DNA of 64,000 nucleotides from Myxococcota bacterium (GTDB lineage: Bacteria > Myxococcota_A > UBA796 > CAJQPC01), in contig DASCPX010000071.1 of the NCBI GenBank assembly GCA_036012755.1, positions 80,215 through 144,214 on the forward strand, given 5' to 3'. Below, in pieces: positions 1 to 64,000 of this stretch. The notes beneath the pieces are model-generated. The model saw nothing but the letters and a program-made list of their open reading frames with translations, was not told the origin of the DNA and searched no databases. A program made the position numbers and the translations under genes. Numbering within the stretch: the stretch's first letter is position 1; each line of letters begins with the position of its first letter.

Positions 1-2
1 AC

Positions 3-3896
<3,894 letters not shown>

Positions 3897-3926
3897 AAAC
3901 CACAGCTTAGCGTGACCCGGCAGGAC

Positions 3927-4817
3927 TCACTCGGAGCGCTGGAGCAACTCCGGCAGCTGGTCGATGAGCGCCAGGATGCGCAGGGTCCGCCTTATGGGCC
4001 GGGCCGGGGCGCCCAGCACCGTCTGGCCCGCGGGCACGTCGCGGATGGCCTTCGTCCCGGCCCCGAGTCGCGCCCCGTCGCCGACCTCGACGTGGTCCGA
4101 GAGCCCAACCTGGCCGCCCATCTGGACCCCGTCGCCGACGGTGCAAGAGCCCGACAGCCCGGTCTGGGCGGCGATGACCGTGCCTCGCCCGATGACGCCG
4201 TTGTGCCCGATCTGGACGAGGTTGTCGATCTTCGCGCCGGCCCTGATGCGGGTCTGGCCCAGCATGCCGCGATCGATCGTCGTGTTGGCGCCGATCTCGA
4301 CGTCGTCCTCGATCACGAGCGTGCCGACGTGCGGCACCTTTCGGGGGCCCTGCTCAGAGGGGAGGTAGCCGAAGCCGTCACCCCCGAGCACCGCCCCGGC
4401 GTGGACGCGGCAGCGGGCTCCGATGCGCACCCGCGGGTAGACCACGACGTTGGGGAAGAGCACCGTGCCCGCGCCGAGTCGGGCCCCAGCCATCACCACC
4501 ACCCCGGGGAACAGGGTCGCGCTCGGGTGCACCTCGGCGCTCGGGTGCACGTGGGCTCCGGGCCAGCTCTCGAGCAGCTCGGGGTAGAGGTGCTCGAGGA
4601 CATCGCAGAGCGCGAGCTTGGGGTCCTCGACGACGATGGTCGTGCGCCCCTCCACAGGGGCCTTGCAGAGCACGGCGCCGGCGTCGCCCGAGACCTTCTT
4701 CACCGAGAACGACAGGTCGGTGCTCGAGGCCGCCTCCAGCGAGGCGACGCCTGTGAGATCGACGACCGGGCCGTGGTGGGCACCACCGACGAGCTGGGCG
4801 ATCTCCAGAGAGGTCAC
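3927..4817 (-). CDS. lpxD: UDP-3-O-acylglucosamine N-acyltransferase
   Basis: Hexapeptide repeats, [35 protein letters not shown] 4817 overlaps the asnS stop (GTGA). Confidence 0.92.
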
Positions 4818-6100
4818 GGCGTGAGCCGGTCGATCATGCGCGGGAAGGGGATCGTCTCGCGGATGTGGCGGATGCCGCAGACCCAGCACACGAGCCGCTC
4901 CAGGCCCAGGCCGAAGCCGCCGTGGGGCACGCTGCCGTAGCGCCTCAGGTCCAGGTACCAGCCAAAGGCCTCCTCGGGCAGCCCGTGCTCGTGGATCTTG
5001 GCCAGGAGCACATCGCCGTCGTCCTCGCGGGCGCCGCCGCCGATGATCTCGCCGTAGCCCTCTGGCGCGAGCACGTCTACGCCCAGCGCTCGCAGGGGGT
5101 TGTCCGGGTCGCCCTTCATGTAGAAGGCCTTCACCGCCGCCGGGTAGCGGTGGACCATGATGGGGCGATCGAACTGCTCGGTGAGCTTCGTCTCGTGGGG
5201 GGAGCCGAAGTCGTCCTCGGCGTCGACGGGCTCGCCGAGCTCATCCAGCATCGCGCAGGCCTCGTCGTAGGACAGGCGCGGGAAGGGCTTCTGCACGTTC
5301 TCGAGGGCCGAGATGTCCCGCTCGAGGATCTCGAGGTACTCGCGGCCGGACTCGACGACGAAGCCGACGACCTCGACGAGGAAGTCCTCTGCCATCTCCA
5401 TCACGTCCTCGAGGTCGGCAAAGGCCACCTCCGGCTCGACCATCCAGAACTCGGTCAGGTGTCGGCGGGTAGAGGACTTCTCGGCTCGAAAGGTGGGGCC
5501 GAAGCAGTAGGTGCTGCCGAAGGCCAGGGCTCCGGCCTCCTGGTAGAGCTGACCGGACTGCGTGAGGTAGGCCGTCTCGCCGAAGTACTCGGTGGAGAAC
5601 AGCGTGCTGGTGCCCTCGCAGGCGTTCGGCGTGAAGATCGGCGAGTCCATCAGCGTGAAGTCGCGTGAGTCGAAGTAGTCGCGGATGGCCTTCACGCAGA
5701 GGTGGCGGATCTTCATGATCGCGAACTGCCGCTGGCTGCGGAACCACAGGTGGCGGTTGTCGTGGAGGAAGCTCGGGCCGTGCTCCTTCGGCGTGATCGG
5801 GTAGCCCTCCGAGCCACCGAGCACGCGCCCGTCGGAGACCTGCAGCTCGAAGCCGAGCTTGGAGCGGGTGTCGGCCTTGATCTCGCCGACGAGCTCCACA
5901 GAGGACTCCTGACCGGCGCGCTTGAGGGCCTCGAAGAGCTCCTCTGCGACGTTCTGCTTGCGCACCACCGCCTGGATGATGCCGCTGCCGTCGCGAAGCT
6001 GGATGAAGAGCAGCTTGCCGCGCCGGGTGCTGTTGTAGATCCATCCCCGCAGGGAGACGGTCTGACCTTCGTGGGAGCCGATCTCGGCGATCCGGGGCAT
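4814..6100 (-). CDS. asnS: Asparagine--tRNA ligase
   Basis: OB-fold ([13 protein letters not shown]), [46 protein letters not shown] 6100 with GGAGG RBS. Confidence 0.93.
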
Positions 6101-6182
6101 GGATTCCTCCGGGGCCCGGTCTAACCACCGTGCCCAACTGCGGCTCCCTCGGGTAGAGTGAGCCTGCACCGAGGGAGCCGGC

Positions 6183-6359
6183 ATGCGCCGCGGCCAGGCC
6201 ACCGTCGAGACCCTTCTACTCATCAGCGTCCTCTGCATCGCCGTGGGCGCGGTGCTGATCGTCTTCTCCGACACGGTGCAGATCAACACGCGCTCGCTGT
6301 CGTCGTTCCTCGCCGAGGAGCTCACGGGCAACGGCGTCGGGGGCGACGAGGTCAACTAG
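6183..6359 (+). CDS. Flp/Tad-type pilin-like peptide with class III signal (58 aa, not in ORF track)
   Basis: Translates [62 protein letters not shown] upstream. Confidence 0.7.
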
Positions 6360-6441
6360 TGCCTGACGAGCTCATGAGCCCTCTCGGGCTGATCTGCTTC
6401 GGTCTTCGAGCCAGGGAATCGGATCACGCGCGAGAGGTGGA

Positions 6442-7818
6442 TTAGTCGAGGCCCTTCGTGATGTGGAACTCGACGCGGCGGTTGTTCGCCTTGCCAGCGG
6501 CGGTGCGATTCGTGTCGATCGGGCGGGTCTCCCCGTAGCCGACGGTCTCCAGGCGCGGGGCCTCGACGCCATTGGCGATGAGGTACTCGAAGACCGAGTC
6601 CGCGCGCTCCTTGCTGAGGCTCAGGTTGCTGGCGTCGGAGCCGTCGCTGTCGGTGTGCCCCTCGATGCGCACGGCGAGCTGTGGGTAGTCGGTCATCACC
6701 TGGATCACCGAGTCGAGGATCTTGTAGCTCTCCGGCTTGATGACCGCCCTGCCCGTCTCGAACTGGATCTTCTCCTCGATGACGATCTGGCGGTTGGCGA
6801 TCTTGACGAGCTGGGGTTTGGTGTCCGGGCAGCCGTCCTGGTCCATGTACTCGTTGAAGGTCTCGGCCTGGGTCGGGCAGCGATCCGCCGGATCGGCGAC
6901 GCCGTCACCGTCGCTGTCGGGGCAACCGGTGGGCGGCGGGCCCTTGATCTGCGGACACTGGTCCTGCATGTCGAAGACGTTGTCGCCGTCCGCGTCCGGG
7001 CAGCCGCTGGGAGCCGGCCCCGCCATGCCCGGACACTGGTCCGACTCGTCGGGGATGCTGTCCTTGTCGAAGTCCATCAGCGGGCATCCGTCCGGCGGCA
7101 CTCCAGCCTGACCCGGGCAGGCGTCCATGTCGTCCGGGAAGCCATCCCCGTCCGCGTCCCCCGGAGGGCAGCCGTCCAGCTTGCCAGGCGTGTCGGGACA
7201 GTCGTCCATCACGTCGGTGTAGCCATCGCCGTCGTTGTCGGTGTCGGGGCAGCCGTCGCCATCCTCGAAGCCATCCCGGTCCTCGGCCTGCATCGGACAG
7301 CCATCGAGGGTGTCGGCCACACCGTCGCGGTCGTTGTCCAGGTCCGGACAGCCGTCGCCGTCCTTGAAGCCGTCGAGGTCCTCTGGCTGGTTCACGCACT
7401 CGTCGCGGTCGTCGAAGACCCCGTCACCGTCGGTGTCGTAGACGATGTCGGGGCAACCGTCCTCGTCCTTGTCGCCGTCGAAGTCCTCTGGCTCGTCCGG
7501 GCAGAGATCGAGCTCATCGACGATGCCGTCCTCATCCCGATCCTGCGGGATGCAGCTCGGCGCGGTCTCCAGCGCCACGCGGCCGTGCTCCATCGCCAGA
7601 TCGAGGTGCTCGCGCGCGCGGCGGGGATCGCCCTGCTCGAACTCGAGGCGCGTGAACTCGAGGTTGGCCTCGAACATCGCGAAGTCCTCTGGGGTGCACT
7701 CGCGGGCGTTGAGGTTGTTCGCGGCCGAGTACACGCGCTCGGCCTCTGCGAAGTCTCGCTGGAGCGTGTCGACGTTGACACACGCGAGCTGGCTCACCAG
7801 CGTCAGGACGAGGATCAC
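6442..7818 (-). CDS. OmpA-family lipoprotein with thrombospondin type 3 (Ca-binding) repeats
   Basis: DxDxDGxxDxxDxCP repeats; C-terminal IEGHTD...NLSLSKERA...GYGETRP...NRRVEF. Confidence 0.92.
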   Translation of the reverse strand: MILVLTLVSQLACVNVDTLQRDFAEAERVYSAANNLNARECTPEDFAMFEANLEFTRLEFEQGDPRRAREHLDLAMEHGRVALETAPSCIPQDRDEDGIVDELDLCPDEPEDFDGDKDEDGCPDIVYDTDGDGVFDDRDECVNQPEDLDGFKDGDGCPDLDNDRDGVADTLDGCPMQAEDRDGFEDGDGCPDTDNDGDGYTDVMDDCPDTPGKLDGCPPGDADGDGFPDDMDACPGQAGVPPDGCPLMDFDKDSIPDESDQCPGMAGPAPSGCPDADGDNVFDMQDQCPQIKGPPPTGCPDSDGDGVADPADRCPTQAETFNEYMDQDGCPDTKPQLVKIANRQIVIEEKIQFETGRAVIKPESYKILDSVIQVMTDYPQLAVRIEGHTDSDGSDASNLSLSKERADSVFEYLIANGVEAPRLETVGYGETRPIDTNRTAAGKANNRRVEFHITKGLD

Positions 7819-7819
7819 G

Positions 7820-8212
7820 TCAGAGCTCGTCCAAGTCGATGTCGTCGAGCTCGATCCACTCTTCCTCTTCCTCCTCGAGGTACATCTCGGGGATCACGTC
7901 GACGTCCTCGTCGAGGTTCTCCAGCACCTCGTGGCGTTGCTCCGCGTCCTCGTCGTGGGAGCCGTAGAGCGCCATCTCCTCGGCTTGCTGCGCGTAGAGT
8001 CGCGCCTGGAGCGCCAGGTCCTGGGCAGCGCCGTAGTCGGACCCACCCCATTCCTCGTGCGCCTTGAGGCGGTACTGCTGGGCGATGGTGTACTCGTAGG
8101 GAGCGCGTGCCTCTGCGCTGGCGGCCTCCGCATCGACCCAGGACTCCTCGAGCTGGGCGAGGTGGACGGTCGCCTTGATGGCGGCACAACCGAGACAGAG
8201 CAGCAGGATCAT
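7820..8212 (-). CDS. DUF4398-like lipoprotein with acidic tail
   Basis: MILLLCLGC; A-rich helix AEARAPYEYTIAQQYRLKAHEE; directly upstream of the OmpA gene. Confidence 0.7.
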   Translation of the reverse strand: MILLLCLGCAAIKATVHLAQLEESWVDAEAASAEARAPYEYTIAQQYRLKAHEEWGGSDYGAAQDLALQARLYAQQAEEMALYGSHDEDAEQRHEVLENLDEDVDVIPEMYLEEEEEEWIELDDIDLDEL

Positions 8213-8237
8213 CAGCCGGCCGAGCCTAACACCCCCG

Positions 8238-10490
8238 TCACTCGGCCCCCGGGTGTGAGGCCCCGCCAGGCATCTCCTTGTGTTCGTGCTGGCCGTGTTG
8301 GGGCTGGTCGTGTTGCTCCTGGTCGTGCTGCTGCTCGCGGTGTTCGTACTCGACGTGCTCGCCGCCCTCACCCAAGCCGGTCCGTTCACTCGGGAGCATC
8401 TCTTCCGCGGTGGGGCCGTCCCACGCCTCGTGGATGAACTCCAGGTCGAAGACCGCCATGAAGAAGCGGTCCGGCATCTGCCGGTCGGGCATCTCCACCT
8501 CGTAGCTCGACCACGGCACGCGCACTGGCCGCCCTCCCCCGGCCTTGTCGTAGGGGTTGCCGGGGTAGTCGAGGAACTGCAGCTCGATGACCTCCACAGG
8601 AAGGACCCCCAGGGCGAGAGACATCCGTCGCAGCGCGTCGTTGTAGAGCAGAGCTCCCCGCTGGGCGTTCACCAGGTAGAAGCCGCGCTCGTGGAGCACG
8701 AGGTGGCGGTAGTTGCCGGCGACGACCAGGCGGCCGAAGTCCCCGAGATCGATGGCCTCGATCGGAGCCTCCTCGGGGTCACGGGACAGCTCCATCAGCA
8801 GCTGCTCGGTGCTCTCCGTCTCGACGTCGCGGCGCGCGAGGTAGCGGAGCTGTCGTCCGGGGGCCCCACCGCCCTCGTCGCGCATGACCGGCGGAACGGC
8901 GGGACGAGACGCCCAGGACCGGAAGACCTTGCGTCCGTGGATCAGCTGGTAGTAGTTCAGTAGATCCTGTTGTTGCTCCAGCGGGAGCTCGATGATGCCC
9001 GCCAGCTCCCCGGAGGGCAGCTCCCGGTAGAAGTCCGGGACCTGGATCGCCGACACCGGGATGGCAGGGAGGAAGCGGGTCGGCGCCATGTCGGTCTCTG
9101 CGATCTCGGCGACGTGCCAGCGGAAGTTGGCTTGGAAGAGGGTCGCCGCGATCGCGAAGACCGCGATGAACCCCCGAACTCTCGGGTTCGAGATGCGCGA
9201 GAGCCCCATGGCTACCAGCGCCACAGAGGCGACGACCACCATCGAGCCCATCCGGTAGGGCGCGAACATGCGGCTCATGCCGGGCACCCACTTGAACATG
9301 AGCGTGTACGGCATGCGCATCACGTAGAAGCCCTCCCCGAGGGAGATCAGGGAGACCTCGCCCCAGCCCTCGCCCCAGCCCGCCCACTTCATGAATGGGC
9401 CCAGGGTGCCGAGCCAGAAGACCGTGAAGACCAGGAGCCAGAAACGGCTCCGCGGGAAGATGCCCGGCTTGAGCAACAGCGCCGGGATCACGCCCCCCAG
9501 GAACACGACCATTGGCAGCCCGCGCTTGTGGCCGGGGTTGAAGAGGTAGTCCACCGACCACGACGACGACAGCGTGCGGTTGAGCGAGGCGAGGACGTTG
9601 TCCTCGTAGGTGTCCGGTCGCAGCGGCACATCGCGGATGACGTCGTACTCGGGGAAGGTCAGGAAGAAGGACAGCTCTGGCAGGCGCTGCTGTCCGCCGG
9701 CGCTGCCCCCCGAGGGCTCACCGATGACGTAGGGGGCTACGAAGAAGCCCCCGACGATGACCACGGCGATGAGCATCGGCCCGGCCCAGCGCAGCAGGCG
9801 CCGCAGGTTCAAGCGACGGCGCTCTCGCCAGAGCATGTCGAGGCTCCAGAGGACGAGGAACATGCCCGCGAAGAGCCCATAGAACCAGTAGAACGCACCG
9901 ACCAAACCCAAGAGGACGCCCGCGGCGAGTCCGGCCAGGGGCCGCTCGCGGCGCTCGGCCCGCTGCAGGAGCAGAGGGAACAACAGGAGGAACCAGAGGA
10001 TGACCTGGCGAAGACCGGAGCCGTAGAGATCGTGCAGGTTCAGCGGGTTCACGACCGCCACGAGCCCCGCCGCCAGGGCGACCAGCCGGTAGCGGGTGAA
10101 GCTCCGGGCGAAGAGGTACCCGAAGACGCCGTCACCGACGAGGATGATGAAGACCTTGATGTTGTAGTGGGCGGGGATCGGGAAGAGCTTGGACAGGGGC
10201 CAGCTGATCCACAGGACGTCCAGGATGTTCCCCGTCTCGGGGTGCCGGCCGAGGGAGAGGTAGGTGTAGACCGTGTCCCGAAGCCCGAAGTCACCCTCGA
10301 CGAGGGCGTCGACCTCTGTGAAGTGCCACCAGTAGCGCCAGAGCCAGCCGCCGAGCTCGCCGCCGCCGATGATGATCTCGTCTGGATGGAAGATCGCCGG
10401 CCACGTCATCATGCCAGCGGCGGCCAGGTACACCAGCGCCACGAGCGCGAGCTCGCCCGCGGTGAGCGCTACCTTCTTGGGATCGATCAC
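8238..10490 (-). CDS. Polytopic membrane protein, GT-C/YfhO-like glycosyltransferase candidate
   Basis: Many TM segments, TLGPF, P-R motif, IIELP, periplasmic C-domain; GTG 10490 overlaps the upstream stop. Confidence 0.6.
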   Translation of the reverse strand: MIDPKKVALTAGELALVALVYLAAAGMMTWPAIFHPDEIIIGGGELGGWLWRYWWHFTEVDALVEGDFGLRDTVYTYLSLGRHPETGNILDVLWISWPLSKLFPIPAHYNIKVFIILVGDGVFGYLFARSFTRYRLVALAAGLVAVVNPLNLHDLYGSGLRQVILWFLLLFPLLLQRAERRERPLAGLAAGVLLGLVGAFYWFYGLFAGMFLVLWSLDMLWRERRRLNLRRLLRWAGPMLIAVVIVGGFFVAPYVIGEPSGGSAGGQQRLPELSFFLTFPEYDVIRDVPLRPDTYEDNVLASLNRTLSSSWSVDYLFNPGHKRGLPMVVFLGGVIPALLLKPGIFPRSRFWLLVFTVFWLGTLGPFMKWAGWGEGWGEVSLISLGEGFYVMRMPYTLMFKWVPGMSRMFAPYRMGSMVVVASVALVAMGLSRISNPRVRGFIAVFAIAATLFQANFRWHVAEIAETDMAPTRFLPAIPVSAIQVPDFYRELPSGELAGIIELPLEQQQDLLNYYQLIHGRKVFRSWASRPAVPPVMRDEGGGAPGRQLRYLARRDVETESTEQLLMELSRDPEEAPIEAIDLGDFGRLVVAGNYRHLVLHERGFYLVNAQRGALLYNDALRRMSLALGVLPVEVIELQFLDYPGNPYDKAGGGRPVRVPWSSYEVEMPDRQMPDRFFMAVFDLEFIHEAWDGPTAEEMLPSERTGLGEGGEHVEYEHREQQHDQEQHDQPQHGQHEHKEMPGGASHPGAE

Positions 10491-12205
10491 AGGCGGTACA
10501 CCGCGACGTCCTCTTGCCGGCTCGGAGCACCGAAGAGGCCATCGAGGATGGCGCGAACGTGCCGGCGCTTGTGCTTGGGGTAGAGGCGCTCGTGGACGAC
10601 GATGTAGCGGTAGCCCTGGGCCTCCAGCATGTGGGCCCCGGCGACCATCTCGAGCTCCGGCAGGAGCCTCGGCAGCGAGCCCGCGCGCGAGGCCTCGACC
10701 TGCACGAGGATCTGGGTGAGCGGGTTCTCGTCGATGGCCTGCGGGATGGGGTCGTTCAGCCCATAGGGCGAGGGCAGGCCGTGGGCGGTCTGGTACCAGG
10801 TGTAGACCGCGCGCTCGAGGTTCGGCACCGTGATCGGGAGGTCGAGCACGGCGCCATCGCGGAGCTCGGCGTAGACGTCGGGGATCTGGGCGTCGCAGCG
10901 GGGTAGCGGCCACGGGGCGGGGCTCGCCAGCAGGATCTCACCGAGGACCAGCGCACCGGCCAGGCCAGCGGTGGCGGGCCGCGCCACGGGCAGCCGGCGC
11001 ATCAAGGCGCGGGTCCCGTAGCCTGCGAGCATCGCGAGCCCGATGGTCGCCGGCACGACGAAGCGGAAGGGGTGGGAGATGCGCTCGAACAGCGGGAAGG
11101 CCCGGAAGAAGATCAGGAAGGGCAGCGGGATGCGCTCGCCCCGCCAGACCACGTATTCCCCTCCGACGTTGAGGTAGGGCCCCAGCGCGAAGACAGCGAA
11201 GAGGACCGTGAACGCCACCCACAGGGACAGGTCCCGCCGCGGTCGGTGGCGCCAGAGGGCGTAGGCCGCGAGCGCAATCGCCACCCAGCCCAGGTAGATC
11301 ACGATGAGGAGGTCCTCGCCGTAGAGGGCCTTGAGGTCGGGGGAATAGTGCTGCCCGGGACGGAAGAAGCTGACGAAGTCCGAGATGTTGTGGTTGATCA
11401 GCGACTCCCACACGAAGGTGGGGTCGCGACTGACCATGGCGTCCTCTGCGTCGATCGAGCTCTGCAGGGTCTGCAGCACCGGGAGCACGAGCACGGAGTA
11501 GAGGATCGCACCGGCCACCGTGAAGGCCACGAAGCGCCACCAGATCACACGCTTGGGCTCGGAGATCGCGCGGTGCAGCACGACGACGACCATGCAGAGC
11601 AGCGCGAAGAGCCCGTAGTAGAAGTTCGAGATCGAGCAGACGGCGAGACAGACCCCGAGCAGGGCACCGCGCTTCCACCCGGGACGGTCCATCAGGCGCA
11701 ACAGGGCGTAGATGGCCAGCGGGATCCAGCCCGCGTTCACCGTCTCGGTGATGCCGTTGTAGGTCTGGCCGAGGAGGTGGGCGGAGGACGCGAAGACGAC
11801 CGCCGGGACCCAGGCCGCCCAGCGATCACGCAGGAGATACCTGGCCAGTATCCAGGTGCCGAAGGCGTTCCAGAAGAAGCCGAACAACACGACCAGGTTG
11901 TAGGCGAGCGGCACGCCTCCGAGCAGCGCAAAGGGCAGGGACCACAGGGCGTTGAAGGTGTCGATGAAGAAGAGACTGCCCCCGTCGGGGTAGTTCAGGA
12001 GCCTCGTGTGGACCGGGAGGCTCCCCTCCTGCACGATGCTGTCGAGGATCCACCAGTAGCCCCAGGCGTGGTTCCAGGTGTCGTTCCCCGGGTGGCCGAC
12101 CATCGAACCCCCGAGGTCGAGCACCACGGGCCATGTCAGGAGCACCGCGAGGCCGAAGGCGACGCCCAGTGCGATCAAGATCTCGCGGCGTTGTCCGGCG
12201 GTCAT
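10487..12205 (-). CDS. Polytopic membrane protein, GT-C/YfhO-like glycosyltransferase candidate
   Basis: LTWP...D-WNH-W-YWW...LLNYPDG, ALGPYL, HPFRF, AVLDLP, YQTAHG. Confidence 0.65.
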   Translation of the reverse strand: MTAGQRREILIALGVAFGLAVLLTWPVVLDLGGSMVGHPGNDTWNHAWGYWWILDSIVQEGSLPVHTRLLNYPDGGSLFFIDTFNALWSLPFALLGGVPLAYNLVVLFGFFWNAFGTWILARYLLRDRWAAWVPAVVFASSAHLLGQTYNGITETVNAGWIPLAIYALLRLMDRPGWKRGALLGVCLAVCSISNFYYGLFALLCMVVVVLHRAISEPKRVIWWRFVAFTVAGAILYSVLVLPVLQTLQSSIDAEDAMVSRDPTFVWESLINHNISDFVSFFRPGQHYSPDLKALYGEDLLIVIYLGWVAIALAAYALWRHRPRRDLSLWVAFTVLFAVFALGPYLNVGGEYVVWRGERIPLPFLIFFRAFPLFERISHPFRFVVPATIGLAMLAGYGTRALMRRLPVARPATAGLAGALVLGEILLASPAPWPLPRCDAQIPDVYAELRDGAVLDLPITVPNLERAVYTWYQTAHGLPSPYGLNDPIPQAIDENPLTQILVQVEASRAGSLPRLLPELEMVAGAHMLEAQGYRYIVVHERLYPKHKRRHVRAILDGLFGAPSRQEDVAVYRL

Positions 12206-12265
12206 CGAAGCGGGAGTCTACTCCGAGACGCCGCGTGGACCGACCGTGGCGCGGTATGAGGACCC

Positions 12266-13150
12266 ATGGGTGCCTCGGTCACCGGCCTCGTCTTCGACGT
12301 CCAGCGCTTCAGCGTGCACGACGGACCAGGGATTCGAACCACCGTGTTCTTCAAGGGCTGCCCTCTGCGCTGCGCGTGGTGCCAGAACCCCGAGTCACTG
12401 CGCCCGAGGCCGGAGATCGCTGTCGACGAGCGGCTCTGTCGAGGGGCTGTGGAGTGCGCCTCGAGCTGTCCCTCGCAGGCACTCGAAGGGGGAGGACGCG
12501 ACCTCGACCGCTCCCGCTGCGACGGCTGCGGGGACTGCGTGAGGGCATGCCCCCACGGCGCCCTCCGCCTCATGGGCAGAGTTGTCACTGTCGCAGAGCT
12601 GCTCGAGGAGGTCGCGCGGGACCGACCCTTCTACGAGAGCTCCGGCGGCGGGATCACCCTCTCCGGGGGGGAACCCACGGCGCAACCGGAGTTCGTCTCG
12701 GCCTTCGTCGAGGCCTGCCACGGCTCGGGGCTCGAGGTCGGGCTGCAGACCTGCGGCGCCTTCAGCTGGGATGCCTTGGCCCCCACCCTGGACCGCTTCG
12801 CCTTCATCCACTTCGACCTGAAGGTGATCGACGACGGGGCGCACCGGCGCCTGACCAGCGCCAGCAACCGCGTGATCCTGGACAACGCCAGGCGACTGGC
12901 CGCGGCGGAGGTGTCCCTGCACTTCCGCAGCCCGATGGTCCCCGGGCTCACCGACACCCCCGAGAACCTGGACGCGCTGGCGGGCTTCCTCGCCGAGGTC
13001 GGCGCGAGGCACATCCACCTCCTCGCTTACCATGACATGGGCGAAACTAAGCTCCCCCGCCTGGCTTTCCCGATCCCCCCCTGTCCCCTCGTCCCCCGGC
13101 GAACCTCCAGCAGGCGGCGGCTCGGCTGCGCGGGCGGGGAATCGAGGTGA
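12266..13150 (+). CDS. Glycyl-radical enzyme activating protein (radical SAM); C-terminus possibly degraded
   Basis: HDGPGIRTTVFFKGCPLRCAWCQNPE, ferredoxin insert CDGCGDCVRACP, SGGGITLSGGEP. Confidence 0.9.
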   Translation: MGASVTGLVFDVQRFSVHDGPGIRTTVFFKGCPLRCAWCQNPESLRPRPEIAVDERLCRGAVECASSCPSQALEGGGRDLDRSRCDGCGDCVRACPHGALRLMGRVVTVAELLEEVARDRPFYESSGGGITLSGGEPTAQPEFVSAFVEACHGSGLEVGLQTCGAFSWDALAPTLDRFAFIHFDLKVIDDGAHRRLTSASNRVILDNARRLAAAEVSLHFRSPMVPGLTDTPENLDALAGFLAEVGARHIHLLAYHDMGETKLPRLAFPIPPCPLVPRRTSSRRRLGCAGGESR

Positions 13151-13154
13151 GCAC

Positions 13155-13502
13155 ATGAGGGCAGAGGACCTGTCTCCCACCGAGCGCGTCCTCGCTCTGC
13201 ACCGGCAGGTCCTGGAGACCTCCCACGCCCTCTGCGCCGAGCGGGCACTGCTGGTCACGCGCTACCACCGCCAGCGAGACAACCGACGCCAGCCGGCCGT
13301 GCTCCGGAGCGCAGGCGCGCTGGCCTATGTGCTGCGGGGAAAGGCAGTCCGCATCTACCCGCAGGAGCTCCTGGTCGGCAACTTCACCTCCCACCGGGTC
13401 GGCGGAGGCCTCTTCTCCGAGCTGCACGGGGTCGCGGTGCTCGAGGACCGACAGCGGCGCTGCTGTCGGCGGCGAGCCCTGAGACGATGTCCGTCTTCCT
13501 GA
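13155..13502 (+). pseudogene. N-terminal fragment of a PFL-like glycyl-radical enzyme
   Basis: CAERALLVT...ALAYVL...[12 protein letters not shown]...FSE matches the start of the PFL2/GRE family; only about 100 aa, with no catalytic Cys or Gly loop. Confidence 0.75.
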
Positions 13503-14605
13503 CCGGCGCCACCGGCTACCTCGGCTCCTACCTGGCCACCGGACTGCTCCGGCGGCATCCAGAGCTCCGCCTGGAGCTGCTCGTCCGCGCGCAGGACCAG
13601 GGCGCCGGGAGGCAGCGCCTCTGGAAGGCCTGGCAGCTGCACATGCCCTTCGAGGAGTTCCGCGACGGCCTCGACAGGGTGAGCATCCGCCTCGGTGATC
13701 TGACGAAGAGCGGGTTCGGGCTGGAGCCCGCCGGGCTGGAGTCCCTCGTCCACTCGATGGACTCGGTCATCCACTGCGCGGCCTCCCTCAATCGCAAGTC
13801 TGCGAAGGCCTGCTTCAACGTGAACCTGCGGGGCACGCTGGAGGTGATCAAGGCGGCGCGGGCCGCCCACGACCACCACGGATTGAGGCGTTTCAGCGAT
13901 GTCTCGACGGTCGCGGTGGCCGGCAAGCGCAAGAGCGAGGGCGTCACGGAAGCCGACACCATCCAGTGGGACAGGAGCGACTACGACCCCTACGCGCGCA
14001 CCAAGAAGTTCTGCGAGCACATGCTGCACGAGCTCCTGCCCGACGTGAGCTCCACCGTCTTTCGGCCGGCGACGGTGCTGGGAGACAGTCGCTTTCCGGA
14101 GACCACCCAGTTCGACATGGTGAAGGCCTTCGTGTGGCTCGCCCGCTCGCCGGTGCTCCCCTTCGATCCGAGCTGGCGCATGGACATCGTCCCGGCGGAC
14201 TACGTCGCCAAGGCGATCACGACGATCCACATGATGGAGCGCCCAGGCCACGACGCCTACAACCTCTCTTCGGGGACGTCGTCCCCGACCTTCCAGCAGA
14301 TCACCGACGCCTTGAAGGCCGCCGGCATGGGCCGCGGGCCCCGCTTCGCGCGAGGGCTCGAAGGTCCGGCGTCGCTGGCCATCCGTGGGGTGTCCCACAC
14401 ACCGCGCCACTGGGGGGCTGCGCGGGCGGCCTCTCTGCTGAAGGTGTTCCTGCCCTACCTGACCTTCGACACGGTGTTCGACAACCAGCGCATCGTGACA
14501 GAGCTGGGCGAGGCCCCGGCGCGCTTCGAGAGCTACGCTCACGGGCTGATGCGCTTCGCCATGGACACCGACTTCACCTACCCCTACCGGCCATGGCCAG
14601 CGTGA
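13487..14605 (+). CDS. Extended SDR, thioester-reductase/male-sterility NAD-binding family
   Basis: [37 protein letters not shown]. Confidence 0.85.
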
Positions 14606-15936
14606 TGCTCCTCGCGCAGCTGCTGGGCTGTCCTGCTCCGGAGTTCGTCGAGCCCGACCCCTGCACCTTCGACGAGCCGGCGGGCACCGGCATCTTCCGC
14701 GTCGAGGAGCTCTGCGAGCGCTGGTGGTTCGTGCCCCCGCAGGGCGGCCGCTTCTGGTCTGCTGGGGTCAACGCGGCCACCCCCACCGGCTCCTGGAACC
14801 AGGAGACCGGAGAGTACGCCTACGCCGAGACCGTCGCCCGGGACTACGGCAGCGACGAGGCCTGGGGAGAGGCCACCGAGCCTCGGCTCGAGGGCTGGGG
14901 CTTCAACACCGCTGGCTCCTGGAGCCGGTCGGACCTGCTGGAGATGCCGGCGACCATCAACCTGGGCCTCAGCGGCGGCGACTGGGAGACCGGCGATGTG
15001 GCTGACTGGTTCTCACCGGAGTGGGAGGCCAGCGTCCAGGCCAAGGTCGACGCCCAGGTGGCGCCTCGGGTCGGCGACGAGATGGTCGTGGGGTGGTTCC
15101 TCGACAACGAGATCCGATGGGGGACGGACTGGCGCGGGACAGCGACGCTGCTGCAGGAGTACCTGGGCCTGGAGGCCGGGGCGCCTGGAAAGTCTGTCGC
15201 CGTCGAGTTGCTCCTGGACGAACTCGGCTCCGTCGAGGCCTGCAACACGGCCCTGGGCACCGACTTCGGCGACCGCGACGCCATGCTCGCCGAGACGACC
15301 TGGGATGCCCTGGACGGAGGGAGCTCGGATGCGGAGGCGGAGCTGACGACAGCCTTCCTCGAGCTCGCGGCGGAGCGCTACTTCTCCTTCACGACCGAGA
15401 CCATCCGCCAGGCCGACCCCGACCACCTCGTGCTGGGAAACCGGGAGGTCTCGGTGATGGTTCGAGCCGAGGTCTGGGAGGCCGCGGCGCGCCACGTCGA
15501 CGTGCTCTCCTCGAACAACTACGTCTTCGTCGACGGCATCGCAGAGGCCGCCCTGAACATCAGCGGCGGCCTGGACCCCGCGGGCTTCCTGGAGGCCCAG
15601 CACGAGCTCACCGGCAAGCCGATCCTCATCACCGAGTTCGGCTTCCGCGCAGCCGACGCCGGACTGCCCAACAGCTGGCCGCCGATCTACCCGACCCTGG
15701 AGAGCCAGGCCGACCGCGCTGATGCCTTCGAGGACTACGTGCAAGAGGCCCAGGCCACCCCCTGGATCGTCGGAGCCCACTGGTTCGCCTGGGTCGACCA
15801 GCCCCCAGAGGGACGCTTCGATGGCGAAGACAACAACTGGGGCCTCGTGAGCGAGCAGGACCAGCCCTACGAGCTCCTGACCCAGCGCACCGCCCAGGTC
15901 CTTCCACAGGTGATGGAGCTGTGGCCACCCTGGTGA
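14605..15936 (+). CDS. GH50 (beta-agarase-like) glycoside hydrolase lipoprotein
   Basis: WGFNTAGSWS, GWFLDNE, DPDHLVLG, KPILITEFGF, VGAHWFAWVDQP-GR-DGEDNNWGLV; TGATG coupling to the upstream gene. Confidence 0.72.
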   Translation: MLLAQLLGCPAPEFVEPDPCTFDEPAGTGIFRVEELCERWWFVPPQGGRFWSAGVNAATPTGSWNQETGEYAYAETVARDYGSDEAWGEATEPRLEGWGFNTAGSWSRSDLLEMPATINLGLSGGDWETGDVADWFSPEWEASVQAKVDAQVAPRVGDEMVVGWFLDNEIRWGTDWRGTATLLQEYLGLEAGAPGKSVAVELLLDELGSVEACNTALGTDFGDRDAMLAETTWDALDGGSSDAEAELTTAFLELAAERYFSFTTETIRQADPDHLVLGNREVSVMVRAEVWEAAARHVDVLSSNNYVFVDGIAEAALNISGGLDPAGFLEAQHELTGKPILITEFGFRAADAGLPNSWPPIYPTLESQADRADAFEDYVQEAQATPWIVGAHWFAWVDQPPEGRFDGEDNNWGLVSEQDQPYELLTQRTAQVLPQVMELWPPW

Positions 15937-16782
15937 TCAGGCGCGCTGAGCTCGCCCCAGCTCGACCACCCGCGCAACCACCTCGTCCAGGCTCCTGACG
16001 GAGGTGTCGACGCTGGCGTGGGCCTGGGCATAGAGCGCCCCGCGAGCCTCCAACAGCGCGCGCAGCTCCGCCATCGCGTCGCCCCGTCCGGCACTCGGCC
16101 GGCGGTCGCCCTGGGCCAGCACCCGAGCCATGTGGTCCTCTGCCGTGGCCTGGAGCCACACGCAGAAGCAGCCGGCGCGGGCAAGTCCCCAGGCCTCCTC
16201 GTCGGTGACGATGCCCCCCGGCAGCGCGATCACGCAGTCCGGACCTGAGAGCACCTCTCTCAGGCAGCGGGCCTCCAGCCGGCGGTAGTAGGGCTCGCCA
16301 TGGAGGGCGAAGATCTCGCCGATGCCGAGTCCGGCCTCGCCCTCGATCAGCTCGTCGAGCTCGGCGAAGTCCATTCCGAGCGCCTTGGCGACAGGGGGAC
16401 CCACGCTGCTCTTTCCAGCGCCGCGGACACCCAGGATGGCGATGCTGCGGGGAGCCTGGAGCCCCAGCACCGAGCGCAGCAGGCCCAGCGCCAGCTTGAG
16501 CTCGCCGTCGTCGAGCCCATCGAGCAGCCGCTCGAGCTGCCGGCGCGGACCAGGCGGATGGGGGGACTCCAAGAGGGTGGCCAGCGGCACCTCCAAGGCC
16601 CGCGCGACCTTCTCCAGGCGCCCGATCGCGATGTTGCCCTGGCCTGCCTCCACCTGCGCGATGAAGCGTGGGCTGAGCCCGGCCCGCTCGGCGAGGGCCC
16701 GCGCGCTCAGATCGAGCTCGGTCCGGCGCCGACGGATCCTGGCTCCGACTCCACTCAGGAACTGCCCCTGCGAAGGATCCAT
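15937..16782 (-). CDS. bzdR: BzdR/BoxR-type regulator (XRE HTH plus shikimate-kinase-like domain)
   Basis: N-terminal HTH (LAERAGLSPRFIAQVEAGQGN); SK-like domain with GVRGAGKSS, GGIV, HMARVLAQGD-RP; divergent from the bcr-like operon. Confidence 0.88.
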   Translation of the reverse strand: MDPSQGQFLSGVGARIRRRRTELDLSARALAERAGLSPRFIAQVEAGQGNIAIGRLEKVARALEVPLATLLESPHPPGPRRQLERLLDGLDDGELKLALGLLRSVLGLQAPRSIAILGVRGAGKSSVGPPVAKALGMDFAELDELIEGEAGLGIGEIFALHGEPYYRRLEARCLREVLSGPDCVIALPGGIVTDEEAWGLARAGCFCVWLQATAEDHMARVLAQGDRRPSAGRGDAMAELRALLEARGALYAQAHASVDTSVRSLDEVVARVVELGRAQRA

Positions 16783-16800
16783 GTCTCGTCTTCCTCGGTG

Positions 16801-16846
16801 GGCATTATAATGCATATATGCCAGAGGGGCATTGCATTATGTTGCG
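16801..16846. promoter_or_regulatory. Two TGCA-N6-TGCA-like operator boxes in an AT-rich divergent promoter region
   Basis: GGCA-TTATAA-TGCA (16801-16814) and TGCA-TTATGT-TGCG (16833-16846); palindrome GCATTATAATGC. Confidence 0.7.
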
Positions 16847-16888
16847 CTGTCGGTAATCCTCGGCAGGTCAGCCAAGCCAGGAGCACCT

Positions 16889-18061
16889 GTGAGCTACGAG
16901 CGCACCTTTATCGAGTGGCACGACCAGCCGCTGGGCGACATCCTGGGCCTCTGCCGGGACGTGGTGGAGGAGGTCGACTACAGCGCCGTCCAGCGCTGGC
17001 GGGCGCGCGGAGGCAAGACCGTCGGGCACTTCCAGGTCTACTTCCCGCAGGAGATCGTGCACGCCGCGGGCCTGCTCCCCGTGCACATTCGCGGCGCCCA
17101 GCTGGACCCCACGAACTCCGACTCCCACTTCGGCTCCTACCTCTGCTCCATCCTCAAGACCTCTCTGGAGCTGGCCCTGAGCGGGCGGGTCGTGCTGGAC
17201 GCCTTCGTCACCCACCCCATCTGCGATGCGGCCCGCAACCTCGCGGCCATCTGGGGCCGGAACTACGACTACCCCTGCCAGATCCTCTACCTCCCCCAGA
17301 ACGCCAACTCCTCCGCCACCGTCCAGTACCTGCGCGACGAGTACGACCGGCTGCTCGAGGTCGTCGAGGGCGTCGCCGGGCGCAAGGTCAGCGCGGACGA
17401 CCTCCGTCACTCCATCGGCCTCTACAACCGGGCCCGGGCCCTGATGCGGGAGCTCTACACCCTCAAGCGAGAGACCCCCTGGAAGGTGGCGGCAGAGGAC
17501 GCCTACGCCCTGGTCTCGGTGGGCGGCATGATCCCCGTCGAGGACCACGTCGAGCTGCTCGAGCACGTGCTTCCGCAGCTTCGGGAGCGCGACGCCAAGG
17601 TCGAGGACCGCATCCGCGTGGTCTTCGAGGGCGGCTTCTGCGAGCAGCCGCCGATGGACCTCATCCGCATGGTGGGGCGCACTTGCTACATCGTCGACGA
17701 CGACTTCCACATCGGCCTGCGCTGGGTGCTCGAGGACATCCCCACAGAGGGCGACGACCCGCTCTGGGCGCTGGCTCACGCCTACATCGAGAGCAGCAGC
17801 TACAGCCCCGTGCAGCACGACGAGCGCAAGCACAAGGAAGACATGCTGGTCCAGCGGATGGAGGGCTGCAGCGCTGGGGCGGTCGTGCTCGCCGCCGCGA
17901 AGATGTGCGAGCCGGGGCTCGAGGAGCAGGTCGCCTACATCCAGAGGTTGGACGAGCTCGGCACGCCGCACTTCGTCAACGAGTTCGAAGAGAACATGAG
18001 CAGCTTCAGCGCGCTGGAGATGCAGGTCGAGACCTTCGTCGAGAACCTCCTGTTCGACTGA
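16889..18061 (+). CDS. bcrC: Benzoyl-CoA reductase subunit C-like (2-hydroxyacyl-CoA dehydratase family)
   Basis: EIVHAAGLLP, ICDAARNL, PWKV, PVEDH, FCEQPP-DLI, CYIVDDDF resemble Thauera BcrC as I recall it; GTG 16889 with AGGAG. Confidence 0.75.
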   Translation: MSYERTFIEWHDQPLGDILGLCRDVVEEVDYSAVQRWRARGGKTVGHFQVYFPQEIVHAAGLLPVHIRGAQLDPTNSDSHFGSYLCSILKTSLELALSGRVVLDAFVTHPICDAARNLAAIWGRNYDYPCQILYLPQNANSSATVQYLRDEYDRLLEVVEGVAGRKVSADDLRHSIGLYNRARALMRELYTLKRETPWKVAAEDAYALVSVGGMIPVEDHVELLEHVLPQLRERDAKVEDRIRVVFEGGFCEQPPMDLIRMVGRTCYIVDDDFHIGLRWVLEDIPTEGDDPLWALAHAYIESSSYSPVQHDERKHKEDMLVQRMEGCSAGAVVLAAAKMCEPGLEEQVAYIQRLDELGTPHFVNEFEENMSSFSALEMQVETFVENLLFD

Positions 18062-18086
18062 GCAGCCCACCAGCGCGGAGAGAGCC

Positions 18087-19388
18087 ATGATCGAAAAAGA
18101 GATCGAGCCCGAGAACGAGAACACCCTAGTCGGCAGGGGAAACAAGGACGGCGCGGCCCTCTTCCGGAGCTGGTTCAATGACCTGGACCAGGTCGCCCAG
18201 AGAGAGGAAGGCGGCGCCTACGTCTTCGTGATGGGCAGCCTGAACGAGGTGCTCAAGTCCTTCGACATGCCCGTGATCTTCCCGGAGATCAACTCCCTGC
18301 AGACCGCCGTGCGGCGGGTGGCCCACGAGTACCTCGACGAGGCAGAGGACGTCGGGTACTCGCCCGACATCTGCGGCTACGTCAAGGCGGACGTGGCCCT
18401 GCAGCTGCGCAAGGGCGAGCACCCGATGGGCCGCATCCCCAAGCCGAGCATCGCGGTCTACACCAACGCCTGCAACACCTACATCAAGTGGGCGGAGATC
18501 TGGCAGCGCATGCACGGCGTGCCCCTGGTCACCCTGGACATCCCAGGGACGCGCCAGTGCGGAGTGGTCACGAGCCCGGGCCAGCGGCGCTTCGAGAACG
18601 ACCGCCGCTACGTCGAGGCACAGATCCGGGAGCTGATCACCACCTGCGAGCAGGTCACGAACAAGCCCTTCGACATCGACAAGCTGCGCGACTGCATGCG
18701 CCACGCGAACCGCCTGAGCGCGGCCTGGGCCCGCATCCTCGAGCTGAACCGGAGCAAGCCCTCGCTCTTCAACGCCCTGACCGACGGCACGATCTACCTG
18801 GGGGTCGCAAACGGCTTCCGCGGCACCGAGACCGGCAGCGTCTACTTCGAGCAGCTCGTCGAGGAGATGGAGTACAAGGCCCAAAACGGCATCGGCACCA
18901 TGACCGACGAGCAGTACCGCCTCATCTTCGTCGGCGTGCCCTGCTACCCGATCTTCCGGCGCTTCAACGAGCTCTTCACCGAGTGGGGCGGGACCTTCGT
19001 CAACTCGACCTACCTCTGGTTCGCCTCCGGAGGCACGAACAAGGGCTTCCAATACGATCTCGAGAAGCCCATCGAGAGCCTCTCAGAGGGGCTGTTGCTG
19101 AGCGTGCGTGACGCCATGGACAGCATGTTCCACCAGACGATGATGGTGGAGGACATGATCGAGGACTACGGCGTCGACGGGGTCATCTACCACCCCATCA
19201 AGAGCTGCCGGACCGTTTCCACCGGCCTCGCCGACAGCCGCCGGGCGCTGTTGAAGGGAAGCGGCACGCCGAGCCTCTTCATCGAGTCCGACATGATGGA
19301 CCGCCGAGTCGTCTCGGAGGCCCAGCTCAAGAACCGCATCGACGCCTTCTTCGAGGGGCTAGCCTCGAAGAGGCTTCTGGAGAACTGA
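18087..19388 (+). CDS. bcrB: Benzoyl-CoA reductase subunit B-like
   Basis: [55 protein letters not shown] resemble BcrB as I recall it. Confidence 0.75.
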
Positions 19389-20197
19389 TGGCCTACGCAG
19401 CCGGAGTGGACGTCGGGTCCACACAGACCAAGGCCGTGATCATCGACGAGGACGGCGAGATCGTCGCCTGGGCCCTGGAAATGACCGGAGCCAACGTCGT
19501 GCAAGCCGCCCAGAAGGTCTTCCTCTCCGCCTTGAAGGAGGCGGGCCTGCAGGAGGAGGAGGTCGAGTACGTCATCGGCACTGGCTACGGCCGCTACCGC
19601 GTGACCTTCGGAAACGCCCAGGTGACCGAGATCTCCTGTCACGGCCGCGGAGCCGTCCACCTCTTCCCGAACACCCGCACGGTCGTCGACATGGGCGGAC
19701 AGGACACAAAGGCCATCCGCGTGAGCGCGGCGGGCGACATCGTCGACTTCTGCATGAACGACAAGTGCGCGGCGGGCACCGGGCGCTTCCTCGGGGCCGC
19801 CTCCAGCGCCCTGGACATCCCCCTGGACGAGCTCGGCGACGTGGCGCTGCGGTCTACACGACCGGTGAAGATCAGCACGACCTGCACGGTCTTCGCCGAG
19901 TCAGAGGTCCTCGCCTGGTTGGGCAAGGGCAAGAAGGTCGAGGACATCCTCTGGGGCGTCCACACCTCCATCGCCGTGCGCTCGGGCGCCCTGATGAGGC
20001 GCGTCGGCACCGAGTCCGAGATCACCTTCACCGGCGGCGTCTCGCGCAACCCGGCGATGGTCGAGGCCCTCGAGCAGCGCCTCGGCCAGAAGGTGAACAT
20101 CAGCGAGGAGTCCCACTACATGGGCGCCCTCGGCGCCGCGCTCTTCGCCCTGGACCACATCCAATCCCACCGCAGCCCCACCCAGGAGACCGCATGA
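19388..20197 (+). CDS. bcrA: BcrA/BzdQ-like ASKHA ATPase (activase) subunit
   Basis: [51 protein letters not shown]. Confidence 0.7.
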
Positions 20198-21009
20198 TCA
20201 CCGCAGGCATCGACGTCGGCTCCACCTACACCAAGGCGGCCATCTTCGACGGAGAGCAGATCCTGGCGACGGCGCTGGCCCCGACCGGCTTCCGCCTGAG
20301 TTGGGTGGCGCGGAAGGTCTTCGACGAGGCCCTCGCGGACGCAGGGCTCGATGAGACACAGATCGAGTACGTCATCTCCAGCGGCATCGGCCGCCATCAG
20401 GTGGGCTTCAAGGACCTCGCCGTCACCGACCTCACCGCCAGCGCGCGGGGGGCGAACTACTTCTTCCCCGGAACCAGGACCGTACTGGATGTCGGCGGGC
20501 AGACCATGAAGGCATCACGGATAGCCGGCAGCGCCAAGGTCGAGGCCTTCCGTCTCAACGACAAGTGCGCGGCCGGCACCGGCGCCTTCCTGGAGAAGAC
20601 GGCGCGCTACATGGGCTACAGCACAGAGGAGATCGGTCCGCTGATGGCGACGGCCAGGGAGACCGTGCCCATCTCCGGAGTCTGTGCCGTGTTCGCCGAG
20701 TCAGAGGTGATCAACCACCTCTCGCTGGGCACCCCACCCTGCGACATCATGCAGGGCGCCATCGAGTCCCTCACGGGCCGCTCGGTGCAGCTCATGAAGC
20801 GCGTCAAGGCCCAGCCGGAGTACACGCTGGTGGGCGGGATCCTGCGCTTCCACACGATGGCCGACGCCGTGCGCGAGCGCCTCGGCGCAGACGTGAACGT
20901 GCCCCCAGGAGAGCTCTGCCAGTTCGCGGTCGCCGTGGGCTGCGCCATCCTGGCCCAGATCCGCCTCCGCAAGGTCCGCTCCGAGCAGGCCGCCTCGCCG
21001 GCAGCATGA
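20194..21009 (+). CDS. bcrD: BcrD/BzdP-like ASKHA ATPase (activase) subunit
   Basis: [48 protein letters not shown] overlap at 20194. Confidence 0.7.
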
Positions 21010-21251
21010 TCGCAGTGGACGACAAGGGCATCCGGAGCAACGTGGCGCTGCTGGCGGAGGGCTGGGAGCGCCGCCACCTGGCCGAGCCCGCGCGGGTGGA
21101 GGAGGCCATGGACGTCTACGCCGAGGCGGGCTTCGAAGTCCGCGCAGAGGACCTGGGCCCCGCGGACTTCGGCACCGGATGCTCGGCCTGCAGCGCGTCG
21201 ATCTGCAGCAGCTTCAAGCTGATCTACACGCGCAAGAGGAGCTCCGAGTAG
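21006..21251 (+). CDS. Small Cys-containing hypothetical protein, last gene of the bcr-like operon
   Basis: ATGA overlap; MIAVDDKG...GWERR...YAEAGFEV...CSACSASIC...IYTR; GC3-rich. Confidence 0.7.
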   Translation: MIAVDDKGIRSNVALLAEGWERRHLAEPARVEEAMDVYAEAGFEVRAEDLGPADFGTGCSACSASICSSFKLIYTRKRSSE

Positions 21252-21282
21252 CTCTTCTGCCCGGCGTCGCTATCATCGGCAG

Positions 21283-22477
21283 ATGCTGACGAACGCTTGG
21301 ATTGCATCGATGACGAGCGTGGCCTCCGCCGCCGAGCTGCCGCTGACTCCGGTGGACCTGCCCTTCAACACCCAGGGCGCGCCCAGCATGCAGCAGTCCC
21401 TGGAGCTCTCCTACTACCTCTACCGCCTTGGAGAGCTGGGCAACCAGGCGCTCATGGCCCGCCTCTTTCCAGAGAAGGAGGGGCTCCAACTGGGGGTGGG
21501 GATCGCGATCTCCTGGACCCTGCCGATGTTGCCGGTGAACGGCTGGATGCACGAGGAGTGGCACCGCGCGGTCATGACCCGCCAGGGCATCTCCTCCCGC
21601 AACACGATCTACGACCCCCGGACCTGGGACCCAGGGCTACGTCGCGGTCGACCACGTCAGCGACGAGGACCTGTCGCGCTTGCGCAGCGAGTCGCCAGCC
21701 GACCACGTCCGCCTGTCGATGGTGGGGACCCTTGTCTTTCAGGAGATCAACAGCCTGGCCTGCCTCGAGGGCAGCGACGAGATCGTGGCCCAGGCGAACG
21801 CCGCGGAGCCCACCATCGCGGTGCGGGACTTCACTGGCCTGGACTGCACCTCCTGGGCCTACGACCTGAGCAACCCGGACGACCCCTACGAGGCGCGCGG
21901 AGAACACCCCAGCGGGGTCGGCGTGGACCGCTACGGCAGCTGGTCCGACCTGACCCCAGAGGCTCGAGAGCTGCTCACCCGCCTCCGGGCGATGTGCCTG
22001 CTGAACGCGCTGAACCCCAACCTCTACGGCGTCAACGGCATCCAGATGGGCGAGGGCGTCGGCATGCTCTCGCTGTCATCGATGCTCACCCCCTACGGCC
22101 ACGCCCTGGAGCTCCACGCCCTCTACCGGAACACCCGCCGCTGGTCGCTGGATCTGGGGCTGGGCTTCAACCGGGACCAGCTCCAGCCCTGGCTTGCCCT
22201 GGGCCTGCGCCAGCCGGTGGGGACACGCTGGACCCTCGGCGGCCAGCTGCGAGGCTGGGTCCAGCCCACGGACCTTCGCTGGGACGCGACGACACGACAA
22301 CCCGGAGGCGGAGCTACGTTGGAGGCCCGCTGGAAGGCGGCGGAGCGCGTCGACCTCCGCGTCGCCGCAGAGGCCAAGACCGCCGGCTGGATCATGGGCG
22401 AGGAGGCCCTCGACCCGCAGGTCGGTATGAACGCGGGTGCGGTGTTCAGGGTGGGCTCTGGGAGCTTCCAGCGCTAG
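21283..22477 (+). pseudogene. Frameshifted secreted/outer-membrane hypothetical protein (HEEWH motif, beta-strand-rich C-terminus)
   Basis: Protein-like frame from 21283 to about 21633, then the +1 frame (GYVAVDHVSDEDLSRL...) to the stop at 22477. Confidence 0.6.
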
Positions 22478-22529
22478 CGGACCGGAAGCGCTCTCACACC
22501 TCCGAGCGGCTGCCGCGATACCAGGGGAC

Positions 22530-22769
22530 ATGCCCAACGACGATGGAATGACCTGCCGCCACCAGCTCCGCCTGGGTGCAGACGGTGCCGTGAGCGCCGG
22601 CGGCACGGCCGAGGGGTGTCTGATCATCTTCGTCGCTTCAGAGGCGACGACCAAGATCCGAGAGGCTGCGACCGCGCTGGGGTGCGAGACCGAGGCCGAC
22701 AACGCCTGCCCCTTCGCGGAGCAGGACCTCTGGCGCCACTGCCCCAGCTACCAGCGCCGCCGAACCTGA
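22530..22769 (+). CDS. Small Cys-rich hypothetical protein
   Basis: ATG 22530 after AGGGG; five Cys; fills an intergenic gap. Confidence 0.4.
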   Translation: MPNDDGMTCRHQLRLGADGAVSAGGTAEGCLIIFVASEATTKIREAATALGCETEADNACPFAEQDLWRHCPSYQRRRT

Positions 22770-22776
22770 GACCCCC

Positions 22777-22896
22777 TCAGGGTTCTCGGCAGTCGCTCTC
22801 GCAGCCCCCGCAGCCGGCGCAGCGCTTGTCTCGGAAGAGCAGCCCGAAGCCGACACAGCCAAGGACGAGGGCGACGATGGCGACGACGTGGGTCAT
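22777..22896 (-). CDS. 39-aa TM plus Cys-rich peptide (not in ORF track)
   Basis: MTHVVAIVALVLGCVGFGLLFRDKRCAGCGGCESDCREP; ATGA overlap with the rnfA stop. Confidence 0.7.
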   Translation of the reverse strand: MTHVVAIVALVLGCVGFGLLFRDKRCAGCGGCESDCREP

Positions 22897-23471
22897 GTCG
22901 AGAACAGCCCCGCGAAGCCCATGAAGGCCAGGGACAAGAGCCCGGCGATGATGAGGCTGAGCGCCGTCCCCTTGACCACCGACGGAACCGAAGACAGGCG
23001 TGCTTCGACCCGCAGACCGGCCATCAGCGCCAAGGCGAGGGTGAAGCCGCCGCCTGCGCCGAGGGCATAGACGATGCCCTCGACGAAGCCGTACTCCTTG
23101 TTCGTCTGGAACAGGGCCAGCCCAAGGATCGCGCAGTTGGTCGTGATGAGCGGCAGGAAGATGCCCAGGGCCTCGAAGAGCGGGGGGGCGATGCGCTTGA
23201 TGAACATCTCGACGAACTGAACCGTGCTGGCGACGACCACGATGAAGCTGATGAGCTTCAGATACGGCGCGTGGGGCAGCACGAAGGCGTTGAGCACGCT
23301 GGCGCAGATCGAGGTGACCAACATGACGAAGGTGGTCGCCGCGCCCAGGCGCAGGGCCGTGTCCACGCGGTTCGAGACGCCGAAGAAGGGACAGAGGCCC
23401 AAGAAGTAGGCGAGCACGAAGTTGTTCACCAACAAGGCGCTCACGAAGATCCAGAGGAGCTGGCCGGTCAC
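22893..23471 (-). CDS. rnfA: Rnf complex subunit A
   Basis: NNFVL-YFLGLCPFFGVS, LGIFLPLITTNCAILG, LSLAFMGFAG. Confidence 0.93.
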   Translation of the reverse strand: MTGQLLWIFVSALLVNNFVLAYFLGLCPFFGVSNRVDTALRLGAATTFVMLVTSICASVLNAFVLPHAPYLKLISFIVVVASTVQFVEMFIKRIAPPLFEALGIFLPLITTNCAILGLALFQTNKEYGFVEGIVYALGAGGGFTLALALMAGLRVEARLSSVPSVVKGTALSLIIAGLLSLAFMGFAGLFST

Positions 23472-24058
23472 GCTGCCCTCCTCTGTTCGGCGACGTTGAA
23501 GACGAGCAGGATCAGCCCGAGCATGATGAAGCCGCCCGGGGGCAGGATCATCACGATCCAGGGCTCGAAGTTGTCGCCGAAGAGCGACAGCCCAAACAGC
23601 GAGCCGTTGCCCAGGATCTCTCGCACGGCGCCGAGGCAGAACAGCGCCAGGGTGAAGCCGAGCCCCATGCCCACGGCGTCGAACAGGGCGAGCTTCACCG
23701 TGTTCTTGCTGGCGAAGGCCTCTTGCCGGCCGAGGATGAGGCAGTTCACGACGATCAGCGCGATGAAGGCCCCGAGCTCCTTGTGGACCTCTGGCAACAG
23801 CGCCATGAGCGTGTAGTCGGCCACGGTCACGAAGGTGGCGATGATGATGATGTAGGTCGTGATCCGGACCGGCTTCGGGATCCACTTCCGCAGGGCGGAC
23901 ACCAGCACGCTCGAGCCGGTCAGCACGAAGAAGGTGGCCCCACCCATCGCCAGCGCGTTCACCGCCGAGTTCGTCACCGCCAGCATCGGGCACATGCCCA
24001 GGACCTGCACGAAGACAGGGTTGTCCCTCCAGATGCCCTTGACCAGCTCGGCGTTCAC
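23468..24058 (-). CDS. rnfE: Rnf complex subunit E
   Basis: NPVFVQVLGMCP-LAVT, LIVVNCLILGR-EAFA, PPGGF. Confidence 0.93.
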   Translation of the reverse strand: MNAELVKGIWRDNPVFVQVLGMCPMLAVTNSAVNALAMGGATFFVLTGSSVLVSALRKWIPKPVRITTYIIIIATFVTVADYTLMALLPEVHKELGAFIALIVVNCLILGRQEAFASKNTVKLALFDAVGMGLGFTLALFCLGAVREILGNGSLFGLSLFGDNFEPWIVMILPPGGFIMLGLILLVFNVAEQRRAA

Positions 24059-24615
24059 TGCAACCGCTCCAGCCAGGTGTCGTTCGACGCGTTGATGATC
24101 TCGACCACCGCCTTGGAGGAGATGGTGGCGCCGGTGATGGCGTCGATCTCGTTCGGCGTGGTGGCCTTGCCCTTCTTCACGGCGAGGATGTCCGGCTCCA
24201 CGACGAGGTCCTCGAACTGCGCCACGAAGACCTCGTCCTTGATGATCTTGTCCCCTAGCCCCGGGGTCTCCCGGCTCTCGAGGACACGCATCCCGATCAC
24301 GCGGTCCCGCGCCGGGTCGTAGCCATAGAGCAGGCTGATCGTGTCCTGGAAGCCCGGTCCCTTGGCCGGGATGGCGTAGCCGAGCAGCTCCCCCGCGGCG
24401 TTGTGGGCCGCGTAGACGGCCCCATCGTCGAAGTCCACGCGCTCCATCGTGGTGGCGTGCGGGACGACCTCGAAGACCGCCCGCTGCAGGGCCTCGGCCC
24501 GGTTCCGCTCGATGCGCGGCAGCGTGATCTCGTAGACCCCGACGATGGCCAGGCCCGAGACGAGCCCGGCGACGCCGAGGGTCAGGATCATGCTGAAGCT
24601 GCTGTCGCTGCTCAT
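24055..24615 (-). CDS. rnfG: Rnf complex subunit G
   Basis: N-terminal TM, ETPGLGDKI, FMN-attachment motif DAITGATISS. Confidence 0.92.
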   Translation of the reverse strand: MSSDSSFSMILTLGVAGLVSGLAIVGVYEITLPRIERNRAEALQRAVFEVVPHATTMERVDFDDGAVYAAHNAAGELLGYAIPAKGPGFQDTISLLYGYDPARDRVIGMRVLESRETPGLGDKIIKDEVFVAQFEDLVVEPDILAVKKGKATTPNEIDAITGATISSKAVVEIINASNDTWLERLQ

Positions 24616-25598
24616 CTCGGAGCCTTCTCGTGACCGAAGGGCCGGGGCTGGGTGTACTGCTCGATGAGCGGTGAGGCCGCGTTCATCAGCAGGATGGCGT
24701 ACATGACCCCCTCTGGGAGCCCACCGAAGCGACGGATGAGGACGACCAGGGCGCCGATCCCGATGCCGAAGACCCAGGCGCCGCGTGGCGTGGTGGGCGA
24801 GGTCACCGGGTCGGTGGCCATGAACACGGCGCCGAAGAGCAGGCCGCCGGACAGAAGCATGAAGTCCACCGGCGGGTGGGTCTCGCCGACCAGGGCGAGC
24901 AGGGCGGACAGTCCTGCCACGGAGCCCAGGATCGCGACCGGGATGCGCCACTGAAAGGCGCGCTTCCAGAAGAGGTAGAGCCCGGCGACGAGGATCAACG
25001 CGGCGCTGGTCTCGCCCAGGGACCCGGCAGTCCCGCCCAGGTAGAGCTCGGTCAGCCCGGTGAGCTCTCCGTCGAACTTCTGGAGACCCAAGGGCGTCGC
25101 CGAGGACACCACGTCGACGTGCATGAAGGGGATGGCGAAGGTCGCCTCACCGAAGCGCATCCACGCCCCTTCCGTCGGAGGGGCCCAGGTCGTGAGGGTG
25201 ATCGGGAAGGCGGCCTGCAAGAAGGCGCGGCCTACCAGCGCGGGGTTGAAGAGGTTCTGCCCCAGCCCGCCGAAGACGAGCTTGCCGAGCCCCATGCCTG
25301 CGGCACCGCCCAGGGCGGCCATCCACAGCGGCACACCGGGCGGCAGCGTGAGGCCGAGCAAGAGCCCCGTGAGCACCCCGCTCCAGTCGCGCACGGCCCC
25401 GCGTCCCGAGATCGCCCACTCGGTGCCGACGGCCCCCGCGATGGCCGCCAGGATGACCAGCGGCGCGGAGGGACCGAAGAACCACGTCGCCGCCACCACC
25501 AGCGGCAGCGCCGCATAGAAGACGTGGCGCATGATGCCGGGGGTCGTGGCGTCGGCCCGGACGAAGGGCGCCGGACGCAGCGTGAGGCGGCGACTCAC
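24612..25598 (-). CDS. rnfD: Rnf complex subunit D
   Basis: KLVFGGLGQNLFNPALVGR, SSATPL, GSLGETS, FMATDPVTSP. Confidence 0.93.
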   Translation of the reverse strand: MSRRLTLRPAPFVRADATTPGIMRHVFYAALPLVVAATWFFGPSAPLVILAAIAGAVGTEWAISGRGAVRDWSGVLTGLLLGLTLPPGVPLWMAALGGAAGMGLGKLVFGGLGQNLFNPALVGRAFLQAAFPITLTTWAPPTEGAWMRFGEATFAIPFMHVDVVSSATPLGLQKFDGELTGLTELYLGGTAGSLGETSAALILVAGLYLFWKRAFQWRIPVAILGSVAGLSALLALVGETHPPVDFMLLSGGLLFGAVFMATDPVTSPTTPRGAWVFGIGIGALVVLIRRFGGLPEGVMYAILLMNAASPLIEQYTQPRPFGHEKAPR

Positions 25599-26884
25599 TT
25601 TCGGGACCGGAGCGTCCGCTTCGCCGAACGGATGAGCTGGACGAGCGGGATCTCGGAGGGGCATGCCCAGGTGCAGGCGCCGCACTCCATGCAGTCCAGG
25701 ACGTTCCAGTTCTCCATCTCGTCGACGAACCCGGCCCGGGCGAGGCGGCCGAAGAGCGAGGGGTTCAGCTTGTAGCCGCAGGCCTCGAGGCAGCGGCCAC
25801 AGCGAATGCAGGGCCCGGCCTCGGCGAGGTCGAGGTCACCCTCTCGGAACACCAGCAGACCGCTGGTTCCCTTGAGGACCGGGGCGTCCAGCGCCGTGAC
25901 GGGCATGCCCATCATCGGTCCGCCCATCACGATCTGGACTCCCTCCTCTGGGGCGCCGCAGTGGGCGAGCACGTCCCGGATGGGCGTGCCGATGGGGACC
26001 CGCAGGTTGGCAGGTCGGGCCACCGCGGGTCCGGACACCGTCACCGTCCGGTCGATCAGCGGGATTCCCAGCTCGATCCAGTCGGCGATCGCCGCCATCG
26101 TGCTGACGTTGTTGACCACCATCTCCAGATCCAGCGGGAGCTTGCCAGCTGGCACCTCCACGCCGAAGAGGGCGTGGATGAGCATCTTCTCGGCGCCCTG
26201 GGGGTACTTCACCTGGACCGGCTGCACCTTGATGCTTCGCTGTCCCATCGCTCCCAGCAAGGCCGCTACCGCGTCCGGCTTGTTCTCCTCGACCCCGATG
26301 ACAGCGCGCTCCGCGCCAAGGGCCTCGACCACCAACTCGACGCCACGCAGCACGCGGTCGGGCTGCTCGACCATGGTGCGGTGATCGCTGGTCAACAGCG
26401 GCTCGCACTCGCAGCCGTTGAGCACGAGATCCTTGCAGCGACGACCCTCTGAGAGGGAGTACTTCACGTGAGAGGGAAAGGCCGCGCCGCCGAGGCCGAC
26501 GATGCCACCCGCCTGCACCAACTCGACGAAGTCCTCGCCCTCGGGCGCCTCCGTCACCAGCTCCTGGCTGTCCCAGGGGTCGGCCTCGATCTCGATGGCG
26601 GGCAAGAGCGAGCCCGTGGGGTGGCGGTGGCGCTGGACGCTGCGGACCCGCCCGGTGACGGGGCTGTGGAGCGAGGTGGACACGAAGCCACCCGGAGAGG
26701 CGATGAGCTGCCCCCGGCGGACCTCGTCCCCGACATCGACGAGCGGCTTGCTCGGAGCGCCGATGTGTTGGCCGAGCAGCATCACGAAGCGCTGGCCGAA
26801 GGGCATGCGCCGGACCGCAAGGTGCGCCGTCCTCCCCTTGTCGTCGTGCGGGTGGACGCCGTGCTCGAAGGTCGGGGAGCTCAC
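25595..26884 (-). CDS. rnfC: Rnf complex subunit C
   Basis: QHIGAP, GIVGLGGAAFP, NGCECEP, KYPQGAEK, GGPMMG, CIRCGRC and CMECGAC. Confidence 0.93.
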   Translation of the reverse strand: MSSPTFEHGVHPHDDKGRTAHLAVRRMPFGQRFVMLLGQHIGAPSKPLVDVGDEVRRGQLIASPGGFVSTSLHSPVTGRVRSVQRHRHPTGSLLPAIEIEADPWDSQELVTEAPEGEDFVELVQAGGIVGLGGAAFPSHVKYSLSEGRRCKDLVLNGCECEPLLTSDHRTMVEQPDRVLRGVELVVEALGAERAVIGVEENKPDAVAALLGAMGQRSIKVQPVQVKYPQGAEKMLIHALFGVEVPAGKLPLDLEMVVNNVSTMAAIADWIELGIPLIDRTVTVSGPAVARPANLRVPIGTPIRDVLAHCGAPEEGVQIVMGGPMMGMPVTALDAPVLKGTSGLLVFREGDLDLAEAGPCIRCGRCLEACGYKLNPSLFGRLARAGFVDEMENWNVLDCMECGACTWACPSEIPLVQLIRSAKRTLRSRK

Positions 26885-29800
26885 TGCTCGACTCCTTCCA
26901 GGATCCCCGCGAGCGACATCAGCCGCCCCTCCAGCCGGTCGGCGAAGCGCTGGTCCTCGTCGGCCTTCAGCTCCGCGCGATCTTCCTCCAGCTCGGACCG
27001 CAGCTCGGCCTCGCGGGCTGCGTACTGAGCCTCCAGCTCCTGGCGGAGGCCAGGCAGGGCCCGGAGCTCGCTCAGCACGCCGTCGGTCTCGCTCTCCAGG
27101 CGCAGCTCGGCCAGGGGCGCTCCGGGGGCGAGGCGCCACAGCGGCCAGCGGCCCATGGCCACCACCTCGGCGGAGGTGGGTATGGCCGAGGAGCTGTCCG
27201 CAGGGGTCGGTGCATGGATCCGGACCACCGCAGGACCATCGTGGGCCAGGGCCTCGAGGAGGACCTCCGCGAGGTGGTCGGGGTGGCCGACCGCGGTCTG
27301 CGCGACCAAGGCCCCCCGGCGCCACAGGGCCAGCAGCTCCAGCTCGGCGGGATCCTGGTGATCGCAGAGGATCAGGACCTTCAGCGGCAGCTCCCCGAGG
27401 TTCGCGCGAAGCAGCTCGTCACCGCCCACGACGACCACCGGCGGCGGGTGGCACGCCGGTGGCTCCTGCTTCAGCTCCCTGCACGCGGCGCGGAGGTGCT
27501 CATCGCCCTCATCGACCTGTGCGAGCTGCCCCTTCGCCAGCCCCTCGGCGAGCTCCATCGCGCGGCCGGCGCCAGCGACGACGACGGGCACCTGGAAGGG
27601 GTTGTAGGGAAACTCGATGCCCCAGTCGGCCGCCAGCTCAGGTGCCAGGACCAGCCCGAACCGAGCCCGCCCCAAGCCACGGGATCCCTTCTCGAGGCGC
27701 TGGCGCAGCCGATCCAGATCTTCGCAGAGGGCCGCCCGGACGCGCAGTCGCGCACGGTCCTTCGGGGTCAGGGCGCCGTCGGTGCTGACGTCGCCCTCTG
27801 CCAGCGCCTGCTCGAGCGTCGCTCCGCTGGGGAGCGCGCGGGCGAGCTCGTCGCGGACCGCAGCGCCGAGCTCCGCCCTGACGGCCCGCAAGCGGCGCAC
27901 ATGGTCGACGAGGCGAGGCTGCAGCGCCGCCTCCGCCATCGCCAGGGCAGCCCGGAGGGCCAGCTTGGCTCCAGAGCCGGGAGCCCGGCCGTTTCCGCCG
28001 GCGAGAGCGAAGGCGCAGTGGCGTGTCAGCAGGCGGGCGGCCAGCGGTCCGAGACGAGGCTCCAAGGTCTCCATCGTCGGGCCGGCGGTGTCCGGCAGAC
28101 CCTCCCAGACGCTCCAGGCCCGGCGAGCGGCCACCACCCGCTCGGTCGTCTGCGGCTGCATCGTCAGCGCCACGGGCTCACAGGCCGCGGCGCAGGCCCC
28201 GCAGGCGGTGCAGGTGGCCGGATCGACGACCAGCGACAGGAGGATGTCCTCTGACCAGGGGGCGGACAGCGGCAGGCCATCCAGGGCAGCAGCTCCAGCT
28301 TCTATGGCCTCTTCGGGGGCGGCCACGCCAGCCTCGCGCAGGGTGGTCCCCGCGTCAGGCCTGACCTGCTTCCGCACGGCCTTCGCGAGCTTCTTCGCCA
28401 GGGGCTTCAGCGGCGAACCACCAGCCTTGACCGCGACATCGACCAGCGCCCGGCTGTCGATGGCCACGACCCCGATGGCCGCCTCCGGACACGCGACCCA
28501 GCAGTCACCGCAGCCCGTGCACGCATCAGGTGCGAAGGCAGGCAGCGACTCGCGGGTGGCAGAGAGATCGTGGAAGGTCGAGGTCAGCGGCGGGATGGCG
28601 CCGAGCGCCAGCGCCGGATCGGGGGTGAGCGGGGCACCCTCGACGAAGGGCTTGCCCACGCTGCCCCAGAAGCGGCGCACGCCGTCGGGGGCGGCGTCAT
28701 CTCCCAGCTCGCGAACGACCAGCGGGGGAAGGCGACCTGGAAGCTCGGGGCGCTGGGTTCGGGCAGGCGGTCCGCCGTCCCAGGCGCTCTCGAAGTCCTC
28801 TAGCCCGTCGTCACCGTAGAGCTCTCTCCAGACGGTCCTGGCGTCGCGCTCCTTCCACTCCAGGCCCTGGGTCCGGAGCCACCCGGCGAGACCGCCGAGG
28901 ACCGCGGCAGGAGACCCGTCGAGGTCCAGCTCGGCCCTGACCTTGTCGCCGGGGTCACCGTTGGGCGCGGGGGCCCAGTAGAGCCAGCGCCGGCGGCTGC
29001 GGACGTGACCTCCGACGAGGCGCTGCATGAGCTGGGCCGCTGGCCCGACGAGCTCTTCGGGCAGCGCCACGACGAGACCCTGGGGGGTGAGGGAGGTCTG
29101 CGAGCGCAGCCCCAGTCCAGCTGCCTTCGGGAAGCGCTGCCGCAGCTCCTCGAAGTGCGCCTGCTGGCGGGGATAGGCGCTGTCAGCGGGCGCGAAGTCG
29201 AGACCGAGGTAGACACGCGAAGAGAGCGGCGGAGAGAGGCAGGCCCCAAGCACGTCAGCCGCCGACAGGGGGAACCCGCCGGCTCCACCCACCAGGGAGA
29301 CCACCCGTCCCCTGGCGTGGGGGGCGACCTCGCGCAACAGCGGCGGCTCACTCGCGAGATCGCCGGCCACGCGCTCCATGACGAGCACCGTGCGACCGCC
29401 GAGCCGTGTGTGCAGCTCCGTCGCCGGGAAGGGTCGAAGGCAGCGCACACCGATGACGCCGAGCTTGCGGCCACCGAGGACACCTTCGGCGACCTCGACG
29501 GCGGAGCCCTGGCTCACGATGACCGTCTCGGCGTTGTCGTCTCCAGCCCAGGACAGGGCGCCGAGGTGGCGTCCGGTGCGCTCACCGAGCCCCGCGAAGG
29601 CCCGGGCGACGAGACCCGGGACCGGCCAGTGGAGGTAGGGCTGGCGCGCAGCCGCGCCAAGGGCCCAGCTCTTGCGGCCCTGGGCGGCCCCGTGGAGCGC
29701 TGGGCGCTCGAGGTCGTGCCACAGCGGAACGCGACGACGGTCATCGCCGAAGAGCACGGACTGGGCGCGGGTCGGGCACTCGATCCGCGTGTCGGGCGAG

Positions 29801-30321
29801 CCGGAGAAGCCCGCTAGCAAGGCCTGATCCGGGAGGCGCAGGGTCTGGGGCGCCGCGGCGGTCTGATCGGCGTCCATTCCCACGAGCACCGGCAGAAGCG
29901 AGGTCTCGGCGATCTCCCGCGCGGCGATGCTCAGGTCGGCCACGTCCTGGACGTTGTGGGCCATGAGCTGCACGCAGCCGGCATCGGCCACGGCATGCCA
30001 GGCGTCATGCCCGGTGCCGCAGGCCACTGCGTGACCGGGGCCTCCTCGGCACACGACGTGCACGACCAGCGGCAAGGAGCGACCTGCCGCCCAGGCGAGC
30101 AGCTCGTGGGCTCCAGCCAGCTCGGGTCCGTCCAGCCAGGCGGTCGCTCGCAGCCCGGCCATGGCCGCCCCCACCGCCTCGGGCAGCGCGAAGCGCTCGG
30201 AGCCGAGCAGCTCCTCCGCCAGGGCCGCCGCCTCGTACCCCGTGAGGACACCGATCTCGCCCCGTTCCTCTGGAGCCTTCGTCCGAAGACCCTCGACCCA
30301 CCGCATGATCCGCTCACGCAT
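26881..30321 (-). CDS. Degenerate pyruvate:ferredoxin oxidoreductase-like protein with two [4Fe-4S] motifs
   Basis: Colinear with PFOR domains (HDAWHA, NVQDVAD, LRPFP, PYNPF); CTGCGDCWVACP and CTACGACAAACEP; YPITP and GDG motifs missing. Confidence 0.75.
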   Translation of the reverse strand: MRERIMRWVEGLRTKAPEERGEIGVLTGYEAAALAEELLGSERFALPEAVGAAMAGLRATAWLDGPELAGAHELLAWAAGRSLPLVVHVVCRGGPGHAVACGTGHDAWHAVADAGCVQLMAHNVQDVADLSIAAREIAETSLLPVLVGMDADQTAAAPQTLRLPDQALLAGFSGSPDTRIECPTRAQSVLFGDDRRRVPLWHDLERPALHGAAQGRKSWALGAAARQPYLHWPVPGLVARAFAGLGERTGRHLGALSWAGDDNAETVIVSQGSAVEVAEGVLGGRKLGVIGVRCLRPFPATELHTRLGGRTVLVMERVAGDLASEPPLLREVAPHARGRVVSLVGGAGGFPLSAADVLGACLSPPLSSRVYLGLDFAPADSAYPRQQAHFEELRQRFPKAAGLGLRSQTSLTPQGLVVALPEELVGPAAQLMQRLVGGHVRSRRRWLYWAPAPNGDPGDKVRAELDLDGSPAAVLGGLAGWLRTQGLEWKERDARTVWRELYGDDGLEDFESAWDGGPPARTQRPELPGRLPPLVVRELGDDAAPDGVRRFWGSVGKPFVEGAPLTPDPALALGAIPPLTSTFHDLSATRESLPAFAPDACTGCGDCWVACPEAAIGVVAIDSRALVDVAVKAGGSPLKPLAKKLAKAVRKQVRPDAGTTLREAGVAAPEEAIEAGAAALDGLPLSAPWSEDILLSLVVDPATCTACGACAAACEPVALTMQPQTTERVVAARRAWSVWEGLPDTAGPTMETLEPRLGPLAARLLTRHCAFALAGGNGRAPGSGAKLALRAALAMAEAALQPRLVDHVRRLRAVRAELGAAVRDELARALPSGATLEQALAEGDVSTDGALTPKDRARLRVRAALCEDLDRLRQRLEKGSRGLGRARFGLVLAPELAADWGIEFPYNPFQVPVVVAGAGRAMELAEGLAKGQLAQVDEGDEHLRAACRELKQEPPACHPPPVVVVGGDELLRANLGELPLKVLILCDHQDPAELELLALWRRGALVAQTAVGHPDHLAEVLLEALAHDGPAVVRIHAPTPADSSSAIPTSAEVVAMGRWPLWRLAPGAPLAELRLESETDGVLSELRALPGLRQELEAQYAAREAELRSELEEDRAELKADEDQRFADRLEGRLMSLAGILEGVEQ

Positions 30322-31147
30322 AGACTCGCTCCAAGACCGGGAACTGCTGGCCGGGGGCCCAGACGATGGCGCCGGTCGGGCAGCGGGCAGTGATCGCCGG
30401 GGTAGCGGGTCCACCACCGGCGTAGTCGACGACCGGCAGTCCATCGACCATGCGGATCAGCTCCTGTGGAGCGTCCTGGGCGCAGCGACCGCAAGCGTCG
30501 CAGGCGACTGCGCAGAGCGCCATGGCGGCCTCGCCAGCCAGCGGCGCGCTGCACTGGACCAGCAGCGCGTGCTCCAGCGGAGTCACGTGGAAGAGGTCCC
30601 GCGGGCAGGCCTCGACGCAGTCTCCACAGGCAGTGCACTCGAGCACGTCGACCACCGGCAAGCCGTTTCGGTTCATCGAGATGGCGTCGAAGCCGCAGGC
30701 GACCTCGCAGTCGGCGAGGCCGAGGCAACCCCAGGGGCAGGACTTGCCGCCGCCGGAGAGCACCGCCGCCCCCGAGCAGCTGTCGAAGCCGCGGTACTCG
30801 GCGAGCCTTCGGGCCTGGCCGTAGCCCCCCGCGCAGGCCAGGCGGGCGACGCGCTTCGTGGCCTCTCCCGCGTCGACGCCGAGGAGTTCGGCGACCGCCT
30901 CGATGCCCTCTGGGCTGTTGACCGTGCAGTCGGAGGGTGTGTGGGCGCCGGCCAGGAGCTTCACCGCGAAGGCCTTGCAACCCGGCTCCCCGCAGGCACC
31001 GCAGTTCGAGCCCGGCAGGGCCTCGTCGAGGGCCTCCAGCCGAGGGTCCTCGGCCACCCGCAGGAAGCGCCACGCCACCGTGAGCACGACCGCGAAGAAC
31101 AGCGCGATCCCGGTCATGATGCCGATCGCCAGCAGGACGTTCGTCAC
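30314..31147 (-). CDS. rnfB: Rnf complex subunit B
   Basis: N-terminal TM, EDPR, LPGSNCGACGEPGC, CLGLADC, CTACGDCVEACP. Confidence 0.9.
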   Translation of the reverse strand: MTNVLLAIGIMTGIALFFAVVLTVAWRFLRVAEDPRLEALDEALPGSNCGACGEPGCKAFAVKLLAGAHTPSDCTVNSPEGIEAVAELLGVDAGEATKRVARLACAGGYGQARRLAEYRGFDSCSGAAVLSGGGKSCPWGCLGLADCEVACGFDAISMNRNGLPVVDVLECTACGDCVEACPRDLFHVTPLEHALLVQCSAPLAGEAAMALCAVACDACGRCAQDAPQELIRMVDGLPVVDYAGGGPATPAITARCPTGAIVWAPGQQFPVLERVYA

Positions 31148-33108
31148 TTCGGAGGCGGCCCGGGGTAGATGCATTTCGCGGGGCACTTCTCCGCGGCGGC
31201 GACGAGCTCGGCGTGGGTGCCGGCGGCGAGGTCACCGATGGTGGCCTGCTTGTTCTCGTCGTAGATGAACAACAGCGGGTTGATCTCGAGGCAGTCGTTG
31301 CAGCTCGTGCAGAGAGCGCTGTCGATCCAGGCCTCTTCATCGTCATCGTCGTCCTCGACGACGGGCTCGGGCTCGGAGGCCGCAGGTTCGGGCTCGTCCT
31401 CCACCACCGGCGCTGTCACGGCGCGCGGTGGCGGACGCACCGCCGGGGCGGCTTCGCCGTCGATCAACACCGAGGCGAGGCGCTGTATTGCCTCTCGGGC
31501 AGCCTCGACGCGGAGTCGGGCGAGCTCCTCGCCGTGGACCTCTGCGAGGGCAGCCTGCTCCGACTCGCCCTGTCGCCGGGCCTCTTCGCGAGCCTGCGCC
31601 GCCGCCTGGCGGGCGTGCTCGTTGGCGACGCCCCCCAGCTCCCGGAGGTGCCGCCAGGTGCGCCGCCGGTCGGCGATCGCCAGCCGCAGCGCGTCCGAAC
31701 AGCTCTGGGGGCCGTCGTTGGTCGCGACCTCGCCCTCCGGATCGGGCTGGAAGTGGTGCGCAAGCGCCGGGTCGAGCAAGGCGTAGTCGGCGAAGGTGAA
31801 GCCCGTCGACCAGTCCTCCTCTGGCTCGGGGTTTCCAGAGACGTCCATGGCGGCGGCCCAGCTCTCACCCGCCGAGGGGTCGTAGCGGAACAGGGGCAGG
31901 GCCCGGGCGTCGACCGCTGCGCTGGCGGTGAGCCAGGCGCCGATGGGCAGTGTCTCCCCATCCAACAGCCCGCTGGCCACAAGGTGAAGCGCCGGCCGCA
32001 GCCCGCCCAGCGCTGCCCGGAAGCCCTCCCACAGGTGCTCGTGACGAGCAGGGGTGGACTGCTGGACGAAGGCCTGTCGCATGCTGACGGCGAGCAGGCC
32101 CAGCTCGACCCGGTGCCCGGCCAGCGGATCCTCTCCCGGCGCGAGGCCGGGGTTGCGGGAAGGCTGGACCTCCGCGAGGATCTGCAGGGGGCGACCGGAG
32201 GCGAGGAGGCGGATCAGCGCGCCGAGCTCGCCAGATGCGAGGGTGTCCGCGTCGGTGACCACGATGATGGTGGGCAACAGCGCGGCCTCCGCCTCGCCGA
32301 AACAGCGCCAGTCGAAGGCGTGGAGCAGCGGCTCGTGCCGCTCGGGATCCCAGGCATCGGCGAGCTCCAGCCTGGCGGCCCGCAGGCCTCCCAGGGCCAG
32401 GGCGAGCTCCTGCGCCGCCACGTCGAAGCGGGCAGCAGCCGTCGCGCAGGCCTCGTCTCCGCCAGGCACGACGATGACCGCCGGACCGCAGAGGTGGAGC
32501 TGCTCGATCAGTGACCGGATGCGCGCCCGGCGCTCTGGCGGCATCGCGAGAGTGCCCCGTCGACCCACCATCGTGGCGAGCGCGCCAGCGTCCAGGCGCT
32601 CTCCGGTAGTCCCACCGAGTTCGCCGCTGCGGTCCTCGTAGGCTCGCTCGACCGCCAGCAGGCTGCGGAGGGCCTGCTGGGTGCTCTGGAGCTCGGCGAC
32701 CAGGGCCCGCCGAACGGGCAGCGCGTGTTGGCGCGCGGCCTCCTCGAGCAGAGCCAGCGCCGCCCCGGAGTCGTAGGACAGCAGCCTGCCTTCGGCTGGC
32801 AGCCCCTCGATGAGGTGCTCCAGCAGGGCCGCGAGCTGCTGATCGGGGCCTTCCCCCAGGCCCAGCTGTGCCCGCATCCGTTCGCCGGCGGCCCGGACGC
32901 AGTCACGAGGCGTTGTGCCCTCGCCCTCTCTCAGCGCGGCCTCCAGTCGGCCGAGGTTGTCGCTCAGCAAGGTGGAGCCGAGAGACTCGGCGATGCCGCG
33001 GATGTGCTCGGAGAGAGGCTCTGGAGCTCCACCGTCCAGCAACAAGGGCCACGGCAGGCGCAGGCGCCCCGGGTCGGCGTAGGGTTCGAATGCGACGGGC
33101 AGGGTCAT
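31144..33108 (-). CDS. Protein with a degenerate PFOR C-terminal-like region and C-terminal ferredoxin
   Basis: AVDARALPLFRYDP, NPEPEEDW, TFAD; C-terminal WIDSALCTSCNDC...AEKCPAKCI. Confidence 0.7.
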   Translation of the reverse strand: MTLPVAFEPYADPGRLRLPWPLLLDGGAPEPLSEHIRGIAESLGSTLLSDNLGRLEAALREGEGTTPRDCVRAAGERMRAQLGLGEGPDQQLAALLEHLIEGLPAEGRLLSYDSGAALALLEEAARQHALPVRRALVAELQSTQQALRSLLAVERAYEDRSGELGGTTGERLDAGALATMVGRRGTLAMPPERRARIRSLIEQLHLCGPAVIVVPGGDEACATAAARFDVAAQELALALGGLRAARLELADAWDPERHEPLLHAFDWRCFGEAEAALLPTIIVVTDADTLASGELGALIRLLASGRPLQILAEVQPSRNPGLAPGEDPLAGHRVELGLLAVSMRQAFVQQSTPARHEHLWEGFRAALGGLRPALHLVASGLLDGETLPIGAWLTASAAVDARALPLFRYDPSAGESWAAAMDVSGNPEPEEDWSTGFTFADYALLDPALAHHFQPDPEGEVATNDGPQSCSDALRLAIADRRRTWRHLRELGGVANEHARQAAAQAREEARRQGESEQAALAEVHGEELARLRVEAAREAIQRLASVLIDGEAAPAVRPPPRAVTAPVVEDEPEPAASEPEPVVEDDDDDEEAWIDSALCTSCNDCLEINPLLFIYDENKQATIGDLAAGTHAELVAAAEKCPAKCIYPGPPPK

Positions 33109-33115
33109 GTCCACC

Positions 33116-34069
33116 TCAGATGGCGAAGCGGTCGAGCTGGGTCTCCAGGGCGCTCAGCTTCTGTTCGGCGCTGGCTTCGATGCCGATAGCGCTGTAGTCG
33201 TCGTAGACCGGCCGCGTGGCGTCCTTGAAGAGCAGCCCGATGGGCACGCAGTCCCTGCGATCGGCCAGCGCACGGGCGCCGGCGAGGTCGGACGGTGCGT
33301 GCGCCAGCTCGTTCTCGAAGCTGCGCTTCACAGCGTCGGGATTCGGGATGCCGTCTGCGTCCGAGAGCACGAGGATCCTCTCCGGCTCCTTCTGCAGCTG
33401 GGCGAAGACGTGATCGGTGTAGGTGGGGCAGCGCTGGAGGATGCGGACGAAGGACAGCCCGCGGTGGTCGTGGGCCGCCTTGAGGGTCTCGTAGAGATGG
33501 GGCGGGTTCCAGTCGACGGTCTGGGCCACGAAGGAGGCGTTGGTCATGCCGAGCGTGGTCGCCAGGGGGTCCATGGCGGGCAACCAGGCACCCCGAGGAT
33601 GGGTGTTGGTCTTCTCGCCTGGCTCCGTGGTGGGCGAGGTCTGCTTCTTGGTGAGGCCGTAGATGTTGTTGTCGAACAACAGCACGACCATGTTCATGTT
33701 GTAGCGGATGGCGTGCAGCCAGTGGCCGGCGCCGATGGAGCAGCAGTCGCCGTCACCTGTCGCGACCCAGACGTCCAGGTCGGGGCGGCGGCACTTGATT
33801 CCCTCCGCGACGGGCAGGGCGCGACCGTGCAGACCGTGGAACCCGTAGGTGCCCATGTAGTGGGGGAAGCGGCCGGCGCAGCCAATCCCCGACACGCACA
33901 CGACCTTCTCCGGGCGCAGCTGCTTCTCGCGAAGGAGCCGCTGCACTGCGCTCAGCACGGCGAAGTCGCCGCAGCCCGGGCACCAGCGCCCTGTTCCGCC
34001 CTCGTAGTCCTCGAGGGTGAAGTAGCGAGGCGGGACCTCCATGGACCAGTCGTCCTTGAGACCGAACAT
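33116..34069 (-). CDS. korB: 2-oxoacid:ferredoxin oxidoreductase beta subunit
   Basis: WCPGCGD, VSGIGC, HGRALP, TPP motif GDGD...DNNIYGLTK-QTSPT. Confidence 0.88.
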   Translation of the reverse strand: MFGLKDDWSMEVPPRYFTLEDYEGGTGRWCPGCGDFAVLSAVQRLLREKQLRPEKVVCVSGIGCAGRFPHYMGTYGFHGLHGRALPVAEGIKCRRPDLDVWVATGDGDCCSIGAGHWLHAIRYNMNMVVLLFDNNIYGLTKKQTSPTTEPGEKTNTHPRGAWLPAMDPLATTLGMTNASFVAQTVDWNPPHLYETLKAAHDHRGLSFVRILQRCPTYTDHVFAQLQKEPERILVLSDADGIPNPDAVKRSFENELAHAPSDLAGARALADRRDCVPIGLLFKDATRPVYDDYSAIGIEASAEQKLSALETQLDRFAI

Positions 34070-35928
34070 CAGACCTCCAAGCGGGCGAGGATGGCTTTGT
34101 GGACCTGGTCGGGGGACAGGGGCTGGCCGGGAACGGTGCCCCAGCAGTCGATGTCCAACAGGGTGCTGGCGCGCAGCATCCAGGCCAGCTGTGCGTAGCG
34201 GCGGTTGTTCTCGTCCACGTACCCGCCGACGGTGTCCGCGAAGTTGATCTCGACGGTCATCACGCGACCGAAGCGGCCGAAGATCTCGTCGAGCCCGGGC
34301 TCCAGCGGAGAGAGGAAGCGCAGGTGGACCGCGGAGACGGCGTGTCCCTGTGCCCGAGCGCGGTCGACCGCCTCGTGGATGGCGCCCATCGTCGAGCCCC
34401 AGCCGACGACGAGGAGGTCACCCTCGTCGGCGCCGTAGACCTCTGGCGGCTTCAGCTTGCTCTGGAGCGCGGCCAGCTTGCGGCTGCGAAGCTCGCAGGA
34501 GACCTGGTTCGTGTCCGCGTCGTAGGCGACCTTGCTGTTGCGGGTGTGGGCGAGCCCGGTCAGCACGTACTCGCCACCGACCTGTCCCGGGATCGGGCGG
34601 GGAGAGACGCCGCTGTCGGCGTCCCAGGCGTAGGGCTCGAGCTCCGGGTCCCAGGCGGACTGGTCGATCGGAGCCGCGAGCCACTCCTCCTGGGGCTTCG
34701 GGCGATCGAAGGCGCTGACACCCGTGGCGAGGTTGGCGTCGGTGAGCAGGATGACGAGGGCCCGGAAGTCCTCGGCCAGCTGGCGGGCGAGCACGGTGAG
34801 GTGGAAGCAGTCCTCGATGGTGGCGGCTGCCAGGACGATCTTGGGTGCGTCTCCGGGGGCTCCGAAGACCGAGGCCAGCAGGTCACCCTGCTCGACCTTG
34901 GTGGGCAGACCCGTCGAGGGACCACCGCGCTGGACCAGCACGAGGACGAGGGGGATCTCGGCCATGACGGCGAGACCGACGAACTCGGTCTTGAGCGCGA
35001 GGCCGGGGCCGGAGGTGATGGTGCAGGCGGTCTTGCCGGCGTAGGAGGCGCCGATCGCGAAGCCGATGGCGGCGATCTCGTCCTCTGCCTGGTGGAGGAA
35101 GCCACCAGCTTGGTCGAAGGTCCCGGCGAGGAAGTGCGAGGCGCTCGTGGCCGGCGTGATCGGGTACATGCTGACCAGGTCCATCCCGGCGGCCATGACC
35201 CCGAGGCCGATGGCCTGGTTGCCGTTCATGACGACCTGCGGCTCCGTCTGCTCGTGGCAAGGCACGATGAAGCGGTAGGGCACGTGCTCCAAGGCGAAGT
35301 CCCAGCCAGCGCGGACCAGGCGCTGGTTCGACTGGACGACCTGGGGCCCCTTTCGACCGAAGAGCATCGCCACCTCTCGGGTCGCGACGTCCAGATCGCG
35401 GCCGTAGATGTGGCAGAGCATGCCGAGCACGAACATGTTCTTGCCGACCCGTGCGCCCCCGGTCAGCTCCAAACAGGCTGCGTCGATGGACAGCTCGAGG
35501 ACATCCAGGCCCATGCCCTTGAAGCGCTCGAGGGACTCCGCGTACTGCTCGCGGATGCTCTCGACGCGGTCGGTGGCCCACTTGTCCTCGAGCAGCAGGA
35601 TCGTGCCCTCGCGGTAGGCCCGCTGGTCGATCCGGCTGAAGAGCACCTGCTCGTTGAAAGCGACGACGAGGTCCGCCTTGTCGCCCATGTTCGTCATCGG
35701 GCGGTCGCCGATCCGAATGCGGATGCCACTGGCTCCGGCGGGGGAGCGGGCGGGCGGCTTGATCTCCGCAGGGATGATCTCCACCGTCCAGACGCCGTTT
35801 CGCATCTTGGCGCTGATGGCTCCAAAGGCCTGGCCGGCCTTCTGGGCGCCCTCACCGGAGTCGCTGACGATCTCGATGATGTGTTGGTCGACGGTCTGAG
35901 CCACCGCCTGTTCGCGCACTGCTTCCAT
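34069..35928 (-). CDS. korA: 2-oxoacid:ferredoxin oxidoreductase alpha (gamma-alpha fusion) subunit
   Basis: DSGEG, PAEI, KNMF, YPITPA, QAEDEIAA, TSGPGLALK-E, QRGGPSTGLPTK-EQGD. Confidence 0.88.
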   Translation of the reverse strand: MEAVREQAVAQTVDQHIIEIVSDSGEGAQKAGQAFGAISAKMRNGVWTVEIIPAEIKPPARSPAGASGIRIRIGDRPMTNMGDKADLVVAFNEQVLFSRIDQRAYREGTILLLEDKWATDRVESIREQYAESLERFKGMGLDVLELSIDAACLELTGGARVGKNMFVLGMLCHIYGRDLDVATREVAMLFGRKGPQVVQSNQRLVRAGWDFALEHVPYRFIVPCHEQTEPQVVMNGNQAIGLGVMAAGMDLVSMYPITPATSASHFLAGTFDQAGGFLHQAEDEIAAIGFAIGASYAGKTACTITSGPGLALKTEFVGLAVMAEIPLVLVLVQRGGPSTGLPTKVEQGDLLASVFGAPGDAPKIVLAAATIEDCFHLTVLARQLAEDFRALVILLTDANLATGVSAFDRPKPQEEWLAAPIDQSAWDPELEPYAWDADSGVSPRPIPGQVGGEYVLTGLAHTRNSKVAYDADTNQVSCELRSRKLAALQSKLKPPEVYGADEGDLLVVGWGSTMGAIHEAVDRARAQGHAVSAVHLRFLSPLEPGLDEIFGRFGRVMTVEINFADTVGGYVDENNRRYAQLAWMLRASTLLDIDCWGTVPGQPLSPDQVHKAILARLEV

Positions 35929-36131
35929 GACCTACCTCCGCGGCTGGACGCCGCTTCCTTGGTCGGTGTTGCCGAGACTGCCGACCTTGGTCAGCGTGGT
36001 CTCAAAGGCGGCGATCCCGGTCTCGTGGCCGCTCAACCGATACCTCTTTTTCGGCGCGCACGGTAACACGCTCAGGGCCGCCGAGCCGCCTCCGTGCTCA
36101 GTTCACCCCGCCAGGACCAAGGAGCCCTCGA

Positions 36132-36570
36132 TCAGCAGCGTCCCAGATGGCGATGAAGCCTCAGCCCGAAGCCGTCCAACCGGCGGGTGTCCAGGGGCGA
36201 TCCGTCCCCGTAGAGGAACAACAGGGGGATCTCCACTTCGTGCCGAAGCATGCTCTCGGCGACCAGGGCGGGCCCGCAGCCCCAGGGGCTGATGACCACG
36301 ACGCCGTTGTGGACGCGGCCAACGGGCAGGCCCAGCAAGCCGGGGAGCCGCTCCTCTGCGAGGTACTCCGACAGGAGCCCCAGGGGCTCCACCAACACCC
36401 TCAGGCCGCGATCGTTGAGTCTCCGGACCAGCGAGTCGCTGGCGAAGTCGTCGACCCGCAAGTAGACGTCGCCCGACAGCAGCACGACCCGCAGATCGGA
36501 CCGGGGCGCCTCCGCAGCCAGCTCGGCCACCTCGAAGGGACCGCCCGTCGAGGTCTCGGGCTCGATCTCA
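36132..36570 (-). pseudogene. C-terminal remnant of a CoA-activase/2-hydroxyacyl-CoA dehydratase-like protein
   Basis: LSGDVYLR-DDF-SD-LVR-L, GVVVISPWGCGP, IPLLFLYGDG; no start codon of its own; left boundary approximate. Confidence 0.5.
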
Positions 36571-36609
36571 TCCGCTTCGCTGAGGGCTGGGGCGCTGTCG
36601 TCGTCCCAG

Positions 36610-37257
36610 CTCACGTCCAGCTTGCGTCGCAGCAGGTGGTCGTCATCTTCCCGAGGCCAGAGCTCACGACCCAGGACCTGCCAGGGAACCGGCCCGTCAA
36701 AGGCCACGACCTCGCTGACGATGCGAGCGGACAGACCGTTGAGGGCCAGCGCAGTGCCTCCCTCCTGGTGGATGTGCGCCGTGTCGAAGTGGGCCACCAC
36801 CCGGAGGGGCCGCTGCACAGCGCCGTCGAGTCGGGTGGCGGTGCGTCCCGCAGTGTCCAGCGGCACGGCCACGAGGTTCGCGAGCGGGGCGGCGAGGGCG
36901 GGTCAGGAGACTGCAGACACCTCCGAGCACCTGCCGTGGCAAGCCGTCCCCCTCGATTCCGAGCACGGCCTGAGGCAGCTGCGCCTCCTCCACCACCAGC
37001 TCCAGGCCCTCCGCCAGGGCGATGACCTGGCCGGGCTCGAGCACCACCGAGCTCTTGGCTCTTCCTTGCAGCGCGAATCGCCCCCGGAGGGCGAGCAGCT
37101 TCAGCTCTTGTCCGCGCAGGCTGACCATGGCGTGGGCCTCGGAGATCCGACCATCCAGCAGGGACAAGGCTGCTGACCACAGACGACCGATCAGGTCACC
37201 GTGTCCCAGCTCGACCGTTCGGCCGTCGGCCAGTGAGAATCTGGCAAAGGCACGCAT
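36610..37257 (-). pseudogene. Frameshifted and truncated FHA-domain/winged-helix protein
   Basis: FHA motif IGR...ISEAHA; frame change near 36890; second part ends at LWP...LRRKLDVSW. Confidence 0.55.
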
Positions 37258-37368
37258 GAACCGCACCTAGCACGACAGGCTAGCCGACCCCTTCCTAGCC
37301 GTGACCCTTCAGCCGTCTCACCGAGGCTGCCACTCGACGTAGCCAAGAGCGTGACATGATCCCCCGGC

Positions 37369-38205
37369 ATGTGGCTCTTGCTGGCGCTGTCCTGTGACCT
37401 CGAACCGGACCCCCTCCCGACCGAGGAGGCGGCCCGCGACGCGGACGCCGGCATGGAGGAGGCCGCGACACCACCGATGGTGCAGCTGCTCTACGACTAC
37501 GCGTTCCTGCCAGATGTCCAGTACCGCCAGCAGCGCGTGCGCATGTTGCTGTGGCTCGTCCACATGGAGCTCTCCGAATACCAGCTGCGCGTGCTCGCAG
37601 AGGCCTGGACCACCGCCGAGACCGAGCGGGGGCGCATCGACGAGGCACAGCGCGAGATCGTCGCCCAGTACGAGCCGGAGCTGGGGGCGGTCTACGACCA
37701 GGTCTGGGAGAGGCTGCGCTCGGGGGCTTCGATCGACGACCCGGAGCTCCTGGCCCTGGCCGAGCCGCTCACAGAGGCCCGAATCCACAAGGAGCAGGAG
37801 CGGGAGCTCCTGGCCCTGCGCTTCCAGGGCGTCGAGGCCGTCAACGCCGCCCAGAAGGACTTCCTGCGCTCGCTCTCGCCCCAGCAGGAGGCCAAGGTCG
37901 CGGACGCCAGCTTCTTCCTGCGCCACAAGCTGGATCCCTACGCGAACCCCGGGGACTTCAACGCGCTGATCGGGACCGTCTTCACCCCCGGCGACTACGC
38001 GACGCTGAAGCGCGGCTCCTTCGACCCCGAGACCGACCACCTCGACCTCGCAGGCCTGTGGTCCGATCCCGGCGACCCGGATCGCGAAAAAGGTGTCTTC
38101 CCCGACGTGCAGCGCGAGCTCGTGGTCTTCATGATCCTCCAGGAGCCGGCCCTGCCAGAGGCCATCGAGGCAGCGCTCAGCCGCTCGAGCCCGCCGGCTC
38201 CCTGA
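37369..38205 (+). CDS. Hypothetical helical lipoprotein
   Basis: MWLLLALSC; strong GC3 bias. Confidence 0.7.
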   Translation: MWLLLALSCDLEPDPLPTEEAARDADAGMEEAATPPMVQLLYDYAFLPDVQYRQQRVRMLLWLVHMELSEYQLRVLAEAWTTAETERGRIDEAQREIVAQYEPELGAVYDQVWERLRSGASIDDPELLALAEPLTEARIHKEQERELLALRFQGVEAVNAAQKDFLRSLSPQQEAKVADASFFLRHKLDPYANPGDFNALIGTVFTPGDYATLKRGSFDPETDHLDLAGLWSDPGDPDREKGVFPDVQRELVVFMILQEPALPEAIEAALSRSSPPAP

Positions 38206-40021
38206 GCCCCGAAGCGAGGATCTCCCGCTGGGCCTGGAGACCGTGGCGGAGTCGCCACAGGTCCTGGAGCCGGGCCTTCTGGACCGCGACCGCCGCCGAG
38301 TGATCGCGCACCCCGGCGTCGATGACCTCGTGGAAGCGGGTGAGCTCCTCGACCAGCTGGCGGCGCAGACGCAGGCGCAGCATCGACTCGAGCTGAGGGC
38401 GCGCCGCGCGCAGCTGGGCCAGGCCCTCGTCCCGGGCCTCGACCACCGAGTCCTTCAGGCGCACGGCCGCCTTCTTTCGCAAGCTGTCCAAGGGCGTGAT
38501 GAGCCGATCCACCGCGAGGAAGGCCCCAGATGCAAGGACCAGGGGCACGACCACAGGCGCGCCGATCAGCAGGCCCAGCCCCAAGGCGCCAAGGCCCGCG
38601 CCGACGCTGAAGGCCGTGCGGGGACCGCGGTCTTCGCCGACGAGCCCCTCGATGCCGACCCGGACCTCGGCCTGGTGCAGGCCCTCGACGTCCACCATGC
38701 CCAGGTCCCCAGCCCGAGCAGCTTCGACAAGCCGATAGCGCTCGACGAGCTCCCCGAGCGCCGCCGTCGCGAGGGTCGACCAGGCCTCCTCCAGCACCGC
38801 CTGGCCTGCGTTCAAGGCCCGCCCGGCGTGGATCTCCAGCGCCGTGGGCATGCTCTGTTCGAGGTCCTCGCCCAGGGCCGTCAGCGCACGCCTGGAGCCC
38901 ACCTCTGCGATGCGGTCGTCCCAGCGCCCGTGCCAGCCGCCCAGCTCCCGGAGCCACACGGACTCCATCGCCTCCACAGCCCGGTCCACCGCCTCGTCAA
39001 CGTCCACCTCGGCGAGGGTCTCCTCCAGGAAGGCGTCCGGATCCGGGATGCGCTGGGACTCGAGCTGTTCGGCCCGCAGGGAGTAGCGCGCCTCTGCCTG
39101 GTCGCAGGCGGCGTCGACCAGCTCGATGGCCTGCTCGGCAGCCCGCGCCGCCCGCCGCACCAGGATCAGGTCGCGGTCCCTCGCCAGCCGATCGACCAGC
39201 TCTCCCAGGTCCTCCGCGAAGCGACGCGCGAAGTAGGGCCGCGTGCCGTCGAGCACCGACTGGGCGGCCACGGCCCAGGCCACGACCTCGTCGGTCCCGA
39301 GCCCGACCTGCTCGGCGAAGCGCCGGACCCCCACCCGTCGGGCCTCCTCGACCTCTTCAGCGGGGTCGCCCCCCACATCCTCTGCGTTGTCCCAGGCGCG
39401 ATCGACCTTCGTGAGCATCAGGTAGACCTCGGGCACCTGCTGTCGGACCCGCTCCAGGAAGTCCAGGGTGCTGCGGGGCAGCGCCTGCTGGAGATCCGAC
39501 AACAGGATGCAGCCGTCCGCCTCCTTCTCGATCGCCGCCCAGGCCCGGGCCTGGTTCTCCTCGTGGTCCGTGTTCACGCCGGGGGTGTCCAGCAGCACCA
39601 GGTCCGCTGGGAGCACCTCGCTCGGCACCCACAGCTCCAGCTCGAGCACGCCGGCGGTCTTCAGATCCGTGAGCGCCGCGACCTCTTCGAGGCACGCGCC
39701 CTCCTCGACGCCTCCTTCTCGAATCGCGCGATAGCGCCTGGGTCCTCGACGGATCCGCGTGACCGTCCCGGTGCACTCCCGGATCGCCACCCCCAAGATG
39801 GCCTCTCCCATCACCGCGTTGAGGAAGGTGCTCTTGCCTGCCTTCTTCTCCCCTACCACCGCGACGACGAGCTCCTCTCGACGGAGCCGATCCCGCAGCT
39901 CCGAGACGAGGTCCTCGATCTCGTCTCCAGCCTCGCCGAAGCTCTCCCGGTGGCGCAACAGCGCCTGCAGCTGCAGGGCAGCAGAGCCGACTGCGTCGAT
40001 GAGCTCGATCCGGGTTGCCAC
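38177..40021 (-). CDS. Dynamin-like GTPase
   Basis: G1 GEKKAGKST, G2 ECT, G3 DTPG, G4 TKVD, helical stalk, hydrophobic paddle; start codon uncertain. Confidence 0.85.
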   Translation of the reverse strand: MATRIELIDAVGSAALQLQALLRHRESFGEAGDEIEDLVSELRDRLRREELVVAVVGEKKAGKSTFLNAVMGEAILGVAIRECTGTVTRIRRGPRRYRAIREGGVEEGACLEEVAALTDLKTAGVLELELWVPSEVLPADLVLLDTPGVNTDHEENQARAWAAIEKEADGCILLSDLQQALPRSTLDFLERVRQQVPEVYLMLTKVDRAWDNAEDVGGDPAEEVEEARRVGVRRFAEQVGLGTDEVVAWAVAAQSVLDGTRPYFARRFAEDLGELVDRLARDRDLILVRRAARAAEQAIELVDAACDQAEARYSLRAEQLESQRIPDPDAFLEETLAEVDVDEAVDRAVEAMESVWLRELGGWHGRWDDRIAEVGSRRALTALGEDLEQSMPTALEIHAGRALNAGQAVLEEAWSTLATAALGELVERYRLVEAARAGDLGMVDVEGLHQAEVRVGIEGLVGEDRGPRTAFSVGAGLGALGLGLLIGAPVVVPLVLASGAFLAVDRLITPLDSLRKKAAVRLKDSVVEARDEGLAQLRAARPQLESMLRLRLRRQLVEELTRFHEVIDAGVRDHSAAVAVQKARLQDLWRLRHGLQAQREILASGLREPAGSSG

Positions 40022-40074
40022 GAGACGAAATAAAAGCACGGCCCGCGCGGTATGTTCCGTCTTCGGGAGGTTCT

Positions 40075-41061
40075 GTGGATCCGCTCACTGGAAAGGTGGT
40101 CAAGGAAGTCGCCGCGAAGGTGGTCAAGGAAGTCGCCGCGAAGGAGCTCGTGGGCGAAGGCTTGAAGACCGCGACCCTGGCCGAAGCCGCCGAGCTTCCG
40201 GCGCTCGCCGAGGTCAGCGAGGCCGCCGGCTGGCCGATGGAAGGCCTGCGCAAGGCCGCCGACGCCACCGCCGCCGCCTTCGACGGCCTCGACGCGGTGC
40301 TGGGCATCCCGGAGATCGCCGAGGAGCACCTCGAGGAGCGCGAGCTCATGTCCACCGTCGGGGCCCCGCTGCGGGTCGGGCGGGTCGGCGAGCGGCTGGC
40401 AGCCAAGGCAACCGTCGAGCAGCTCGGCGGCTTCTGGGACGACATCTTCGGCCCGGACCTGTCGACCTGCGAGGTCTACGTCCACGACTGGGGCCCCGAG
40501 CAGTTCAACGGGATCGGCGACCCCCTCGACGCCGGCGAATGCTGGCGGAAGCAGAACGGGCCAGCCTCCTGCGCGGTGGTGAGCCAGGTCGGCATCATCG
40601 AGTACATGACCGGCGAGTGCCTCAGCGAGGACGCAGCCTGCCGCATCGCAGAGGACATGGGCTGGTTCGATCCCCACGGCGGCACGATGCCCGAGCACTG
40701 CGACAAGCTGCTCGAGTACCACGGCATCGACACCGACAAGCACTACAACAGCGACATCATGGAGATCGTCGAGGCGCTCGAAAACGGCGACCAGGTCCTC
40801 GTCGGGCTCAACGCCAACTACCTCTGGTACCCCATGCGCGACCCGGTCACCGGAGGGGTCGCGGTGCAGCCCGGAGGCGCAGGCCACGCGGTCTGGATCA
40901 CCGGTGTCGACATGGACCCCCACGGCAACGTCACGGTGCTCATGAACGACAGCGGGCACGGCGCTGGTCGCTGCCAGGCGGTCTCCCTCGCCGACTTCGA
41001 GGCCGGCTGGGAGGAGTTCTCCAACTTCGTCGTGATCGCCAAGAACCCACAGGTGGCCTGA
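40075..41061 (+). CDS. C39-like papain-fold cysteine peptidase
   Basis: KQNGPASC (Q, C), AGHAV (H), MNDSG (D), FEAGW; GTG 40075 after GGAGG. Confidence 0.75.
   Translation: MDPLTGKVVKEVAAKVVKEVAAKELVGEGLKTATLAEAAELPALAEVSEAAGWPMEGLRKAADATAAAFDGLDAVLGIPEIAEEHLEERELMSTVGAPLRVGRVGERLAAKATVEQLGGFWDDIFGPDLSTCEVYVHDWGPEQFNGIGDPLDAGECWRKQNGPASCAVVSQVGIIEYMTGECLSEDAACRIAEDMGWFDPHGGTMPEHCDKLLEYHGIDTDKHYNSDIMEIVEALENGDQVLVGLNANYLWYPMRDPVTGGVAVQPGGAGHAVWITGVDMDPHGNVTVLMNDSGHGAGRCQAVSLADFEAGWEEFSNFVVIAKNPQVA
40093..40140 (+). repeat. Perfect 24-bp tandem duplication encoding KVVKEVAA twice
   Basis: aaggtggtcaaggaagtcgccgcg repeated exactly. Confidence 0.9.
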
Positions 41062-41516
41062 TGGACATGCGTCGACTTCGTGAAGCCTCCGAGCGAGCCC
41101 GTGCCGGGCGACCCACCGCCGGCCCCCTGGCCACCTTCCTGGCCGGACTGCGCGCCCGCCCAGAGCTGGCCGGTGTCATCGGCGTCGAGTCCGCCGTGAT
41201 GCTCCCGGTCCCCTCGGCAGATGACGGCTGGAGCCTCGTGAGCGTGGTCGGCCTGCGGCACGGCAAGGATGGCCCCTGGTCGCCCCCGCGCTTCCGCCTG
41301 CGCTGGTCCTGGCCGAATCCGGCCGAGGTCGCCATCGAGCGCCTCGATGCCAGCGGGCCCGTCGATCCACCGACCGGCTCGCCCAGTGAGCGCGTCCAGC
41401 TCCTTTCAGCGCTGGAACGACTGGTCACCACCGACCCGGCATCCGCTCCCGATCTCGGCCCCTTGCTCGAGCGGCTCGAGGCGACCTGGCCCGCCCAGTG
41501 GTGGGAGGCGCGCTAA
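41061..41516 (+). CDS. Hypothetical protein
   Basis: TGATG coupling to the peptidase stop; MDMRRLRE...WPAQWWEAR. Confidence 0.6.
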   Translation: MDMRRLREASERARAGRPTAGPLATFLAGLRARPELAGVIGVESAVMLPVPSADDGWSLVSVVGLRHGKDGPWSPPRFRLRWSWPNPAEVAIERLDASGPVDPPTGSPSERVQLLSALERLVTTDPASAPDLGPLLERLEATWPAQWWEAR

Positions 41517-41540
41517 GCTCGCCGACCCACGGAGGGTCCC

Positions 41541-43478
41541 ATGAGCTTCGAGGACTACCTGGCCCTGCGGGCTCGGCTCCTGCACGCCCTCGACCAGCTG
41601 GCGGTCGCCTACACCAAGGCGGGCATCGAGGCCCGCTCGGCGAGCCTGCGCGAGATCCGGACCAGGCTCGAGGACGACACCTTCCGCCTGATGGTCGTCG
41701 GCGAGTTCAAGCGCGGCAAGTCGACCCTGGTCAACGCTCTGCTCGGAGACGCGATCCTGCCCGCCAAGGTCGCCCCCTGCACGGCGGTGATCACGGAGGT
41801 GCGCTTCGGCGAGGAGCCAGAGGCCGTGCTCTTCGGCACCGACGGCTCCAAGCGCGAGGTGCCCTTCGACCGCATCCGCGAGTTCGTCTGCATCGACGAA
41901 GACGACGAGGGGCCCTCCCCCTGGGCGAAGCTGGAGCTCTACTACCCCCTCGAGATCTGCCGTAACAACGTCGAGATCATCGACAGCCCCGGGCTCAACG
42001 AGCACCACACGCGGACCGAGGTGGCCCTGGACTACCTGCCCCGAGCCGACGCGCTGGTGATGGTGTTGTCCTGCGAGATGGCGCTGTCACAGTCGGAGCT
42101 CGGCTTCATCGATGACACGCTGGGAGGCCGAGACCTCTCCAACGTCTTCTTCCTGTGGAACCGCTACGACGCCGTGGCCGACTCGCCGGACGACCTCGAC
42201 GACATCAAGCGGCGCTCCCGCCGCATGCTGGAACCCAAGCTCACGGCCAAGAACCGGATCTTCTTCGTCTCGGCCAAGGACGCCCTCGTCGGTCGACGCC
42301 GGGGCTCGCCGGAGCTCGTGGAGCGCTCGCTGATGCCGGTCTTCGAGGAGGTGCTCGAGCAGTTCCTCGCCGGGGAGCGAGGGCGGGTGAAGGTGCTTGG
42401 CCCGCTGCGCTCGGCGGAGAAGGCCGCTCGGGACTGCGCGCTCCAGATCCCGCGCATGGAGGCCCACCTCGCCGCGCCGCTGGAGGAGCTGGAGAAGAAG
42501 CAGGCGGCCCTGTCTCCTCGCATCTCCGAGCTGGAGAAGAAGCGCCTGCGGGTCGGACGCATGCTGGACCGGCGCGAGGCCGAGCTGGGAGACCTCGTAG
42601 ACGGGCGGCTGCGGGGCTACATCAACGGGCTGGAGTCCAGGCTGCGCCAGTGCGTCCAGGACGCGCCCTCGTCCTGGTGGGAAGGCCTCGTCAACAAGAA
42701 GAAGGTCCACAAGAAGCACATCGAGGGGCTCTGCGAGTTCCTCGGCAAGGACTTCCGCGCCTGGCAGGACGACGAGCTCACGCCGCTGATCACGCGCCAC
42801 GTCGAGGGGACCTACGAGGCCCTCGACGACGAGCTGCGCTTCTTCCTGAAGGACGTCGACGCCATCCGCGCGGATCTCCTGCCCGAGCTCGAGTTCGACG
42901 AAGACGTCGACGAGGCCTCACCGGTGGACCGGGTCCTGTCCACAGCTGGCGTCGCCATCCTCTACGGCATCGCCCCGGGGCTGATGATCGAGGGAGCCAG
43001 CGGCGGCATCAAGCAGGTCATGGAGGGCCTGGGCTACCAGGTCGCGTCCTTCGTCGGGGTCGTCATCATCGGCACCCTGCTGGGAGTCACCGCGCCTGTC
43101 CTGGCCCCCATCGTGCTCGTGGCCTCGGTCGGCATGGCGGTCCTGCGCGCGCTCTTCAAGACCCGCTCGGCGATGGAGAAGCTCCAGGACAAGGCCGTCG
43201 CCGATGTCATGGTCGCCATCCGCGACTCCATGCCGGTGATCGAGTCAAAGGCCGCCGATCGCATCTCCCTTACCCTCGGCGAGCTGAGCTCGGCCATCGA
43301 CAACGGCATGCAGACGATGATCGACGAGGTCCAGGCAGAGGTCGCCACGATCCTCACGGAGAAGCGATCCGGAGAGGCCGCCGTGAAGAGGGGCCGCCAG
43401 CGCCTGCTGGAGGCCCGAGGCATCCTCGGCGAGATCAGCGAGACCCTCGACAGCGTGCGCGCCGCCGTCGACCGCTGA
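41541..43478 (+). CDS. Dynamin-like GTPase (BDLP-like)
   Basis: G1 GEFKRGKST, PCTA, G3 DSPG, G4 NRYD, FFVSAKDAL, coiled coil, hydrophobic paddle; GGAGG RBS. Confidence 0.9.
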   Translation: MSFEDYLALRARLLHALDQLAVAYTKAGIEARSASLREIRTRLEDDTFRLMVVGEFKRGKSTLVNALLGDAILPAKVAPCTAVITEVRFGEEPEAVLFGTDGSKREVPFDRIREFVCIDEDDEGPSPWAKLELYYPLEICRNNVEIIDSPGLNEHHTRTEVALDYLPRADALVMVLSCEMALSQSELGFIDDTLGGRDLSNVFFLWNRYDAVADSPDDLDDIKRRSRRMLEPKLTAKNRIFFVSAKDALVGRRRGSPELVERSLMPVFEEVLEQFLAGERGRVKVLGPLRSAEKAARDCALQIPRMEAHLAAPLEELEKKQAALSPRISELEKKRLRVGRMLDRREAELGDLVDGRLRGYINGLESRLRQCVQDAPSSWWEGLVNKKKVHKKHIEGLCEFLGKDFRAWQDDELTPLITRHVEGTYEALDDELRFFLKDVDAIRADLLPELEFDEDVDEASPVDRVLSTAGVAILYGIAPGLMIEGASGGIKQVMEGLGYQVASFVGVVIIGTLLGVTAPVLAPIVLVASVGMAVLRALFKTRSAMEKLQDKAVADVMVAIRDSMPVIESKAADRISLTLGELSSAIDNGMQTMIDEVQAEVATILTEKRSGEAAVKRGRQRLLEARGILGEISETLDSVRAAVDR

Positions 43479-46400
43479 TCAGCTCGGGAGCGCGTCGAGG
43501 TAGCCGGAGATGTCGCGACCGGACGCGGCGAGCACGATGGCGCCTGCGCGGAGTGCCACCCACTCCCAGGTGGCGTCGTCTCCGTCGACGAGGCCCAGGG
43601 CCGCGGCCTGGAGCACGAGCGGAGGGCCCTCTGCCGCGACGAAGGGGTCCTGCTCCAGCCTCACCCGCGCGGCGACGACCCTGGCCGCGGGCTCCAGGGG
43701 GAGCTCGCCCGCGAAAGCCCGGAAGCGCGAGCAGGCCTGCTCCCAGCGGCCCGGGCCAGAGGCCGACAGCTCACCCAGCACATCCTCCCAGCCATCGCCC
43801 AGGACCTGCGCTGCGGCCGCAGCCGCTGGCCAGGCGAGGCCACCCTCGGGCCGCGGTGCCCCGGTGCCCGCCGCGACGAGCACCGGCTCGACCAGCCTCA
43901 ACACCCGCCCTGCCCGCTGGCCGACGACGCGACCGTGTCGATCCCTGGCCCAGGCGAGGCGCTCCTCCCAGGACCCGAAGCGCTGGGGGGCTTCGTCCGG
44001 GATCAGGAGCTTGCCCAGGGCGAAGTCGACGAGCTCGCCCTCCTGCTCACGCAGCGAAGCCAGCCACGCCCCGTCAGGCGGCGGTCCTCGACCATCCAAC
44101 ACAAACTGCCAGGTGCGCTCGAGGTCTCCGTAGCGGGGGGCCTCTCGCTTCAGCGGCTCCAGGATCTTCTGCGTCGGGACCGACGCATAGGCGCAGGAAC
44201 GCACCGGACGGGTCATCGCCGGGGTCTTCACGATGGCCTCCCCGACCCCCAACAGGCCCAGGTCGTCCCAGCTGTCCTCGCTCAGGCCCAGGGTGCGGCC
44301 CATCTCGGCGATCTCCTCGCCGTCCTCGAGCCGCATCACTATCTTCGTGTTCGTGTTCTTGATGACCCCGCGAGCCAGCATCGCTGGACTCTGATCCACC
44401 ACCATCACGCCGATCCCCAGGCTGCGGCCCTCCTGCAGCAGTCGCACACAGTTTCGCAAGAGTGTACGTCCACCCTGGGCTTCCGCCGCGGCCCCGCGGC
44501 CCTCGTTCTCGCGACCGAGCACGTTGTGGGCCTCTTCGATGACGATCAGCCAGCGGGGTCGAGAGCGGTCTCCCTGCCTGGCAGTCTGTGATGCACGAAT
44601 GCGCTCGATCAACAACGACGTGATGAACGCAGGGAGGTTCAGCTCGCTCGCCGGGAGTTCCTCGAACTCGATGATCGTGTCACCAGGGAAGACCTCGTCG
44701 ATCGACCGCTCCCCGCCGTGGCTGAAGAGGTCCTGGAAGGTGGCGTCGAGGAAGATCCGCGCCCGCCCTTCGAGGGCCCCGCGGTAGTTGGCACCTACCT
44801 CAGGTCCATAAGAGAGGTCGTCGGCGACCAGCTGCACTCCCCGAGCGAAGTCGAGCACTCCGGGCACCTGCGAGGCTCCCTCGCCGATGAACGAGCCGGT
44901 CTCGATGTCCCACCCGAAGTCCTGGTAGCAGCGCTCCACGGCCTGACGCATGTAGGGACCGATGAGCGCCTCGGTCGGCAGCAGCTCGGCGAGACTGTCC
45001 GACAACACCGCGATGTGGCGCTTCAGCGAGGTCCCGGGCTCGAAGAAGAGGGGGTTGATCCTCAACGGATTCGTGGTGGCGTCACCGATGGTGTAGACCC
45101 TCGGCGGGCGACCTCGGATGCGGCTGAAGGCCCCGGCATAGGTGCGCTTGGCGGTCTCGAGCACGACCACCCGGAGCTCCGGCCCGAAGTCTCGGAGGCC
45201 CTCGAGGATCTTCAACACCCGGCTGGTCTTTCCGCAGCCCGTGGTGCCAGCGACGAGCACGTGGCGGAAGAGCTCACGCTCCGTGATCTCCACGTCGCTG
45301 CGGGTGTCGTCCCAGCTGCCGAAGCCGAAGGGGCCGATGCGCACACGCCGCCCCTCCGAGGGTGGCGGCGACGGGTTGCGACCGAGGAAGACACCGCGCT
45401 TCATGCGCAGGCCCGGCAGCTCGGCCTCCGGCAGGAGCAGGAAGCGCGCCGCCCGCTCACAGCTCAGGACCGGGAGCGCCGGATCGAGCCGGCCCAGGAT
45501 GGGGGTGTTGCTCCTCAACAGCTCCTCTGTCGCGCCCTCCAGCGGCACGGAGACCAGCGGCCGGTCCTTGGTCTGGGAGCCCGCCAGGACGCCCTTCACG
45601 ATGTCGCCGATGAGCGCGGCGTCGGAGCCGTCGGCGAGCACCACCGCCCCGGCTCGGAAGGCCCCTGTTCCGCGGGCCTCGTAGAGGCTCTTGAGGCTGC
45701 GATCGAGGCTGGAGTCGATCAGACCGAGCAGGCTGTCGAGGCGCTCCACCGTGCGGGTCTCTCCGTCGGTGCGGCTCGAGCCCGCCGTCGAGCTGGAGCT
45801 CTGGGTCCTCGTCTCGCTGAGCTGGCCCGGGTTGTCCTCCCACTGTGCCTGGGTCAGGTCACGCCGCCGGTGGCCGCGCCCGAGGTGCTTCACGAAGCGC
45901 CACGCCGTGCGGAGCAGGGGATCCTTCTCCCGCTGGGACTGTGCTGCGGCGAGGGAGTCGCTGGACTGGCTGCTCTCGTTCTCGCCGGTGGTCACCGAGC
46001 GAGCCTCCTGCACAGAGGCCTCCGCGTGGACGGCGTCGCGCAGCGCGGCGAGCCGAGAGAGCTCCGCCGCGAAGTCGTCGTCCGTGACCCGGCCCACCAC
46101 GAACATCAGGCGCAAGCGACGCACGTGGAGGCAGCTCTCGACGACGTCGTTGAGGGACTGGAAGGCCCGGGCGTCCGGCGCGCGGTCCTTGCGGATGCGC
46201 TCGTCGTCGAGGTCCTTTGGGGTCGGCACGCCCGAGACGAAGGCGCCGCGGGTGCCCTCCGGGGACTGGAGCAGCGACCAGCACTCGGCGGGCCGCAGCA
46301 ACTGCAGCTGCGAGGAGGGGAAGGCCTGGCGCTGGAGCTGGCCGACGATGCCTCGGAAGCGGGAGCGTCTCGTCTCGAGGGACTCGCGCTCGGGCAGCAC

Positions 46401-46700
46401 GCTCTGGTTGAAGCGCAGCATGAGCGTGACCGCGACGCGCGGCGCGACGTGGAGCTCGGGCCGGTCGGTCTCGACGATCCAGACGAGCTCCTCGCCCGGG
46501 CGCAACATCGGCAGCACGTTCTCCCAGTCGTGCACGCGGGGGACGAGGTCATGGTGGCCGAGCAGCTGGACTCGGACGGCGCACGCGTCGAGCAGGCCGG
46601 GGTGGACATCCAGGGGCGCGTGCCCCGGATCGAGCCGCAGCCGCATCCCCGGGACCCCCAGACCGAGTTGGAGGCGGAGCTCGGCGAGCTCGGGATTCAA
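43479..46700 (-). CDS. Large HerA/DUF87-like P-loop ATPase
   Basis: RHVLVAGTTGCGKT, INPL, LIVIEEAH, EGRSLGIG, DQSP, KNTNTKIVMRL; TTGA overlap and AAGGAG RBS. Confidence 0.85.
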   Translation of the reverse strand: MNPELAELRLQLGLGVPGMRLRLDPGHAPLDVHPGLLDACAVRVQLLGHHDLVPRVHDWENVLPMLRPGEELVWIVETDRPELHVAPRVAVTLMLRFNQSVLPERESLETRRSRFRGIVGQLQRQAFPSSQLQLLRPAECWSLLQSPEGTRGAFVSGVPTPKDLDDERIRKDRAPDARAFQSLNDVVESCLHVRRLRLMFVVGRVTDDDFAAELSRLAALRDAVHAEASVQEARSVTTGENESSQSSDSLAAAQSQREKDPLLRTAWRFVKHLGRGHRRRDLTQAQWEDNPGQLSETRTQSSSSTAGSSRTDGETRTVERLDSLLGLIDSSLDRSLKSLYEARGTGAFRAGAVVLADGSDAALIGDIVKGVLAGSQTKDRPLVSVPLEGATEELLRSNTPILGRLDPALPVLSCERAARFLLLPEAELPGLRMKRGVFLGRNPSPPPSEGRRVRIGPFGFGSWDDTRSDVEITERELFRHVLVAGTTGCGKTSRVLKILEGLRDFGPELRVVVLETAKRTYAGAFSRIRGRPPRVYTIGDATTNPLRINPLFFEPGTSLKRHIAVLSDSLAELLPTEALIGPYMRQAVERCYQDFGWDIETGSFIGEGASQVPGVLDFARGVQLVADDLSYGPEVGANYRGALEGRARIFLDATFQDLFSHGGERSIDEVFPGDTIIEFEELPASELNLPAFITSLLIERIRASQTARQGDRSRPRWLIVIEEAHNVLGRENEGRGAAAEAQGGRTLLRNCVRLLQEGRSLGIGVMVVDQSPAMLARGVIKNTNTKIVMRLEDGEEIAEMGRTLGLSEDSWDDLGLLGVGEAIVKTPAMTRPVRSCAYASVPTQKILEPLKREAPRYGDLERTWQFVLDGRGPPPDGAWLASLREQEGELVDFALGKLLIPDEAPQRFGSWEERLAWARDRHGRVVGQRAGRVLRLVEPVLVAAGTGAPRPEGGLAWPAAAAAAQVLGDGWEDVLGELSASGPGRWEQACSRFRAFAGELPLEPAARVVAARVRLEQDPFVAAEGPPLVLQAAALGLVDGDDATWEWVALRAGAIVLAASGRDISGYLDALPS

Positions 46701-47512
46701 GACAGCTCCTTCATCGAGATGCGGACCTCGAGATCAGCGCGAACATCTGCCGGAAGGGCGCTCCCGATGCGTTCCAGCGCGGCGACCTCCAGGGCCTCGC
46801 GAGAGGGGGCGGAGAGATCGCACAGCACCGATCCGAGCCAGGGGAGGCGAGGACAGTGGACCCCCGCGATCCGCAGCCCGCGAACATCCACGGCGACCTC
46901 CAGGGGCGGTGGCCCGTCTCGGTCGATGACGGCGAGACGGACCCGGCGCGCTCGCGTCGCAGGCACGACAGCGGCGACGGGCTGGTCCAGCGCGGCCCCG
47001 GCGCGTGTGCGCCAGCCCTCCTCCCAGTCCAGGTGCTCATCGAAGGCCAGGTCCGCCGGCTCCACGACCGTGGCCAGATCAGCGGCGAAGCGCCTCGCCC
47101 TGGCGAGGAGGTCCGCTCGTTCATCGAGTCCGTCCAGCTCCAGCACGACAAGGACTCCCCGCCCGGGGGCGCGCCGGAAGACAGCGCGGAGCATCTCCCG
47201 CTCGCGCCGAGACAGGAGCTGCCTCGCCGTGACGACGCCAACCACCCAGGTCGCCCGCACGAAGGCCCCGGCTCGTGCCTGGACCCAAGCGCCCGCGTCC
47301 CGACCGGGCGGGTCGGGCAGGAGGAGCTCCAGGTGCTCCGGCACGGCGGCGACGATCGAGGAGCGGTCGCGGTGTTCGTCGGCGACCACCACGACCAGCG
47401 GTGCTGATCCGGGCTCCTCGGTCGCGAGCTGGGACAGCCCCACCGCCAGGGCTCCCTCCTGTGCGGCGGCGAGCGTCCGCAAGGACTCCCGGACTTCGAC
47501 GAGCTCCCTCAT
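46697..47512 (-). CDS. Degenerate dynamin-N-like hypothetical protein
   Basis: Echoes of the G-domain scaffold (PLVVVVADEHRDRSSIV, QLLSRREREML) without a GK[ST] motif. Confidence 0.5.
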   Translation of the reverse strand: MRELVEVRESLRTLAAAQEGALAVGLSQLATEEPGSAPLVVVVADEHRDRSSIVAAVPEHLELLLPDPPGRDAGAWVQARAGAFVRATWVVGVVTARQLLSRREREMLRAVFRRAPGRGVLVVLELDGLDERADLLARARRFAADLATVVEPADLAFDEHLDWEEGWRTRAGAALDQPVAAVVPATRARRVRLAVIDRDGPPPLEVAVDVRGLRIAGVHCPRLPWLGSVLCDLSAPSREALEVAALERIGSALPADVRADLEVRISMKELS

Positions 47513-47521
47513 GCCCCCACC

Positions 47522-48274
47522 CTACGACACCGAGAGCGCCTCCCAGATCCCCACGAGGCGTTCGCGCCGGTTGCCCTCGCGTAGGACCTGGGCCAGGGCG
47601 TACCCCACGACCAGGCTGCGGCGAACCGGCGAGCCACCGACCAGGCGGAGGTGGCCGACGAGCGCGTCCCGGGTGGCCCGCCTGGACCGACGATCGACGC
47701 TGGCGCCGCCGAGGTGCCGGCAGATCGCGTCGGGCACGAGCACGACCCGACCGTCGACTCGCTGGGCGAGGTCCACGTCCTCCATGCCGTGGGGGAAGCC
47801 CTCGTCGAAGCGCAAGCTGGAGCGCATCAACAAGCAAGCGCCGGAGAGCGCGTCGACCGGGGTGACCTCGGTCGGGACGACGCTCCGCTGCCGGAGACGT
47901 CCGGACCTGGGATCGAAGTCGATGCCCGCTGACTCCACGCCCTCCTCGCCGACCAGGATCGGTCCGGCGAGGGCGACGTCCTCGTCGAAGGCCGCCAGGA
48001 GCGCCTCCACGCAGCCCGGCTCGGGAGCCGCGTCGTCGTTGAGCAGCAGCACCCTGTCGATCCCCCTCCGCTCTGCCTCCGCGAGGCCAGCGTTCGCTGC
48101 TCTTGCGAAGCCGCCGCCGCCCTCGAGGCGAAGGACCGGCGCGTCGAGGTGCACACCCTCGACCGAGTCGTCGACCACCAGGAGCTCGAGCCCTTCCACG
48201 GCGGCCATGGCCTCGACGAGGAGGTCGCGACGGACGAAGTAGGGGATGACGACGATCACATCGGGCTCGCTCAC
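47522..48274 (-). CDS. GT2 glycosyltransferase
   Basis: VVIP, VVDD, GFARAANAG, LLLNDD, SGACLL, FDE, EDVDL. Confidence 0.88.
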   Translation of the reverse strand: MSEPDVIVVIPYFVRRDLLVEAMAAVEGLELLVVDDSVEGVHLDAPVLRLEGGGGFARAANAGLAEAERRGIDRVLLLNDDAAPEPGCVEALLAAFDEDVALAGPILVGEEGVESAGIDFDPRSGRLRQRSVVPTEVTPVDALSGACLLMRSSLRFDEGFPHGMEDVDLAQRVDGRVVLVPDAICRHLGGASVDRRSRRATRDALVGHLRLVGGSPVRRSLVVGYALAQVLREGNRRERLVGIWEALSVS

Positions 48275-48918
48275 TCCCCTGGAGGATGCCCCCTGGTCAG
48301 CTCGACGACCAGCCCGCTCATGTCCTTGCCGGCATAGAGCGGGTTGCAGGAGCAGTCCCCGAGGGGATCCTCCTTGCTCGGGCGGTTGTTCTCGTCCTGA
48401 TCCGCGTAGGCCGACAGCCAGACGGTCGTGCCCTTCTCGATCTGCATCTCGAAGGGACCGGGTTCCGCCAGACGCGCGCGGCCCACGATGTCCGGCCGCT
48501 TGCCTCTCTGCTGGCTGTTGTCGCCGTCGAAGACGTCGATCGTGATCGCGCCACGCACGTAGTCATCGACCTTCACCGTCCCGGTGATCGTCACCGTCTC
48601 GACGCCGGGGGGAGGCGGGATGGTCCCGTCGCCAGCGGCTCCACCACCGGGCGCCCCACCTGGAGGCGGCACGCTCGGATCCCCGGGAGCGGGCTCCTCC
48701 GGGATACCGGCGCCCGGCGAGCCCTGACCCGGCTCACCCGGCTGGACCTCGCCGGGCTGACCAGGGGTCGGGGCACTGGGGGGCTGCGCGCCGGGCGCGC
48801 CCTGGCTCGATCCGTTGGAGCTCGCCGCCTCCTCCCTGGCGGCCTCCAGCACCGGGTCCTCGCCACAAGCGACCAGCGCCAGCAACAGCAGCAGTGGGGC
48901 TTTCGAGATCGTCTTCAT
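48271..48918 (-). CDS. Pro/Gly-rich lipoprotein
   Basis: MKTISKAPLLLLLALVAC lipobox, PG-rich linker, beta-rich C-domain. Confidence 0.7.
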   Translation of the reverse strand: MKTISKAPLLLLLALVACGEDPVLEAAREEAASSNGSSQGAPGAQPPSAPTPGQPGEVQPGEPGQGSPGAGIPEEPAPGDPSVPPPGGAPGGGAAGDGTIPPPPGVETVTITGTVKVDDYVRGAITIDVFDGDNSQQRGKRPDIVGRARLAEPGPFEMQIEKGTTVWLSAYADQDENNRPSKEDPLGDCSCNPLYAGKDMSGLVVELTRGHPPGE

Positions 48919-48990
48919 GTGGGTAGAGTCGCTTGCTCCCAGGAGGGATCTGGCCTCGTGACTACAGTCCGGAATGTCGTGCGGGTGGCC

Positions 48991-49554
48991 ATGTCGCCAC
49001 CGATCCTCCTGATGGTGGCCAAAGTCTACATCCCGGTGCTGTTCCCGCTCACCTTCCTGATCGCTCTGACCTCCTTGAAGCTGGACGGGTTCCTGAGCTC
49101 GTTGACCGGCGCGACCTGGATCGGCGACGGCTTCCTCCCCGCCGCGCCGACCAACTACGTGATCGCCGGCTGCACCTTCGTCGCCGGGGTGATCGCCTGG
49201 CTGATGACCTACGAGCAGCTCGTCAACAAGGGTGAGGGCTCGCCCAGCCCCACCGCTGGTCGCACGCGCAAGCTGGTGGTGAGCGGGATCTACGCCTACT
49301 GCCGCAACCCGAGCATCTGGGGGAAGCTCATCGGGGTGCTGGCCGTCGGCTTCCTCCTCAACAGCATCTCCTTCTGCTTCGTCCTCATCCCTGCGCTGCT
49401 CGCCGTGTCGCTCACCGAGAAGGTCTGGAGGCAGGAACCGCAACTGGTCGAGGTCTTTGGAGAGGACTACCTCGAATACCAGAAGCAGGTCCCATTGTTC
49501 GTGCCTTGGGGACTCGTCTTCCCAAGCCGCAAGTTCCAGGGCTTCTCGGACTAA
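48991..49554 (+). CDS. Isoprenylcysteine carboxyl/phospholipid methyltransferase family membrane protein
   Basis: GEGSPSP, LVVSGIYAYCRNP, FGEDYLEYQKQVP. Confidence 0.82.
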   Translation: MSPPILLMVAKVYIPVLFPLTFLIALTSLKLDGFLSSLTGATWIGDGFLPAAPTNYVIAGCTFVAGVIAWLMTYEQLVNKGEGSPSPTAGRTRKLVVSGIYAYCRNPSIWGKLIGVLAVGFLLNSISFCFVLIPALLAVSLTEKVWRQEPQLVEVFGEDYLEYQKQVPLFVPWGLVFPSRKFQGFSD

Positions 49555-49589
49555 ACTCCTGGAGCTCTTGCCCCCTCCTGGGAGTCACG

Positions 49590-51041
49590 TTGGACATCAC
49601 CCTCATCAACCCGCCCGAGCAGCTTCGCGTCTGGGCCGGCATCCCGAAGGCCATGGCCCATGGCGTGTACTGCTTTCCCCCGCTGGGGTTGCAGTACATC
49701 CAAGCCTCGGTAGAGGCCCGCACTCCCTTCAAGGCCGAGATCTACGATCCGGTCGTCGATGACCTCGACTACCCGGACGTCGAAGCAGAGCTGAAGCGCT
49801 ATCCGCTCGACCTGGTCGGCATCTCCGCCTTCACCCACTGCCTGCCCGACGTGCAGCAGACCATCAACCTGGTCCGCAAGCTGAACCCGAACGCCACGAT
49901 CGTGCTCGGCGGCCCCCACTGCAACATGTTCCCCGAGTACGCGATCGAGCTCGACGGCGTGGACGCGACCGTCAACGGCGACGGCGAGGACGCCTTCGTC
50001 GAGATGGTCGAGGCCTACAACGAGGGCCGCTCCTTCGAGGGTATCGAGGGTGTCTGGTCCAAGGGCAAGGACGGAGCGGTCGCCAAGAACGCGGAGCGCA
50101 AGTCCGCCAAGCGCCTCGACGCCTACCCGTGGCCTGATCGGAGCCGAATCCGCTACCAGGACTACTACCTGCCGGGCACGAAGACCCCCCTGTGCACCAC
50201 GGCGATCACGAGCCGGGGCTGTCCCCACAGCTGCCCCTTCTGCCTCACCTACAAGAAGCAGTACCGCGTCCGCGACATCGACAACATCCTCGACGAGATG
50301 GAGCACTGCCTCTCCCTCGGCATCACCGAGTGCAACTTCATCGACGACCTCTTCACGCCCAACAGCCAGTGGGTCCTGAAGTTCTGCGACGAGATCGAGC
50401 GCCGCGGTCTCGACTTCAAGTGGGGCTACAAGACGACGATCGCCGGCACCACCCGGGAGCAGCTCCGCCGCTGCGGCGAGACCGGCTGCACGAAGATCCA
50501 CTTCGGCGTCGAGTCCGCCAACAACGAGGGCCTCGACGCCTGGGGCAAGCACTGCGACACCGACGACGTCCACCGCGTCTTCAAGTGGTGCCGCGAGGAG
50601 GGTGTCCGCAGCATCGCCTACATCATGCTCGCAGGCCCCCACGAAGAGACGCTGGACCAGGCCATCCAGAACGTCGACGAGATGCTGAAGCTGGACGCGG
50701 ACTACGCGGTCTTCGCGGTCTTCTCGCCCTACCCCGGCACCGACTCCTTCGAGGAGGGCGCCAAGAAGGGGCTCTACGCCGCGGACTGCTGGGACCAGCT
50801 GATGCGCGACCCGCTCTGCGGGGTCGAGGTCCCGGCGTGCTGGGAGGAGCACCTCTCCAAGGCGGAGATCCTGGACTTGCTCAAGATCGCCCACCGCAAG
50901 TTCTACTTCCGCCCACGCTTCATGGCGCGGACCGCGCTCAGCCTCGCCTCGGTCGAGGAGTTCAAGCGTCTGAGCGGCGGAGCGCTCAGCATCGTGAAGC
51001 TGGAGCTGCTCAACGCTCGCAGCCGCACAGCACCGGTCTGA
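49590..51041 (+). CDS. B12-binding radical SAM protein
   Basis: PPLGL, VGIS, VLGGPH, GDGE, SRGCPHSCPFC, FIDDLF, FGVES. Confidence 0.9.
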   Translation: MDITLINPPEQLRVWAGIPKAMAHGVYCFPPLGLQYIQASVEARTPFKAEIYDPVVDDLDYPDVEAELKRYPLDLVGISAFTHCLPDVQQTINLVRKLNPNATIVLGGPHCNMFPEYAIELDGVDATVNGDGEDAFVEMVEAYNEGRSFEGIEGVWSKGKDGAVAKNAERKSAKRLDAYPWPDRSRIRYQDYYLPGTKTPLCTTAITSRGCPHSCPFCLTYKKQYRVRDIDNILDEMEHCLSLGITECNFIDDLFTPNSQWVLKFCDEIERRGLDFKWGYKTTIAGTTREQLRRCGETGCTKIHFGVESANNEGLDAWGKHCDTDDVHRVFKWCREEGVRSIAYIMLAGPHEETLDQAIQNVDEMLKLDADYAVFAVFSPYPGTDSFEEGAKKGLYAADCWDQLMRDPLCGVEVPACWEEHLSKAEILDLLKIAHRKFYFRPRFMARTALSLASVEEFKRLSGGALSIVKLELLNARSRTAPV

Positions 51042-51052
51042 AAAAAATCCGA

Positions 51053-51427
51053 ATGCTCGCCCGACTGTCCCGTACGTATCGGTGGCGGTCGGGCGGTCGC
51101 TCGTTGGGAGCGACAGGGAGGACGGGCCCTGACATCCCGCCCACCGCCGTCTCCTCTCGAGGGCGCGTCCTCCTCATGGTGGGCGCGCTCCTCCTCTGTG
51201 GATCCGGACCCACCGAAGACCAGAAGGTGGCCGCGGCCGAGAAGCAGGCTCGCCGCGTCCTCGAGCACGCTGCCCACATCCACGGACTCATCGACGCGAC
51301 CGAGGAAGAGGGACGCCCGCTGAGGCTCGGCGAGATCCGGAGCACCCAGATCGAGCTCCACCAAGCAGTGATTCGCCTCGAGGCCGCGCTCACGAACCTC
51401 GAAGACTCAGGCCCCGAACTCGAGTAG
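51053..51427 (+). CDS. Hypothetical helical protein (start may be 51176)
   Basis: Hydrophobic stretch followed by a coiled-coil-like segment. Confidence 0.45.
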   Translation: MLARLSRTYRWRSGGRSLGATGRTGPDIPPTAVSSRGRVLLMVGALLLCGSGPTEDQKVAAAEKQARRVLEHAAHIHGLIDATEEEGRPLRLGEIRSTQIELHQAVIRLEAALTNLEDSGPELE

Positions 51428-54382
51428 GGCCTCGTCGACTTGTTCGCGGCGAGGATCCCGGTGCCCGCTGGCCCGGAAGAGCTGGGCCGAGGCGCGGAAG
51501 AAGCGCACGGCGTCCGTCGTCCGTCCCAGCTGAAGCGACACCGCCGCGAGATCGGCGCTCGCCATGGCCGCTCCGGCGAGGTCCCCGGTCCGCTTGAACT
51601 GGCGCACGGACTTTTGGAAGAGCGAGGCAGCGCCTGCAAGATCGCCGCCGCCCCGGAGCACCTCCGCGTGCGCCGAGTCGCAGCGTCCGGCGATGACTTG
51701 ATCCTGGACGGTCTGGGCGCGCTCGCTGGCCTCTGAGAAGGCCTCGACGGCGCGTTCCGTGTCTCCCTTCCGGGCGTGGAAGGAGCCCCTGGACTCCAAG
51801 ACGAGGGCCAACAGCCTGGTGTCCCCTACCCCACGCGCGAGCAGCTCGGCCTCGTCGAGCCGAGGTTCGGCATCGGCGTCCCGATCCTCCGCGAGGTCCA
51901 GCTCCGCGCCGAGAGCGAGGGCGTGGGCGAGCCGGCGATCGAGGCCGAGTCGCCGGGCGAGCGCCTCTGCCCCCGATGCGTGATGCCGCGCGGCGTCCGC
52001 GTCCCCTTCGAGCCGGCACAGCTCCGCCCGCAACAGGCCCCCGTCGACGCGCCTCCAGTCGTCGCTGGCCACCCGAAGCTCGGTGAGGATGGCGTCGTGT
52101 TTGGCGAGGAGGCAGTCCGCGCTCTCCACGTCCTGACCGGCGAGGGCTCGGTCGATGGCCTGCTGGAGCTGTGCGAGAGAGCCAGTGTGCCGACCCGCCG
52201 CGTAGAGGTGGCGCGCGATGCGGATCGGGTCGGCCTGCCGCTCCTTCAGCATCTCGGCGCAGGTCCGGTTGTGGACCTTCCAACGCCCCGATGTCCTGGC
52301 GCCGTCGAGCAGGTGGTTGCGGAGCATCGCGTGGACCAGGGACCAGCCGCGCTCGGGCCCGCTCTCCCCGCAGCGCGCAAGCCGGAGGCGGATCAGGGTG
52401 TCGACGAGGTCCGGTGTGGGGATCGCCCACGCGCGCTCGCAGGCGGCGGACCACTCGACAGGAACGACCTCCTGTCCGAGCACCGCCGCGATCTCGAGGG
52501 CGCGGGTGTCGTCGGCTGGACGGAAGGCGAGAGCGGAGATCAGGCGCTGGGCCCACATCCGCTGGAGATCCTCTGGCATCTCGAGGGGAGAGTCCTCCCG
52601 GATGCGGAAGCCGAGCTCGCCGACCTCGAGCAGGTCACGGTGGACCCAGTCGGCCACCAACTGCACCGCGAAGAGTGGGTTGCCGCCGGAGCGCTCGGCG
52701 ACCTCGTCGATCAGGGGTCCCTCCATGCCGAGCAGCCCGCGGACGAGCTCCTCTCGGTCGTCCGAATCCAGCGGTGGAACACGTAGCTGGAGCACCTTCT
52801 CCGCGAAGCGCTTGCCCAGGCGTTCCAACGCGGCTCGCGCCCGGGGGGCTTCGTCGAGGGCTTCGTCCTGGACGGTGAGCAGGACGAGCACGGGGTAGGC
52901 CGGCTGTTCTTCGAGGAGCTGCTCGACCATGGACAGCGCAGGACCGCCCCACTGGACGTCGTCGAGCCAGCAGACGACCGGCCGCTCGCGGGTCAGGCGC
53001 TCCAGGACCCGGAGCACCACGGCTCGGCGCTGTCGTGGGCTGCCGAAGCGCACGGTGCGCGCCAGCGGTCCCCTCGAGACCAGAGAGGTCAGGGCGTCGA
53101 TCTCGTAGGGATCCGCTGGCCCGAAGAGCCGCAGCCACTCGACGATCCGATCGCGAAGCTGCTCGGGCAGGTCCTCGAGCCCGAGGCACTTCATCGTCCG
53201 GGCCAGCATGGGCCCGAGACCATCCTGGGGCCCTGAGTCCGCACCGTGAGAGGCCTGGACGACTGTGGCCTCGCCCCGTTCGTGGGCACGCCGCCCCAGC
53301 CACTCGCACAGGCGGCTCTTCCCGGTTCCAGCCGGCCCCGAGAGCACGACCACCTGGACTCCGGCCTCGACGGTCCGGCCCAGGGCCTCCCACAGGGCTG
53401 CTCGCTGGCGGCCCCTGTCGACGAGGGGGATCGTGCGCAGGCCGTAGAGCCCAAGGCCCGCGCCGACCATCGCCGCGCGACCATCGTAGGTCAGCTGGCG
53501 GGACGGTGGCGCATGCCGGCGGCCATCGAGAGCGCGGAGGGCCTCTGCGGCATCGGCGGCGCGCTGGAACCGGTCCCGCCGGTCCTTCGCCATCATCGTC
53601 TCGAGCCAGCCCTGCAGCCCGGCAGGCGCGGCGAAGCAAGGGAAGAGCTTGGGGATTGCCTTGGTCAGGTGGGCCTGGCGCATCTGCTTGATGGTGGAGG
53701 CGACGTAGGGCCCGCGGCCGGTGAGGATGCGGAAGACGAGGCAGCCCAGCGCGTAGAGATCGGTCCAGGGGCCCTGGTCGCGGACACTGCTCTTCCACTG
53801 CTCGGGGGCCATGTAGTGGGGCGTGCCGAGGAGGCGCCAGATGTCTCTCTCGGGCTCCGCGTGCACCGCCAGGCCGAAGTCCGCGAGCTTCAGCCCGGGG
53901 CGCAGGTCGTCGTCCGTGCAGAACAGGATGTTCGCCGGCTTGAGGTCCCGGTGCACCACCCCGCCGGCGTGGGCATGGGCCAGCGCATCCAGGAGGGTGA
54001 GCAAGGTCCCCCTCAGCATCGGCCACTTCCGGGGGCGCTCCACGTCGTCCAGCGTGCCCCCGCTGGCCCACTCCATCACCAGGAAGGGGCTGCCGCTGGC
54101 GATCTGGCCCTCCATGTCGAGCTCCAGCTGCAGCGGGATCACGCCGTGCTCGTAGACGGTGACGATGTTCGGATGGGACAGCTGCGCGACGGCGCGGACC
54201 TCGTTCTTGAAGCTCAGGAGCGCCCGCTCGTTCATGGTCAGCTCGGGCTTGAGCACCTTGATCGCGACAGCGAGCCGACTGGACGCGTGGCGGCCGAACC
54301 ACACGTCCCCGTTTGCACCAGTCCCGACCTTCTTCTCGAGCTGGAAAGGCCCGAGTGTGTAGCCGCTCAACCCGCTCTCCAA
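51407..54382 (-). CDS. Ser/Thr protein kinase with AAA ATPase and TPR-like regions
   Basis: GTGANG, VAIK, HRDLKPAN, DFG, GTPHYMAPE; GPAGTGKS, LDDVQW, GGNPLF. Confidence 0.92.
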   Translation of the reverse strand: MESGLSGYTLGPFQLEKKVGTGANGDVWFGRHASSRLAVAIKVLKPELTMNERALLSFKNEVRAVAQLSHPNIVTVYEHGVIPLQLELDMEGQIASGSPFLVMEWASGGTLDDVERPRKWPMLRGTLLTLLDALAHAHAGGVVHRDLKPANILFCTDDDLRPGLKLADFGLAVHAEPERDIWRLLGTPHYMAPEQWKSSVRDQGPWTDLYALGCLVFRILTGRGPYVASTIKQMRQAHLTKAIPKLFPCFAAPAGLQGWLETMMAKDRRDRFQRAADAAEALRALDGRRHAPPSRQLTYDGRAAMVGAGLGLYGLRTIPLVDRGRQRAALWEALGRTVEAGVQVVVLSGPAGTGKSRLCEWLGRRAHERGEATVVQASHGADSGPQDGLGPMLARTMKCLGLEDLPEQLRDRIVEWLRLFGPADPYEIDALTSLVSRGPLARTVRFGSPRQRRAVVLRVLERLTRERPVVCWLDDVQWGGPALSMVEQLLEEQPAYPVLVLLTVQDEALDEAPRARAALERLGKRFAEKVLQLRVPPLDSDDREELVRGLLGMEGPLIDEVAERSGGNPLFAVQLVADWVHRDLLEVGELGFRIREDSPLEMPEDLQRMWAQRLISALAFRPADDTRALEIAAVLGQEVVPVEWSAACERAWAIPTPDLVDTLIRLRLARCGESGPERGWSLVHAMLRNHLLDGARTSGRWKVHNRTCAEMLKERQADPIRIARHLYAAGRHTGSLAQLQQAIDRALAGQDVESADCLLAKHDAILTELRVASDDWRRVDGGLLRAELCRLEGDADAARHHASGAEALARRLGLDRRLAHALALGAELDLAEDRDADAEPRLDEAELLARGVGDTRLLALVLESRGSFHARKGDTERAVEAFSEASERAQTVQDQVIAGRCDSAHAEVLRGGGDLAGAASLFQKSVRQFKRTGDLAGAAMASADLAAVSLQLGRTTDAVRFFRASAQLFRASGHRDPRREQVDEALLEFGA

Positions 54383-54491
54383 GGTTGTCGAAGACTATCA
54401 AGGCAGGCGCATGGACACTCGTTCCGAGCGCCGATCGTCGCTGGTGTGAGCCACTCGGATCCCAGTGGTGGGAGCCCATCGGAGGCTCACG

Positions 54492-54720
54492 ATGACCTGC
54501 ATCTCCTGCCACGACTCAATCGCCGACGGCACGGGCACCTACACCGGAAACGGACTCGCCTGCGACGACTGTTGCGACGAGGCCTTCCACGAGGGCACGA
54601 GCCTGGAGGCGCCCGTCCTGCTCGATCAGGGCTCGGCGATCGCCGGCTTCGCGGCTGGTTTCCTGGCACAGGCCGCGATCGATCCGAACATCCTCTTCCT
54701 GCACGGCGCGGAGCGTGACA
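54492..54720 (+). CDS. Small Zn-ribbon protein (true 3' end uncertain)
   Basis: GGAGG then ATG 54492; CISC-x17-CDDC; frame stays open to 55133 but overlaps an opposite-strand gene. Confidence 0.5.
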
Positions 54721-55469
54721 ACGGCAGCATCGGCTGCTCGCTCAGCCCTCGGCCGCCCTCTCCGCTGCCCTTCTCGAAGGACAGGCCAAGCGGTTCCGTT
54801 ACGCGTCCTGCGAAGTCTCTTTGGACGCCCGCCACTTCCGCCACCCCTCGATGGCTTCCTCCATCGAGATCGGCCTTGGCGTCGCGTACCGCAGGCTCCC
54901 GTCCGGCTCGTGGAGACGGGCAGTTGAACGTCCGCTGTAGTGACGAAGATGCTGTCTGCCTGGCCCGCGTGGAGCACGAGCTGGCTGTCCCCTTCGAGCG
55001 CTCCGGCGACACCGTCGGTGTACTCGACGCGACCGATCACCCCTCCGCCGGCGTCCCACTCGGTCCAGACTCCGTGTGGGATCCCACCCTTCTTCATGGT
55101 CCCCTGCACCGCTGGGGTGCCGTCCTGTTGTGACCAGGTGCGCTGGATCAAGCCATCCGCCAGGAGCTCGTACTCCAGGTGCCCCAGCGGACTCCAGGAC
55201 TTCAGCCTGGTGGCCTCGCCGTGCTCGTAGGTGGCGTCCGACGCCACCTGGCCGTTGGCCCACCAGCTCGAATAGGGGCCATGACGCCCTCCCAACCCGA
55301 GCTCGTCTGGCACCAGACCTCGGCCCCTGGCTCGTAGGCGAAAGCGTCGGCACTGGGCTCCCCCTCGAAGGCCGCCCCGGCGATGGTGGCCCCCTCGGGA
55401 CAGGGCTTGCGCTTGTCCCACCAGGGTTTCTCCGAAGCACAGGCCATCACGATCACACCCATCCCCATG
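54700..55469 (-). pseudogene. Frameshifted MORN-variant (YwqK-like) repeat lipoprotein
   Basis: MAC...CPEG...WC, then after a frame change HGPYSSWWANGQ and PHGVWTEWD; ends approximate. Confidence 0.55.
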
Positions 55470-55549
55470 AGCCCTGGGTAGCATGGGAGCATGGCAAGCA
55501 GCGAACGCAGCGCGAGGCTCCCGCTCGAACCCGCCGCGAAGGCGCTGTC

Positions 55550-56818
55550 GTGATCGCGCTGTTGGCTTGCGCCGCCTCCGTCCCCTCCGCCGAGGACTCC
55601 CGGCCCGAGCCCAACGTGCTCCCAGACGGCCCGGGCTCCGAGTACGGCGGCGACTCCGACGATCTCTTCGACCCCCAGACCATCCACCGCTTCGTCGTGA
55701 CCACCGAGAGCGACGACTGGGAGGGGATCGTCGAGCACCCGGAGAAGGAGGAGTACATCCGAGCCACCGTCGAGCTCGGCGACGTGCGCGTCGAGGACGT
55801 CGGAGTGCGCTTCAAGGGCAGCTGGGGGAGCCTCTTCTGGTGCGCCGACGGCACGATGGACTGCGACAAGCTCAACCTGAAGTTCGACTTCCACGAGTAC
55901 GACGAAGAGCAGCGCTTCTACGAGCTGAAGAAGCTGAACTTCCACGCCATGGAAGTCGACGACTCCAACATGCGCGAGCACCTCGCCTACAAGGTCTGGC
56001 GGGACGCCGGGGTCCCCGCGTCACGCACGGGCTGGGCGACCCTGGAGGTCAACGGCGAGGATCTCGGGCTCTTCCTCCTCGTCGAGCAGGTCGACGGGCG
56101 CTTCACCCGCCACCGCTGGGGGAGCGAGGGCGAGGGCGACCTCTACAAGGAGGTCTGGCTCACGGAGACCTCGGTCGAGGCCTGGCGCGCGGGCCTCGAG
56201 AGCAACCGCGAAGAGAGCCCCACCCCGGAGCGCATGGTCGAGATGGCCGAGGCGCTGTCCGCTACGACCGACGAGGACTTCGTCGCCGTGCTCTCGGAGT
56301 GGATGGATCCCGCGGCGCTCACCCGCTTCCTGGCGGCCCTGGAGCTCACCGGCAGCTTCGACAGCATCACCGCCTTCTACTGCGCCTGGGGGGCTTGCAA
56401 CAACCACAACTACTTCTGGTACGACAAGGGCGACGAGATCGTGCTCATCCCGTGGGACATGGACCGCAGCTTCGCCGTACCGGTGCCGCTCTTCGACACC
56501 CACGGCCTGTCGAACTGGCACGAGGAGAGCGACTGCGAGCGCATCGACGTCTTCGGCATCCAGGCGCTCCCGCCGAGCTGTGATCCCTTCTTCGAGCTGG
56601 CCCGCGCCACCACGCTGGTCGAGGACTACCAGGCGGATCTGGATGACATCCACGCAGGCGCCGCCTCGCTGGAGTCACTGGAGACCGAGATCGACCGACT
56701 CGAGGTCTTCCTCGCCGAGGCCGTCGCAGACGATCCAGTCGGTCCCACACAAGCCGAGTGGCGGGCGGGCGTCGACGACCTGCGAGGCGACATCGCCGAT
56801 CTGACTGGTCGTTACTGA
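55550..56818 (+). CDS. CotH kinase family lipoprotein
   Basis: VGVRFKG, K-NLKFDF, MREHLAY, VNGE-LG-F-LVEQ, HNY, IPWDMD. Confidence 0.88.
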   Translation: MIALLACAASVPSAEDSRPEPNVLPDGPGSEYGGDSDDLFDPQTIHRFVVTTESDDWEGIVEHPEKEEYIRATVELGDVRVEDVGVRFKGSWGSLFWCADGTMDCDKLNLKFDFHEYDEEQRFYELKKLNFHAMEVDDSNMREHLAYKVWRDAGVPASRTGWATLEVNGEDLGLFLLVEQVDGRFTRHRWGSEGEGDLYKEVWLTETSVEAWRAGLESNREESPTPERMVEMAEALSATTDEDFVAVLSEWMDPAALTRFLAALELTGSFDSITAFYCAWGACNNHNYFWYDKGDEIVLIPWDMDRSFAVPVPLFDTHGLSNWHEESDCERIDVFGIQALPPSCDPFFELARATTLVEDYQADLDDIHAGAASLESLETEIDRLEVFLAEAVADDPVGPTQAEWRAGVDDLRGDIADLTGRY

Positions 56819-56898
56819 TCCCGACGACGACGCAACGCCACCAACAGGGACACCAGCATCGCCGCCGCCGCTCCCGGTCCTGGGCGGCGTCCGAGCGG

Positions 56899-57090
56899 TC
56901 AGGTGATCAGCTGCAGCACGATGTAGACGAGCGGCCAGAAGAGGACCTGCACGACGAAGCCCCAGATGACGCCCTGGAAGGTGCGCTCCACCCGGCGGGC
57001 ATGACAGCCCTCGCAGAGCAGCCCACCGGCCGAGTGGGTGCCCTCACCTTGGGGGATCTCAGTGCTGCAGCGCCGACAGGTCTCCGCCGG
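56899..57090 (-). other. Zn-ribbon plus TM coding segment lacking a start codon
   Basis: PAETCRRC-x17-CEGC...VIWGFVVQVLFWPLVYIVLQLIT-stop. Confidence 0.5.
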
Positions 57091-57091
57091 A

Positions 57092-58660
57092 TCAGATCGT
57101 GATGATCGTGTCCATGTTGGACCAGCGCCGCCAGAGCGTGTGGGTCAGCTCACCCTCGACGGCCATCCTCGCGCAGGTCTGACCCATCTTCACGAAGTTG
57201 GCCGCGTGCGCCATCTGGATGAGCGGCCAGGGGTGCTTCCTCAGGAACGAGGACTTGGAGAGCCCGCGCAGAAGCGACTTGGGGATCCACGGCTTGGACT
57301 GCATCTGGATGAGCGAGATCCAGAAGGTGTCCTCGACCGGTCGCGGATAGGCCAGGTTCACCCTGTGCTGGTAGAAGACGCGGGTGTTCTTCCCCTCGAC
57401 GTCGTACTCGGTGATGATGCCGCTGGCGAGGAGCTTGTTGACCAGTTCGGAGCCCGGGAAGATCGTCATCGAGAAGAGGTAGAGGTCGTAGGGGGCCGGG
57501 AAGGTCTCCACCATGTTGAAGAGCGACTCCTTGTCGCCCTCGGTCGAGACGGGGTCGTCGAAGATGAGCTGGAAGTGTCCCTTGATCCCGAGCTTGTGGA
57601 AGAGCGCGGCGATCTCCTCGACGGTCTGGTTCTTGACGCGCCGGTCATAGAGGTGGCCGGTGACGCGCTCGCTGGACTGGATGCCCATGTAGACGCTGAC
57701 GAGCCCGGCGTCCCGGAGCATCGTCATGCGCTCCTCCGAGACCAGCTTGGGCTCGATGAAGACCTCGAAGGGGAGCCCGACCTCGCGCGGGAAGAGCTCG
57801 CAGAAGTCCTCGAGCCACCCCTTCTGGAAGTTGAAGACCTCGTCGTCGAAGCGGATGCGCTTGAAGTCCCAGTGCTTTCGGGCCTGCTTGATCTCGTCGA
57901 TCATCGACCGCGGGGTCCTCACCCGGAACCACTTCTGGCCCGGGTAGACATCTTTCTTGTAGGTGGAGTTGTAGCAGTAGCTGCACTTGTAGATGCAGCC
58001 CCGGCTCCCCATCATCTGGAAGACCGGGTCGCCGTGCATCGGGTCGCCCTGCGAGAACTCCTTCCCGTAGATCAGGTACTTGTGCTCGTGGCTCGTGTAG
58101 TCCCGGTACTGGAGCGTATCGAGGTCCCCCACCAGCGGACGCAGCCCGTTTTCCTTCACGCTCCCATCGGCCATCCGGAAGTCGACGTTCTCCGTGGCCA
58201 GGGCGTCCTCGTCGTCCCGGAGCCGGTCGCAGAGGTCGGTCAGCGCCAGCTCGCCCTCGCCCTTGAGCACCATGTCCGCGTGCTCGATGCACTCCTCGGG
58301 CACCAGCGTCGGGTGCATGCCGCCCCAGAGCACGGCGCAGTCCGTGTGCTCGTTGATGTGCTCCGTCAGCATCACGCTGACCTGGTAGTAGGCAGAGGCC
58401 CGGATGCTGATGCAGAGGAGCTCGATTCGCTCCTGTCGGATCAGCTTGACGAGGTTCTCCAGCTCGAGATCGCTGGGCGGCTGGATGTGGTTGCTGATCC
58501 AGTCCTTGAAGTAGATCTCGGTGGTGGTGTAGCCGGCCTCTCGGAGATGGGCCGCGATGACGCGGATCGCGTTGTTCTCGACGTCCCAGGTCGACAGGAG
58601 CCCGACGCGGGGGCCGCGGCCCCTGGTCGCGTCGACGAGACGTTGGAGTCGAGGGGTCAT
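57092..58660 (-). CDS. B12-binding radical SAM protein
   Basis: WGGMHPT, GEGE, SRGCIYKCSYC, FDDEVF, MGIQS. Confidence 0.9.
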   Translation of the reverse strand: MTPRLQRLVDATRGRGPRVGLLSTWDVENNAIRVIAAHLREAGYTTTEIYFKDWISNHIQPPSDLELENLVKLIRQERIELLCISIRASAYYQVSVMLTEHINEHTDCAVLWGGMHPTLVPEECIEHADMVLKGEGELALTDLCDRLRDDEDALATENVDFRMADGSVKENGLRPLVGDLDTLQYRDYTSHEHKYLIYGKEFSQGDPMHGDPVFQMMGSRGCIYKCSYCYNSTYKKDVYPGQKWFRVRTPRSMIDEIKQARKHWDFKRIRFDDEVFNFQKGWLEDFCELFPREVGLPFEVFIEPKLVSEERMTMLRDAGLVSVYMGIQSSERVTGHLYDRRVKNQTVEEIAALFHKLGIKGHFQLIFDDPVSTEGDKESLFNMVETFPAPYDLYLFSMTIFPGSELVNKLLASGIITEYDVEGKNTRVFYQHRVNLAYPRPVEDTFWISLIQMQSKPWIPKSLLRGLSKSSFLRKHPWPLIQMAHAANFVKMGQTCARMAVEGELTHTLWRRWSNMDTIITI

Positions 58661-58750
58661 GCGAGCACTCCTGAGGCCACGAGGCACTAGGCCTGGGTAT
58701 CCGGCAGGTTGCGGCGAGGCCGGCCTATTATGCCGCTCGTTGGAGGCCGC

Positions 58751-59572
58751 GTGATCGCCTGGAGCCTGGCAGTACTGCTGAGCACAGCCTCGGCCGAGGT
58801 GCCAGAGGCCGACTGGGCGCCGCTGGTGAGCGAGGAGGTCCTGCTCGTCAACCCCGCCGGGAAGCAGATCCAGGGGGTGTTGCTCTCGGCCGAGGGGGAG
58901 TCGATCGTCATCCGGCGGCTCTCGGACGAAAGGGAGTTCACCATCCCCAAGTCCGAGGTCGAGACGGTCGGTCTGCTCCACCCGCCGACAGAGGCCCGGA
59001 TCGACGTCGAGCAGCCGCTCGGGGCCCTCAAGGACACCACGACAGAGGTCGTGGACTCGGCCAAGGACTCCACCACAGAGGCGGTCCGCGAGACCCTCGG
59101 GGTGGAAGAGAAGACCGACGAGCCGGAGGTGGTGGTTCTCGACGAGGAGGCCCCGGTCCTCGACCGGCCCGTGCTCGGGGACGGCAAGACCTACGCAGAG
59201 GGCCTGCGCGCCGGACGGCTCGACGCCCAGACACAGAAGATCGTCCAGCCCTTCCTCATCAGCGGTGGGGTCACCTGCTGCGCGACCGCTGGACCCTGCC
59301 TGCTGAGCCCCGTCTTCGGCGGCTGCTTGGGGCTCGCGGCGGGCGCTGCCGGACCGGTCTACTTCGCAGGGGTGCGCCCCTACACCATCAAGGCGGACCT
59401 CAACAAGAAGGTCGCCGACGAGCCCACCGAGTTCGCCGCCGGCTACGTGCGGGGCTACACGGACGAGGTCCAGAGGCGGGAGACGCTGATGGCCGCTGCC
59501 GGAGCCGGGACCGGCTTCCTCGTCGGTGCTGGCATCGGGTTGGTTGGCTTCGTGGTCGTCTCCGGCCTGTGA
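58751..59572 (+). CDS. Hypothetical exported/membrane protein
   Basis: Signal-like N-terminus after GGAGG; Gly-rich hydrophobic C-terminal segments. Confidence 0.65.
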   Translation: MIAWSLAVLLSTASAEVPEADWAPLVSEEVLLVNPAGKQIQGVLLSAEGESIVIRRLSDEREFTIPKSEVETVGLLHPPTEARIDVEQPLGALKDTTTEVVDSAKDSTTEAVRETLGVEEKTDEPEVVVLDEEAPVLDRPVLGDGKTYAEGLRAGRLDAQTQKIVQPFLISGGVTCCATAGPCLLSPVFGGCLGLAAGAAGPVYFAGVRPYTIKADLNKKVADEPTEFAAGYVRGYTDEVQRRETLMAAAGAGTGFLVGAGIGLVGFVVVSGL

Positions 59573-59624
59573 ACGCAAGAGCCCGGCGGCCCACGCCTAT
59601 CGGGTAGGACAGGAGGAGAGAATC

Positions 59625-61004
59625 GTGGACACCGTCTTCGACGGACCCGTCGTCATCGTCGGCGGAGGCATCGCCGGGCTCGTCAGCGCACAGCTGCTGC
59701 TCGAGGCCGGCTGCGACGTCACGGTCATCGAGCGCGGCGAGGTCATCGGCGGCCTCGCGCGGAGCTTCACCTATGACGGCTTCACCTTCGACGTGGGCCC
59801 GCACCGGTTCTACACAGAGAACCCGAACGTGAAGTCCTACCTCGACCGCGTCATCAAGGGGGACGGCACCATGTTCCCGCGGCGGTCGGAGGTGTACTTC
59901 ATGGGCAAGTACTACCGGTGGCCGCTGCACCCGAAGAACCTCCTGCAGCTGCCGGTCGGGCTCGCCGGAAAGAGCTTCGTGGACCTCGGCCTGAACAACT
60001 TCCGGGAGTACGAGGTCGACAGCTTCGAGCAGTACGTGCTGCGCCAGTACGGCCCCACGCTCTACAAGCACTTCTTCGAGGACTACAGCCGCAAGTTCCT
60101 CGGCATCGAGCCCCGAGACACCCACCCGGACTGGGCAAAGGTCGGGCTCAATCGAGCCATCATCGACGACAAGATGCAGATGCAGAACCTCACGCAGCTG
60201 CTCAAGACGACCCTGCTCCAGTACAACAAGGCCGAGATGGACTTCCTCTACCCCACCCGGGGCATGTGGCAGGCTTGGGAGAAGGTCAGCGCGACCATCA
60301 AGGCCCTGGGCGGCCGCATCATCACGGGCACCGAGGCGACCATGCGCGGACAGAGCGGTCGCGTGGAGAAGGTCTTCGCCGGCGAGGAGGAGTTCGATCC
60401 GGCCGTGGTCATCTGGACCGCACCGATCACCGCTGCGACGGAGCAGCTGGGGGTCCGGACGCCGAACCTGCCCTACCTCGGCATGCTGCTGTACAACGTC
60501 TGCGCCGACTGCGAGGTCCCCCGCAACTACCAGTGGTGCTACTACGGCGCACAGGATCTCGTCTTCAACCGCATCAGCATCCCGAAGGAGTTCAGCCTCG
60601 CCACCGTGCCGGACCCGAAGGCGACCGGGCTGAACGTCGAGGTCACCTGCATGAAGGGCGACGAGCGCTGGCGCCACGCCGAGCGCTTGACCGACTGGGT
60701 GGTCGACGACCTCGTGAAGGTGGGCCTCCTCCCCAACCGAAGGGTCGTGCACGACGTCTTCGTCGAGCGGGTCGAGGACAGCTACCCCATCTACCACAAG
60801 ACCTACCCGGTGGAACTCGAGGTCGCGCGAGCTGGCCTCACGCCCTTCGCGAACCTCCACCTCGCAGGTCGCACCGGGCTGTTCTGGTACAACAACATGG
60901 ACCACTCGATCGAGAACGCCATGCAGCTCTGCACGAAGCTGCTGCGCGAGGCCGGAAAGGCCGAGATCGAAGAGTCGAAGCTCGCAGCTGGAACGGCTGC
61001 CTGA
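59625..61004 (+). CDS. FAD-dependent oxidoreductase (UDP-galactopyranose mutase/HemY-like)
   Basis: IVGGGIAGL, GGLARS, FDVGPHRF, FLYP-RG, YPIY, GRTG-F-YNNMDH. Confidence 0.85.
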   Translation: MDTVFDGPVVIVGGGIAGLVSAQLLLEAGCDVTVIERGEVIGGLARSFTYDGFTFDVGPHRFYTENPNVKSYLDRVIKGDGTMFPRRSEVYFMGKYYRWPLHPKNLLQLPVGLAGKSFVDLGLNNFREYEVDSFEQYVLRQYGPTLYKHFFEDYSRKFLGIEPRDTHPDWAKVGLNRAIIDDKMQMQNLTQLLKTTLLQYNKAEMDFLYPTRGMWQAWEKVSATIKALGGRIITGTEATMRGQSGRVEKVFAGEEEFDPAVVIWTAPITAATEQLGVRTPNLPYLGMLLYNVCADCEVPRNYQWCYYGAQDLVFNRISIPKEFSLATVPDPKATGLNVEVTCMKGDERWRHAERLTDWVVDDLVKVGLLPNRRVVHDVFVERVEDSYPIYHKTYPVELEVARAGLTPFANLHLAGRTGLFWYNNMDHSIENAMQLCTKLLREAGKAEIEESKLAAGTAA

Positions 61005-61900
61005 ATGCTGGCACTGATAGCAGCCGCCTCGGCCGGAAACGTGGAGCTCGTCTCGGGCCAGCCCCAGGACCAGGACTTCCAGGACTGCCTGGCGAGTCCG
61101 AACTGCGAAGAGAACTTCAAGAGCTTCCTCGGGCAGTCCATGTCCGAGCAGGGCTTCACGATGCAGCACCACGCGATCGCCGACTCGGCCCTGTCGAACC
61201 CGGGCGAGGGGCTCGTCGTGGGTGCGGCCCTGTCGACCTTCCCCTTCGGCCCACCGGTGGAGAACCTCTCGGGAAAGGAGGAGAACACCTCCTTCTCTCC
61301 TGTGTTCCCGAGGCTCCAGGTGGCCTGGTTCGGACAGCGCTGGAGTGTCGGCGCCTTCGGACTGCCTCCGATCCCGGTCAGCGGCGCCTCCGCGTGGACC
61401 GCGGGCCTGTCCGGCTCGGTGACCCGCCCCCTCGGCGACTGGACCGGCGGGCTGGAGGCCGACTTCAGCTACCTCGTGGCGAACGCTCCCGTCACCGCGA
61501 GTCAGGAACAGATCGACGACAGGGACTCCTTGTCGAACCCCGACAACCTCGATCCGGACGTCGCGGACGCCAGCTGCGGTGGCGACGGCTGCATCGACCG
61601 CTTCACCCTAGCCAACTTCGCCTTGCGGGCGGGGGTCTCCCGAGAGCTCGGGCGCCTCACCCCCTACGGCAAGCTGGGCGTGACCCGAGTCAACGAGCGC
61701 CTCGCGGTGGAGTACGACAGCACCGAATGGCTCCTGCGGGTGACCCAGCCCTCGCCCATCTCGGCTGCGGGCTCTCACTCGGTGAGCGCTGGTTCCTGGG
61801 CGCGGGCGCCTCTGTGGCGCTGAAGACGGCGGTGACCCAGCGGGGGAGCGGCGGGCCGGTCTTCTACAAGCTGGAAGGTGCCGCAGCCGTCCGCTTCTGA
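61005..61900 (+). pseudogene. Outer-membrane beta-barrel-like protein with a frameshift near 61755
   Basis: Alternating beta-strand pattern continues in the other frame (AHLGCGLSLGERWFLGAG...AAVRF) and ends in Phe. Confidence 0.55.
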
Positions 61901-61947
61901 GACGCAATAGGGAGTCGGGCCAGCTCGAAGTCCTGACAGGAGGTTCA

Positions 61948-62655
61948 ATGGCAACTGCTGACCCCATCGACATAGGGGCCGCGTTCAGCTACGCGACCAG
62001 CGACCCGGACTGGATGAAGAAGACGGCCATCGCCGGCCTTCACATGCTCATCCCCCTCATCGGGGTCATCGCGCTGTTCGGATGGACCCGGGACATCTTC
62101 TGGCGGGTGCGGCGAGGCGAAGCGGGGATCCCCGACATGCAGTTCGGGCGCCACCTCGACCAGGGCTGGGCTCCCTTCATCGCGCTCATGAACGTGGCGG
62201 TGTTCGTCTTCGTGCTGCTGCTCCCGATGATGTGCGCCGGGGGACTCATCGGGGTCGCACAAGAGGTCGACGCCGAGTGGATGGAGGTCCTGGCCACCCT
62301 GTTGATGCTCGCCACCCAGCTGCTCGTGATGGCCTTCGCCCTCGGCGTGAACTTCGTGATCCCGGAGCTCTGGCGGCGCGGCTTCCACGGCGAGATGGGA
62401 CCGATCTTCAGCTTCGGCAAGAGCCTCCGGATCGTGAAGGACAACGCCCTGTCCTGCCTGCTCGTGATCGTGGGCTTCTTCGTCGCCCAGATCGTCGGGA
62501 GCATCGGCGTGATGGCCTGCTACATCGGCATGTTCCTGACGATCCCCTTCAGCTACGTGGTGATGGCCCACCTCGTCGCACAGTGGGACGCGCTTGTGAA
62601 CCCGGACTGGAAGCCAGAGGTCGAGGAGGAGTGGGAGCTGGCCTCCAAGGCCTGA
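61948..62655 (+). CDS. DUF4013-like membrane protein
   Basis: AFSY...DPDWMKK, IPLIG..LFGW, P-, CYIG; AGGAGG RBS. Confidence 0.75.
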   Translation: MATADPIDIGAAFSYATSDPDWMKKTAIAGLHMLIPLIGVIALFGWTRDIFWRVRRGEAGIPDMQFGRHLDQGWAPFIALMNVAVFVFVLLLPMMCAGGLIGVAQEVDAEWMEVLATLLMLATQLLVMAFALGVNFVIPELWRRGFHGEMGPIFSFGKSLRIVKDNALSCLLVIVGFFVAQIVGSIGVMACYIGMFLTIPFSYVVMAHLVAQWDALVNPDWKPEVEEEWELASKA

Positions 62656-62702
62656 CTACAGGTAGCTCAGCCACCACCCTCGCCCACGAGCAGTGAGGGC
62701 GA

Positions 62703-63809
62703 TCAGTCGTCCCCACCTCGAACGAGGTAGGCGGCCCCCGCCCAGGTCCCGTTCGTCGACTCCCCGGGCGCCCCGACCAGGAGGTCGTCGAAGCCATCGC
62801 CGTCAGCGTCTGCACCACCGGCGACCAGCCCGGCGTAGTTCTCTGCGCCCTCGCCGGCGAGGGTCGCGTCGGCGTCCGACGATTCGGCTGTGCCCGTCAC
62901 GGATCCGTAGAAGATGAAGACCGCGCCGTTGCTGTCCTCGTCGTCGTTGTTGTGGGGAGCGCCGATGAGGATGTCAGCGCGCCCGTCCCCGTTCGCGTCG
63001 CCGGAGTCGTTCAACACGGTGCTGTGCTTTCGTCCGGCGCCTGGAGCGCCCAGAGCGACGTCGAGCAGGCCGTCGCCGTCGATGTCGCCGGTGCAGGCGC
63101 TACGTCCAAGGAGGCTCTCGTCGTGTCCCGGGCCCAGGTAGAGCTCGGCGGAGGCATCCTCAGCGGTCCGATCTGCTGTGATGGGGCCCAGGAACAGGTA
63201 GGCTTGGCCGGTGTAGGGGTAGGTTCCTCCGTCGAAGAGGTGGCCGGGCCCACTGAGCAGGATGTCGTTCCAGCCGTCACCGTCGATGTCGCCAGGTGCC
63301 GCCAGTGCCATGGCGAGCCGGCCGCCGGTCGACCCGGTGAAGTCGAAGTCCGAGTCGCCCAGGTCACGCTGACCCGAGACCGGACCCAAGTGCACGTAGA
63401 CGGTGTTGGCTCCCGAGGCTCCCACCACCAGGTCGTCGATACCATCGCCGTCCAGGTCCGGGACCACACCCAGGGCCGAGAAGAAGTCCAGTGAACGGTC
63501 CTCGTCGTTCAGGACGGCGTCCGCGTCGGTGAGGTCTGCGTCCGAGTAGGGACCCTCCGTGAGCAGGTACAGGCGGCAGGCCGGGTCCCCGTCCCCCGCG
63601 CAGTCGTTGTCTGCGCGGTCCCCGCAGATCTCCTCCGCCCCCGGGTAGGAGGAAACGTCGGCATCGTCACAGTCCCCGCCGCGATCGACGTAGCCCTCGG
63701 GTGCTTCGCAGGCCAGGCCGAAGTCGTCCCCGATCTCGTCTTCGGACTCGATCTGGATGAGCTCGTCGTGGTCTCCCGCCTCTCTCTGGCTCTGCACGAA
63801 GAGCTGCAC
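62703..63809 (-). pseudogene. Truncated FG-GAP/integrin-alpha repeat protein with a MopE-like metal-binding motif
   Basis: DCDD...YPGAEEIC...DNDC, repeated GDxDGDGxxDxxVGAP; no signal peptide and abrupt internal junctions. Confidence 0.6.
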
Positions 63810-64000
63810 CCGCTTGTCCGAGCTGTTCTCGGGTCGAAGTCAATGACAGTCCTCAAAACGCAACGTTCCGAGCAGGTGGCCACCTCCCACCTGACAGTCC
63901 AACTCCACCTGCCCAGCCATGTGATCAATGCCCCCGGTGCTGGATGCCTGTTGCTTCAAGTGACCGGTCAGAACCTTGCAGTCGTTGGTTCGAACTTGCA

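Follow-up and report, generated by a model that had tools for sequence, protein, structure and literature searches.

The window, i.e., the whole 64,000-nucleotide stretch of DNA analyzed here, derives from a marine, myxobacterium-like genome and contains a cassette of six genes at positions 38177−47512, which form three transcription units that differ in orientation. The first gene, DLP1 (38177−40039, minus strand), encodes a full-length bacterial dynamin-like protein of 620 aa and diverges from a gene for a peptidase, a candidate tagged effector (ORF 40015−41061, plus strand; 328 aa from the most likely start, GTG at 40075, which is preceded by GGGAGG). The gap between the two genes is 35 bp when the DLP1 ORF is taken at its longest; counted from the next in-frame DLP1 GTG it is 53 bp, i.e., the value reported in the first-pass annotation. 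The start codon of the following gene, which encodes a 151-aa candidate inhibitor or immunity protein (41061−41516, plus strand), overlaps the peptidase stop codon by 1 nt. The second full-length dynamin-like protein, DLP2 (41541−43478, plus strand, 645 aa), is encoded next and, as had been noted, converges without a single base between the stop codons on the gene for a HerA/VirB4/FtsK-type ATPase (43479−46700, minus strand, 1073 aa). The start codon of the ATPase gene is in turn overlapped by 4 nt by the stop codon of P271 (46697−47512, minus strand, 271 aa), a putative degenerate dynamin-like G domain followed by a small C-terminal domain. The tight packing and the placement of the six genes described earlier are confirmed by ORF calling, by the overlaps and by a GC3 of 0.83−0.94 in all six genes, which is typical of real genes in DNA of 69% GC.

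The interpretation of DLP1 and DLP2 as a dynamin pair stands, because both proteins score above the Pfam Dynamin_N cut-off of 27 bits (DLP1, E 1.8e-17, 64.3 bits; DLP2, E 9e-26, 91.3 bits) and their GTPase motifs are intact (G1 GEKKAGKST, G3 DTPG and G4 TKVD in DLP1; G1 GEFKRGKST, G3 DSPG and G4 NRYD in DLP2). Hydropathy analysis places a hydrophobic paddle at approximately residues 475−515 in DLP1 and 465−541 in DLP2; the match of DLP2 to the Pfam model of the bacterial dynamin helical domain is below cut-off (20.9 vs 28.3 bits). DLP1 matches the PADLOC model LeoBC (7.2e-13, residues 26−582) and DLP2 matches LeoA (1.3e-21), where the matches cover most of the two proteins.

For P271, profile searches of Pfam, PADLOC and NCBIfam gave no direct family match. 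Profile comparison using hhalign aligned this protein with dynamin G domains at a probability of 97.4% (E 1.3e-11), which decreased to 92.9% upon removal of P0086 and P0089 (M48-peptidase-fused rows, one of which has an intact P-loop) and to 12% with a profile made from the two closest sequences alone. The P-loop position reads ADEHRDRSS, i.e., GK[ST] is absent, and the AF2 model of P271 is poor. For the protein that occupies this position in two related loci (L017/L026), a match to dynamin G domains was likewise obtained (94.1%, E 1.2e-7). The profile-level homology, together with the altered P-loop, supports the earlier assignment of P271 as a degenerate dynamin G domain.

The ATPase is composed of an N-terminal region of ~440 aa, the ATPase core and a helical C-terminal region of ~230 aa, and hydropathy analysis revealed no transmembrane segment. 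The core contains Walker A (GTTGCGKT, residues 485−492), Walker B (VIEEAHN, residues 720−726) and R759, where GTTG.GKT, EEAHN and R759 are invariant across the aligned family. Matches to the Pfam families HerA, TrwB and DUF87 fall below their cut-offs. The PADLOC models HerA (2e-18) and mad8 (4.1e-19, partial match) are matched, and a Foldseek search returned VirB4, HerA and DndH-C at E 1e-13 to 1e-10, with VirB4/TrwK among the closest structures. The fold, the Walker A and B motifs and the arginine finger are those of the HerA/FtsK/VirB4 superfamily, and the PADLOC and Foldseek results bear out the description of the protein as HerA-like.

Approximately 58 full-length homologues of the ATPase (35−50% identity) were found, all unnamed or annotated as “hypothetical”; the family is rare, with members in Myxococcota, Verrucomicrobiota and Lentisphaerota, among others. 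A scan of 185,579 species, with one genome per species, yielded 263 relatives, the best 80 of which were kept, corresponding to 78 loci. The 22 loci with close, full-length-type relatives (L005−L026), chosen from these best 80 of 263, were compared with the window in a gene-content matrix based on local HMMs. Twelve loci display the arrangement X-Y-ATPase, where X is a protein that we take, on the basis of its motifs, to be actin/Hsp70-like (a comparison with one Hsp70 sequence using hhalign was not significant, 0.8%) and Y is a single-pass membrane protein with one strong hydrophobic segment. Dynamin-like genes are found in place of X and Y in the window, L010, L017 and L018/L026, Lentisphaerota loci included, and Pfam confirmed Dynamin_N in L010, L017, L018 and L026. 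In a tree of 21 rows these dynamin-linked loci fall in two separate ATPase clades (window and L010, 93/91; L017 and L018, 99/97). Among the more distant relatives, a Dynamin_N gene (Pfam) is located directly 3′ of the ATPase gene in L117 and L119, and the ATPase is found together with Tubulin_2/vWA in L118 or Hsp70 in L029. To judge from this gene content, the two paddle-bearing dynamins and P271, whose gene is translationally coupled to that of the ATPase, replace the actin/Hsp70-like and single-pass membrane proteins.

The peptidase starts with M-DPLT followed by a Lys/Glu/Ala-rich helix. Within this N-terminal helix a perfect tandem duplication of 24 bp (D9; 40093−40140, plus strand) encodes KVVKEVAA twice; the closest homologue, P0074, has a single copy of the repeat unit. 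Residues ~130−328 define a C39-like papain-fold domain, in which Q160, C166, H271 and N291/D292 are invariant in 12/12 aligned sequences and, from the order of the residues, are presumably catalytic. The earlier identification of a C39-like peptidase is borne out by this papain-type residue set, but not by the Pfam score, because the match to Peptidase_C39_2 (PF13529; E 0.055, 14.5 bits) lies below the gathering cut-off of 24 bits. The L010 orthologue and a relative in L053 score 21.9 and 30.3 bits, respectively, and three of nine database homologues carry a precomputed PF13529 annotation. No family match was found in Pfam, PADLOC or NCBIfam for the 151-aa protein, homologues of which (27−35% identity) are kept directly 3′ of the peptidase in L010 and L005, i.e., in 3/3 peptidase loci including the window. 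Prediction of a complex of peptidase residues 125−328 with the 151-aa protein lent weak support to an interaction, with a score of 0.53 (runs 0.83, 0.51 and 0.53; best of three controls 0.00), where scores at or below 0.60 account for only 18/157 solved complexes reaching the mark and for both mismatched pairs that pass (in total, 116/157 solved complexes and 2/215 mismatched pairs reach it). Between runs, 7% or more of the contacts are shared, and the pLDDT of the partner is 57 or higher.

The gene downstream of the ATPase varies between relatives and encodes HNH nucleases (Colicin-DNase/WHH followed by a SUKH-1 immunity gene in L019; AHH in L016), an unnamed nuclease-like family with an invariant D..ExK in six aligned members, a metallopeptidase-like protein (a weak match to M48/SprT-like in L018) or the C39-like peptidase (window, L010 and L005). 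The statement in the first-pass annotation that no nuclease partner is visible consequently holds for the window variant and fails for those relatives that have nucleases in this slot. A strict tag, M-[DE]-P-x-[TS], starts the ORF after the ATPase in 13 of the 19 loci with sequence there (it is missing in L005, L006, L007, L013, L014 and L015) and is followed in the effectors by an Ala/Lys/Glu-rich stretch. As a control, 1134 ORFs were inspected; only eight begin with the strict motif, and all eight are the ATPase-downstream gene. Among the three loci that encode the peptidase, L005 is devoid of the strict tag. The ATPase-adjacent gene is thus, as read from these sequences, an interchangeable tagged effector, predicted to be toxic, and a small, putatively cognate gene is often found directly after it. 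Because the slot is variable, the tag is shared with nucleases and a small partner gene is conserved next to it, the peptidase would more probably act as a tagged effector, inhibited by the 151-aa protein, than process a component of the machine, the role proposed for it earlier.

Comparison with related genomes identified the cassette as inserted DNA. The two genes that flank it are 1.9, 1.1 and 0.1 kb apart in three relatives (one of which belongs to the same genus), and none of the six genes is found between them; in one relative the slot carries other genes. The ATPase is matched over its full length (reported E of 0) in 5/401 genomes of the phylum, own genome included, and a close peptidase match is found in 2/401. 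In the window the cassette is surrounded by genes of metabolism or the envelope (Rnf, 2-oxoacid:ferredoxin oxidoreductase, GT2, PEMT and radical SAM), and the PADLOC matches of 13 flank ORFs are limited to generic kinase-domain matches and one weak radical-SAM match. Membrane repair is an established activity of bacterial dynamins, and a housekeeping function in such repair or in envelope biogenesis, tied to the neighboring genes for a glycosyltransferase and a lipid methyltransferase, would fit these surroundings as well as the distance of only 10 bp between the P271 gene and the upstream GT2 gene, both of which lie on one strand. However, GT2 and its neighbor are conserved in 19/20 other same-family genomes searched, none of the three relatives examined has the cassette between these two genes, the occurrence of the ATPase and the peptidase in the phylum is sporadic, and relatives are located in defence islands. 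We therefore consider a housekeeping role very unlikely.

The defence islands, which belong to several phyla, are seen in the flanks of 9 of the 11 related loci with usable flanks, where PADLOC matches at E ≤ 1e-5 were found, e.g., PglX on one side and PglZ on the other (L021), BrxC, PglZ and BrxD (L007), HmaB, HmaC and GajA (L024) and Hhe/PDC-S37 (L023). Because of these neighbors the defence role inferred in the first-pass annotation is plausible; nearby defence islands, which it suggested looking for, are seen for the relatives but not in the flanks of the cassette in the window. The flanks of the dynamin-type loci are short or non-defence, except for McrBC-like genes in L117, and the defence-island evidence therefore derives from the actin/Hsp70-type relatives. 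PADLOC (version 2.0.0), another of the proposed checks, has no model that matches the peptidase, the 151-aa protein or P271, and most parts of the cassette are unmodelled.

Co-occurrence of the parts elsewhere, also proposed as a check, was observed. In L010, P271-like, ATPase, peptidase, 151-aa homologue and DLP2 orthologue (43% identical) genes are all found on one strand, with a similar divergence from the window proteins throughout (34−49% identity); L005 harbors the ATPase, the peptidase and the 151-aa homologue, and dynamins flank the ATPases in L017, L026/L018, L117 and L119. These data bear on a model where the cassette is composed of three separate units that share a variable slot: an Eleos-like dynamin pair, a peptidase/inhibitor TA pair and a HerA-like ATPase with a small partner. 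DLP1 and DLP2 are, as in Eleos (LeoABC), two paralogous full-length dynamins with intact P-loops, and they match both LeoBC and LeoA. According to the portion of the Eleos study available to us, two consecutive dynamin genes make up the whole operon, which is proven to defend on its own (10.1101/2022.05.11.491447), and DLP1 and DLP2 alone could be sufficient without the other genes. The differing orientations of the three transcription units and the other occupants of the slot in one relative point in the same direction. Unlike in Eleos, the window dynamins diverge with the peptidase pair between them, and the HerA-like ATPase and the degenerate third dynamin are found alongside. Furthermore, L010 keeps five parts in one direction at similar divergence, the peptidase bears the tag that marks the ATPase-downstream gene in other phyla, the coupled partner of the ATPase, P271, appears itself to be dynamin-derived, and dynamins adjoin ATPases in at least two separate clades and two distant relatives. 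Separate units are, on balance, quite improbable.

The arrangement of a HerA-fold core beside a variable candidate toxic effector is reminiscent of Sir2-HerA (“Nezha”), DUF4297-HerA and NurA-HerA. The ATPase aligns with HerA-type structures at a TM by target of 0.44−0.54 (Foldseek, E ~1e-13 to 1e-10). It is, however, about twice the length of those HerA proteins owing to extensive additional regions at both termini, and its scores in the NCBIfam anti-phage HerA models are 40.7 bits vs a cut-off of 800 (HerA_antiphage) and 19.5 vs 850 (second model). Pfam and PADLOC revealed no Sir2, DUF4297 or NurA partner among the six proteins of the cassette. To our knowledge, dynamin, actin/Hsp70-like and membrane-protein partners and an effector tag are not features of known HerA-effector systems.

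A further structural likeness is that of the ATPase core to the C-domain of DndH (7es4, TM by target 0.73). As in the “HerA/FtsK capture systems”, the ATPase is found in defence islands, beside BREX genes, with nucleases adjoining the pump in most relatives. The contexts given in the main-text descriptions of those systems are D5 helicase, cellular FtsK, DndD/E, Orc/Cdc6 with REase, eukaryotic elements and PglZ/DUF6079/STAND (PMC10853773; BRC in PMC12839542); these descriptions mention neither a peptidase effector nor a tagged effector slot, and the word “dynamin” is absent from both main texts. A likeness to MADS is seen in the mad8 match of the ATPase core and in kinase-dynamin fusions in L017/L026 that match mad6 via the kinase domain. 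However, MADS requires MAD6, MAD7 and MAD8, and the window matches mad8 only, and partly; PADLOC gave no match to mad6 or mad7 among the six proteins, and a methyltransferase is absent. The likeness to DO-GTPase-GAP1 is one of theme only (paired GTPases, a constant partner and variable effectors). These systems are, in the part of the source available to us, often found at the membrane, sometimes with Hsp70 and tubulin, and DO-GTPase is a new TRAFAC family, not dynamin, a word absent from the text (PMC7159879); the core is without a HerA-type ATPase.

A short common N-terminus in front of swapped C-terminal toxin domains, combined with an immunity-like gene, is also what would be expected if toxins were exported or delivered between bacteria by a VirB4/FtsK-type motor that reads the tag, with an immunity protein for kin and dynamins that reshape the membrane where export takes place. 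AHH, WHH and the C39-like papain-fold Tox-PLC39 are polymorphic-toxin domains, and FtsK-like ATPases power the export of toxins by type VII and type IV systems (PMC3482391, in the portion available to us). The SUKH-1 gene after the WHH/colicin-DNase protein in L019 is consistent with this model, as are VirB4/TrwK of the type IV system among the closest structural matches and the membrane anchoring available from the Y segment or the dynamin paddles. SUKH immunity and HNH toxins (L019 and L016) typify secreted polymorphic toxins rather than known intracellular defence effectors, which counts against an intracellular defence function. Hydropathy analysis revealed no Sec-type hydrophobic signal segment in the peptidase or the 151-aa protein, and export would therefore need its own machine. 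In contrast to polymorphic toxin systems, there is no WXG/LXG, PAAR, Rhs or other known trafficking domain and no channel, outer-membrane or pilus-like component in any locus examined, and no type VII or type IV apparatus family in the window neighbors or related loci examined. The ATPase, unlike EssC, VirB4 and VirD4 in export, has a single ATPase domain and no membrane segments (NCBIfam: EssC 14.1 bits vs a cut-off of 778; TraD 11.4 vs 521). Downstream arrays of spare toxin-immunity cassettes were not seen in the loci examined, and the flanks are rich in phage defence, with one cassette between PglX and PglZ. Export is thus unlikely.

The best reading is that the cassette is a new dynamin-linked variant of an as yet undescribed ATPase-centred defence or toxin-deployment system. 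To this we add, with about an even chance of being right, that it is a horizontally acquired, membrane-associated, defence-type conflict module built around the HerA/VirB4-like ATPase. In such a module the dynamins would serve to localize the machine to the inner membrane, or to sense disturbance there, and the ATPase ring may grip the effector through its N-terminal tag. Entry of phage or foreign DNA would act as the trigger, upon which ATP hydrolysis would release the effector from its inhibitor, or thread it, and the freed peptidase would cleave cellular or invader proteins such that infection is stopped. If the parts form one machine, it joins dynamins (Eleos) and HerA-type pumps, immune components that have so far been studied separately.

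More tentatively, and with considerably less than an even chance, the loci may represent an unrecognized class of NTPase-driven toxin-deployment machines, where a VirB4/HerA-like ATPase reads a universal tag on swappable toxins and is combined with swappable cytomotive or membrane NTPases. These NTPases are actin/Hsp70-like in most loci, dynamin-like in the window and tubulin-like in distant relatives. If the class is real, it would represent either a novel route for protein translocation or a novel mode of immune effector release. A swap between actin/Hsp70 and dynamin across ATPase branches would mean that membrane and cytoskeletal NTPase modules are interchangeable, and bears on the origin of dynamin-type (Mx-like) immunity. 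The short N-terminal tag would then provide a handle to find new toxins and to probe how the pump engages its cargo. One of the relatives, L009, is located in a complete genome that bears the label Corallococcus exercitus SDU142, which may open experimental access if the strain can be obtained.

Because the G+C content of the window is ~69%, spurious long open reading frames (ORFs) are abundant, and third-position GC values of 0.83-0.94 set apart six ORFs at 38177-47512, which confirms the six genes placed there by the first-pass annotation. These encode a dynamin-like protein, DLP1 (38177-40039, minus strand); a C39-like peptidase (ORF at 40015-41061, plus strand); a 151-aa protein (41061-41516, plus strand); a second dynamin-like protein, DLP2 (41541-43478, plus strand); a 1073-aa HerA/VirB4-like ATPase (43479-46700, minus strand); and a 271-aa protein, P271 (46697-47512, minus strand). 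The most likely start codon of the peptidase is GTG 40075, which lies five bases past GGGAGG and yields M-DPLT..., as in the closest homologue. The tight packing that had been noted is equally evident: DLP1 and the peptidase diverge across a gap of 35-53 bp, set by the choice of DLP1 start, the stop codons of DLP2 and the ATPase converge with 0 bases between them, and start/stop overlaps of 1 and 4 nt join the peptidase to the 151-aa gene and P271 to the ATPase, respectively. Promoter and terminator matches at the cassette were at chance level only, and no RNA data set holding the cassette is listed. The cassette is covered, with a few low-depth joints, by contigs of four DNA runs, one of which, possibly the source, spans both borders. 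Near-identical DNA is present in contigs from marine, seawater and hydrothermal-vent metagenome runs, and a metagenome scan with the ATPase alone as query returned nothing beyond the window's own source (100% identity).

The cassette is an insertion. Three relatives, including a member of the same genus, have 1.9, 1.1 and 0.1 kb between the flanking 278-aa gene and GT2, with none of the six cassette genes in that gap. The same-genus relative (locus L104 of genome G403, 17127-18937) carries two unrelated genes at this position, encoding a 375-aa repeat-rich and a 221-aa lipoprotein-like protein, i.e., the slot is variable. A search for direct repeats flanking the cassette found none. Of 401 sampled genomes of the phylum, five, own genome included, contain a full-length match to the ATPase (reported E of 0) and two a close peptidase. 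The distribution is sporadic and island-like, and a housekeeping role is the alternative to which we attach the least weight. The ORFs that flank the cassette in the window encode (Pfam) Rnf, 2-oxoacid:ferredoxin oxidoreductase, GT2, PEMT, radical SAM and a kinase. Here, Rnf-type genes at 23468-35928 (B, C, D, G and an A/E-type membrane subunit; Pfam) adjoin a 2-oxoacid:ferredoxin oxidoreductase set and a large POR/ferredoxin fusion, a region that looks like a ferredoxin-linked energy module.

The ATPase is conserved and its catalytic motifs are intact. It matches TrwB_AAD_bind, DUF87 and HerA_C of Pfam, all below threshold, as well as PADLOC HerA (2e-18) and mad8 (4e-19) and NCBIfam CedD (3.5e-18), all far under the equivalog cut-offs. 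In a Foldseek search, an AF2 model built from a 22-row alignment (pLDDT 78.8) matched VirB4/TrwK, anti-phage and archaeal HerA and the DndH C-domain with E values of 4e-14 to 4e-10; the match spans the core (~450-840), outside of which lie ~440 N-terminal and ~230 C-terminal residues. A search of the ESM Atlas with residues 1-440 was uninformative (best named lead DUF8128 at 0.85). There are ~58 full-length homologues with 35-50% identity, nearly all unnamed. A scan of one genome per species yielded 263 relatives, the best 80 of which were retained (78 loci); 22 of these 78 loci (L005-L026) were treated as close relatives, and the labels of their genomes are Myxococcota, Verrucomicrobiota, Lentisphaerota, Kiritimatiellota, Planctomycetota and Fermentibacterota.

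Gene content of the loci, called with local HMMs from our own alignments, revealed the order X-Y-ATPase in twelve of them, where X and Y are the usual partner proteins of the ATPase. Protein X (700-780 aa) has an N-terminal CxxC...CxxC and invariant DxGS..K, DAGG.S.D and GG...N motifs, which are putative phosphate-1, phosphate-2 and adenosine motifs of an actin/Hsp70/sugar-kinase fold, an assignment that reached no statistical significance here. It has no match in Pfam or PADLOC, nor among PDB sequences at E<=0.1, and comparison with one Hsp70 sequence was not significant, though the alignment brings the phosphate-2 and adenosine motifs into register. That X is a dynamin was ruled out (hhalign 0.3%), and X was not found in the window's genome, which is 96% complete. 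Protein Y has a single strong hydrophobic segment.

In the window, L010, L017 and L026/L018, the latter two being parts of one metagenome-assembled genome (MAG) in which the ATPase is apparently split across two contig ends, X and Y are missing and dynamin-like genes are found in their place. At L010 a P271-like protein, the ATPase, the peptidase, a 151-aa homologue and a DLP2 orthologue (43% identity) are encoded on a single strand. One alternative holds that the cassette consists of three independent units that are merely neighbors; this gene order, together with the dynamin-derived nature of the ATPase partner discussed below, speaks against it, and we consider it improbable. Directly after the L010 DLP2 orthologue (7948-8472) lies an Hsp70 N-terminal fragment (Pfam 2e-28), the reading frame of which breaks down ~125 residues in, close to where the contig ends; a pseudogene, an assembly artefact and an additional component are all conceivable. 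At L017 and L026 the order is a sigma-70-like gene, a Ser/Thr-kinase::Dynamin_N fusion, a ~306-aa protein and the ATPase, with an additional DUF1232 gene at L017. At L018 a tagged 499-aa protein with weak M48/SprT-like matches comes next, then an 843-aa LeoBC-like and a 358-aa Dynamin_N protein. An ATPase tree (291 core columns; 22 rows, of which 21 were retained after L022, where the ATPase is cut by a contig end, had been dropped) placed window+L010 (93/91) and L017+L018 (99/97) in separate well-supported halves, the latter pair as sister to an X-Y locus. Therefore, the dynamin link arose or was swapped more than once.

Both DLP1 (1.8e-17) and DLP2 (9e-26) pass Pfam Dynamin_N and match the PADLOC LeoBC/LeoA models across most of their length. 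They are intact dynamins with membrane paddles: G1, G3 and G4 are kept, and the stalk region of each contains a stretch of strong hydrophobicity. P271 has no direct family match, a word-based search found no homologues, its P-loop position reads ADEHRDRSS, and its AF2 model was poor (pLDDT 52) and left out of the fold search. An exhaustive profile search with P271 and its L010 homologue as query returned seven proteins, including P0086 (E 1.1e-5), in which an M48 peptidase is joined to a G domain whose GEKGRGKST loop is intact; P0086 in turn matches Dynamin_N, below the cut-off (1.2e-4). A six-row alignment of the P271 domain matched seven dynamin G domains from the window and the loci with an hhalign probability of 97.4% (E 1.3e-11, 143 columns), which fell to 92.9% without the two M48 fusions and to 12% with the two closest sequences only. 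At the profile level the earlier description of P271 as a degenerate dynamin is therefore borne out. Two- or three-row alignments gave no significant match of P271 with DLP (0.1%), the L017/L026 protein (0.1%) or Y (0.4%), nor of the L017/L026 protein with DLP (0.2%), and the P271-family alignment again found nothing against the L017/L026 protein or Y. The ~306-aa protein of L017/L026 matched dynamin G domains at 94.1% (E 1.2e-7); from this and the P271 match it follows that in the dynamin-type loci the gene upstream of the ATPase is dynamin-derived wherever it is in view (window, L010, L017 and L026).

The gene directly after the ATPase, i.e., the effector slot, varies among the loci. It encodes Colicin-DNase/WHH, followed by SUKH-1, at L019; AHH at L016; a C39-like peptidase at L005 and L010; a protein with weak M48/SprT-like matches at L018; and a member of an unnamed, nuclease-like family at L006, L009, L011, L012, L014, L021, L023, L024 and L025. 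In six aligned members of this family D225, E252 and K254 are invariant, with a spacing that is presumably that of a restriction-endonuclease-like motif. Effectors this varied (three nuclease and two peptidase types) point away from sequence-specific restriction and towards general toxicity, in the form of abortive infection or killing. Whatever the C-terminus, an ORF that opens with M(x)[DE]P[ILVMF][TS] and continues with an Ala/Val/Thr- or Lys/Glu-rich stretch occupies the slot in 13 of the 19 loci with sequence there; this tag was not found in L005, L006, L007, L013, L014 and L015. As a control, the strict motif starts only eight of 1134 ORFs (>=90 aa) in these loci, each of the eight being the slot gene.

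The window's peptidase opens with the same tag. It matches Peptidase_C39_2 at no better than E 0.055, and its family comprises ten proteins, own included, in a collection of 5.8 billion, with PF13529 on three of the other nine. Q160, C166, H271, N291 and D292 are kept in all 12 aligned sequences, and the protein is probably active as a tagged cysteine peptidase. Its N-terminal helix contains a perfect 24-bp tandem duplication (40093-40140; KVVKEVAA x2), which looks recent because the closest homologue, P0074, has a single copy. In many loci a small gene follows the effector: a 125-aa family in six loci and SUKH-1 at L019. The 151-aa protein has no family match, and the ESM Atlas was uninformative (best 0.77), yet its homologues follow the peptidase in three of three peptidase loci (27-35% identity), i.e., it is a conserved partner. 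Complex prediction with peptidase residues 125-328 gave 0.53 (runs 0.83, 0.51 and 0.53; best of three controls 0.00), with contact agreement of at least 7% and partner pLDDT of at least 57. Of 157 solved complexes 116 attained this mark, as did two of 215 mismatches; at <=0.60 it was attained by only 18 of the 157 and by both passing mismatches. The prediction lends weak support to a complex.

PADLOC matches (E<=1e-5; 78 ORFs) were found in the flanks of nine of 11 related loci: PglX and PglZ on opposite sides of the cassette (L021); BrxC, PglZ and BrxD (L007); HmaB, HmaC and GajA (L024); Hhe/PDC-S37 (L023); HerA and Vsr (L013); RtcR-like and BrxHI-like proteins (L011); DrmD (L006); WYL (L025); and a weak DrmD-like match (L009). 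L016 and L019 had no match at this threshold, and the 13 ORFs that flank the cassette in the window gave kinase-domain matches and one weak radical-SAM match only. A Ser/Thr kinase-AAA_16-TPR protein lies a few kb from the ATPase both in the window (51407-54382) and at L015 (7945-11586), which may be a coincidence because such kinases are common in this phylum.

These data are compatible with a model in which the ATPase ring would bind the effector tag, the 151-aa protein would inhibit the peptidase, and the dynamins would sense or pass on a trigger at the membrane, upon which the ATPase would free or thread the effector, to the harm of cell or invader. Taken as a whole, we give this reading an even chance. 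Its main competitor, toxin export between bacteria, would account for the SUKH immunity, the HNH toxins, the short common N-terminus and the VirB4/FtsK-type motor, but the lack of a channel component and the defence-island setting argue against it, and we regard it as a good deal less probable.

PADLOC 2.0.0 (2023) has no model for X, Y, the nuclease-like family, the peptidase, the 151-aa protein or P271, and the 125-aa family gave a single weak, chance-level match (E 0.019). The two-dynamin system Eleos consists of two consecutive genes only (10.1101/2022.05.11.491447), MADS requires MAD6-8 (10.1101/2023.03.30.534895), HerA/FtsK "capture systems" (PMC10853773) and the BRC system (PMC12839542) have other partners than the cassette, and DO-GTPase-GAP1 systems resemble it in theme only (PMC7159879). 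The word "dynamin" is absent from the main texts of PMC10853773, PMC12839542 and PMC7159879, and no description of a dynamin-HerA system was found in the openly accessible main texts searched. In our preferred view, the cassette represents a new variant, linked to dynamins and armed with a peptidase, of a conflict system that is centred on the ATPase and apparently undescribed, and that falls within the known broad class of a HerA-type ATPase with a swappable effector. The interpretation first put forward is partly supported: the linked parts recur (L010) and the combination, as a dynamin-linked variant, appears new, but the peptidase is more probably a tagged effector than a processing enzyme.

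The cassettes of L009 (Corallococcus exercitus chromosome) and L011 (Polyangiaceae MAG) are almost the same, with 94% identity for X, 92% for the nuclease-like protein and 84% for the small protein; because the genomes are labelled as different myxobacterial families and an IS66 transposase (L011) and an HTH_17 gene (L009) lie near the cassettes, this suggests recent transfer. L006 and L014 share an identical nuclease-like protein and ATPase core under the MAG labels Pseudomonadota and Myxococcales, i.e., either one organism was binned twice or there is a labelling problem. The distant loci L027-L082, with 24-34% identity across all or part of the ATPase core, were regarded as other systems on inspection of L027, L029, L043, L049 and L053. 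In these, the ATPase relatives (25-30% identity) neighbor ThiF/JAB (ubiquitin-like conjugation) genes or, at L029, an Hsp70, and at L053 (Oscillospiraceae) a Peptidase_C39_2 protein lies 4 kb from the ATPase relative. Among more distant relatives in the window's phylum, the ATPase is directly followed by a Dynamin_N protein at L117 (2.5e-11) and L119 (3.6e-18). At L116 (6436-17435) and L118 (1310-12998) it is followed by vWA proteins, accompanied at L116 by a 199-aa protein with a weak zinc-peptidase-like match and at L118 by a Tubulin_2 protein; these two loci look like further systems joining this pump type to cytoskeletal NTPases.
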